Positions 1 to 32,000 of a DNA stretch of 32,000 nt are shown here, one piece after another. A program made the translations under genes and the position numbers. The stretch spans positions 1 to 32,000 of the forward strand of contig JBCBUL010000007.1 in assembly GCA_039818165.1 (NCBI GenBank), read 5' to 3'. The notes beneath the pieces are model-generated. The model was not told the origin of the DNA. It ran no database searches and saw only the letters and a list, made by a program, of their open reading frames with translations. This stretch comes from Pseudomonadota bacterium. Lineage in GTDB: Bacteria > Pseudomonadota > Alphaproteobacteria > Caulobacterales > Hyphomonadaceae. Every line of letters begins with the position of its first letter. The first letter of the stretch is position 1.

Positions 1-218
1 AAATCACGCACAGTGCACTGTAAATATGTGGTATTTTACGCCTTCTTGGAAGCAGTTTTTGCTGCCTGCGCGAAAATTAGCTGTAAATGCCCTGCTAGCA
101 GGGAAGAACGCCAAACCTGACCGGCTTTGGACGGCTTGGGAGACAAACCGGCTTTTGGGCGCGATTGGAGACGAAACTCGGAGAATAAGCGCACGGATAA
201 TCGCTGTTCAGTGAGATA

Positions 219-239
219 AGTCCCAGAGAAGTCGGGACT
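219..239. terminator. Short GC hairpin about 43 nt downstream of tRNA-Ser (possible weak or bidirectional terminator)
   Basis: AGTCCC-N9-GGGACT (219-224 / 234-239), followed on + by ATTTAT. On the minus strand it lies just past the tRNA 3' end, but the U-tail is poor. Confidence 0.3.
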
Positions 240-281
240 ATTTATGGCCGTCTCAGAATACGCTGAAATCAACAGACTGCG

Positions 282-371
282 TGGCGGAGAGACAGGGATT
301 CGAACCCTGGGTACTCTTGCGAGCACAACGGTTTTCGAGACCGTCCTATTCAACCACTCTAGCACCTCTCC
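282..371 (-). tRNA. tRNA-Ser, anticodon CGA, class II tRNA with long variable arm; CCA encoded
   Basis: The reverse complement reads GGAGAGG-TG-D arm-ACGGT/CTCGAAA/ACCGT-17-nt variable arm-CAGGG/TTCGAAT/CCCTG-TCTCTCC-G-CCA. It has a 7-bp acceptor stem (one G-U), a canonical T-loop, and anticodon loop CU-CGA-AA. Length is 90 nt. Confidence 0.93.
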
Positions 372-486
372 GCGGCTGAACGCGACGGGTTACTCCGCTC
401 GCCGCCGGGTTTCAAGGGCTGAAATCCCAAAACACGCACATATGGGTTTGACTCTGCACCGGCCTTGGTGTTTATCACGCGCTTCA

Positions 487-526
487 CGCCCGGAGCCCTT
501 ACGGCGCGCCGGGCGGTTTTCATTTT
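487..526 (+). promoter_or_regulatory. Terminator-like hairpin plus U-run inside the rplU 5' leader (candidate attenuator / r-protein leader)
   Basis: CGCCCGG (487-493) pairs with CCGGGCG (509-515), with extra internal G-C pairs, then GTTTTCATTTT (516-526). It lies between a TTGACT -35-like hexamer (448-453) and the rplU SD (GAAAGGA, 566-572). A second GC hairpin sits at about 535-559. Confidence 0.4.
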
Positions 527-580
527 AGGTTTCCGCGCGCGCCACTGTGTGCAGCGCGCCAAGTCGAAAGGACATGGCCC

Positions 581-1258
581 ATGTTCGCGGTCATCAAGAC
601 GGGCGGCAAGCAATATAAAGTCGCAGAGGGCGACGAGATTGTTGTCGAAAAACTGATCGGTGATGCCGGTGAAGATGTGACCTTCGGCGATGTCCTGATG
701 CTGGGCGAAGGCGGCGATGTGAAAGTGGGCGCGCCCACCGTTTCCGGCGCCAGCGTGGTCGGCGAGATCGCCGAACAGCGCAAGGGCGAGAAGGTGATGA
801 TCTTCAAAAAGCGCCAGCGCAATACGTATCGTCGCAAGAAGGGCCACCGCCAGCTGGAAACCGTCGTGAAGATCACGTCGATCCTGGCCGACGGCAAGAA
901 AGCACCCGCCAAGAAGAAAGCCGCTCCGAAGAAAGAGGAGCCAAAGAAAGAGGCTCCGAAAACGGAAGCACCCAAGGCCGAAGCCAAGCCCGCGCCCGCA
1001 AAGGCAGACACGGCAGCGATGGATTCGCGCGGTCGCTTGTCCGGACCACAGGGCGAGGCCGACGATCTGAAGAAGATCAAGGGTGTTGGCAAGGTTCTGG
1101 AAGGCAAACTGAACGATGCTGGCATCTACCACTTCTGGCAGGTGGCGGCGCTGAAGGCTGACCAGATCACTGAACTGGAAGAAGAGATGAGCTTTCCTGG
1201 CCGGATTGAGCGCGACAACTGGGTCGAGCAGGCCAGCGAACTGGCGAAAGAGGCGTAG
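581..1258 (+). CDS. rplU: 50S ribosomal protein L21 with about 120-aa C-terminal extension (K/A/P/E-rich linker + HhH-like domain)
   Basis: N-terminus [25 protein letters not shown]...[18 protein letters not shown] is canonical L21. An SD lies 9 nt upstream and rpmA follows. Residues 104-225 are an add-on. Confidence 0.95.
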
Positions 1259-1298
1259 GTCGGGTATACCCCACCTGTAGAGGATACGAGGCAAACCG

Positions 1299-1568
1299 AT
1301 GGCCCATAAAAAATCAGGCGGCTCGTCCAAGAACGGTCGCGATTCAAATCCAAAGTTTCTTGGCGTGAAGAAGTATGGCGGAGAGCACGTGGTGCCCGGC
1401 AACATCATCATCCGCCAGCGCGGCACGAAGACGTATCCAGGTCAGAATGTCGGCATGGGCAAGGACCACACCCTGTTTGCGCTGACCGAAGGCAAGGTCG
1501 AGTTCCGCCGCAAGGCCGGAAACCGCCAATATGTCTCCGTCGTACCGCTAGCAGACGCAGCAGAATAG
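1299..1568 (+). CDS. rpmA: 50S ribosomal protein L27
   Basis: [29 protein letters not shown]...IIIRQRGTK is canonical L27. Conserved rplU-rpmA pairing. Confidence 0.97.
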
Positions 1569-1612
1569 CAGCTCGGATACGGGCTGCGGCCCGTAGCAGA
1601 CACAGATGTTTG

Positions 1613-1639
1613 GGGAGGCGGGCCGCGCCTCCCTTTTTT
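1613..1639 (+). terminator. Rho-independent terminator after rpmA
   Basis: GGGAGGCG (1613-1620), loop GGCCG, CGCCTCCC (1626-1633) form a perfect 8-bp GC stem, followed by TTTTTT (1634-1639). Confidence 0.8.
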
Positions 1640-1696
1640 ATTGTCCTCCCCAGGCCAGGACGGCTCATTCCAGAGCCAAGGACAGGGGATGGACTC

Positions 1697-2203
1697 ATGG
1701 AACGCGCGCTGACCACTGAAAGGCTGCATCTGAAGGCAATAGACCCTGCCGATGCCGAGGTCGTGGCGCCGCACTGCGCAGAACCGGCGATTTATCGCAT
1801 GTTGACGAAAATGCCGCCCAACCAATCGGTGGCGGACACCCGAGCATTTCTGGAAGCGACGGCAATGGACCGCGACGCGCATGGCTATACGATTTGGGCC
1901 GGTGAAGAATTCGCAGGGATCGTGAGCCTCACCCGGCAAAGCCATGGCTTCTATCTGTTGGGCTACTGGTCGGTTGTTTCGGCCTGGGGAAAGGGCTACA
2001 TGACCGAAGCCGCAGGCGCGCTGCGCGTAGCGTTCGTTGAAGAGACCGGGATCGGGATTCTGCAATCCGGCTACTTCTCGGACAACCCGGCCTCAGGCCG
2101 GGTCCTCCGTAAACTCGGATTTCTCCCTTGCGGCCGACAGTCCGTTTACAGTCTCGGCCGCGATTGCTTTGTGGACCATCAAGACATGGTCTGGGTTTCC
2201 TAA
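1697..2203 (+). CDS. GNAT-family N-acetyltransferase (RimJ/RimL-like)
   Basis: TERLHLKAIDPADAE..., GYWSVVSAWGKGYMTEAAGAL and NPASGRVLRKLGF are typical GNAT motifs A/B. I chose the ATG at 1697 (SD AGGGGA upstream), which lies after the rpmA terminator, rather than the track start at 1610. A GNAT after rplU-rpmA is common synteny in Alphaproteobacteria. Confidence 0.8.
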   Translation: MERALTTERLHLKAIDPADAEVVAPHCAEPAIYRMLTKMPPNQSVADTRAFLEATAMDRDAHGYTIWAGEEFAGIVSLTRQSHGFYLLGYWSVVSAWGKGYMTEAAGALRVAFVEETGIGILQSGYFSDNPASGRVLRKLGFLPCGRQSVYSLGRDCFVDHQDMVWVS

Positions 2204-2212
2204 CGGAGCAGG

Positions 2213-3916
2213 CTACTCCTCGAACTCCCCAGGTTGGCTCTTGTCGATCACCGGATGCGCATGGTCCGGGTCGTCATTGGCTTTGTGCATTGCCACCACG
2301 ACGCCGGACAGGGCAATGATCGCAATGAGGTTCGGGAAGGCCATGGAGGCGTTGGCAATGTCGCCGAGCAGCCAGAGATAGTCCGTATAATCGGTAGCCA
2401 ACGTACCAAGAAACACGACGATCACCCATAAATATCGGAACGGGTGTGTCGCCCACTCTCCAATCAAATAAGTGACAGCTTGTTCGCCGTAGTACGACCA
2501 GCCAATAATTGTTGTGAAGGCAAAGAAGAACAGCGCCACCGGAACGATGAAGGCCCCAACCACTGGTATTGCCTCAGCATAAGCTCGTGTCGTGATCGCG
2601 GACGAGCTCGCGTCGGTTTCCCAAGCATGTTTCACATCTATCAGAACGTTGGGGTCGCTGGCTGCGGCCAGGGAGTTCGCCGGCACATCGATGCCTGTCG
2701 CGGCACAGGATGTCAGATAGGATGCGGCGAGCGCGCCATTGTCGGCGATTTTCTCCTCGCGTTCCTCTTCATAAGCGCTTGGGAACAAATCGCCCACGGT
2801 GAGTTCCCCTGGCAGGGCGACGCCCGCATCTGCACACACATTGGCGGTGATCAGGGATGGGCTACGCTTGAAGTCACCTTGTACAGTAAGGATCACCAGC
2901 GCTGTCATGGTGCAGATGATGATCGTGTCGATGAAGACACCGATCATGGCGATTTCGCCTTGCATAACTGGGTTTTTCGTCTGCGCCGCCGCGTGGGCAA
3001 TCGGCGCTGAGCCCTGGCCCGCTTCGTTTGAGAAGAGGCCCCGGGCGATACCGAACCGCACCGCTTGCATCATGCCGTAACCCGCTGCGCCGCCAACGGC
3101 CTCGCGGAATCCGAACGCTGAGGTGATGATCTCCATGAATGCGCCTGGAACCAGCGGCGCGTTCACGACCAGCACGCAAAAGGCGATCAATACATAAAGC
3201 GCTGCCATAACGGGCACGACCTTGCCCGCCACGCTGCCGATAGATTTGATACCGCCAATGATGACGGCAAACACAAGGACGGCGATGACAATGCCGAACG
3301 CCCAGTTGGGAATTCCGAGCCCTATCTGGTTGTTGGAAAGCTCCATGGCCGCTTCTGTGATGGAATTCGCCTGGATCATGGAGCCGGTCGCCATGGCAGA
3401 GAACAGCGTACCGAGACAGAAGATGACTGCGAGCCAGCCCCAGCCCTTTCCGAGGCCATTCTTGATGTAATACATCGGCCCGCCATTGATGCGGCCATAT
3501 TCATCGGTCTCACGATATTTCAACGCGAGGGAGCTTTCGGAGAAGGCCAGCGCCATGCCGAAAAGCGCTGTCACCCACATCCAGAAGATCGCGCCAGGGC
3601 CACCAAGGGTGAGCGCGGTCGCTACGCCAGCGAGATTGCCCGTGCCGACCTGGCCTGAGAGAGCAGTTGAGAGGGCCTGCCAGGGCGTGATGGCCCCGTC
3701 TTCACCCTGCGCCTTACGGCCGTCCCATACCTCTTTGAGGGCGGGGACAAAGCGCATGAGCGGGCGCGCGCCAATCCGCACCATCATGAATAGACCCGTT
3801 CCGAGCAAGACGATGGCCAGTGGGCCGATCTGGTAAGGGAAAATAACGGTATCCCCCCAGGTGCCGCCCCAAATCAGGCCAGATACGTTCTGAATAACAC
3901 CAACAATCGATTCCAA
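2213..3916 (-). CDS. Alanine/glycine:cation (sodium) symporter, AGCS family
   Basis: ITPWQALSTALSGQVGTGNLAGVATALTLGGPGAIFWMWVTALFGM, FSNEAGQGSAPIAHAAA and FAFTTIIGWSYYGE are hallmark AGCS motifs. Multi-TM protein of 567 aa. Confidence 0.9.
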   Translation of the reverse strand: MESIVGVIQNVSGLIWGGTWGDTVIFPYQIGPLAIVLLGTGLFMMVRIGARPLMRFVPALKEVWDGRKAQGEDGAITPWQALSTALSGQVGTGNLAGVATALTLGGPGAIFWMWVTALFGMALAFSESSLALKYRETDEYGRINGGPMYYIKNGLGKGWGWLAVIFCLGTLFSAMATGSMIQANSITEAAMELSNNQIGLGIPNWAFGIVIAVLVFAVIIGGIKSIGSVAGKVVPVMAALYVLIAFCVLVVNAPLVPGAFMEIITSAFGFREAVGGAAGYGMMQAVRFGIARGLFSNEAGQGSAPIAHAAAQTKNPVMQGEIAMIGVFIDTIIICTMTALVILTVQGDFKRSPSLITANVCADAGVALPGELTVGDLFPSAYEEEREEKIADNGALAASYLTSCAATGIDVPANSLAAASDPNVLIDVKHAWETDASSSAITTRAYAEAIPVVGAFIVPVALFFFAFTTIIGWSYYGEQAVTYLIGEWATHPFRYLWVIVVFLGTLATDYTDYLWLLGDIANASMAFPNLIAIIALSGVVVAMHKANDDPDHAHPVIDKSQPGEFEE

Positions 3917-4056
3917 AGGCTCGCTCCCAGCCAGGTTTGTTTACAGTTTCGCGACACAGTAAGGGCGCGCGCGATAATGCCAAGCGCCAAGGCACAATTC
4001 TGCTCTTGTGTGGCATGATTGCGCATGTGTTGATGGGGCAATGCGGAGGATGCGGC

Positions 4057-4731
4057 ATGAAACGGCTCTACCATTGGTCGCTGGACCCCGTGGCACGCAC
4101 GGCAAGGCTGGCCCTGGCGGAAAAACGCATCGGTTTTGAAGAGGTGGAAACGCGTCCCTGGGCCGTGCATCCAGATATGGAACGCCTCGGCCCCGGCGCG
4201 GCGCCACCTGCCTTCATCGACTCGGGCGGCGAAGGACGGATCACACTGCTCGGTTCCCACGCTCTGATTGAGTATCTTGATGACGCGTATCCCAATCCAA
4301 GGCTGATCCCCGCTGGCCACCAGGACGCAGCCGAAACCCGGCGCCTGTGGCGCTGGTGCGAGGACAGTTTCCAAGTTGTGACGGAGACCTTGCTGGCCGA
4401 AAGAACGGCCCAGTGGGTGCGCCGCGACCGTGAGCCGGACTCCGGGGCGCTTCGCAAAGGCGCCCATGCCCTGCGTGGGCGATTGACGTTTCTCAACGCG
4501 CTGACGGAGACGCGCTCCTACGTGGCTGGACGCCATCTCTCCGTGGCGGATCTCGCCGTCGCAGCGCATCTGTCCAGCCTTGATTATTTTGGCGATGTGG
4601 ATTGGAGCGCCGTCGCAGATCTTCGCGCCTGGTATGCCCGGCTGAAGTCGCGGCCGTCCTTCCGCAGTCTGTTGAGCGACCGGATCGAGGGAACCCGGCC
4701 GTCCGCACATTATACAAACCTGGATTTCTAG
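4057..4731 (+). CDS. Glutathione S-transferase family protein
   Basis: The N-terminal thioredoxin-like part (MKRLYHWSLDPVARTARLALAEKRIGFEEVE) and the C-terminal helical part (YVAGRHLSVADLAVAAHLSSLDYFG...WYARLKSRPSF) fit the GST fold. Start is the ATG at 4057 with GGAGGA 7 nt upstream. The track's upstream 40 codons were rejected. Confidence 0.75.
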   Translation: MKRLYHWSLDPVARTARLALAEKRIGFEEVETRPWAVHPDMERLGPGAAPPAFIDSGGEGRITLLGSHALIEYLDDAYPNPRLIPAGHQDAAETRRLWRWCEDSFQVVTETLLAERTAQWVRRDREPDSGALRKGAHALRGRLTFLNALTETRSYVAGRHLSVADLAVAAHLSSLDYFGDVDWSAVADLRAWYARLKSRPSFRSLLSDRIEGTRPSAHYTNLDF

Positions 4732-5228
4732 ACGGCGATATTTTCAAGCGGCACGGCCGTCGTGCGCTTCGCCACACGAATGATTATCCGCGACTGGACA
4801 TCTGACACCAGCCCTGACCCGAGTAGCTTTGCCCGCAGAAACTCGTCATAAGCGTGCATGTCAGTGGTCAACACATGGATGATGTAATCGACAGCGCCGG
4901 TCACCGTCATGCAGTCTGTGACCTCAGGCCAGTCCTGAACGAGGGTCTCGAACGCTTCGAGATTCTCCCGGCTGGGCAGCGAAAGCTTCACGTTCGCCAC
5001 CACTTCAAAGTCCAGCCCCAGCTTTTGCGTGTCCAACAAGGTCACCCGGCGCGTGATGATACCGGTCTCCTCCATCCGCTTGATCCGGCGCCAGCAGGGC
5101 GAGGATGACAGACCTACCTGGTCTGCAATATCGGCGACGGACAGGGCGGCATCATCCTGGATCAGAGCCAGAATGCGTGTGTCGATGGGATCCAAGTCTT
5201 GCGCCAATTTATTCCCCTCATTGATCAT
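4728..5228 (-). CDS. Lrp/AsnC-family transcriptional regulator
   Basis: LDPIDTRILALIQDDAALSVADIADQVGLSSSPCWRRIKRMEETGII is the HTH_AsnC motif. The C-terminal RAM/AsnC_trans_reg part is present (VTGAVDYIIHVLTTDMHAYDEFL). Confidence 0.9.
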   Translation of the reverse strand: MINEGNKLAQDLDPIDTRILALIQDDAALSVADIADQVGLSSSPCWRRIKRMEETGIITRRVTLLDTQKLGLDFEVVANVKLSLPSRENLEAFETLVQDWPEVTDCMTVTGAVDYIIHVLTTDMHAYDEFLRAKLLGSGLVSDVQSRIIIRVAKRTTAVPLENIAV

Positions 5229-5331
5229 TTAGAGGCATAGAAGACCGCAACTCTCCGGATATCAACACCCCTGAGCAAGATCATCCGGGGCTTGAGAGGA
5301 CGGACCTCCAAATTGAGACAAAATTGTCACA

Positions 5332-6918
5332 TTATTCGGCCAGGCGTTGCTCGATCAGGCTCGCCGTTTCCGCCGGTCCATAAAGCGCGGCGAAACTGCC
5401 GAACCGCGGACCTTGGGCCGCGCCGAGCAGAAGTTCATAGAGCGCCTTGAACCAGTCGCGAAGATTTTCGAACCCATGATCCTTACCGACGCTGAATGTG
5501 AGCGTCTGAAGCGCTTCGGGATCAACCTCTTCTGCCGCCCGCAGGCGCGCGGCCAAATCTGCCATAGCCGCGCGCTCCTGATCGCTCGGGGCACGGTAGG
5601 CTTTTGTCGGCTTTACGAAGTCGCCATAGTAGCGAATGGCATAGCCGACCAAATGATCCAGCAAGGGATGGGACTCACGCGTGGCACCGGGCGCATAGCG
5701 AGCGATGAAGGCCCAGAGCGTGTCCGCGTCCTCCGCATTTGCGGCGCTGACAAGATTCAGCAAGAGCGCGAAACTGATCGGACTCGCCTGTTCCGGTACA
5801 TCGCCCGAATGGATATGCCAGACGGGGTTTTCCACTTGCCGCTCCGGCGTCTCACCAGGGTACTTCTCCAGAAATGTGAGATACTCATCCACGGCCTTTG
5901 GGATCACGTCGAAATAGAGCTTCTTGGCCGTCCGGGGCTTTTGGAACTGGAAGAGCGAAAGACTCTCGGTTGGTGCATAGGCCAGCCATTCCTCCACTGA
6001 GATGCCATTGCCTTTGGTCTTCGAGATCTTCTCGCCTTGTTCATCGAGAAACAGCTCGTAGACATATTGCTCCGGCGGGCGGTGGCCGAGGATGCGGCAG
6101 ATTTTGGAGTAGATCGGCGCATTGGCCTGGTGGTCCTTGCCGAACATTTCGAAATCCACGCCAAGCGCGGCCCAACGCATTCCGAAGTCGGGCTTCCATT
6201 GCATTTTTACATGACCACCCGTTACCGGCAGGGTCACGTCCGATCCGTCCTCATCCTCAAACGTGATTGTGCCTGCCTTGGCATCCGTGGCCTTCATGGG
6301 GACGTAGAGCACGCGGCCCGTGGTCGGTGAAATAGGCAGGAAGGGCGAGTATGTGGCCTGGCGCTCGGCCCCCAGCGTCGGAAGCATGACAGCCATTATG
6401 TCATCAAATTTTTCGAGTGCGCGCAGGAGCGTAGGGTCAAAGGTCCCGTCTTTGTAGCAGTCCGTGGCCGAGAAGAATTCATACTCGAAGCCAAAGCTGT
6501 CCAGGAAGGCACACAGGCGCGCGCCCATATGCGCGCCATAATTGTCATGTGTTCCGAACGGGTCGGGTACCGCCGTCAGAGGCTGTTGAAGATAAGGTTC
6601 CAGGGATTCGGGGTTCGGAACCGTGGGCGGCACTTTCCGCATCCCATCCATATCATCGGAGACGCAAAGCAACCGGGTCGGGATATCGCCGCCGGTCAGC
6701 GTCTGGAACGCATTGCGCACCATTGTGGTGCGGACAACTTCGCCAAACGTGCCGATATGTGGCAGCCCGGATGGGCCATACCCTGTCTCAAAGACAACTG
6801 GCGCTCCCGACTCGCGTTGGCCAGCTTTCTCCATCTGGTCGACCCGTACCTTCAACTTGCGCGCCAGCTCGAAGGGCCAGGCTTTGGCATCTTGGGCGAG
6901 GGCAGCGAGATCAGTCAT
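5332..6918 (-). CDS. lysK: Lysyl-tRNA synthetase, class I
   Basis: [11 protein letters not shown]...[24 protein letters not shown] (HIGH-type motif) and [15 protein letters not shown] (KMSKS-like) are typical of the class I LysRS found in Alphaproteobacteria. Start is moved to the ATG at 6918 ([16 protein letters not shown]). The 70 upstream codons of the track ORF look non-coding. Confidence 0.92.
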
Positions 6919-7005
6919 GGCGAGGGCGGCTTTCAAGAAACGACGGCTGGATGCAGGGGCGTAGATAGGGCGCGATATCCGGTCAAGCGAGCTCAATGGA
7001 AAGAT

Positions 7006-7041
7006 ATGTCGAAAAAGTTTGACATGTCGAAAATATTTGAC
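7006..7041 (+). repeat. Two tandem 18-bp direct repeats in the lysK / membrane-protein divergent intergenic region
   Basis: ATGTCGAAAAAGTTTGAC (7006-7023) and ATGTCGAAAATATTTGAC (7024-7041) are 16/18 identical. Each unit carries TGTC-N10-GACA-type partial dyad symmetry and a TTGAC(A/C) -35-like hexamer. Confidence 0.7.
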
Positions 7042-7046
7042 CATAT

Positions 7047-7068
7047 GGTGTACAAGATCTTTTACACC
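7047..7068. promoter_or_regulatory. 22-bp near-perfect palindrome, candidate operator of the downstream XRE regulator
   Basis: GGTGTACAAGATCTTTTACACC matches its reverse complement at 20/22 positions. It ends 3 bp before the SD (AAAGGAGAA) of the 7082 gene. Confidence 0.5.
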
Positions 7069-7081
7069 AAAGGAGAACGCG

Positions 7082-7507
7082 ATGTCGTTCCGCGAACAAT
7101 CTGCATGGGCTATGGGCCTTATCCTCACGGTTGCCGGGCTGCTCTACTTCGGCAAAGTCTTCGCTGCGAGCCAAGCGCTTGGCGCCACCGCACCGCCAAT
7201 CATCGCATTTGTTGTGATTTATGTTGTTCTGGTGGTGATTGCTTCGATCATTGTCATGTCGCCTTTGGCGGCCTTCCAGGCCGAGGCGGCCAACGCCCCC
7301 GCCGATGAGCGCGAGCGGATCATTCTGAACCAGGCCAGAAACTGGGCCGGCTACGTTCTGGCCTTCGGTGTGGCGACGGGCCTGTTCCACTTCTGGGTCC
7401 AGAGGGATGGTAACATGCTGTTCCACATCGCCTTTGCGAGCCTGATGGCGAGTCAGATCAGCGAATACGCTTTTCAGATTTTCCTCTATCGTCGGGGACA
7501 TGCCTGA
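7082..7507 (+). CDS. Small integral membrane protein (4 predicted TM helices), function unknown
   Basis: ATG at 7082 with AAAGGAGAA upstream. Four hydrophobic stretches are visible ([60 protein letters not shown]). TGATG stop/start overlap with the following XRE gene. Confidence 0.7.
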
Positions 7508-7734
7508 TGGCCAAGCGCCCGCCAATCACCAACCGCGTGCGCGAACTGCGCGAGGCCCACGGCAATATGAGCCAGGCGGCCCTGGCAAAGGCCATAGGTG
7601 TCACCCGCCAAACAGTGATTGCCATCGAGCAGGGGAAATACTCGCCCAGCTTGGAAAGCGCCTTCCGAATCTCACGCGTTTTCGGCGTTGGCCTTGAAGA
7701 TGCCTTCGGCTGGGCGCCCTCCGAGGACGGCTAG
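7507..7734 (+). CDS. XRE-family helix-turn-helix transcriptional regulator (short, y4mF/YozG-like)
   Basis: ITNRVRELREAHGNMSQAALAKAIGVTRQTVIAIEQGKYSPSLESAFRISRVFGVGLEDAF is a textbook HTH_XRE domain. 75 aa. Confidence 0.88.
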   Translation: MAKRPPITNRVRELREAHGNMSQAALAKAIGVTRQTVIAIEQGKYSPSLESAFRISRVFGVGLEDAFGWAPSEDG

Positions 7735-7758
7735 AATGCGATTCAGTCGCAAAAGTAT

Positions 7759-7788
7759 TTGACACTCATTCGCATTTGAGTCTCTAAT
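7759..7788 (+). promoter_or_regulatory. Sigma70-type promoter candidate for bfd (TTGACA-N18-TCTAAT)
   Basis: TTGACA at 7759-7764 and TCTAAT at 7783-7788. The predicted TSS is about 7795-7797, i.e. at the bfd ATG (7797). No SD is visible upstream of that ATG. Confidence 0.45.
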
Positions 7789-7792
7789 TGCG

Positions 7793-7811
7793 AACGATGA
7801 TCATTTGCGTT
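7793..7811. promoter_or_regulatory. Fur-box-like palindromic site overlapping the bfd start
   Basis: GAACGATGATCATTTGCGT contains the perfect palindrome ATGATCAT. The core CGATGATCATTTGC matches 10/14 to TGATAATCATTATC of the classical Fur box. Flanking TTCGCA (7769-7774) and TGCGAA (7789-7794) form another inverted repeat. Confidence 0.4.
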
Positions 7812-7997
7812 TGCCGCCGTTTGAATGAAGAAGCCGTCCGCGAGGCCGTTCGCGCCGGCGCAGGGTCGCCGAAAGCGGTCCAGGCCCACCATGGCTGCCA
7901 ATTCAATTGCGGGAAATGCAAACCGGCCATGGCTGACATCGTTGCGAGTGAACAACGCCAACTGACTGAGGGCGCTATGCATGTCGCTGCTGAATAG
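7797..7997 (+). CDS. bfd: Bacterioferritin-associated ferredoxin (Bfd, [2Fe-2S])
   Basis: MIICVCRRLNEEAVREAV...HHGCQFNCGKCKPAMADIV shows the C-x-C...C-x2-C Bfd signature. It lies directly upstream of bfr. ATG 7797 is preferred to the track's TTG at 7788. Confidence 0.85.
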   Translation: MIICVCRRLNEEAVREAVRAGAGSPKAVQAHHGCQFNCGKCKPAMADIVASEQRQLTEGAMHVAAE

Positions 7998-8118
7998 CGA
8001 TTGAGACTGCAACTGCGTTTCAAATTCACAACTTCCTGTTTTAATTGGCTTTTCTATTGTCGCTCGGGGAGAGTCGGCCTAGTTCGGCCGTGTGAGCGAA
8101 CCTTTTAGGAGACCGGCC

Positions 8119-8610
8119 ATGAATGGCGATCAAGAAATTCTCGATTATCTGAATGCGGCGCTGAAAAATGAGCTGACCGCGATCAATCAGTACTTCCTGC
8201 ACTCGCGCATGCTCAAGGATTGGGGCGTCTCAATCCTCGCGGAGTATGAGTACAAGGAATCCATTGAAGAAATGGAGCATGCAGACTGGCTGATTGAGCG
8301 TATCCTCTTCCTGGGCGGACTGCCGAATTTGCAGGACCTTGGCCGTTTACGCATTGGCGAAAGCGTCAGGGAAATCCTGGAATGCGACCTTGCGCTCGAA
8401 AACGACGCCATCCCGCTGCTGCGAGACGCGATGGAAGCCAGCGAGAAAAAGCGCGACTACGTTTCCCGCGACCTGTTCGGCAAGATCCTCACCAATGAGG
8501 AGGAGCATCTGGACTATCTGGAAACCCAGTTTGAGCTCATCGACCGCGTCGGCATCGAAAACTATACGCTGTTGCAGTCTGCACCAAACGGCAGCCAGGC
8601 GCAGGACTAG
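8119..8610 (+). CDS. bfr: Bacterioferritin
   Basis: MNGDQEILDYLNAALKNELTAINQYFLHSRMLKDWG...ESIEEMEHADWLIERILFLGG...EEEHLDYLETQ carries the ferroxidase-centre residues and the haem-ligand Met context. ATG at 8119 with AGGAGA upstream. Confidence 0.95.
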   Translation: MNGDQEILDYLNAALKNELTAINQYFLHSRMLKDWGVSILAEYEYKESIEEMEHADWLIERILFLGGLPNLQDLGRLRIGESVREILECDLALENDAIPLLRDAMEASEKKRDYVSRDLFGKILTNEEEHLDYLETQFELIDRVGIENYTLLQSAPNGSQAQD

Positions 8611-8616
8611 CCTGAC

Positions 8617-8883
8617 CTAAGCAGCTCGGCGCTCATCCACAATCTCAGACAGGGTGACGCCGAGTTCGCCATCGGCGATCACCAGACGACCCCGCGCCAT
8701 AAGCCGGTCAGACACATAAATATCCACGTCGTCTCGCGTGTCGTTCTGCAGCGCCACCACATCGCCCGGCGCGAGGGCCAGCAATTCCTCAACCGGCATG
8801 CGGACGTCTCCCAGAACCACGTCGACCCGCACGGGCACATCCATCAGCTTGCGCTCGAGGGCAGGATTGGCGGCATGAGTCAT
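8617..8883 (-). CDS. fliN: Flagellar motor switch protein FliN (SpoA domain only, 88 aa)
   Basis: VPVRVDVVLGDVRMPVEELLALAPGDVVALQNDTRDDVDIYVSDRLMARGRLVIADGELGVTLSEIV matches the FliN/SpoA C-terminal domain pattern. It is the last gene of a fliF-fliG-x-fliN chain. Confidence 0.85.
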   Translation of the reverse strand: MTHAANPALERKLMDVPVRVDVVLGDVRMPVEELLALAPGDVVALQNDTRDDVDIYVSDRLMARGRLVIADGELGVTLSEIVDERRAA

Positions 8884-8907
8884 GGAATGGGGCTCCGAAA
8901 ACGCAGA

Positions 8908-9333
8908 TTACCGTCCAGATGTGTCTGTCAAAGATTTACAAGCGGCAAACAAATCGCCCTGACCATCGGCAAGGGATTGCGCCGCACGCTCGGCAACCGG
9001 AACCAACGTGGGTGGCACCTGCCCCATGCGGGCGGCAAGGTCGAGGGCGACGGCGAGCTCCGACAATTGTTCCATGGCCGCTGAAAGGCGCTCCGCAGCG
9101 CTTTCAATCCGTTTGGCTATGGCATCATCAATGGGTGCACGGGCCGCTTCTGTCGCCTGCGCCTGTAGCTGAGCGCCAAGGGCGGCGATCTCCATCACGG
9201 GCAGAGTGACGGTGTCCTCGTCGATCGAGGACGGGGCGGTCTGCACGGGAGTTTCGACAGGGGCTTTGCCCGGCGCGGAGAAATCCGAATGGAAATCAAA
9301 AGCGCGAAACTGGGTGATCTGACGCCGGCTCAT
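8908..9333 (-). CDS. Hypothetical flagellar-operon protein in the FlbE/FliH position (141 aa, Ala/Glu-rich, predicted helical)
   Basis: The call is positional only. It sits between fliG and fliN like flbE in the Caulobacter fliF operon, and its start overlaps the fliG stop (ATGA at 9330-9333). I recognised no diagnostic motif. Confidence 0.55.
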   Translation of the reverse strand: MSRRQITQFRAFDFHSDFSAPGKAPVETPVQTAPSSIDEDTVTLPVMEIAALGAQLQAQATEAARAPIDDAIAKRIESAAERLSAAMEQLSELAVALDLAARMGQVPPTLVPVAERAAQSLADGQGDLFAACKSLTDTSGR

Positions 9334-10271
9334 TCCACGAGCTCGTCATCATCGCTGGGTGTCCCCAGAAGAATATCTCCGGAGTGGATCAGCTGACGCG
9401 CGGTTTCGACAATGGCGGCACGTGCAGTCTGGACATCGGAGGCACGAATAGGCCCCATCGCCTCAATTTCCTCACGGATCAGCGCACCGGCCCGACGCGT
9501 GAGATTTGAATAGAACGCGTTGCTCACTTCAGGCGTACTGGCTTTCAGAGCTTTGATCAGCGTCTCGCGGGGCATTGCGGCGATGAGGGTCTGCATACCC
9601 GCCGCATCCAATGCGACCAGATCATCAAACGTGAACATCAGTGCGCGAACACGCTCACCCGCCCCCGGCGCAGACGCGTCGAGTTGGGTCAGAAGTCCGC
9701 TATCCTGGCACGGATCAAGTTGATCAAAAATACGCGCCAGACGGGCATGACCATCCATATCCGCGGTCGTCCCGACACGGTCCAGCGTTTGTGCCAGCGA
9801 TGTCTCAATGAGATCGCATACTGCTTTTGGTGGGCTCTTGGCATTCAGAATGCGCTTGAGAATGGCCAGGCTCACATCCTCACTCAGCATACGAACAACA
9901 CCAGCCGCCAGCTGGGGGTCCAGTTGGCTGATCAGCCACGCCGAGACTTGCGGGCTCTCCCGGCCGGCGAGGGCCGCAAGCAGAGGCGCGTGGGCTTTGG
10001 ACAACCGTCCCCAAACGCCCGGGCGCTCGGGCGTCGGTGTGTCAATTCGGGTTTTTGCGGTTTCGAGGAGAAACGCCTCGAGCGCGGAACGGTCCGCATC
10101 AGAATGATCAGTTGGCAGATGATCCATCTGCTGGTGGATGGCGCGGGTCTCCCCGGGTGTCAATTGGGCGAACACCATGTCTGCGCCAGACCCGGCTGCG
10201 CGCAGCAATTGAGCCACAGCGCGCAAACCGCCGGGATGCGATGATCCACGCAGGGCGTCGGGCGGGGTCAT
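9330..10271 (-). CDS. fliG: Flagellar motor switch protein FliG
   Basis: N domain: LRAVAQLLRAAGSGADMVFAQLTPGETRAIHQQM. Middle domain: ESPQVSAWLISQLDPQLAAGVVRMLSEDVSLAILKRI. C domain: MFTFDDLVALDAAGMQTLIAAMPRETLIKALKAS...NLTRRAGALIREEIEAMGPIRASDVQTARAAIV. ATG at 10271 overlaps the upstream stop (ATGA). Confidence 0.9.
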   Translation of the reverse strand: MTPPDALRGSSHPGGLRAVAQLLRAAGSGADMVFAQLTPGETRAIHQQMDHLPTDHSDADRSALEAFLLETAKTRIDTPTPERPGVWGRLSKAHAPLLAALAGRESPQVSAWLISQLDPQLAAGVVRMLSEDVSLAILKRILNAKSPPKAVCDLIETSLAQTLDRVGTTADMDGHARLARIFDQLDPCQDSGLLTQLDASAPGAGERVRALMFTFDDLVALDAAGMQTLIAAMPRETLIKALKASTPEVSNAFYSNLTRRAGALIREEIEAMGPIRASDVQTARAAIVETARQLIHSGDILLGTPSDDDELVE

Positions 10272-10915
10272 GTATCGATCACCCGAGACCCAAGCCAACG
10301 GCGCACAATTTGTGTCGCGCGGGCGGGATCTTCAGAAATGCGTTGGGCGATCAGATTGTGGGCGGCACTACGGTCAACCGGAGAGCTATCCTGAGGTTTA
10401 ACTGACTGCCGGAGAGACTGTTCGTTTCGAGCCGGCTGTGGCACCGGCGTCTCCACAGCCATGGCCGCGCCAATCAGTATACAAAGCGAGACGAGCGCGA
10501 ACACTTCAAGAAGCGCAGCACGATTTGGCAAGCCGCCCGTTGCACTGGCAAAGGCGACACGATCGAACGTTACGGTATCGCCAGCCACCGTATCGACAAA
10601 TACCGCTGACGTCAGAAGCTGGGTCAACGCCGCATCGCCCGGATCGGCATTGCTGGCTTGGGTATTGATCATCACCAGAAACGCCCGGCTCTCATCCGGG
10701 CGCAGCGCTTGGTGAACCTGAACCTGCCCCTGGCCCAAAACGGTTTCCAAAAGCCCGGTCAGTCTCTGTTCAAGCGGGGAAGCGCCCACCATCTGGGCAG
10801 GCGGCTGTGGATTGGAAAAGGCTGTCGCCGCGCGCAGTCCGGTCAGCCCGAGCGCCAGGACAAGCGCCAAGGCCAGCCAGACCGTGCGTCGGTTCATACT
10901 GGCGGCTGACATCAT
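10268..10915 (-). CDS. fliF: Truncated-architecture FliF-like MS-ring protein ('mini-FliF', 216 aa; 231 aa if started at 10963)
   Basis: Layout: TM1 (VWLALALVLALGLTGL), then one RBM-like unit (LEQRLTGLLETVLGQGQVQVHQAL...AFLVMIN...LTQLLTSAVFVDTVAGDTVTF), then TM2 (LLEVFALVSLCILIGAAMAV), then a cytoplasmic tail ending ISEDPARATQIVRRWLG like the FliG-binding C-terminus of FliF. Start 10915 has GGAG 7 nt upstream; alternatives are 10963, 10912 and 10897. Confidence 0.7.
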   Translation of the reverse strand: MMSAASMNRRTVWLALALVLALGLTGLRAATAFSNPQPPAQMVGASPLEQRLTGLLETVLGQGQVQVHQALRPDESRAFLVMINTQASNADPGDAALTQLLTSAVFVDTVAGDTVTFDRVAFASATGGLPNRAALLEVFALVSLCILIGAAMAVETPVPQPARNEQSLRQSVKPQDSSPVDRSAAHNLIAQRISEDPARATQIVRRWLGSRVIDT

Positions 10916-10980
10916 CGCGGCACTCCACAGCGGTGCACCGGAACGTTCCGGCGCTCGCCACAAAGCCTTAAGCCGCCACG

Positions 10981-10996
10981 GTAAATCCGCCCTTAA
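10981..10996 (-). promoter_or_regulatory. CtrA-box-like site upstream of mini-fliF
   Basis: The minus strand reads TTAA-GGGCGGA-TTTAC, an 8/9 match to TTAA-N7-TTAAC. It is centred about 74 bp upstream of the 10915 start. Confidence 0.4.
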
Positions 10997-11029
10997 TCAT
11001 CGCGACGTGTGCCCCTGCGACGACTAAAC

Positions 11030-11296
11030 CTAACGGTACTGCTGAAGGCGCGTTGCGCGCAGTCCTTTGGTGCCGTGGGCACTGTAGAGGCGTTGCCATC
11101 CGGAGAATTCTTCCTCTGACAGTCCATAGCGCTCCAGGGCGTCTTCCAACGTCAGCAATCCACCCTGCACAGCGGCCACAACTTCGGCCTTGCGGCGCGT
11201 CACCCAGCGGGTGATCGACGGAGGGGGGAGGTCATCAAGGGTGAGCGCGCGGCCGTTGGGTCCGCTGACACTCGACGAGGCATTCTGCTGTTCCAT
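11030..11296 (-). CDS. sciP: CtrA inhibitor SciP (DUF1153 family small HTH protein)
   Basis: GPNGRALTLDDLPPPSITRWVTRRKAEVVAAVQGGLLTLEDALERYGLSEEEFSGWQRLYSAHGTKGLRATRLQQYR closely follows the SciP/DUF1153 pattern as I remember it. Start at ATG 11296 (MEQQ...); the track's 21 upstream codons were rejected. Confidence 0.8.
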   Translation of the reverse strand: MEQQNASSSVSGPNGRALTLDDLPPPSITRWVTRRKAEVVAAVQGGLLTLEDALERYGLSEEEFSGWQRLYSAHGTKGLRATRLQQYR

Positions 11297-11392
11297 CTTG
11301 GTCGTCCTGCACATTCTAATGGACGGCAGGGCCATTCTGGCTCTGCTCCACGCCAGCAATACACGTCGGGCTTTAAGGCTCGGCTGAGGGAG

Positions 11393-11426
11393 ACCATGCA
11401 GTTTTCAGTAAAATTGCATGGGTTTT
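11393..11426 (+). other. 7-bp inverted repeat with T-run (orphan terminator-like hairpin or protein-binding dyad)
   Basis: CCATGCA (11393-11399), N14, TGCATGG (11414-11420), followed by GTTTTT. No + strand gene lies upstream of it. Confidence 0.3.
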
Positions 11427-11493
11427 TCATCGACACGTTTGATCTTGGGTAGGACGATGCGTATGCCCCCGCAGGTACGCAGGAGAAAAAGCC

Positions 11494-12498
11494 ATGCGAA
11501 ACAGGATCCAGCGCTGGGTATCTCCCCTGATCGGCCTGGGGATGGTGACGTTTTGTGCTTCAACAGCCTTCGCTGAGACGACCCCAGGCGTGATCTCTCT
11601 CACATCCGAAAACGACCTGTTTGGCGGCACGGATCGAAACTACTCGAATGGTATTCGCATCGAACGCGTCAGCGGCGCAGACAGGGTTTTTCCGCTTTTA
11701 CGCGAAACAGCCGAGCTGATCCCGGGACTGAATCTGGAGCGGGTCAAACTGCGCCAGGGATTCGCCCTGTCCCACGCCATCTACACACCGGAAGACATCT
11801 CAACACCGGACCCCGACCCAAATGACCGACCATATGCAGGTTGGCTGAGCGTTTCGGGCACCGTGGTCGCCAGCGATGAGGACACCCAGGATGCACTGCA
11901 GCTGAACCTCGGAATTGTCGGGCCGTCCGCGGCAGGAAAATTTGTCCAGACGAACTGGCACGAATTGATCAACGGCGTGGAGCCCGAAGGCTGGGACAGC
12001 CAGCTCAAGGACGAGCCCGGAATCGAACTGATTGTCCAAAGGCTTCAGCTATTCGATGGGCCGGACTTACCCTTCGGCCTCAAAACCGACTATGGCCTCC
12101 ACATCGGCGGCGCGCTTGGCAATGTGCGAACCTATGCGGCAGCCGGAGGAATGGCGCGGATTGGGTTCGACCTCAACGCCGACTTTGGGCCACCGCGCAT
12201 TCGTCCGGCCTTGAGCGGCGCGGGCGTCTTTCGACCTGACCAACCCCTTGGCGGATATCTCTTTGTCGGCATGGATGCGCGCGCCGTTGCCCGGGATATT
12301 TTCCTCGATGGCAACACTTTCCGCGACAGCCCATCCGTCAGTGACCGGCGCGACTTTGTCGGTGATGTCCAGGCGGGCGTAGCCTTGCACTATAAAGCGC
12401 TCCAAGTGTCGTTCACCTATGTGCACCGCACGGAGCAGTTTGTTGCCCAGGACGGTCCGCAGCGTTTCGGCGCCATATCGATCGCAATCGCCCAGTAA
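11494..12498 (+). CDS. LpxR-family (DUF2219) outer-membrane protein, putative lipid A 3-O-deacylase
   Basis: Signal peptide (VTFCASTAFA/ETT). SENDLFGGTDRNYSNGIRIE is the characteristic N-terminal motif of the LpxR/DUF2219 family. The remainder is beta-rich. Confidence 0.7.
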   Translation: MRNRIQRWVSPLIGLGMVTFCASTAFAETTPGVISLTSENDLFGGTDRNYSNGIRIERVSGADRVFPLLRETAELIPGLNLERVKLRQGFALSHAIYTPEDISTPDPDPNDRPYAGWLSVSGTVVASDEDTQDALQLNLGIVGPSAAGKFVQTNWHELINGVEPEGWDSQLKDEPGIELIVQRLQLFDGPDLPFGLKTDYGLHIGGALGNVRTYAAAGGMARIGFDLNADFGPPRIRPALSGAGVFRPDQPLGGYLFVGMDARAVARDIFLDGNTFRDSPSVSDRRDFVGDVQAGVALHYKALQVSFTYVHRTEQFVAQDGPQRFGAISIAIAQ

Positions 12499-12557
12499 AT
12501 CGAATGCGGCATGGGCGCAGATTGACAGTGTGTCACCTCTCAGTCATCACACGCGTA

Positions 12558-12724
12558 GATGGTGCGGCTGGAAACAGCCGCTAAGAGGGAAGCCGGTGGA
12601 AATCCGGCGCTGTGCCCGCAACTGTCAGCCGGGAGCTGATGGCCACAAAGCCACTGGTGTTTCCTTTGGAAACGTTGGGAAGGCGGCCAAAGGCCTGGAT
12701 CGGTGAGCCAGGAGACCTGCCATC
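12558..12724 (+). promoter_or_regulatory. Cobalamin (B12) riboswitch
   Basis: The B12-box core AGGGAAGCCGGTGGAAATCCGGCGCTGTGCCCGCAACTGTCAGCC is present. Downstream are GCCACTGG...GGGAAGGC and GAGCCAGGAGACCTGCC. P1 is GATGG (12558-62) with CCATC (12720-24). It lies upstream of a TonB-dependent receptor. Confidence 0.9.
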
Positions 12725-12879
12725 GCGTCGTTCGCTCAGGGCCCGGGACCAGGCCAGGGGAGCGAGGTTGCGATCATCGCACCTTTGAAACGACACCGTG
12801 CACGCTGCCGGAGCTTGGGGCCGGGACAGTGTGCTGAGATTGGTGTTGTGCGCTGCCGGCCCGGCGCGGAGGATATGCG

Positions 12880-14823
12880 ATGTTGAAACAATCGCTGATT
12901 TTGAGTGCTGCGACGCTGATGTTAACGGGCGTTGCAGCCGGACAAGTGACAACAGAAGCGGACGCGGACACCCCCTGCCTGACCGGAAATGAAGCCGGTT
13001 GCGAAGATTGGATTATGGTGGGCACACGCCTGCAAACGGTGACGGTGTCTGGCCTGCGTCCAGTCGCGGTCAATGATGTGACAGGTAGCCTGACGGTCTT
13101 GAGCGGTGCGGACCTGGACCTTCGCTCAGCGCCTTTTCTTGCAGACGAATTGCGCGCTGTGCCTGGGGTTGGCGTGTCGCGATCCGGCGCGCAAGGCGGG
13201 CTGACGCAAATCCGCCTGCGCGGCGCCGAAGCAAACCACACACTGCTCCTCATCGACGGTATCGAAGTGTCCGACCCAACGACGGGCGAGAGCGATTTCG
13301 GTGTGTTCGCCGGGTTGCGGCCCCAAAGCATCGAAGTGCTGCGGGGCGAACAGAGCGGGCTGTATGGCTCTGATGCCATCGGCGGAGTGATCAATGTGGT
13401 GACGGGTGAGCTGCCCGGGCCACTCGGACGGGTCGAGGTTGGCTCCCAATCCTCTTTCCGGGGAGAGGCGGGCTATGGATTCGTCTTTGACGAAGGGCAC
13501 CTCAACCTCGCAGCGACGACCTTCTCGACCGGCGGTGTCGACACATCTGGCCTCGGCGGTGAAGAGGATGGCTCGGAGCTTTCCACGGCCACGGCGTCTG
13601 GGCGGGTGGATCTGTCAGGCGACTGGACCCTGGCAGGGTTGGTACGGTTTTCAGAGGGTGAATTAGAAACCGATCCCGACACCGACTTCGACGGACGACT
13701 GAATGATGCGGACCGCGTAACCGAGAGCGAACAGCTGACCGCTGGCGTCAGCCTCGCCGGCGAAGCGTTCGGCATTGATCACCTCCTACGCGCAAGCTTC
13801 AATTCGGTTGAGCGAGACAATTTCGCCGATGGCGCGCTCTCCAACAGGTCCGAGGGTGAGCGTACCAAATTCGGCTACAGCCCGAGCATTCAGGCAGCGC
13901 TTACCGATGCGCATATCACGCTGACCGGGCTCATCGAGTACGAAAACGAGGACTATTCGGCCCGCGACACGCAGTTTGGAGGCGCAACCGATCAGGACCA
14001 GAGTTTCGAGACGCTGGGGCTGGCTGGGGACGTGCAGGCCGATTTCGATGCGCTGCAACTGTCGGCGTCCATCCGTTTCGATGACAATGATGGCCGGTTT
14101 GACGATGCCGTCACCGGCCGGATCGGCGCAGCGTTCACGACCTATGCGGCGGGGCGCTTTCGCGCAAGCATCGGGACGGGCGTGAAAAACCCGACCTTTA
14201 CCGAACTGTTCGGCTTCTTTCCGGGCAGCTTTGTCGGCAATCCGGACCTGGTGCCTGAAGAATCCACCAGTTGGGAAATTGGCTGGGATGGCGCCTTTGG
14301 CCCGCTGGACCTTTCGGCAGCCTATTTCGATGCGCAGCTGACAGATGAAATCTTCACGGACTTCAATCCGGATTTCACGGCCACAGCGCGCAACCGCGAA
14401 GGCGAAAGCGAACGCTCCGGCGTGGAACTGGGCGCACGCTGGCAGGCAACTTCGGCGTTGAGCATCGCCGGGCAAGCCACATTCACCGAGTCCAGCTCAG
14501 AGGATGGCAGCGACGAAGTCCGGGTCCCCTCCGAAACCGCGAGCCTGGCCCTCGACTACCGGCCCGCTGACTGGAAGGGCGGGCGCATTGGCGTCGCATT
14601 TGATTATGTCGGCGAGCAGGACGATTTCGATTTCGCGGCATTCCCCGCCGCCCGCGTTACGCTGGACAGTTACGTGCTTGCCAGCGCAACGCTGGAAGTG
14701 CCGATGGGTGAGCGATTGGCGTTTACCCTGCGCGGGGAAAACCTGTTCGATGAAGATGCAACCGATGTCTTCGGGTTCACCTCGCCGGGTGCGGGTCTGT
14801 TTGTTGGAATAAAGGTCCGGTAA
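12880..14823 (+). CDS. btuB: TonB-dependent outer-membrane receptor, cobalamin-type (BtuB)
   Basis: Signal peptide, then plug-domain motifs (LRAVPGVGVSRSGAQGGLTQIRLRGAEANHTLLLIDGIEVSDP, IEVLRGEQSGLYGSDAIGGVINV). 647 aa, preceded by a B12 riboswitch. Confidence 0.88.
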   Translation: MLKQSLILSAATLMLTGVAAGQVTTEADADTPCLTGNEAGCEDWIMVGTRLQTVTVSGLRPVAVNDVTGSLTVLSGADLDLRSAPFLADELRAVPGVGVSRSGAQGGLTQIRLRGAEANHTLLLIDGIEVSDPTTGESDFGVFAGLRPQSIEVLRGEQSGLYGSDAIGGVINVVTGELPGPLGRVEVGSQSSFRGEAGYGFVFDEGHLNLAATTFSTGGVDTSGLGGEEDGSELSTATASGRVDLSGDWTLAGLVRFSEGELETDPDTDFDGRLNDADRVTESEQLTAGVSLAGEAFGIDHLLRASFNSVERDNFADGALSNRSEGERTKFGYSPSIQAALTDAHITLTGLIEYENEDYSARDTQFGGATDQDQSFETLGLAGDVQADFDALQLSASIRFDDNDGRFDDAVTGRIGAAFTTYAAGRFRASIGTGVKNPTFTELFGFFPGSFVGNPDLVPEESTSWEIGWDGAFGPLDLSAAYFDAQLTDEIFTDFNPDFTATARNREGESERSGVELGARWQATSALSIAGQATFTESSSEDGSDEVRVPSETASLALDYRPADWKGGRIGVAFDYVGEQDDFDFAAFPAARVTLDSYVLASATLEVPMGERLAFTLRGENLFDEDATDVFGFTSPGAGLFVGIKVR

Positions 14824-15638
14824 TGGCTTGGCGGGCCGCACTTCTACCCGTCATTTGGTTGGCAGCGGCCTGCGGGTCGCCCCAGCCAGCGCCGGAACGG
14901 TCGGCCACGCCAACGCGCATCGTAAGCCTTGATTATTGCGCAGACCAGTTTGTGCTCAAATTTGCCGATCCGAGTGACATCCTCGCTGTCTCGCCCGATG
15001 CCGGGAAAGACTTCTCGTTCATGCGCGAGGCCGCGGCAGATGTGGCCCGGGTGCGCCCATCAGCGGAGGACGTTCTTCTTCTGAAGCCGGATCTCGTGGT
15101 GCGAGCTTATGGCGGCGGACCGGGTGCAACAGCCCTTTTCGAGCGCGTGGGGATCCCAGTGCTGGAAGTGGGATGGTCCCCCGATCTGGAGGCCGTCAGA
15201 ACGAATACGCTGCGCGTGGCAAAGGGCCTGGGCCAGGCAGATCGGGGCGTCGAAGTGGTGGAAGATTTCGATGCACGGATAGCAGAAATAAATTCCGCGG
15301 AGACGGCAACGGCGCTCTACGCCACGCCCGGTGGTGCAACCACGGGACCGGGCGGGCTCATCGGCGAAATTTTGGAACAGGCGAACCTAGACAATTTCAT
15401 TGAAACGCCTGGCTGGCAAACCCTCCCTCTCGAGCGATTGGCATATGAAGGGCCGGATGTGTTTGTTTTCGCCGATTTCGAAGGCGGTGCTGGCCCCTGG
15501 AGTGCGGCACGCCACAGCGTTTTCCGAAACCGTATGGACGCTGCTGAGGTGCGCGAGATCGAAGGCGCATGGACGGCTTGCGGTGGCTGGTTTGTCATCG
15601 AAGCTATTGAAACCCTGACGGAGACATGGGCGCCATGA
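14823..15638 (+). CDS. btuF: Periplasmic-binding protein of a cobalamin/iron-complex ABC importer (BtuF-like), predicted lipoprotein
   Basis: Lipobox LAAAC at residues 13-17. RIVSLDYCADQFVLKF...LKPDLVV is typical of class 8 PBPs. TAATG overlap with the btuB stop. Confidence 0.75.
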   Translation: MAWRAALLPVIWLAAACGSPQPAPERSATPTRIVSLDYCADQFVLKFADPSDILAVSPDAGKDFSFMREAAADVARVRPSAEDVLLLKPDLVVRAYGGGPGATALFERVGIPVLEVGWSPDLEAVRTNTLRVAKGLGQADRGVEVVEDFDARIAEINSAETATALYATPGGATTGPGGLIGEILEQANLDNFIETPGWQTLPLERLAYEGPDVFVFADFEGGAGPWSAARHSVFRNRMDAAEVREIEGAWTACGGWFVIEAIETLTETWAP

Positions 15639-16627
15639 CCCGGGCTGACTGGCTCATACCCGGCCTGGCCGCTGCCTGTGTCTTCGCACTCTTTCTGGCC
15701 TGCCTCTTGGGCTCAACACCAATGGGACTGGATAGGGTGTTCGCGGCGCTGCTTGGCGGGGGTGAGCCCGGCGACCGGACCGTGATCTGGGAGATTCGAC
15801 TCCCACGTGCTCTGGCCGCCTTCCTTGTGGGCGCCGCCCTGGGTGTGAGCGGAGCCGCCTTGCAGGGTCTTTTGCGAAACCCCTTGGCGGAACCCGGCGT
15901 GCTCGGCGTTTCGGCGTCCTCAGCGCTGACGGCAACCGTCTCAATTTATTATGGAATGGCGGCGCTAACGCCTTGGATGCTTCCCCTGGCGGCGATCGTT
16001 GGAGCGCTTCTGGCCACAGGACTGTTGGCTTTTGCCGCCATCAAAACACAATCGGTCGTCACGCTGATCCTGATTGGGGTAGGTCTTTCGAGCTTTGCAG
16101 GCGCGTTGATGAGCCTGCTCATGAATTTGGCACCCAACCCGTTCACCCTGTCAGACATGGTCAGCTGGATGCTTGGCTCTGTCGCCAATCGCAGCCATTC
16201 TGACATCGCTTTCGCAGCCCCTTTCCTGGCACTCGGAGCCGGAGTCCTGCTGGCGACACGTCGGGGCCTTTCCGCGCTCACCCTCGGTGAAGAGGCTGCC
16301 GCCGGATTGGGGCTAAATCTTCGAAACCAACGCATATTCACCGTCTTGGGCGCGGGGCTGGCCACCGGGGCGTCCGTAGCGCTCGCCGGGGCCATAGGGT
16401 TCGTCGGCATTGTTGCCCCCCATCTGGTGCGCCCACTGGTAGGCCATGACCCGGCTCGCACACTGCTTCCATCGGCGCTTCTTTCCGGACTGATCCTCGT
16501 TCTGGCCGATATTGCCGTGCGTTTGCTGCCCACCAGCCAGGAGTTGAAACTGGGTGTGGTTGCCGCGCTGATCGGCGCCCCGGCCTTTATTTGGATCGCC
16601 ATGCAAAGGCGGGCGCTCAATGACTGA
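15626..16627 (+). CDS. btuC: FecCD-family ABC permease (BtuC-like)
   Basis: IWEIRLPRALAAFLVGAALGVSGAALQGLLRNPLAEPGVLGVS and GAIGFVGIVAPHLVR are FecCD signatures. It overlaps both neighbours. Confidence 0.85.
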   Translation: MGAMTRADWLIPGLAAACVFALFLACLLGSTPMGLDRVFAALLGGGEPGDRTVIWEIRLPRALAAFLVGAALGVSGAALQGLLRNPLAEPGVLGVSASSALTATVSIYYGMAALTPWMLPLAAIVGALLATGLLAFAAIKTQSVVTLILIGVGLSSFAGALMSLLMNLAPNPFTLSDMVSWMLGSVANRSHSDIAFAAPFLALGAGVLLATRRGLSALTLGEEAAAGLGLNLRNQRIFTVLGAGLATGASVALAGAIGFVGIVAPHLVRPLVGHDPARTLLPSALLSGLILVLADIAVRLLPTSQELKLGVVAALIGAPAFIWIAMQRRALND

Positions 16628-17378
16628 ACTGGTGGCTGAAGGGATCTGCGTTGACGCAGGCGAAAGACACTTGGTGAAGACGGCCAGCTTCCGCCTATCG
16701 CCCAGAGAACTTGTTGCGATCGTCGGGCCGAATGGAGCCGGAAAAACCAGCTTGCTCCGCGCGGCGCTTGGCCTCGTCTCCCCCAGCTCTGGCCAGGCCT
16801 CGCTGAACGGTGTGAATGTGCACGATCTCAGCGCCATGGACCGGGCAAGACAGGTGGCCTACCTGCCCCAAACTCGGCCTCTCGCCTGGCCAAGCCGTGT
16901 GCGCGACATCGTTGCCCTTGGGCGATTCAGCCATGGTGCGGCTCCGGGACGATTAAAAGGCGCTGATGCCGAAGCCGTCGACCGCGCGCTTAAAGCCGCA
17001 GACCTCACTGAACGGGCCGACCGAACCAGCGATACACTGTCTGGCGGAGAACTCGCCCGAATGCACTTCGCACGCGCCGTTGCCACAGAAGCGCCACTGC
17101 TGATTGCCGATGAGCCTGTCGCCGCCCTTGATCCGCGCCACCAGTTTCGAACGCTAGATCTGATCCAGGACTTTGTAGCGCGGGGTGGCGGGGCACTAGT
17201 TGTGCTCCACGATTTGAACCTGGCCGCGCGTTACGCCTCGCGCCTGATCTGGATGCAGGATGGTGCAATCATCGCTGATGGTGCGCCTGGCAAAACGCTT
17301 ACACCCGAACGAATTCGAACTGTTTTCGGCCTGAATGCCCAGATTTCGCCAGAAGGCGTACTCCTTACGCCGCCTTGA
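16620..17378 (+). CDS. btuD: ABC transporter ATP-binding protein (BtuD/FecE-like)
   Basis: Walker A GPNGAGKTS, signature LSGGELARM, Walker B LLIADEPVAALD, H-loop VLHDLN. Confidence 0.88.
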   Translation: MTELVAEGICVDAGERHLVKTASFRLSPRELVAIVGPNGAGKTSLLRAALGLVSPSSGQASLNGVNVHDLSAMDRARQVAYLPQTRPLAWPSRVRDIVALGRFSHGAAPGRLKGADAEAVDRALKAADLTERADRTSDTLSGGELARMHFARAVATEAPLLIADEPVAALDPRHQFRTLDLIQDFVARGGGALVVLHDLNLAARYASRLIWMQDGAIIADGAPGKTLTPERIRTVFGLNAQISPEGVLLTPP

Positions 17379-17559
17379 TACGACTGCTTTCCAGTTTTGA
17401 AATCTCGCTGGTCAGCCATTGGTAATGCGTTTCGAGCCGCTGGACCTGGGCCAGGTCTATGTCGGGCTGGCGTGCCAATTCCTCGCGCCAGGCCTCTACA
17501 ACCCGCACCTGGGTCTTCAACCAGCCCAGCAGGGACATCCGATCCAACGGCACACACAT
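17365..17559 (-). CDS. Small hypothetical protein (64 aa, helical/coiled-coil-like)
   Basis: High third-position GC (about 73% over the last 60 codons by my count), falling upstream of residue 24 of the track ORF. ATG at 17559 has AAGGA 7 nt upstream. No family recognised. It overlaps the btuD 3' end by 14 nt. Confidence 0.4.
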   Translation of the reverse strand: MCVPLDRMSLLGWLKTQVRVVEAWREELARQPDIDLAQVQRLETHYQWLTSEISKLESSRIKAA

Positions 17560-17720
17560 GGCAAAGTCCTTTTGTTCGTTTTGAGACGCATTCTCACAAA
17601 GCGATAACAGGTTTTGCGTATAATGCAACTCATTCTCAATGATGACCCTTTTCGTCTCCCGCCTCTAGCAGGTAGGGGCCGAGTTCTGATCAATCGGTTC
17701 TGGCGCCAGCGTGCGGCGGC

Positions 17721-19016
17721 CTAAGCCATCGCGAAGGGGTCGCGTACGAGGATGACGTCTTCGCGTTCTGGAGAGGTGGAGACCAACGCAATGGGACACT
17801 TCACCAACTCTTCCAGGCGACGGACATATTTAATGGCTTCCGCCGGGAGTTGGCCCCATTCGCGTGCGCCGCGCGTGCTCGCGCTCCACCCGGGCAAAGA
17901 CTCATAAATCGGTTCGACGGCAGCTTGCTCGGTCATCCCGGCCGGGAAGTGATCGAGTATCTGATCGCCCAGCCTGTAGCCGGTGCAGACGCGGATCTCG
18001 TCGAACCCGTCGAGCACATCCAGCTTGGTGAGAGCGAGGCCGCTTATGCCCGAAGTGGCGCAAGCTTGGCGCACCATCACCGCGTCAAACCACCCACAGC
18101 GGCGCGCCCGGCCTGTGGTCGTTCCGAATTCATGGCCACGCTCGCCCAGGCGTTGTCCAATCTCATCTTCCAGCTCCGTCGGGAACGGCCCTGCGCCCAC
18201 CCGGGTCGTGTACGCCTTGGCGAGACCGAGGACATAACTGATGGCATTCGGCCCCACGCCGGAGCCCGCCGCGGCCGCGCCTGCCACCACGTTGGAACTG
18301 GTCACGAAAGGATAGGTACCGTGGTCCACATCCAGCATGACCCCCTGCGCGCCTTCGAACAGGATGCGGCGTCCAAGCTGCACACTGTCGGACAATTTTC
18401 GCCAAACCGGCTGGGCATAGGGCAGGATTTTCGCCGCCAGAGCCAGGAGATCTGCCTTCAGCGCCGCGCCATCTGGCTCGCCGAGGCCAAGGCCGGTGCG
18501 GAGGGGCCGGTGGTGGGCAAGCAAGCGCTCGATCTTCAGGTCCAGAGCGGCTGGATCAGCCAGGTCGGCCACACGAATGGCCCGGCGCCCGACCCGGTCT
18601 TCATAGGCTGGGCCAATGCCGCGCTTGGTGGTCCCGATCTTCGCATCGCCAAGGGCGCCCTCACGGGCTGCGTCAATGTCTTTGTGCCATGGCAGGATGA
18701 TACTGGCATTGTCGGCCAGGATGAGGTCGTCAGGGCCAAGGGTTACGCCTTCACGGGCCATCCCCTCAATCTCGGAGAGAAACTGCCAAGGGTCGACAAC
18801 GACACCGTTTCCGATGACCGAGAGTTTGCCGCCGCGCACCACGCCGGACGGCAGCAAGTGAAGCTTGAAGGTCTTGTTGCCAATGACGAGGGTGTGGCCC
18901 GCATTGTGCCCGCCCTGGAAGCGCACGATGACATCGGCCCGGTGGCTGAGCCAATCGACAATCTTGCCTTTGCCCTCATCGCCCCATTGGGCCCCTACAA
19001 CGACCACGCCTGCCAT
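17721..19016 (-). CDS. purA: Adenylosuccinate synthetase
   Basis: [24 protein letters not shown]...[12 protein letters not shown]...[14 protein letters not shown]-like...[12 protein letters not shown] are canonical PurA motifs. Start at ATG 19016 with AAGGAG upstream. Confidence 0.97.
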
Positions 19017-19191
19017 CTCGGCTCCTTCGCGCTTACTCTCAAGGCCGCGCAAAGACGCATGTTCGCACAGTTTTGGCAAGCCGGTCGGCGATAGCGCAAT
19101 CAAGGTTAATCAGACCAAAGAGATTTATGCTCGCCCGCGCACGGTATCTCAGGGCTTACATGATTGAGTGGCGGGCTGAGAGGGGCACTTT

Positions 19192-20034
19192 ATGTGTTTT
19201 CATAAGCCAGCCGCCCTCGGCGCCATAACAGCCCTGATGCTGACCAGCGCGCCGGAGGCAACAGCAGAGATCGTCGATCGCCCGGGCTTCCGTGTCCAGG
19301 GCGCTGTTGTCGTGTGGGCTGCAGACGAGACAGGCACCTCACCCATCGTTTCTGATTTCATTATTGATACCGGTACGGGCAATAATGCTGTCGCATCGGG
19401 CGATACGGACCTGATCGCAGGTGCAGATGCTCGGACCGTCGTGACCGGCTCGCTGACCTATTTCGACAACTCGATCGCCGATGAACAGGGCGCTCCGTTA
19501 AGGATCCAGCGCATCCCCGGCGGCGGCTTCAACACGGATGTGGACGTCAGCGGGGTCATGGATGTGAACGATACGTTCGCGCCCTTCCGCATTCGCGGGA
19601 ACAGCGACATCAATACGCGCCGCATGGAGATCTTCTCCAGCTTCTATGTCGCCTCGAATGTACCATTTTCGATTGATGGCATCGCGACCCCTATCGGCGA
19701 TACGACCCCCGCCCAGATGAACCGTATGCGCGCTTACTTTGATGGCGTCACCGTTTCTGGCGATGATGGCCTGCCCTTTGGCAGCGCTGCGCAGTTTCCA
19801 CATTCAGACGGCGTGACCGGCGGGCGACGCATGAATGGACGGCGGTTCTCCAACTGGACGACATCCCGGCCTGTTTTCCGCGGCAACCAACGCACAGCCG
19901 CCAGCCGCGGCACGCTCGCAGAGCAATCGGTGCGGTTCGACATTCGTTACCGATACAATTCCGGTGATGTGGATCTGGCAGATGGCGTTTTCGACGCCGA
20001 AGCCGAAATCGTCTATACGGTGTTCATTCCCTAA
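19192..20034 (+). CDS. Secreted hypothetical protein (280 aa), no family recognised
   Basis: Signal peptide AALGAITALMLTSAPEATA/EIV. The mature part is Gly/Asp/Thr-rich, has no Cys and looks beta-rich. SD GAGAGGGG lies upstream. Confidence 0.7.
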   Translation: MCFHKPAALGAITALMLTSAPEATAEIVDRPGFRVQGAVVVWAADETGTSPIVSDFIIDTGTGNNAVASGDTDLIAGADARTVVTGSLTYFDNSIADEQGAPLRIQRIPGGGFNTDVDVSGVMDVNDTFAPFRIRGNSDINTRRMEIFSSFYVASNVPFSIDGIATPIGDTTPAQMNRMRAYFDGVTVSGDDGLPFGSAAQFPHSDGVTGGRRMNGRRFSNWTTSRPVFRGNQRTAASRGTLAEQSVRFDIRYRYNSGDVDLADGVFDAEAEIVYTVFIP

Positions 20035-20768
20035 TTGCCGAGAACGCACGAATCGAGCCCATCTCGGCGCACAACGCCCATACGGGCCTGGATGGTAGCA
20101 GCGCGTGAGCGCACATATGGGCCTGGCGGGTCAACGCGCCAGCGATTGGGATTTGGCAAAACTGCTGCCAGAAGCGCCGCCTCGCGCTGGGTGAGGTCCC
20201 TTGCCCGCTTGTTGAATCGCAAGCGCGCCGCTGCCTCGATGCCAAAAATTCCGTCGCCCCATTCAGCAACGTTCAGATAATGCTCCATCACCCGGCGCTT
20301 GCCCCACACCGTATCGGTGAACATGGCCATCCAGGCGTCACCGGCTTTTCGCGGTAGGCCTCCCCCATTCCAGAAGAACAGGTTCTTGGCTGTTTGCTGC
20401 GAAATCGTGGATGCGCCGCGCAGGCCCTCCCCCGCGCGCCATTCCCGCCAGGCGACCCGGACAGCTTCGAAATCGACGCCTGGATGGCTGCAAAAGCCCG
20501 TATCCTCGGCAGCGATCACGGCACGGACAACATTCGGGCTGATCTCTTCGAGCGGCGTGATGTTTCGCCAGATCGTTTCTTCGCTGAAACTGCGCTGGGC
20601 CATCAAAATGGTTCCCGGCGACGGCAAAACCGCTAGGGCGAGGGCATAAAGATGCAGGCCAGCGACAAAGATCAACAGCGCGACGGCCAGCCGCTTTAGC
20701 CAGCGTGTCGGGCGCGCTCTAAACCATCCCCAGATCGCTGGCGGCGGCTTGCCATTCGGCTCTGACAT
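20031..20768 (-). CDS. mtgA: Monofunctional biosynthetic peptidoglycan transglycosylase
   Basis: N-terminal TM anchor, then the GT51 motifs [18 protein letters not shown] and [16 protein letters not shown], followed by RKAGDAWMA...[16 protein letters not shown]. Confidence 0.92.
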
Positions 20769-21846
20769 CCAGATCGTCCTCTAAAGGCTCGCGCGCGGCC
20801 CTCTCGCGCTGAAACGTGTCAGCATCAAGGCGCGACAGGGCCCAGACTGCAGCCCCGCGCACAAGGCTGGACTGGTCAGAAAGGCGCGGCAGCAGGGCCC
20901 GCACCAGCGTCGCTGAGCCACTGTTGCCGATGGCGATCACTACATTGCGGACAAACCGGTCCCGGCCTGTTCGCTTGATCGGGGAGCCGCTGAAATAGGC
21001 CCGGAACGCCTCATCATCCAAGGCAGAAAGACTTGCGAGCTCTGGTAGTGTTGTGGCGCTCCGCGCCTTCAATTTGGCTTCACGGGCTTGCTGGGCGAAT
21101 TTGTTCCAAGGGCAGACGGCAAGGCAATCATCACACCCATAGATGCGGTTCCCCATGGCGGTGCGGAATTCCCTTGGCACCTGCCCTTTGTGCTCAATAG
21201 TAAGATAGGAGATGCAGCGCCTCGCATCGAGTTGGTATGGCGCAGGGAAAGCGTCAGTCGGACAGGCATCCAGACACGCTCGACATGAGCCACAGTGGTC
21301 TATCTCGGCGGCGTCGGGCGTAAGCTCTGCCGTGGTCAGCATTGCGCCAAGAAACGTCCAGTTGCCAAGCGACCGCGAGACAAGGTTCGTGTGCTTGCCC
21401 TGCCAACCAAGGCCGGCGCGGGCGGCCAGGGGCTTCTCCATAAGCGGCGCCGTATCAACGAACACTTTTACGCCTTCGCCGGTGCGTTCGGCGAATCCAC
21501 GTGCCAGCTGCTTCAAGCGCTTTTTGAGGAGGTCATGGTAATCGACCCCTCGAGCATAAACGGAGACGTTGCCCCGGTCGCGCGCGACGAGGTTGTCCAT
21601 GGGATCATGGTCGGGCCCATAGGTCATGGCGACCATCACGGCTGACTTGGCCTCAGGCCACATCGCCGTCGGCGCCCGGCGCCGTTCAAGCGTATCTTCA
21701 AACCAGACCATATCGCCATGGCGGCCCGCTTCGACGAAGGCCGCAAGCCGAGAGCCTGCCTCCCAGGGAACATCCGCCCGGGCAATCCGGCAATCATCAA
21801 AGCCGAGCTCCCCTGCATGGGATTTCAGATGGTCTTCGGGCGTCAT
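20719..21846 (-). CDS. queG: tRNA epoxyqueuosine(34) reductase
   Basis: [14 protein letters not shown], then [16 protein letters not shown], then [13 protein letters not shown], then [17 protein letters not shown] (two 4Fe-4S motifs plus the QueG core). Confidence 0.93.
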
Positions 21847-21879
21847 GGCGTCGTGCTTAGACGAATTTTGTCAAAAGCG

Positions 21880-22407
21880 TTACTCAGCCGGCGCCGCGCT
21901 GGGGCCAGCGGGGTCCGTTGGCTTTGTGCGTGGCATGAACCGGTTTGGCCGCCAAACGCCTAAAACCACGTTGGCGATTGCGACCACCATGACGCCAACA
22001 CAGGTCCACCACTCCAAGCCAAGCAGGGATTGTAGAGCGTCAGCTGGCGCCGTTCCCGCAGCAATCTGGCTGGAGAGGTCAGCAGCATAATCTGCCTTGG
22101 CGCTGTCGATGGTCAGAACACCCTTGAACATCAGTATTCCCAGGAGCGCCTTGAACCAGACCCAGCCTTTGTCGAGAAAAGGCGTGTGAACCAGCATCGA
22201 GACAAGTCCCGACAAAAGACCAATCGCGAGAGACGGGACCAGAATGTATCCGCTGACGATCTCAAGAGATGCTCGCAAGCCGGCATAGGCGGCGGCATCC
22301 GTGGGCGTGGCGACCACAAGAAGCACCATGTAGGCCGCGAGACCGCCGATCAGGCCGCCAGCAGCAACCGTGTGCAGGATTTTGACGATCTTGCGCGCGC
22401 GCTGCAT
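21880..22407 (-). CDS. Integral membrane protein, 4 TM (DUF2269-like by recollection)
   Basis: Four hydrophobic segments; N-terminus RKIVKILHTVAAGGLIGGLAAYMVLLV. The family name is tentative. Confidence 0.7.
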   Translation of the reverse strand: MQRARKIVKILHTVAAGGLIGGLAAYMVLLVVATPTDAAAYAGLRASLEIVSGYILVPSLAIGLLSGLVSMLVHTPFLDKGWVWFKALLGILMFKGVLTIDSAKADYAADLSSQIAAGTAPADALQSLLGLEWWTCVGVMVVAIANVVLGVWRPNRFMPRTKPTDPAGPSAAPAE

Positions 22408-22465
22408 GGCTTGGCTCCGGCTTGCTTCCCACTTCCTCTAGAGGGTGGGCCTCGCAACGCCGCGA

Positions 22466-23530
22466 TCAAGAGGCAATGGTGATCTTGCGGCCGTGGGGAT
22501 CTGCATGGGCGATCACGCGGCGGTGCCCGCCCGGCCAGGTGACAAGGTCAACCGGATGGGCATTGGAACTTCCGTTGGGAACGAAAACCCGCTCCGGTTC
22601 GAATCTGAGCCAGGCAAGGCGCTGGGTCTCATTGGCCCCCGCACCAGCTCTCTCAATAGCGGCGGAAGCCCGCTCATGGGTTTGCCGATCAAAGTATTGC
22701 CACGCAATTGAATGGTAAATCACCGTGGTGCCAACGGGGAGCGTGCCAGCCAATTGGGTCTCCAACCAATCGGCAGCATCGGCCTTGTCCACGGAGATCC
22801 CACGGTGTCGGGCCAATTCCGTCGCGGCGCGAACGCGCTCAAGCCTGTCAGTCTGGTCGGGCCAGATGTACGCCTGAAGCGCAAGACGCGCGTCCGGGTC
22901 TTCTATGTCGAGTGGTGACTGGTCACAGGCCTTCCGGCTTTCGATCTGGAATGTCGCCGGAAGGGCTGGGGCCGCACCCTCCCACGCGCTGGAGATGACC
23001 GGTGCACCGGGCGCCCCTTCACGCGTCCAGTGGCCTCCGTCATACCCAAACGCGTCCCAATGCTGGTTCAGGCCCGCACTGGCGCCGATTTCGAGCAGAT
23101 GGAGCGGTCCCTCCAACGTTGCGAACCCCGGCAGGAGCGCGATTGAACGGCGGGTTTCGTTGGTCTGGGGTGTGTTTTTTAGGAACGCCGCCACCCAACC
23201 TCGATGGGTCTCCAGCGCTGCGTAGACTGCCGGAAGTGTCTCGGTCATGTCCCAATCGGGGCGCTGGGTCGGATACTGCCGGGCTAGCGCCTCATCTTTC
23301 CCAGACAGAACCAGGGCGTGGAGCGCACCGGCAACACGTAGTGGGCCCGCATCTGCCGCGTTGGGCTGCAACGGCGCGTCACCACTCAGCAGGCCATCCA
23401 GAACAGAACCATTGCCAAGCTGCGCCGCTAGGCCCCGCAGCAAAGCCGCGTTGAACGGCGAGCCGAGCCGCTCGCACCATTCGGCCTGTTTGTTAAAGTG
23501 GGCGGCGTGTTTCGACAGAGAATCTGACAT
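22466..23530 (-). CDS. DUF2332-like protein with a class I methyltransferase-like motif
   Basis: N-terminus FNKQAEWCERLGSPFNAALLRGLAAQL fits my memory of DUF2332. HLLEIGASAGLNQ resembles SAM-MTase motif I. Start is uncertain: ATG at 23530, or TTG at 23548 overlapping the cysH stop. Confidence 0.75.
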   Translation of the reverse strand: MSDSLSKHAAHFNKQAEWCERLGSPFNAALLRGLAAQLGNGSVLDGLLSGDAPLQPNAADAGPLRVAGALHALVLSGKDEALARQYPTQRPDWDMTETLPAVYAALETHRGWVAAFLKNTPQTNETRRSIALLPGFATLEGPLHLLEIGASAGLNQHWDAFGYDGGHWTREGAPGAPVISSAWEGAAPALPATFQIESRKACDQSPLDIEDPDARLALQAYIWPDQTDRLERVRAATELARHRGISVDKADAADWLETQLAGTLPVGTTVIYHSIAWQYFDRQTHERASAAIERAGAGANETQRLAWLRFEPERVFVPNGSSNAHPVDLVTWPGGHRRVIAHADPHGRKITIAS

Positions 23531-23544
23531 CGCGGCGAGCGATA

Positions 23545-24294
23545 TCAAAAAACCCGGGGGCGGTCTTCCTTATCCACGTGCAGGCCGCACTCGGTCTTTT
23601 CCATGCCCGCCCAACGGCCGGACCGAATATCGCCGGGGTCCTCTGCCGGCCGCGTGCATGGCCAGCATCCGATCGATGGATAGCCCTGGGCGACAAGCGG
23701 GTGCTTTGGCAGGCCTCGCTGGTGGAAGAACAGGTCGACATCGCCCTGGGTCCAGCTCGCAAGCGGGTTCACTTTGAAACGGCCACTTGCATGTTCGAAA
23801 ACAGGCAAGCTAAGCCGGGCGCCCCCATGGAAGCGCTTGCGCCCCGTGATCCAGGCACTGAATCCCTCAAGGGCTGGTTCCAGTGGACGCACCTTGCGCA
23901 GTGCACAGCACGCATCCGGATCGGACTTATGCAGGCCGCCCTTGGCGTCTTGAGCAGCCCGCTCCGCTTCATCAGGCGTGATGTTACGCACGCCGGTCAG
24001 GCCCAGCCTTTCGATCAACTGGTCGCGGTAGTCCAGCGTCTGCGGAAAATGCATGCCGGTTTCGAGGAAGATGATCGGCAGGTCAGGCTTTACGTCGGCG
24101 ATCAAGGCCAGCATGACGGCGCTTTCCGCACCGAAACTGGATACATAGGTGAGCTCGCCGGGCCACTCGCGCAGCATGGCGACGCGCAAAATGGTCTGGG
24201 CCGACGCCTCGCGCAACTCGCCGTTCAAGCGCGCGAGTTTATCGGTCACGGGCTCATCGGCGCGGCTGATCACATCGGCATAGGCCACTGGCAA
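23545..24294 (-). CDS. cysH: Assimilatory adenylyl-sulfate (APS)/PAPS reductase; the Fe-S Cys pattern favours the APS-reductase type
   Basis: SSFGAESAVMLALIAD, then IIFLETGMHFPQT, then DACCALRKVRPL, then SIGCWPCT, then KTECGLH. The CC...CxxC cysteines are characteristic of [4Fe-4S] APS reductases. Confidence 0.93.
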   Translation of the reverse strand: MPVAYADVISRADEPVTDKLARLNGELREASAQTILRVAMLREWPGELTYVSSFGAESAVMLALIADVKPDLPIIFLETGMHFPQTLDYRDQLIERLGLTGVRNITPDEAERAAQDAKGGLHKSDPDACCALRKVRPLEPALEGFSAWITGRKRFHGGARLSLPVFEHASGRFKVNPLASWTQGDVDLFFHQRGLPKHPLVAQGYPSIGCWPCTRPAEDPGDIRSGRWAGMEKTECGLHVDKEDRPRVF

Positions 24295-24302
24295 AACCTT
24301 CC

Positions 24303-24749
24303 TTAGCGCCTGTGTCTGGCGGCAAAAACAGTCTGCGCGCCGTCGGCGGCAGGCTGGTAGAAGGAGGAAAATTCCCCCATCGCTTCTAGGAAGGAAGGTA
24401 GGTCAGCACGGGTCGTCTCGTAAGCGTCAAACCCTGAACGGTGCATATAGAGAAGCTGATCCCTCAACACATGGCCCACCGCGCGGAGCTCTCCGGTAAA
24501 CTCCAAACGCCGCCTCAAGAGCTGCGCCTGGCTGTAGCCGCGTCCATCGGTGTATTTCGGGAAGTCCACTTCGATGCGCGCCAGAGAACCAAGGTATGGC
24601 GTCAAAACCGCCGGATCGTCCTCGGGTGAAAGCCGCACTCCGAATGCGGAATTCTGCGCGATCAAAGCGTCAGCAGCTTCGAGAAACTCGGCAAGCGTGT
24701 AGCTGGGTGTATCATCCTCGGCAGCAACGCCGTCCCTAATCAACGGCAT
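24303..24749 (-). CDS. DUF934-family protein (usual companion of cysI/cysH)
   Basis: IEVDFPKYTDGRGYSQAQLLRRRLEFTGELRAVGHVLRDQLLYMHRSGFDAY is the conserved DUF934 core. The ATG at 24749 overlaps the cysI 3' end by 14 nt. Confidence 0.8.
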   Translation of the reverse strand: MPLIRDGVAAEDDTPSYTLAEFLEAADALIAQNSAFGVRLSPEDDPAVLTPYLGSLARIEVDFPKYTDGRGYSQAQLLRRRLEFTGELRAVGHVLRDQLLYMHRSGFDAYETTRADLPSFLEAMGEFSSFYQPAADGAQTVFAARHRR

Positions 24750-26394
24750 AGACAGCCTCCTTGAATGCATCTATGCCGACGCGTTCGAAAACATCGATAA
24801 AAGGCTCATTTGGCCCGGATCTGAGATCTTTGTATCGCTCCACCACACGCCTCAACGCCGGTGGGACGTCCTCAGCGCGCAGGCCCGGGCCTACAATCTC
24901 GCCGATGGCCGCCTTCTCATCTGCACGTCCGCCAAAGGTGATCTGGTAGAATTCCTCACCTTTCTTATCGACGCCGAGAATGCCGATATGGCCGACATGG
25001 TGGTGGCCGCAGGCATTGATACATCCGGATATGTTGATGTGCAGCTTGCCGATGTCGGCCTGGTCCTCATAGCTTGAGAATTCGCGGGCAATCTCCTGAC
25101 TGATGGGGATCGAGCGGGCATTGGCCAGGTTGCAGTAATCGAGGCCCGGGCACACGATCATATCGCTGATCAGGCTCTCATTCGGCGCTGCGAGACCGGC
25201 CGCATCCATGGCGCGGTAGACGTCATAGACATCGTCTAGTGCAACATGGGGCAGGACAACATTCTGGGCATGGGTGACGCGGATGTCTGAGTGGCCAAAT
25301 TTCTCAGCAAGGTCCGCAACAGCCTCCATTTGGACATCAGTTGCATCGCCCGCAATCCCGCCCACAGGTTTATGGCTGGCGGTAACAGACGTGTATCCGG
25401 AAACTTTATGTGGGTGCAGGTTCGCTGTTGCCCATAGGGCAAACGCCGGGTCGGCGGCCTTCGCGCGTTCGAACGCATCGCTGGTGGCTTGCTTCTCTGC
25501 GAGCTCAGGCGGCGTGAAATAGGCTTGGATCCGATCGATCTCGCTCTGTGGAAGCTCGATCTTCTCCGCATCGCGCTGGGCGGCGAAATCTTCTTCCACC
25601 AGGCGTTTGAACTCTTCCTCGCCGGTCTCGGTGACAAGGATCTTGATCCGCGCCTTGTACTTGTTGTCCCGGCGACCAAACCGGTTGTAGACACGCATGA
25701 TCGCTTCGAGATAGTCGAGCAGGTCCGCCTCCGGAACGAACTCATTCACCAGTACCGCGATGTGGGGTGTGCGACCCTGGCCGCCGCCCACGTGCACCTC
25801 AAAGCCGACTACGCCGTCCCGCTCACGCATATGCAGCCCGATATCGTGGACACGGATGGCTGCCCGGTCGTGTTCAGCCGCCGTCACGGCGATTTTGAAT
25901 TTGCGCGGCAGGAAGGCAAATTCCGGGTGGAACGTGCTCCACTGGCGAATAATCTCGCACCAAGGGCGCGGATCCATCACTTCGTCTGCAGCCGCGCCTG
26001 CGAAATGGTCGCTGGTCACATTGCGAATGCAATTGCCCGACGTCTGGATGGCGTGCATTTCCACATCTGCCAACTCGTCCAGCACATCGGGAATGTCTTT
26101 CAGGGCAACCCAGTTGAACTGGATGTTCTGGCGCGTCGTCCAGTGGCCATAGCCACGGTCATAGGTCCGCGCGATATGGGCGAATTTCCGCAGCTGGGTC
26201 GGGTTCAGCTGGCCATAGGGAATTGCCACACGCAGCATGTAGGCGTGCAGCTGGAGGTAGACCCCGTTCTGAAGGCGCAGGGGCTTGAACTCATCTTCCA
26301 GCAGCTCTCCGGAAAGGCGCCGCTCCACCTGGCCGCGGAACTGGTTCACCCGGTCGCGCACGATCTGAGCGTCGAATTCATCGTATCTGTACAT
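24736..26394 (-). CDS. cysI: Sulfite reductase hemoprotein (sirohaem/[4Fe-4S], NirA/CysI family)
   Basis: FKPLRLQNGVYLQ..., TTRQNIQFNWV, VCPGLDYCNLA and SGCINACGHHHVGHIGILG are nitrite/sulfite reductase signatures. Operon context with cysG and cysH. Confidence 0.93.
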   Translation of the reverse strand: MYRYDEFDAQIVRDRVNQFRGQVERRLSGELLEDEFKPLRLQNGVYLQLHAYMLRVAIPYGQLNPTQLRKFAHIARTYDRGYGHWTTRQNIQFNWVALKDIPDVLDELADVEMHAIQTSGNCIRNVTSDHFAGAAADEVMDPRPWCEIIRQWSTFHPEFAFLPRKFKIAVTAAEHDRAAIRVHDIGLHMRERDGVVGFEVHVGGGQGRTPHIAVLVNEFVPEADLLDYLEAIMRVYNRFGRRDNKYKARIKILVTETGEEEFKRLVEEDFAAQRDAEKIELPQSEIDRIQAYFTPPELAEKQATSDAFERAKAADPAFALWATANLHPHKVSGYTSVTASHKPVGGIAGDATDVQMEAVADLAEKFGHSDIRVTHAQNVVLPHVALDDVYDVYRAMDAAGLAAPNESLISDMIVCPGLDYCNLANARSIPISQEIAREFSSYEDQADIGKLHINISGCINACGHHHVGHIGILGVDKKGEEFYQITFGGRADEKAAIGEIVGPGLRAEDVPPALRRVVERYKDLRSGPNEPFIDVFERVGIDAFKEAVYAVD

Positions 26395-26450
26395 TTATTC
26401 TGATCCCCGCTTCGCTTCGCTTCGCGATTGATCGCGCTCAGGGCTGCTCA

Positions 26451-27074
26451 TCACCAATCCCCTGCATGGTCGAGGCCGAGGGCGGTTTCGGTGCGACGGA
26501 CCCATCGGCCCACAGCGGGAAACTCCGAGAGGTCGAAGCCACCAAGATGAGCGCGGCGCGTATAGGCGACCAGCGCCACATCAGCGAGCGTCATGGCCTC
26601 ACCCACCAGCCAGTCGGTGTATGTCAGCTGCATCTCCATGACGCCAAGCGCGCGGCGGCCCTTGGCGAGCAGATCCGGGTCCAGCTCATCTTCGGGAATG
26701 CCGCGATAATGCAGCCGGGAGATGCGAACGGCGATGTAGGGCTCATGGGAATATTGTTCCCAGAAGAGCCAACTCGTCATTTGGGCGCGCTCGAAATCGT
26801 CGGTCGGGATCAGGTCGCTTCCCGCCTGTTCCGCAAGATACAGCATAATCGCATTGGATTCCGGCAGGCGCCGCCCATCGGGCCACACCGCGAGCGGGAC
26901 AAGGCCTACCGGATTCAGGGCGAGGAAATCGTCGGTTTGGGTTTCACCCTTGAAGATATCGACCTCAACCCAGTCGTAATCGAGACCAAGTGCATCGGCG
27001 GTCCAGCGCGGCTTCATGCAGTTGCCGCTCTGGGAATTGCCATAGAGGGTGAGTTTTGTGGGCAGGTCGGCCAT
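26451..27074 (-). CDS. Glutathione S-transferase family protein embedded in the cys operon
   Basis: LTLYGNSQSGNCMKPRWTADALGLDYDWVEVDIFKGETQTDDFLALNPVGLVPL is the N-terminal GST domain. WLVGEAMTLADVALVAY is the C-terminal domain. The start shares one base with the DUF2849 stop (TGATG at 27072-27076). Confidence 0.85.
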   Translation of the reverse strand: MADLPTKLTLYGNSQSGNCMKPRWTADALGLDYDWVEVDIFKGETQTDDFLALNPVGLVPLAVWPDGRRLPESNAIMLYLAEQAGSDLIPTDDFERAQMTSWLFWEQYSHEPYIAVRISRLHYRGIPEDELDPDLLAKGRRALGVMEMQLTYTDWLVGEAMTLADVALVAYTRRAHLGGFDLSEFPAVGRWVRRTETALGLDHAGDW

Positions 27075-27391
27075 CAGGCGCCTCCTGATTTGGCAAAGTG
27101 CGGATGAACGGTGGGCCCTTCGGCGCGAATGCGCTCGCGCAGGGTTTCGCGCCCTGCAATGGAGCCTTCAGCCGTGACTTCCATGAAATACGGGTCGGTC
27201 ACGCGCCCCTCCTGCGCCTCGGCAGCCGACAATGCGGCCTCGGCTGCGTCATCCGTGAACACGCCGATCGCTTTCGGGTCAGGTGACCAATCGCCGGCCT
27301 CGGTCATGTAAATGACCTCGCCTGTCGCCGTGTCCCAGGCAGTGACAGTCTTCGGGGTCTCAGGTTTCAGTTTTGGGCGAACCGATGTCAT
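27074..27391 (-). CDS. DUF2849-family protein (usual companion of cysG/cysI in Alphaproteobacteria)
   Basis: VTAWDTATGEVIYMTEAGDWSPDP...DPYFMEV fits DUF2849 as I remember it. ATGA overlap with the cysG stop (27388-27391). Confidence 0.8.
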   Translation of the reverse strand: MTSVRPKLKPETPKTVTAWDTATGEVIYMTEAGDWSPDPKAIGVFTDDAAEAALSAAEAQEGRVTDPYFMEVTAEGSIAGRETLRERIRAEGPTVHPHFAKSGGA

Positions 27392-28779
27392 GCGACGGCC
27401 TCCAGGGCGGCTTGGGTGCGCGCTTCAATCGGCAAGCCGGAAACCTCTCCGATAACAAGCAGTGCGGGGCCTTTGATTCCGGCGCCCGTTATCAATTGCG
27501 GCAACTCTGCCAGGGTGCCGAAGACGCGAATTTCGTTTGGGCGGGTGCCATTCTCGATCACAGCCACAGGCGTCATCGGCGCGCGCCCGGCTTGTATGAG
27601 TTTTTCTGACAGGCTTGGCGCTGTACCGACGCCCATGAAAACCACAACGGTCTGGGCCGGGCGGGCAAGCGCCTCCCAGTCCAGATCCGGCACGCCGCCG
27701 GTCTGGGCGTGGCCCGTGACGAAGGTTAGTGTTTGAGCGTGGTCCCGGTGGGTCAGGGGGAGGCCTGTGGACGCCGCACAGCCAAGCGCCGACGATATTC
27801 CCGGGACCACGTGGGCCTCAACGCCCGCGGCCTGGAGCGCTTCGAGCTCTTCTCCGCCCCGGCCGAAAACGAAGGGGTCGCCACCTTTCAAGCGCACGAT
27901 ACGTTTGCCTTCGCGCGCTGCCGCAATCATCAATTCGTGGATTTCGCCCTGGGGAACCGAATGGTCCCCCTTGGACTTGCCGACGCTCACACGATCTGCG
28001 TCGCGACGCACCAGATCCATGATGTCTCCGCTGACAAGACGGTCGTAAAATACGATGTCGGCCTGCTGAATCAGGCGGAAGGCCTTAATTGTGAGGAGCT
28101 CCGGATCACCCGGGCCGGCACCCACAATGTGCACCACACCTTCGGCTGGGCCAAACTGCGCCAAAAGCCGCCGCATCTCGTCCTCGGCGCCGGCAATATC
28201 TCCGGCGAAGGCACGCTCTGCAGCCAGCCCGTTCAGTGCCGTTTCCCAATATTTGCGACGATCAGCGCCGTCATGCAGGTGCGCCGAAACATCGAGGCGC
28301 AGGCGTTTAGCCAGAGCTGCAAGATCTCCAATTCCTTGGGGCATCAGAGCTTCCAGGCGCGTGCGCACGGACTTGGCAAGCACCGGCGCAGCCCCGCCAG
28401 TCGCCACCGCCGCAACAATATCACCGCGGTCCAGAATGGAGGGCACTGTGAAGTCGCAGTGCTCCGGTCTGTCCACGGCGTTCACTGGCACGCCAATGGA
28501 TTTTGCCAGGAAAATGGCCGCGTGGGCAGCCGCATCATCTTCCAAAGCAACAATGGTGAACGCTGCGCCTTTCAGGGCCGCCGGCGCCGAAATCGGCGCG
28601 ATCTGGATGATGCGTTCACCAAACTCTTGCGTCAGTTCAACTCCGATTTCCTCGGCAACAACGCGGATCTCTGCTGGCGTTTTCGCGAGAAGGCGGACTT
28701 TCCGGAGGGCCTCTTCACCACTGCCAAACACCACCACATGGGCGGCCTCCATTCCGAAGAAGGCGGGGAAGACTTTCAT
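27388..28779 (-). CDS. cysG: Sirohaem synthase (precorrin-2 dehydrogenase/ferrochelatase + uroporphyrinogen-III C-methyltransferase)
   Basis: N-terminal Rossmann VVVFGSGEEALRKVRLL. C-terminal SUMT motifs VHIVGAGPGDPELLT, VVYDRL-like FYDRLVS and RLKGGDPFVFGRGGEE. Confidence 0.93.
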   Translation of the reverse strand: MKVFPAFFGMEAAHVVVFGSGEEALRKVRLLAKTPAEIRVVAEEIGVELTQEFGERIIQIAPISAPAALKGAAFTIVALEDDAAAHAAIFLAKSIGVPVNAVDRPEHCDFTVPSILDRGDIVAAVATGGAAPVLAKSVRTRLEALMPQGIGDLAALAKRLRLDVSAHLHDGADRRKYWETALNGLAAERAFAGDIAGAEDEMRRLLAQFGPAEGVVHIVGAGPGDPELLTIKAFRLIQQADIVFYDRLVSGDIMDLVRRDADRVSVGKSKGDHSVPQGEIHELMIAAAREGKRIVRLKGGDPFVFGRGGEELEALQAAGVEAHVVPGISSALGCAASTGLPLTHRDHAQTLTFVTGHAQTGGVPDLDWEALARPAQTVVVFMGVGTAPSLSEKLIQAGRAPMTPVAVIENGTRPNEIRVFGTLAELPQLITGAGIKGPALLVIGEVSGLPIEARTQAALEAVA

Positions 28780-28881
28780 TCGCGAGGACTCCGGCGTTTG
28801 GTTCCGGGATCTTATTTGGTGCTTGACGGCGCCGCAGCAACCGGCGACCCCTACAGCGAAGAATCAGAAAAACTATTCGAG

Positions 28882-29814
28882 ATGTCAGACTCCAACGATC
28901 GCTTTCCGCCCCTGAACGCCTTGCGTGCTTTTGAAGTCGCTGCCAGGCGTTTGTCCTTCACAAAAGCGGCCGAGGAACTGAACGTGACGCCCGGTGCGAT
29001 ATCCCAGCAGATCCGGCAACTCGAAGACTATGCTGGCACGCCGCTTTTCAAGCGAACCGGCCGATCGGTCCTCCTGACCGACGCCGCCCAGGCATGTTTG
29101 CCCCTTGTGGCCGAAGCCTTTGAACAGATTGGTGAAGCTGGGCGGATCATGCGCGCCCCGGCCCGGCGCGGGCGCGTCATGGTGTCGTGCGCTCCATCCT
29201 TTGCGGCCAAATGGTTGGCGCCGAAGCTGGAGCGATTTCACCAGGCGCATCCCGGAATCGAGGCCTGGGTGTCGGCTGACATGCAACTCACCGACTTCAA
29301 TACGGCCGACGCGGATATCGCTATCCGTTACGGTACGGGCAATTATGACGGGCTGAAATCAGAAAAACTGCTCGACGAGAGCGTTCTGCCGGTGTGTTCC
29401 CCCCAATTGCTGGAAGGTGCGGACGCGATCCGAAAACCCCAGGATCTTGCGGCCCATACACTCATCCACGATGAAAGCCCGGAAAACGATCCATCCTGTC
29501 CCGATTGGGCCAATTGGCTCGCCGCGCGCGGCGTGACGGGCGTCGACGCAACTCGCGGGCCCCGATTCAATCAGGCTGTGCTGGTCATTGAAGCGGCGAC
29601 GAATGGACGGGGCGTGGCGCTTGCCAAGCGAGCGATCGCCCAGGCCGAACTGGACGCGGGCCGCCTTGTTGCCCCCTTTGCCGATGGCTCCACAGAGATC
29701 GACTTTTCCTACTGGGTGGTCTGGCCGAAAGGGCGCCACCTGTCGCCCGATGTGCGCGCCTTTATCTCTTGGGTAAAATCAGAAGCAGCGCGCGGTGAAA
29801 TCGTCGGCGTTTAA
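28882..29814 (+). CDS. LysR-family transcriptional regulator (GcvA-like subfamily)
   Basis: PPLNALRAFEVAARRLSFTKAAEELNVTPGAISQQIRQLEDYAGTPLFKR is the LysR HTH. Only the last 310 codons of the 693-codon track ORF are used; the rest is antisense to cysG. ATG at 28882. Confidence 0.9.
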   Translation: MSDSNDRFPPLNALRAFEVAARRLSFTKAAEELNVTPGAISQQIRQLEDYAGTPLFKRTGRSVLLTDAAQACLPLVAEAFEQIGEAGRIMRAPARRGRVMVSCAPSFAAKWLAPKLERFHQAHPGIEAWVSADMQLTDFNTADADIAIRYGTGNYDGLKSEKLLDESVLPVCSPQLLEGADAIRKPQDLAAHTLIHDESPENDPSCPDWANWLAARGVTGVDATRGPRFNQAVLVIEAATNGRGVALAKRAIAQAELDAGRLVAPFADGSTEIDFSYWVVWPKGRHLSPDVRAFISWVKSEAARGEIVGV

Positions 29815-29876
29815 CGCTTTATCTTTATCTGACCGCAGGCTGGCCCTGCACTGGCCACAATGTGAGGCGAAGCTCA

Positions 29877-29898
29877 CTCCATCGACAGACCGATGGAG
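29877..29898 (+). promoter_or_regulatory. Perfect 8-bp hairpin sequestering the SD of a small ORF
   Basis: CTCCATCG (29877-84), loop ACAGAC, CGATGGAG (29891-98). The GGAG of the 3' arm lies 6 nt before the ATG at 29905. Confidence 0.4.
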
Positions 29899-29904
29899 AC
29901 CCCG

Positions 29905-29988
29905 ATGCCTGCCCGCCGCAACGCGACTGTGATATCCGCCCTTTTGGCGCTGGCAGCATTCATCATCGCCGGTGCCTCGGCCGCCTGA
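29905..29988 (+). CDS. Candidate 27-aa single-TM peptide (below the ORF-track length cut-off)
   Basis: MPARRNATVISALLALAAFIIAGASAA has a basic N-terminus followed by an Ala/Leu-rich helix. GGAG sits at correct spacing. 19/26 codons end in G/C, in line with the local coding bias. Confidence 0.4.
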   Translation: MPARRNATVISALLALAAFIIAGASAA

Positions 29989-30117
29989 GCGACGCACTTG
30001 CCCGTGTGATAAAGTCGAGCTGATCCTATATCAGCAAAACTAAACCGCACCTTTGCACCCTTGCTAAGGCAGGGCTTGCAGGACATGTGGGGGCGGAAGA
30101 AACACGAGTTTTGCGCC

Positions 30118-30939
30118 ATGACCGACACAGCCGCCGCTGAGCAGAAGAAGCCGCGCCCGAATCCGAACGCCCCGACGAGCGAAGAAGTTCTGTCGGTACA
30201 TCACTACACGGACCGGCTATTCAAATTCCGCATTACGCGCCCGTCCACTTTTCGTTTCCGGTCGGGCGAATTCATTATGATCGGCCTGCCGAAGGAAGAC
30301 GGGAAACCGCTCTTGCGCGCCTACTCCATCGCGTCACCGGCCTGGGATGAGGAACTTGAGTTCTTTTCCATCAAGGTGCCCGACGGGCCGCTGACATCGC
30401 GCCTTCAGAAAATCCAGAAAGGCGACCATGTTTTACTCGGCAAGAAGCCTGTCGGCACGCTGGTTAATGACGCGCTGACCCCTGCCAAGCGGCTTTGGAT
30501 GTTCTCCACAGGCACAGGCTTCGCGCCCTTTGCGAGCCTGATCCGCGATCCAGAGACCTACGAGAAATTCGATCAGGTGATCGTAACGCACACCTGCCGC
30601 CTCCAAGAGGAACTGGAATACAGTTTCGAGACAGTTGCCGGCGCAAAAGCGGACCCACTCGTCGGCGAGGAAGCCACCGCCCAGCTGCACCACTTCACGA
30701 GCTGTACTCGAACGCCGGACTACCCCGTTCAGGGCAGGATCACGACGCTCATTGAGAATGGCGGACTATGCAGCTCGCTGGACTTTCCTCCGCTAGACCC
30801 GGCCAATGACCGCGCCATGATCTGCGGATCCATGGAAATGATTCAGGACACAAAAGCGCTTCTGGAAGCGCGAGGCTTTGTGGAAGGCTCCAATGCAAAG
30901 CCAGCGGACTTCGTTATCGAAAAGGCGTTTGCAGGCTAA
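30118..30939 (+). CDS. fpr: Ferredoxin-NADP+ reductase (bacterial Fpr type)
   Basis: HYTDRLFKFRITRPSTFRFRSGEFIMIGL...LLRAYSIASP...LEFFSIKVPDGPLTSRL, then MFSTGTGFAPFASL, then MICGSMEMI. ATG at 30118. Confidence 0.92.
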   Translation: MTDTAAAEQKKPRPNPNAPTSEEVLSVHHYTDRLFKFRITRPSTFRFRSGEFIMIGLPKEDGKPLLRAYSIASPAWDEELEFFSIKVPDGPLTSRLQKIQKGDHVLLGKKPVGTLVNDALTPAKRLWMFSTGTGFAPFASLIRDPETYEKFDQVIVTHTCRLQEELEYSFETVAGAKADPLVGEEATAQLHHFTSCTRTPDYPVQGRITTLIENGGLCSSLDFPPLDPANDRAMICGSMEMIQDTKALLEARGFVEGSNAKPADFVIEKAFAG

Positions 30940-31000
30940 AACTGCGCCGAGTGCGCACACCCTGATAGGCAAGGCAGGCCAGCGCCGCTATATCGCGAGA

Positions 31001-31345
31001 ATGACGAGTTACACCTCAGACCCGCGGCGCCACTCTGCTGCAACCGCTGAAACCATGGCGGATGTCCGCTATGAAATTGATCGGCTGGACCGCCTCCTGG
31101 TGGAAATCATCAAGGAGCGCCAGTCCTTTATGGACGCTGCGGCCCGCATCAAGGGGGCGAGGGATAAGGTGCATGACCGTCCGCGGATCGAGGATGTTGT
31201 CGCTAAGGTGAAAACCGCCGCCGAAGCTGCAGGGCTATCTCCCGCCATAGCCGAGCCCGTTTGGCGGACAATGATCGACCGGTGTATTGCCTATGAGTTT
31301 GAAGCGTTCGACGCGCTGAAGCCAGTCGAGCCTGCCAATTCGTGA
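31001..31345 (+). CDS. Chorismate mutase (AroQ class, monofunctional)
   Basis: MADVRYEIDRLDRLLVEIIKERQSFMDAAARIK...RPRIEDVVAKV...AEPVWRTMIDRCIAYE fits the CM_2 helical-bundle pattern. Confidence 0.85.
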   Translation: MTSYTSDPRRHSAATAETMADVRYEIDRLDRLLVEIIKERQSFMDAAARIKGARDKVHDRPRIEDVVAKVKTAAEAAGLSPAIAEPVWRTMIDRCIAYEFEAFDALKPVEPANS

Positions 31346-31689
31346 GCAGCAACCGCTGCAGCCTCAAGAGTCGTTCCAAGACAGGCGCGCACATCGTCCA
31401 GCGCGACAGCGGCTTCAGCTGGGCTGGCCGTTCCTGAGCGCCCCAGAGTTTCTGCGCGTGTGCAAACCTTTGCCAGTTTGATCGCCCCGATTCCGAGGGC
31501 AGCGCCTTTCAAGGAGTGGGCGGCATCGGCCCATGTTTCATGTGGCTCGCGCGCGCTCAGCAAACGTCCCCAGACATCTGCCTGTTGCCTGAATATCTCA
31601 ATGACTTCAACGGCAAGATCAGTGTCACCACCCGTCATTGCGCTTAAATGGGACCGGTCCAGAATCGGTAAATTGGCAGGCGCTTCCAT
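31291..31689 (-). CDS. Single-domain histidine phosphotransfer (Hpt) protein
   Basis: LDRSHLSAMTGGDTDLAVEVIEIFRQQ...AAHSLKGAALGIGAIKLAKVC shows the canonical Hpt H-x-x-K-G motif. 132 aa. Confidence 0.85.
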   Translation of the reverse strand: MEAPANLPILDRSHLSAMTGGDTDLAVEVIEIFRQQADVWGRLLSAREPHETWADAAHSLKGAALGIGAIKLAKVCTRAETLGRSGTASPAEAAVALDDVRACLGTTLEAAAVAAHELAGSTGFSASNASNS

Positions 31690-31856
31690 TGCACAGATCT
31701 CCCCATGGCCCGGAAAATGCAGGGCCTGACGCCATATTTCTTGTCGCGGCTATCCTAGCCGAGCGTTAAGATGGCGGCGAGGGAGCTGATAATTTAAGCG
31801 GATTTCGGACGATTCTGTCCTATGTTCGCAGGATAGAATAGTGGGAGCGCCAAGCC

Positions 31857-32000
31857 ATGCCTGACTCAGAACACGGCCCCGAACACGTCAAAAACCGGTA
31901 TGCAGATGCACCACGCGCCGATGACTGGACGATCGACCAGAACTGGGACAGCTACAGCGCGGAAGAGCACGACCGCTGGGACAGACTGTTTGCTCGCCAG
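31857..32000 (+). CDS. phhA: Phenylalanine-4-hydroxylase, 5' fragment (runs off the window)
   Basis: MPDSEHGPEHVKNRYADAPRADDWTIDQNWDSYSAEEHDRWDRLFARQ parallels the bacterial PAH N-terminus (...TLPQPLDRYSAEDHATWATLYQRQ in Chromobacterium, from memory). GGGAG lies upstream. Confidence 0.75.
   Translation, partial: MPDSEHGPEHVKNRYADAPRADDWTIDQNWDSYSAEEHDRWDRLFARQ

Follow-up and report, generated by a model that had tools for sequence, protein, structure and literature searches.

A shortened fliF–fliG–fliH-like–fliN operon next to sciP in Hyphomonadaceae: a candidate export-less FliG/FliN scaffold

The stretch of DNA analysed here (the window, 32,000 nucleotides) contains a group of five minus-strand genes, the coordinates of which, as given in a preliminary description of the same DNA, agree with the list of open reading frames. 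The genes and the accompanying upstream motif are as follows.

11030..11296, minus strand: sciP, 88 aa from the ATG at 11296; the reading frame is open to 11359
10982..10996, minus strand: CtrA-box-like motif TTAAGGGCGGATTTA (TTAA-N7-TTTA), located in the spacer (114 bp) that separates sciP from the start of mini-fliF
10268..10915, minus strand: mini-fliF, 215 aa, with a FliF match at the profile level
9330..10271, minus strand: fliG, 313 aa, with N, middle and C domains
8908..9333, minus strand: mini-fliH-like gene, 141 aa, occupying the fliH/flbE position
8617..8883, minus strand: fliN, 88 aa, a nearly bare SpoA domain (FliMN_C)

The reading frame of mini-fliF (10268-10963) gives 231 aa from a TTG and 215 aa from the ATG at 10915; the latter form is the one called in public assemblies. 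Direct reading of the sequence confirmed the ATGA stop/start overlaps reported before (10271-10268 and 9333-9330) as well as the 24-bp gap before fliN, which contains GGAG. The bfr gene is convergent with fliN, and its stop at 8610 is located 6 bp from the fliN stop. The other genes of the 32-kb window include iron uptake and sulfate assimilation genes, lysS, purA, lpxR and similar. No further flagellar genes, including those for the export gate, ATPase, rod, hook, filament and stator, were found in the window, and the claim of a cluster flanked by a convergent bfr with no other flagellar gene nearby holds within these 32 kb. The four rotor reading frames are not due to chance, since they have orthologues in about 45 genomes and dN/dS values well below 1.

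SciP is a helix-turn-helix protein scoring above the cutoff of the NCBIfam model NF051866 CtrAInhibSciP (3e-38; 129.9 bits, cutoff 100) and matching Pfam DUF1153 (4e-37). The gene precedes the rotor genes in every Hyphomonadaceae locus with the upstream flank recovered and also precedes full-length fliF in 15 other alphaproteobacterial loci, in line with the adjacency proposed earlier. The box at 10982-10996 is the sole match to TTAA-N7-TTAA with one mismatch or fewer in the 32-kb window, and no exact box is present there. All 49 of the 49 related loci carry a motif of the same form in the corresponding spacer, with TTTA, TTAA, TTAG or GTAA following TTAA-N7. Through this motif, the rotor operon may be under CtrA control. 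In the H. neptunium ChIP-seq data, a broad 744-bp CtrA peak is located at sciP, and HNE_1391-1393 are listed as 'No' for CtrA binding (PMC7200025 supplements).

Mini-FliF gave no match to Pfam or NCBIfam models, including the YscJ_FliF models (PF01514). A profile search with this protein yielded 134 cluster representatives, nearly all 205-235 aa long; canonical FliF proteins (509-557 aa) matched the profile by their C-terminal parts only. The alignment with canonical alphaproteobacterial FliF (hhalign, 98.5% probability, E 3e-15) is colinear and consists of three pieces, where residues 40-75 correspond to ~230-270, residues 80-156 to ~375-470 and residues 181-213 to the C-terminus. All PDB sequence matches below 1e-3 were to FliF. 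The AF2 model is of low confidence (pLDDT 56) and shows the secondary structure H-αββαβ-H-HH; a fold search with it found no significant match. Transmembrane helices are predicted at ~9-34 (TM1) and ~132-153 (TM2), and these hydrophobic segments are conserved in the alignments. Residues ~44-122 comprise one αββαβ ring-building motif that corresponds to the RBM3 core: it matches canonical residues ~230-270 and 375-440, with the ~100-residue β-collar insertion missing, and canonical residues ~50-230 (RBM1 and RBM2) have no counterpart in the colinear alignment. TM2 is followed by a variable linker and a putative FliG-binding tail (186-210, ISEDPARATQIVRRWL), in which the motif EDPxxAAxIVRRWL is invariant within the mini-FliF family and aligns with the tails of canonical, Salmonella and Vibrio FliF. 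The dN/dS is 0.22 for the whole gene, 0.14 for the RBM and 0.12 for the tail. Judging by the sequence comparisons, mini-FliF is a genuine FliF derivative that retains TM1, the RBM3 core, TM2 and the predicted FliG-binding tail, and appears to have lost RBM1, RBM2 and the β-collar.

The MS-ring protein FliF of Salmonella (PDB 6scn, 6sd1-6sd5, 7cg7) features the same topology of a TM helix, periplasmic RBM, second TM helix and cytoplasmic FliG-binding tail, and its sequence matches mini-FliF in RBM3 (243-269 and 406-440) and in the tail (520-559). Compared to it, mini-FliF is short of ~340 residues, which account for RBM1, RBM2 and the β-collar. Injectisome SctJ (PrgK/EscJ) is also a small (~250 aa) membrane-anchored RBM ring protein and shows weak sequence and fold echoes with mini-FliF (E 0.06-0.4). 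However, SctJ is lipid-anchored, possesses two RBMs of the RBM1/RBM2 type and lacks a FliG-binding tail, and the assignment of mini-FliF to SctJ was rejected because of its single RBM3-type motif, two TM helices and FliF tail.

FliG of the window matches Pfam FliG_M (2e-11) and FliG_C (1e-30); the match to FliG_N is below the cutoff and misplaced, and the score against TIGR00207 (111.1 bits) is under the equivalog cutoff of 226.7. The profile of the protein matches full-length FliG structures over residues 8-306, and also the FliF-binding N domain 5tdy_B of the FliG-N/FliF complex 5tdy. The AF2 model (pLDDT 74) matches full-length FliG with an E-value of 8e-12. The protein is shorter than canonical FliG by ~25-30 residues at the junction of the N and middle domains. 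Two functional signatures are conserved across the clade: the torque-helix residues R...EE (NLTRRAGALIREEI), which we take to correspond to E. coli R281, D288 and D289, and the FliM-binding motif of the EHPQR type (ExPQ), represented by ESPQ in the window and EHPQ in Hyphomonas P0029. In the phylogenetic tree, the mini-type FliG proteins are monophyletic (support 100/100); they are highly diverged from their canonical counterparts and evolve faster, and the topology points to a single origin of this type. The dN/dS of fliG is 0.06; between the window and locus L009 of its own lineage, dN is 0.014 and dS is 0.18. The NCBI name for these proteins is 'FliG C-terminal domain-containing protein'.

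The 141-aa protein encoded in the fliH position matched no Pfam or NCBIfam model, and PF02108 (FliH) also missed its three tested orthologues; two of the four tested canonical counterparts pass the PF02108 cutoff. In all mini-type loci, this protein is 116-156 aa long (~130 aa, with no PF02108 match) versus 215-283 aa in canonical loci, except for L057, where only a 78-aa reading frame was obtained. It is ~100 residues too short to include the C-terminal FliI-binding domain (PF02108). The alignment with canonical alphaproteobacterial FliH (hhalign, 83%, E 9e-6) covers the N-terminal 100 residues only, and the motif FxF(D)xxF is common to both N-termini. The conserved features of the protein are an N-terminal F(D/E)F(R/H)xDF, a helical region and a C-terminal DGQGDLF motif, and its dN/dS is 0.21. 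Hence, the protein resembles the N-terminal half of FliH without the FliI-binding domain, the tie being weaker than that of mini-FliF to FliF. FliN matches Pfam FliMN_C (PF01052, 1e-21) over residues 12-82 and scores 76.3 bits against TIGR02480, just below the cutoff of 84.05. Its orthologues are 84-96 aa long where the start of the reading frame is unambiguous, versus 95-149 aa in most canonical loci, and its dN/dS is 0.07. On the whole, the identities first assigned to the four rotor proteins are upheld: the first is a mini-FliF, the second a FliG with all three domains, the third occupies the FlbE/FliH position and the fourth is a FliN reduced to its SpoA domain.

Together with sciP, the four rotor genes are found in about 45 Hyphomonadaceae genomes (Hyphomonas, Henriciella and MAGs), with intact frames and conserved junctions at mini-FliF identities down to 20%. 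Long versions of the genes in the same order, [sciP]-fliF-fliG-fliH-fliN, are found in 36 other alphaproteobacterial loci. The canonical class II operon (Caulobacter CC_0903, CC_0905-0910; loci L050-L088) shares with the mini cluster the gene order, strand logic and sciP neighbour, homologous FliG, FliN and FliF tail/TM2/RBM3 core, and a CtrA-box-type motif upstream. The products differ in length: FliF has 545-594 aa in the canonical operon versus 215 aa here, and FliG ~340 aa versus ~310 aa. The pair flbD-flhA, which follows fliN in all seven canonical loci examined downstream, is missing from the mini locus. In several canonical loci, homologues of the flhF-like and flhG-like genes of Hyphomonadaceae are found further downstream; in Hyphomonas and Henriciella, the mini cluster is followed by flhF-like, flhG-like and ctrA genes. 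The synteny with the Caulobacter fliF operon that was proposed in the preliminary description is correct as to gene order, but the gene after flbD is flhA (CC_0910), not flhB. These comparisons identify the mini rotor cluster as a positional orthologue of the canonical fliF operon and a family-wide feature of Hyphomonadaceae. Calling it 'stand-alone', with 'no described system with this composition', was therefore an overstatement; no published description of a mini rotor operon was found.

All four rotor genes are under purifying selection, with dN/dS of 0.06-0.22, which upholds the earlier argument against simple decay. The cluster might be regarded as a functionless remnant of a replaced flagellar system, surviving by chance or through co-transcription with the essential sciP. 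Each gene is shorter than its canonical counterpart, the FliG clade evolves faster than canonical FliG, and expression in H. neptunium is modest (PMC7200025 supplements). Split reading frames are present in a few MAG loci (fliG in L011, mini-fliF in L058), but, being in metagenome bins, they may be assembly errors. Such a remnant is, however, very improbable in view of the low dN/dS, which in mini-FliF falls below the overall value in the RBM and the FliG-binding tail, and of the frames and junctions preserved in about 45 genomes and the conserved upstream motif. Of the signs of a relic named in the preliminary description, a separate complete flagellar regulon does exist in H. neptunium, whereas the cluster shows purifying selection and preserved frames in place of relaxed selection or frameshifts.

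In H. neptunium, HNE_1390 is sciP, HNE_1391 and HNE_1393 are annotated as hypothetical and HNE_1392 as putative FliG (PMC7200025 supplements); these genes were equated with the mini cluster by gene order and annotation. They are expressed at 33-101 RPKM and are upregulated 1.5-2.1-fold in the ΔdivJ mutant (PMC7200025 supplements). The main flagellar cluster HNE_0241-0276 contains fliL, fliF, fliN, fliP, fliG, motB, fliI, flgBC, fliE, fliQ, flhA, fliR and flhB, where the full-length fliF is HNE_0242 (~1.6 kb, ~530 aa), fliN is HNE_0244 and fliG is HNE_0246 (PMC7200025 supplements). Hence, the mini cluster coexists with a separate complete flagellar regulon in this species; for the organism of the window, such coexistence is an extrapolation from H. 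neptunium, the FliG of which is ~40% identical. Since a relative with the mini operon also has a complete set of flagellum genes elsewhere, the rotor proteins seem to be retained for a function that requires neither protein export nor an axle.

The same observations bear on the possibility that the cluster is the only rotor of the window organism, i.e., a working or reduced flagellum-derived machine built on a 215-aa MS-ring protein, with other proteins replacing RBM1, RBM2 and the collar. Within the lineage of the window, all four genes have intact frames, preserved translational coupling and signs of purifying selection, and FliG retains its stator-facing and FliM-binding residues. Nevertheless, this is very unlikely: the same cluster exists alongside full-length fliF, fliG and fliN in H. 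neptunium; the parts of FliF holding the export gate and rod and the part of FliH holding FliI are all missing, as are flbD and flhA, the neighbours of fliN in canonical loci; and the 32 kb are devoid of any other flagellar gene.

A different role would have the products plug into the main motor. FliG and FliN would then be alternative or additional C-ring subunits, and mini-FliF would co-assemble with full-length FliF via RBM3 and add FliG-binding tails, which would adjust the size of the rotor, its switching, or the timing of its assembly and ejection in the cell cycle. RBM3 is the domain that forms the 34-mer S-ring in the Salmonella MS-ring structures, and the RBM of mini-FliF is of this type. 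The tail pattern of mini-FliF is almost identical to that of canonical FliF, and FliG keeps the ExPQ motif and the torque-helix charges; in H. neptunium, a cell-polarity mutant shows altered expression of the cluster and of other flagellar genes (PMC7200025 supplements). We nevertheless consider this role rather unlikely. The mini-type FliG clade is highly diverged and faster-evolving, and the four genes are co-inherited as a translationally coupled unit with a cognate pair of FliF tail and FliG N domain, which suggests that the products assemble with each other. In addition, the β-collar, which interlocks neighbouring RBM3 subunits in full-length FliF, is missing from mini-FliF, which would make mixed rings less obvious.

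The favoured reading, to which we assign a probability of roughly 55%, is that the cluster represents the ancestral alphaproteobacterial class II sciP-fliF-fliG-fliH-fliN operon in its Hyphomonadaceae form, now encoding an export-less, membrane-anchored FliG/FliN scaffold. Thus, the cluster is not a decaying relic and most probably not the core of a flagellum; of the two readings offered initially, the repurposed scaffold is preferred, and a normal flagellum based on a short MS-ring protein is disfavoured by the full regulon of H. neptunium. In FliF, the export gate is encircled by an inner ring of RBM1 and RBM2, and the rod by the β-collar. Every part joining the rotor to export or to the rod seems to have been deleted (RBM1, RBM2, the β-collar, the FliI-binding domain of FliH and, at this locus, flbD/flhA), and the parts of the membrane ring seem to have been kept (TM1, the RBM3 core, TM2 and the tail of FliF, the N, middle and C domains of FliG, the SpoA domain of FliN and the FliH N-terminus). 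Mini-FliF would form a small ring in the inner membrane via its single RBM, and its cytoplasmic tail would recruit FliG one-to-one. A C-ring-like scaffold would be built from FliG and FliN, and mini-FliH would bind to the latter; the genes would be expressed from a promoter of the CtrA-box type situated downstream of sciP. Such a module would neither secrete nor carry an axle, and its most plausible role, beside a complete flagellar system encoded elsewhere, would be that of a polar or assembly scaffold or of a regulatory platform.

The retention of the stator-facing charges and FliM-binding motif in FliG is at least as compatible with a working rotor as with a passive scaffold. An autonomous axle-less rotor can be envisaged, in which a ring of mini-FliF (RBM3 core only) with FliG and FliN engages MotAB-type stators via the torque helix and, without any export gate, rod or filament, turns in the inner membrane or senses ion flow there, in a cell-cycle-controlled role as polar organiser or mechanosensor. 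This is distinctly unlikely; if true, the module might persist without a flagellum in lineages such as that of the window.

Two rotor gene sets per genome have a precedent in Rhodobacter sphaeroides, where fla1 and fla2 represent second flagellar gene sets in one genome. H. neptunium similarly possesses two sets (HNE_0242/0244/0246 and HNE_1391-1393), one of them in a CtrA-linked ancestral context. Unlike the second set of R. sphaeroides, the mini cluster does not amount to a complete flagellar system: what remains are four rotor genes, those for FliF and FliH in truncated form, and this remnant is conserved in Hyphomonas, Henriciella and related Hyphomonadaceae MAGs.

Five ORFs follow one another on the minus strand of the window, from sciP to fliN, according to the ORF listing:

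11030-11296, minus strand: sciP, matching the model of the CtrA inhibitor SciP with a score above the cutoff
10268-10915, minus strand: mini-FliF, 215 aa (231 aa from an upstream TTG), no family match in Pfam and NCBIfam scans
9330-10271, minus strand: FliG, 313 aa, FliG_M and FliG_C matches
8908-9333, minus strand: 141-aa protein (mini-FliH-like), no family match in Pfam and NCBIfam scans
8617-8883, minus strand: FliN, 88 aa, FliMN_C (SpoA) match

The gene positions agree with the preliminary description, and direct reading of the window sequence confirmed the two stop/start overlaps (ATGA) as well as the gap of 24 bp, which carries GGAG. The bfr gene is convergent to the cluster, with 6 bp separating its end from fliN. 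The remaining genes of the 32 kb belong to iron uptake and sulfate assimilation or are lysS, purA, lpxR, queG and regulators; no further flagellar genes were found within the window.

The close homologues of the 215-aa protein are all 212-219 aa long. A profile search over 1.84 billion representatives matched 134 clusters, nearly all of 205-235 aa, and canonical FliFs (509-557 aa) match the profile solely via their last ~130-150 residues. Profile-profile comparison of mini-FliF with 13 canonical FliFs gave a probability of 98.5% (E 3e-15), and a search of PDB sequences returned FliF alone below 1e-3. The family HMM aligns with canonical FliF colinearly in three pieces: mini-FliF residues 40-75 correspond to canonical residues ~230-270 (the start of ring-building motif RBM3), residues 80-156 to ~375-470 (the end of RBM3 and TM2) and residues 181-213 to the C-terminal tail. 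The Salmonella FliF counterparts in the PDB sequences are residues 243-269, 406-440 and the tail. The predicted secondary structure, from a model with a pLDDT of only 56, comprises a TM helix, an α-β-β-α-β unit, a second TM helix and two short helices. Taken together, mini-FliF appears to have kept both TM helices, the core of RBM3 and the tail that binds FliG (ISEDPARATQIVRRWL); RBM1, RBM2 and the β-collar are missing.

A Foldseek search of the weak mini-FliF model against the PDB gave no match below E 1e-3; the weak matches include the RBM proteins EscJ, PrgK and FliF, and the FliF assignment does not draw on them. Membership in the SctJ family was ruled out by the type of RBM and the presence of the FliF tail. 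An assembly artefact was also rejected, because the same short gene recurs in ~45 independent assemblies. Further FliF-like proteins of reduced length (289-345 aa) were encountered in the searches (P0143, P0163, P0166, P0174 and P0178), some of them annotated as FliF at source. They look like intermediate FliF truncations, and some may be partial genes; the sequence of P0143 retains RBM3 with the collar and the tail and lacks RBM1 and RBM2.

Over residues 8-306, the FliG profile aligns with structures of full-length FliG; it also aligns with the FliG-N domain from a crystal structure that includes the FliF tail. A structure comparison of the FliG model (pLDDT 74) likewise gave full-length FliG, at E 8e-12. 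Both the ExPQ motif and the torque-helix pattern R...EE are present. The protein is ~25-30 residues shorter than canonical FliG, with the loss at the N/M junction, and scores far under the NCBI equivalog cutoff. Both ends of the 141-aa protein are conserved (F(D/E)FRxDF and DGQGDLF). Its first ~100 residues align with canonical FliH (83% probability, E 9e-6), and the C-terminal FliH domain is missing. FliN is a bare SpoA domain.

For the comparison of related loci, one genome per species was scanned with the FliG alignment, the best 80 loci were kept and each was typed by custom HMMs; FliG was used since no stretch of the diverse mini-FliF alignment was conserved enough to seed the search. About 45 of these loci are of the mini type, with sciP, mini-FliF of 211-236 aa, FliG of 304-320 aa, a FliH-like protein of 116-156 aa and FliN mostly of 84-96 aa. 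Their carriers are Hyphomonas (H. beringensis, H. jannaschiana, H. polymorpha, H. oceanitis and further species), Henriciella, among them H. mobilis, and MAGs of the Hyphomonadaceae. The view of the cluster as singular is thus weakened in favour of a family trait. The canonical pattern occurs in 36 loci of other Alphaproteobacteria, including Pedomonas, Pseudokordiimonas, Emcibacter, Micavibrio, Rhodothalassiaceae and Dongiaceae, in the order sciP (not always present), FliF (545-594 aa in complete copies), FliG (337-346 aa), FliH and FliN (mostly 95-149 aa). The FliH position holds a protein of 215-283 aa in 34 of the 35 loci with an ORF there, locus L057 having a 78-aa ORF only; the Pfam FliH cutoff was passed by two of four canonical proteins tested from this position. 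Downstream, the seven canonical loci examined carry ORFs of ~460 aa (FlbD position), ~700 aa (FlhA position) and ~350 aa, and in several of them the ~350-aa ORF and the next one are homologous to FlhF-like and FlhG-like proteins of Hyphomonadaceae.

Because the two types share their gene order, the window cluster corresponds to the canonical locus, in a form that has lost flbD and flhA and in which all genes are shorter. As a derivative of the canonical fliF operon, it retains the FliG and FliN domains but lacks RBM1, RBM2 and the collar of FliF and the C-domain of FliH. The mini-type FliGs form one clade (NJ bootstrap 100/100), within which divergence exceeds that among canonical FliGs of several orders; the FliG of the window shares 97% identity with that of MAG J06616_19 (GCA_038526245.1). 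P0049, considered as a possible main-cluster Hyphomonadaceae FliG, was set aside as uninformative, since it lies in a canonical fliF-fliG-fliH context and its metagenome contig is 1.9 kb long.

In Hyphomonas and Henriciella, the region downstream of the mini cluster (L007:13070-15720 and its counterparts in L013-L051) carries genes for an FlhF-like SRP GTPase and a MinD/FlhG-like ATPase, homologous to genes downstream of flhA in canonical loci, and also ctrA. These three genes are not adjacent to the cluster in the sublineage of the window (with L002, L005 and L010-L012). A homology search with the Hyphomonadaceae FlhF-like proteins gave, among the matches listed, only Hyphomonas and Henriciella, at identities of at least 59%.

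Median dN/dS values over unsaturated pairs (dS 0.05-0.7) were 0.06 for FliG, 0.07 for FliN, 0.08 for sciP, 0.21 for the 141-aa protein and 0.22 for mini-FliF (RBM 0.14, tail 0.12). This set superseded one with pairs up to dS 1.5, where the ratios were inflated by saturation. Between the window and its closest relative, FliG differs by a dN of 0.014 and a dS of 0.18. Apart from two MAG bins, the loci have unbroken reading frames. For the organism of the window, a dead relic is a very unlikely reading of the cluster. Among MAG loci, fliG is split into 240 + 75 aa at L011:9983-10935, mini-fliF into 119 + 83 aa at L058:2174-2868, and the fliN ORF at L040:11364-12434 reads as 356 aa; these anomalies may stem from faulty assembly or from true decay or fusion in individual lineages.

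The window contains no exact TTAA-N7-TTAA, and its sole near-match to the CtrA box, a one-mismatch form, lies at 10982-10996 in the sciP/mini-fliF spacer. A motif of the same form occupies this spacer in 49 of 49 loci. In H. neptunium, HNE_1391-1393 are listed as not CtrA-bound, and a broad 744-bp CtrA peak is found at sciP (PMC7200025 supplements). This peak (peak_376, 1418956-1419699) is about twice as wide as the neighbouring listed peaks of 321-404 bp, one of 595 bp (PMC7200025 S6 Data); its width could cover a second CtrA site at the conserved sciP/HNE_1391 box.

Two gene sets of H. neptunium are tabulated in the supplementary data of Leicht et al. 2020 (PMC7200025). The main cluster contains fliL (HNE_0241), fliF (HNE_0242), HNE_0243, fliN (HNE_0244), fliP (HNE_0245) and fliG (HNE_0246), and also motB, fliI, flgB, flgC, fliE, fliQ, flhA (HNE_0273), fliR and flhB (PMC7200025). 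HNE_0242 is annotated as 'flagellar M-ring protein' and spans 160 ten-bp bins, i.e., ~1.6 kb (PMC7200025). HNE_1391-1393 presumably represent the mini cluster, because the gene order, including the upstream COG3173 kinase-like gene HNE_1389, is that of Hyphomonas locus L007. Their wild-type expression is 33-101 RPKM, and they are up 1.5-2.1-fold in ΔdivJ, with weak p-values (PMC7200025). That the cluster is the sole rotor in the organism of the window is quite unlikely, a full flagellar regulon being present elsewhere in this best-studied relative. A further 'SPOA domain protein' of H. neptunium, HNE_0504, is CtrA-bound in ChIP-seq (PMC7200025 S10 Data) and is possibly a third FliN-like gene.

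The losses of genes and domains are non-random: exactly the parts linking the rotor to the export gate, ATPase and rod are gone, and those retained are needed for anchoring a FliG/FliN assembly in the membrane. Given these losses, the purifying selection, the family-wide retention and the full regulon in H. neptunium, the cluster most likely encodes an export-less, membrane-anchored rotor-like scaffold kept for an accessory role. The single RBM of mini-FliF would form a ring, its tail would couple to FliG-N and FliN would dock with mini-FliH. Since the stator-facing residues of FliG are retained, two other readings are kept alive: the products may join the main flagellar motor, a tentative alternative of low probability, or a mini-FliF ring with FliG may engage stators on its own. 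A published hat-like fT3SS-related structure was considered and set aside, as it depends on export-gate proteins, not on FliF.

Research on FliF, FliG, FliH and FliN normally treats them as flagellar parts only. A stripped rotor set under purifying selection across a whole bacterial family, with the ring-building, FliG-binding, stator-facing and FliN parts kept and every export and rod link lost, is a natural test of what rotor proteins can do alone, and is of genuine interest for flagellar biology. The set defines a minimal FliF as found in nature (TM, RBM3 core, TM and tail), useful for structures of MS-ring/C-ring coupling, and the locus records the dismantling of an ancestral flagellar locus linked to CtrA/SciP as a different flagellar gene set took its place. 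H. neptunium, whose flagellar motor has reportedly been imaged by cryo-ET already, is amenable to genetics; the role of the cluster is directly testable there. No description of the cluster was found in the literature on Hyphomonas fliF/fliG, the M-ring, RBM-less short FliF, HNE_1391/1392/1394 and FliG paralogues. Public annotations of its genes read 'hypothetical' or 'FliG C-terminal domain-containing protein'; such genes are easily taken as evidence or the core of a flagellum and may be neither.

In the lineage of the window, and likewise in L002, L005 and L090, the rotor cluster sits amid iron-handling genes. One flank carries bfd-bfr (7788-8610, plus strand), and the other, beyond lpxR, a TonB-dependent receptor with a periplasmic-binding, FecCD and ABC iron-type transporter (12880-17378, plus strand). 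Between lysS and bfd-bfr, the gene of a predicted membrane protein (162 aa, matching no family) and a 75-aa Xre-type HTH gene (7019-7734, plus strand) share base 7507, where the first ends and the second begins, and form a tightly coupled two-gene unit. A sulfate-assimilation block (22466-28779, minus strand) comprises DUF2332, a cysH-like PAPS reductase, DUF934, sulfite reductase haemoprotein, GST and sirohaem synthase; it adjoins a LysR regulator and is partly syntenic with the TARA relative L005.

Follow-up and report, generated by a model that had tools for sequence, protein, structure and literature searches.

The window, a stretch of 32,000 nucleotides of DNA that was analysed as a whole, carries on its minus strand the genes for SciP, for a strongly shortened FliF homologue that we term mini-FliF, for a FliG paralogue, for a small helical protein (X) and for FliN (Table 1). 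The mini-FliF gene lies in an intact open reading frame (10268..10963, minus strand), whose longest version starts with TTG at 10963 and encodes 231 aa, the length given in a first-pass annotation of this DNA. Translation most likely begins at the ATG at 10915, which yields a 215-aa product instead, since the close homologues are all 212-219 aa long and a GGAG Shine-Dalgarno sequence precedes this codon; the alignments with these homologues begin at its Met. GTGGAG is found at the equivalent position also in loci L001 and L010. A sciP-type gene lies 66 bp upstream of the open reading frame, as had been pointed out before, and the NCBIfam match now identifies its product as SciP. The sciP coordinates are those of the longest open reading frame, and the real start is probably further inside. 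The stop codon of mini-FliF and the start codon of the FliG gene overlap by 4 nt (ATGA, read from the sequence), and the FliG stop overlaps the start of X in the same ATGA arrangement. The 32-kb window shows no canonical fliF; a 552-aa open reading frame at 24736-26394 was considered as a long fliF and rejected, as it encodes a sulfite reductase.

Table 1. Features of the mini-FliF locus, with positions in the window.
Feature	Position	Strand	Evidence and remarks
sciP (CtrA inhibitor SciP, DUF1153)	11030..11359	(-)	NF051866 CtrAInhibSciP, 129.9 bits (cut-off 100); Pfam DUF1153, E 4e-37
CtrA-box-like motif TTAAGGGCGGATTTA, TTAA-N7-TTTA, in the sciP–mini-fliF spacer	10982..10996	(-)	presumed class II-type promoter element
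GGAG Shine-Dalgarno	10923..10926	(-)	7 nt 5' of ATG 10915; read from the sequence
mini-FliF CDS	10268..10915	(-)	215 aa + stop; ORF, homologue alignment, AF2 model, hhalign, dN/dS 0.25
TM1, residues 9-34	10814..10891	(-)	AF2 helix; hydrophobic WLALALVLALGLTGL, RR just before
Periplasmic RBM3 core, residues 45-126, αββαβ, without β-collar	10538..10783	(-)	hhalign, AF2, Foldseek
TM2, residues 132-153	10457..10522	(-)	AF2 helix; aligns with the FliF TM2 region (hhalign)
Cytoplasmic tail, predicted to bind FliG, residues 182-213, two helices, ending QRISEDPARATQIVRRWLG	10277..10372	(-)	hhalign
FliG paralogue, 313 aa	9330..10271	(-)	Pfam FliG_M + FliG_C; hhalign
X, 141-aa helical protein, FlbE position	8908..9333	(-)	hhalign to the alphaproteobacterial FliH-position protein
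FliN, 88 aa, FliMN_C domain only	8617..8883	(-)	Pfam FliMN_C, E 1e-21; NCBIfam fliN 76.3 (cut-off 84.05)

The homology of mini-FliF to FliF emerges only from family profiles. Neither the single protein nor a 9-sequence close-family profile gave a FliF match in sequence searches of Pfam, NCBIfam and the PDB; among 1.84 billion proteins the close-family profile matches true FliFs (YscJ_FliF and YscJ_FliF_C) with E-values of 4e-6 to 1e-4. HMMER alignments of the mini-FliF profile with true FliFs cover the start and the end of PF08345 as well as the C-terminal tail, but not PF01514, and PF08345 is precomputed in at least two mini-FliF family members among the at least eight matches listed for a 114-sequence profile. 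The two ends of PF08345, which mark the RBM3 core, are thus recognised through the family profiles, while the single protein stays below Pfam significance. PF01514, which comprises RBM1 and RBM2, gave no Pfam match in mini-FliF up to an E-value of 1.

In hhalign comparisons two segments of mini-FliF align with E. coli FliF, residues 45-72 with 239-265 and residues 78-126 with 378-433 (probability 94.8%, E 5.5e-8), with a single alignment gap of about 110 residues (E. coli FliF 266-377) at the position of the β-collar. In the AF2 model β1 and β2 are joined by a 5-residue turn that holds no collar insertion, and the first RBM3 helix begins only about 10 residues after TM1. G61, G63, G112-D113 and F122 correspond to the FliF invariants G255, G257, G419-D420 and F429, and the hhalign alignment is collinear from RBM3 β2 via TM2 into the tail. 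The first-pass annotation had matched the domain by eye to RBM2. A mini-FliF built on RBM2 in the manner of SctJ, with RBM3 deleted, could point to the αββαβ fold that RBM2 and RBM3 share and to the PrgK, EscJ and FliF RBM2 chains among the weak Foldseek matches. We regard it as highly improbable, because hhalign gives the RBM2 placement a probability of 0.3% (E 0.18) against the values for a split RBM3, because HMMER and the precomputed family matches lie on PF08345, and because the alignment continues without a break from RBM3 into the tail; at the level of sequence profiles the RBM2 version can be taken as refuted. The split-RBM3 placement, together with the near-zero score for RBM2, therefore indicates that RBM1, RBM2 and the collar are absent and that RBM3 is retained. 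Of the losses proposed earlier, those of RBM1 and the collar stand and that of RBM3 does not. FliF RBM3/collar chains, PrgK and EscJ are the top Foldseek matches in the PDB (best E 1.7e-3).

The AF2 model has a pLDDT of 83 overall and of 89-97 in the periplasmic domain; with only 9 aligned sequences the pLDDT was 56, and the Foldseek matches of that model were at noise level. The model consists of a TM helix (9-34), α47-60, β65-71, β77-84, α94-104, β114-120, a second TM helix (132-153) and two C-terminal helices within residues 182-209. As in FliF, the two TM helices enclose the periplasmic domain in an N-in/C-in arrangement, and basic residues, read from the sequence, precede TM1 and follow TM2. 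Residues 78-213 align with E. coli FliF 378-552 (hhalign probability 98.4%, E 6e-15), and P197, R205 and W207 of the tail correspond to P536, R544 and W546 of the E. coli protein and are nearly invariant among 114 family members. The tail is hence predicted to act as the C-terminal peptide that binds FliG_N. The succession of TM1, a single RBM, TM2 and a tail with a FliF-type ending had been read correctly from the start.

The 313-aa protein encoded downstream is a FliG with all three domains. Its residues 13-302 align with E. coli FliG 4-324 (hhalign probability 99.8%, E 1e-27) over the N, M and C domains, and in about 58 members the charged residues of the torque helix (K264, R281, D/E288, D/E289 and R297) and the E-x-P-Q...R (EHPQR) motif are kept. 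The NCBIfam score of 110.9 lies under the FliG equivalog cut-off of 226.7. Relatives of this FliG are labelled by NCBI only as 'FliG C-terminal domain-containing protein'. Protein X has no relatives in Pfam or the PDB, and its conserved motifs are an N-terminal F.F..DF..P and a C-terminal DGQGDLF. Residues 1-116 of X align with the protein that canonical loci encode in the FliH position (hhalign probability 90.5%, E 1.4e-6), and this protein in turn aligns with E. coli FliH (94.3%, E 9.5e-8); the direct hhalign comparison of X with E. coli FliH was not significant, and the link runs only via the alphaproteobacterial FliH. X is therefore probably the N-terminal half of FliH, as far as profile comparison can tell. 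The normal C-ring needs FliM, and the mini-FliF module has none. The reduction spans the whole operon, with FliH likewise cut, to its N-terminal half, an aspect that was absent from the first-pass annotation.

The order of the module is always sciP–mini-FliF–FliG–X–FliN, with FlhF-like, MinD-like and CtrA genes often coming next, and sciP lies upstream of mini-FliF in every full-length locus of this type (class A). Other alphaproteobacteria have sciP–FliF (550-630 aa)–FliG–FliH–FliN–FlhF–MinD in identical order, and mini-FliF takes the place between sciP and fliG that full-length fliF has in about 11 canonical loci. This shared gene order identifies the module as a copy of the class II flagellar operon in reduced form. 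The module FliGs form a single clade (99/100 NJ bootstrap). In the window and in loci L010, L013 and L015 the module no longer adjoins flhF or ctrA, and no other flagellar genes are found within ±10 kb of any class A locus.

For Hyphomonas neptunium PMC7200025 lists a canonical set of fliF (HNE_0242), fliN (HNE_0244) and fliG (HNE_0246) and, in addition, sciP (HNE_1390), a hypothetical protein (HNE_1391), a 'putative FliG' (HNE_1392) and a further hypothetical protein (HNE_1393). The layout of HNE_1390-1393 agrees with that of Hyphomonas sp. locus L013, and judged from the two HNE_1391 would be a member of the short family. At least in Hyphomonas, a layout of the mini-FliF type coexists with a normal flagellum encoded elsewhere. 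The canonical fliF of Hyphomonas beside the sciP-linked layout did not figure in the first-pass annotation. Could mini-FliF be the sole MS-ring protein of a working but highly reduced flagellum in the source organism? The conserved torque-helix residues of FliG and the lack of a visible canonical fliF in the window would fit, and yet such a flagellum would have no RBM2 ring for the export gate, no collar for the rod and a FliH without its ATPase-binding half. No class A locus has other flagellar genes nearby, and Hyphomonas also has a canonical FliF. We therefore give this possibility very little credence.

The spacer between sciP and mini-fliF contains a CtrA-box-like motif, defined here as at most one mismatch to TTAA-N7-TTAA. 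Such a motif precedes the short gene in 7/7 of the loci studied first and in 29/29 distinct metagenome loci, and full-length fliF in 10 of 11 loci; by our estimate about 2 matches are expected by chance in the 4.5 kb scanned. In PMC7200025, HNE_1391-1393 of H. neptunium stand outside the direct CtrA regulon, with no separate ChIP peak assigned. We therefore infer CtrA control of the module from the motif only.

The short form is widespread, with at least 134 clusters at 50% identity that are nearly all 205-235 aa long, and stop-to-stop open reading frames of 214-260 aa are present in at least 50 metagenome loci, which were located with a FliG alignment. In comparison with a 95%-identical relative (L004) the dN/dS of mini-FliF is 0.25, that of FliG 0.075 and that of FliN 0.12, all without indels; the value of 0.61 for X comes from few substitutions. 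Mini-FliF and X are thus less constrained than FliG, and mini-FliF is under purifying selection. The short form is not a local deletion, as its presence in the relatives makes clear, and the view that it is not a long gene split by a frameshift is borne out in the same way. One family member (P0106) is apparently frameshifted. tblastn searches against plasmids gave no matches. The carriers of the module are marine stalked alphaproteobacteria, an assignment based on the names 'Hyphomonadaceae', 'Hyphomonas' and 'Henriciella'. In the literature we found no published description of mini-FliF.

These data bear on the question whether the module is a decaying relic of an ancestral flagellar operon, one that owes its retention solely to its place between sciP and ctrA, two essential regulators, and has no protein function of its own. 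Much of FliF and FliH is gone, the proteins score under the curated family cut-offs, the dN/dS of X and the frameshift in P0106 could be signs of decay, and the modules in the window, L010, L013 and L015 lie away from flhF and ctrA. However, the reading frames are intact and of constant length in more than 100 lineages whose identity has fallen to 20-30%, the dN/dS values of 0.075-0.25 come without indels, and the near-invariant residues fall on functional invariants of FliF. Conservation extends to the ATGA coupling and to the promoter motif. The module also survives away from sciP and ctrA, and hence linkage to these genes cannot explain its retention. A relic is strongly disfavoured, and we see only a slight chance that it is the right explanation.

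Mini-FliF shares several features with canonical FliF (PF01514 and PF08345; E. coli b1938, 552 aa). These are the two TM helices around a periplasmic region, the RBM3 core with its invariant G-x-G, G-D and F, the FliG-binding peptide D-P...R-x-W, and the position of the gene downstream of sciP and directly upstream of fliG, with a CtrA-box-like motif. In contrast to canonical FliF it has no RBM1 and RBM2 (about 190 aa) and no β-collar (about 110 aa), its cytoplasmic linker is shorter, it comprises 215 instead of 550-630 aa, and it is recognised by neither Pfam nor NCBIfam. Without RBM1, RBM2 and the collar, mini-FliF is expected to be unable to surround the export gate or carry the rod. The short FliF of Chlamydiaceae (about 330 aa) has RBM2 and a second RBM-like unit, fused to a FliG-M-like domain (Bergeron 2016, PMC4768692). 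It resembles mini-FliF in being reduced, with two TM helices and a shorter periplasmic part, and belongs to an organism that builds no flagellum with it (PMC4768692), whereas mini-FliF has only the RBM3 core, a free FliG-binding tail and a separate, adjacent FliG of three domains.

The first-pass annotation had likened the layout to SctJ and SpoIIIAG. SctJ, PrgK and EscJ are small inner-membrane ring formers made of RBM folds, and their Foldseek matches to mini-FliF are weak (E about 4e-3 to 2e-2). However, in SctJ an N-terminal lipobox is combined with RBM1 and RBM2, the homologues of FliF RBM1-2, and FliG is not bound; mini-FliF has no Cys in its first 40 residues and hence no lipobox, and RBM1/2 homology is absent too. 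With an RBM3 core as its retained unit, mini-FliF is less aptly likened to SctJ than to a collar-less S-ring or SpoIIIAG-type RBM. SpoIIIAG and the isolated RBM3 of FliF resemble mini-FliF in having a single membrane-anchored ring-building domain of the RBM3 type, but both carry a β-insertion that forms a barrel or collar, and mini-FliF has none. SpoIIIAG further differs in its one TM helix and in having no FliG-binding tail, and it was absent from the PDB sequence search and from the top 50 Foldseek PDB matches. A parallel in layout is an orphan FliF of 297 aa (P0102, locus L014), which also reads TM1–RBM3–TM2–tail and is encoded with switch proteins and no nearby export genes. This FliF keeps a collar-length insertion; in its FliF–FliG–FliM–FliN cluster FliM is present, neither a FliH remnant nor sciP is found, and the context is dapA–bamC. 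Since the FliG of this locus branches outside the alphaproteobacterial clades, it represents an independent reduction.

What might such a module do? In canonical systems the export gate sits within RBM1 and RBM2, the rod is held by the β-collar, and the FliI ATPase is bound by the C-domain of FliH. The parts lost here, namely RBM1, RBM2, the β-collar and probably the FliH C-domain, are those of secretion and axle. What is retained belongs to the rotor scaffold and comprises RBM3 of the S-ring, the tail of FliF together with FliG_N, FliG_M/C and the charges by which it faces the stator, FliN and the N-terminus of FliH. We consider it probable, although far from settled, that mini-FliF is a reduced FliF in an MS/C-ring-like scaffold that has neither export nor axle and stands beside the real flagellum rather than replacing it. 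The protein consists of an N-terminal membrane helix, a collar-less RBM3 core, a second membrane helix and a C-terminal peptide predicted to dock into the FliG N-domain. Its gene comes first in an operon whose genes are translationally coupled and which also encodes the FliG paralogue with its three domains, probably the N-half of FliH, and FliN. By position this operon corresponds to the class II operon sciP–fliF–fliG–fliH–fliN(–flhF–flhG–ctrA), with the CtrA-box-like motif kept. Oligomerisation of RBM3 may give a flat ring in the inner membrane, the tails of which would nucleate a cytoplasmic ring of FliG, FliN and the FliH N-half, and the outcome would be a cell-cycle-timed MS/C-ring-like platform without export or axle. 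The real flagellum would be encoded, as in H. neptunium, on a separate motility island. Published RBM3 rings contain the collar, which counts against ring formation by a collar-less RBM3. The scaffold reading is also weakened by the missing FliM, by the failure of Pfam and NCBIfam to recognise mini-FliF and by the looser constraint on mini-FliF and X. In its favour, the isolated RBM3 of Salmonella, collar included, forms rings alone (PMC8786727).

Alternatively, the module might serve the real flagellum in an accessory or regulatory capacity and work with the canonical motor encoded elsewhere. It might co-assemble with or seed the full-length MS ring, supply or titrate FliG, or mark the future flagellar pole together with FlhF/FlhG. 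In line with this, H. neptunium has an equivalent layout plus a complete motility island, the charges of the module FliG that face the stator are all retained together with its FliM-binding motif, in most lineages the module precedes FlhF-like and MinD-like genes, and the class II-type CtrA-box-like motif is kept. Small ring proteins with two TM helices that contact FliF also exist, for example FlgV (PMC10655999). However, the module has its own full FliG, FliN and FliH N-half, which is more than one adaptor, and collar-less subunits in a canonical ring would be expected from the published MS-ring structures to gap the continuous β-collar. The adjacency to FlhF/FlhG comes from the ancestral operon and is hence not specific evidence for an accessory role, and no motility phenotype is recorded. 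We think an accessory role unlikely, if clearly less so than the other alternatives above. Mini-FliF has none of the domains by which FliF touches gate and rod, and judging from this domain content its full functional membership of an MS ring is unlikely. Two further candidates from the literature were rejected, FlgV as a homologue of mini-FliF (PMC10655999) and the hat-like fT3SS-related structure (PMC9380563), which is FliF-independent and occurs in many phyla not known to have the mini-FliF family.

The scaffold beside the flagellum can be pictured more specifically as a rotor without an axle. One ancient reduction of a class II operon would have led to a self-standing, RBM3-only ring in the inner membrane with a cytoplasmic ring of FliG, FliN and the FliH N-half, without gate, rod or filament. 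This assembly would since have been kept for a job other than motility across a large marine clade of stalked or budding alphaproteobacteria, in parallel to a separately encoded working flagellum. We put this forward only tentatively, and doubts about it outweigh our confidence. The job might be that of a polar hub that is timed by CtrA and placed by FlhF/FlhG, or that of a stator-engaged sensor.

The architecture of FliF has been regarded as uniform, the one noted exception being the protein of Chlamydiaceae (PMC4768692). The mini-FliF family appears to be a natural minimal construct of an RBM3 core and a FliG-binding tail, conserved in more than 100 lineages. An annotation is gained for proteins listed as 'hypothetical', such as HNE_1391 if its layout is taken as a guide, and for those listed as 'FliG C-terminal domain-containing protein', and some caution follows for alphaproteobacterial MAGs, in which fliG or fliN alone should not be scored as motility. 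With this family three long-standing questions can be tested directly, namely whether a collar-less RBM3 can set ring stoichiometry, whether the FliF tail and FliG are enough to template a C-ring-like assembly without FliM or an export apparatus, and what role rotor proteins may have when they are uncoupled from secretion and filament.

As judged by profile comparison and structure prediction, the short gene of the window encodes a reduced flagellar MS-ring protein (mini-FliF) that consists of a first transmembrane helix (TM1), an RBM3 core from which the β-collar has been excised, a second transmembrane helix (TM2) and a FliG-binding tail. Searches of Pfam, NCBIfam and PDB sequences with the single sequence and with the close family gave no match. 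A profile from nine close sequences, run on 1.84 billion representative proteins, matched 134 clusters, nearly all of 205-235 aa, and also a handful of true full-length FliFs (E 4e-6 to 1e-4) that have both Pfam FliF domains. The HMMER alignment comes in two pieces: the helix-strand LExRLTGLLETVLGxGxVxVH pairs with the start of PF08345, and FLVLIN...AGDTVTF..F pairs with its end, continuing through TM2 to the tail DPxxAAxIVRRWL. When 114 aligned members of the short family were compared by hhalign with FliFs aligned to E. coli FliF as anchor, mini-FliF residues 78-213 fell on FliF 378-552 (probability 98.4%, E 6e-15). The periplasmic part alone pairs residues 45-72 with FliF 239-265 and 78-126 with 378-433 (94.8%, E 5.5e-8), and the single gap of ~110 residues is the exact place of the β-collar insertion in RBM3. 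The near-invariant G61, F122, P197, R205 and W207, and likewise G63 and G112-D113 of the close group, map to invariant FliF residues (G255, G257, G419-D420, F429, P536, R544 and W546). AlphaFold2 with a deep alignment (pLDDT 83 overall, 89-97 in the periplasmic domain) predicts an αββαβ domain between two TM helices, followed by two C-terminal helices; in Foldseek against the PDB this model ranked FliF RBM3/collar chains (7cg7, 6scn, 8z5v), PrgK and EscJ first, with weak scores (best E 1.7e-3). The first-pass annotation had proposed TM1, a single RBM, TM2 and a FliG-binding tail, which hhalign and the model bear out. It had also taken the retained unit for RBM2 and RBM3 for absent, a reading that is excluded: placement on RBM2 (128-212) reaches a probability of 0.3% and E 0.18, against the values for the split RBM3, whose core is present without the collar.

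Mini-FliF is thus a FliF derivative that keeps three defining features and lacks two (RBM1/2 and the collar). Full-text literature searches found no description of an RBM3-only protein of this type. A survey of FliF architectures found one notable exception, the Chlamydiaceae protein (PMC4768692), whose domain content differs from that of mini-FliF.

Features of the window, with dN/dS against the 95%-identical relative L004
Feature	Position	Strand	dN/dS	Remarks
FliN	8617-8883	minus	0.12	88 aa; last of three downstream genes
X	8908-9333	minus	0.61	141 aa; after fliG, ATGA overlap
FliG homologue	9330-10271	minus	0.075	downstream; ATG overlaps mini-FliF stop
mini-FliF open frame	10268-10963	minus	0.25	231 aa if counted from TTG
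CtrA-box-like motif	10982-10996	minus		in sciP–mini-FliF spacer
sciP	11030-11359	minus		upstream of mini-FliF; NCBIfam equivalog model 129.9 bits, cut-off 100
Near-palindrome	~11385-11405	minus		~117 nt upstream of sciP
Housekeeping neighbours			0.04-0.10
Collinear stretch	1092-20916			95% nucleotide identity over 19.8 kb to JBCBGZ010000008.1
cysG	27388-28779	minus
693-aa ORF	27733-29814	plus		extension overlaps cysG

All eight close homologues among 5.8 billion proteins are 212-219 aa long with alignments beginning at an internal Met-Met, and a GGAG lies 7 nt 5' of the ATG at 10915, so the product is most likely of 215 aa. No further flagellar genes were found in the rest of the 32-kb window, which holds lysS, bfr, LpxR, a TonB-dependent receptor, a sulfate-assimilation cluster and similar functions. 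The 693-aa ORF owes its length to a long upstream extension and is artefactual; its LysR HTH and substrate domains occupy residues 394-685 only.

Identity and collinearity suggest that the MAG contig JBCBGZ010000008.1 ('Pseudomonadota bacterium J06616_19') comes from a very close, probably conspecific, uncultured marine alphaproteobacterium. Against L004, mini-FliF differs by 19 synonymous and 14 non-synonymous changes and no indels, the replacements lying, by eye, mostly in the cytoplasmic linker. The gene order is the same in relatives at 44%, 29% and ~25% identity. The first-pass annotation had asked whether relatives carry a short or a long form; close and distant ones share the short form, which is thus conserved rather than a lesion. 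Neutral decay of the module (sciP–mini-FliF–FliG–X–FliN) is excluded by constant length, selection and conserved motifs. One family protein, P0106 (250 aa), aligns normally in its N-terminal half and has an unrelated, Cys/Pro/Trp-rich C-terminal half; in one lineage, this copy seems to have been frameshifted or to be decaying.

With the module FliG as seed, a metagenome scan gave 80 loci, which were classified by HMMs built for the purpose. More than 50 read SciP–mini-FliF (214-260 aa stop-to-stop)–FliG–X–FliN, and in most short-gene loci an FlhF-like GTPase, a MinD-like ATPase and CtrA come next, the last confirmed by its NCBIfam equivalog model (414 bits, cut-off 350). About 20 read SciP–FliF (547-634 aa)–FliG–[FliH]–FliN–FlhF–MinD. 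Judged from this shared order, the conserved alphaproteobacterial block holds the short gene precisely where full-length fliF would otherwise stand. The FliGs beside the short gene form one clade (99/100 NJ bootstrap), apart from those beside long FliF, a pattern that points to one reduction event with long diversification after it. The extended layout is seen in L008, L009, L012 and L016-L061 (e.g. L012:14148-16817), with a divergent GTPase (71 bits, where FlhF requires 174). In the window, L010, L013 and L015 these three genes do not adjoin the module; in the window bfr and lysS stand there instead.

The partners of mini-FliF are informative as well. X has a coiled coil and two motifs, a conserved F.F..DF..P near the N-terminus and DGQGDLF at the C-terminus; no relatives were found in Pfam or PDB. 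In canonical loci, those with long FliF, the FliH position is taken by a protein of 214-263 aa that matches E. coli FliH (94.3%, E 9.5e-8); residues 1-116 of X align to its first 115 (90.5%, E 1.4e-6). Thus, X most likely corresponds to FliH's N-terminal half and lacks the FliI ATPase-binding part. This likeness accounts for the N-terminal part only; the C-terminal motif, invariant as DGQG(D/E)LF, found no counterpart. The FliG paralogue aligns with E. coli FliG over all three domains (99.8%, E 1e-27). Among the 58 members examined, K264, R281, D/E288, D/E289, R297 and the E-x-P-Q...R160 motif are retained with hardly an exception. It scores under the curated FliG cut-off, and NCBI names it only 'FliG C-terminal domain-containing protein'. 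The reduction is coherent: parts that touch the export gate, rod and ATPase are gone, and those that build the rotor scaffold are kept.

A CtrA-box-like motif (TTAA-N7-TTTA or TTAA) precedes the short gene in 7/7 loci first examined and in 29/29 distinct metagenome loci, and an equivalent motif lies 5' of full-length fliF in 10/11 canonical loci; by our own estimate from base frequencies, the 4.5 kb scanned would give ~2 matches by chance. A putative promoter element of the class II type, that of the flagellar operon with full-length fliF, is therefore kept before the short gene. In Hyphomonas neptunium, sciP (HNE_1390) has a 744-bp CtrA ChIP peak assigned to it, and the direct CtrA regulon does not include HNE_1391-1393; in a divJ mutant these three genes are up together 1.5-2.1-fold, with weak p-values (PMC7200025, S6 and S10 Data). 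The short operon may thus plausibly be under CtrA control. Upstream of sciP, the near-palindrome AATTTT-N4/5-(G)AAAAYT, also present in L001, L008, L009, L010 and L012, has a TGAAAC-N6-TTAA or CCTTAAAGC element after it. The near-palindrome is kept in window-like and L008/L009/L012-like lineages but in only 6/31 metagenome loci that carry the module; it could serve as a promoter element or bind a regulator.

Named relatives belong to Hyphomonadaceae, Hyphomonas and Henriciella. The Hyphomonas sp. locus L013 reads APH–SciP–221 aa–FliG-like–144 aa–FliN, which is the layout of HNE_1389 (COG3173), HNE_1390 (sciP), HNE_1391 (hypothetical), HNE_1392 ('putative FliG') and HNE_1393 (hypothetical); PMC7200025 also lists a separate motility island, HNE_0239-0276, with fliL, fliF (HNE_0242), HNE_0243, fliN, fliP and fliG. 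In Hyphomonas the sciP-linked layout is therefore a second set beside a complete flagellum, and HNE_1391 is, by its layout and by L013, a putative member of the short family. According to the supplementary table of PMC12363192, Rhodobacterales with fla1-type flagella have their motility-essential fliG as an orphan gene with a small conserved 'hypo' gene before it (purB–hypo–fliG; Phaeobacter inhibens PGA1_c18790-c18800). Given the domains it lacks, mini-FliF is very unlikely to serve a working flagellum as its only MS-ring. The chief competing reading, which we consider improbable, gives it an accessory role in the canonical motor.

In cryo-EM structures of the MS-ring, RBM3 forms the 34-fold S-ring, the rod is held by the FliF collar, RBM2 builds the inner ring that surrounds the export gate, and the FliF tail docks on FliG_N. 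Isolated RBM2 and RBM3 rings are described in PMC8786727. From these roles we infer that mini-FliF would oligomerise through RBM3 into a flat ring whose tails would recruit the paralogous FliG and, via FliG, FliN and the FliH N-terminus. The outcome would be an MS/C-ring-like platform without secretion ability and without an axle. The adjoining genes for FlhF-like and MinD-like proteins, like the CtrA-box-like motif, suggest that assembly would be polar and timed to the cell cycle, and the conserved torque-helix charges of FliG would leave contact with stator units possible.

A short FliF is also found in an orphan four-gene cluster (L014:2318-5580) that encodes it with FliG, FliM and FliN in a gammaproteobacterium-like dapA–bamC context; no other flagellar genes were found within about 8-10 kb. 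This protein differs from mini-FliF: its 297 aa comprise TM1, an RBM3 with a collar-length insertion, TM2 and the tail, with PF08345 only. Because the cluster's FliG falls outside the alphaproteobacterial clades, this is a separate, independent reduction of FliF. As the cluster suggests, 'rotor-only' remnants may be a recurrent outcome.
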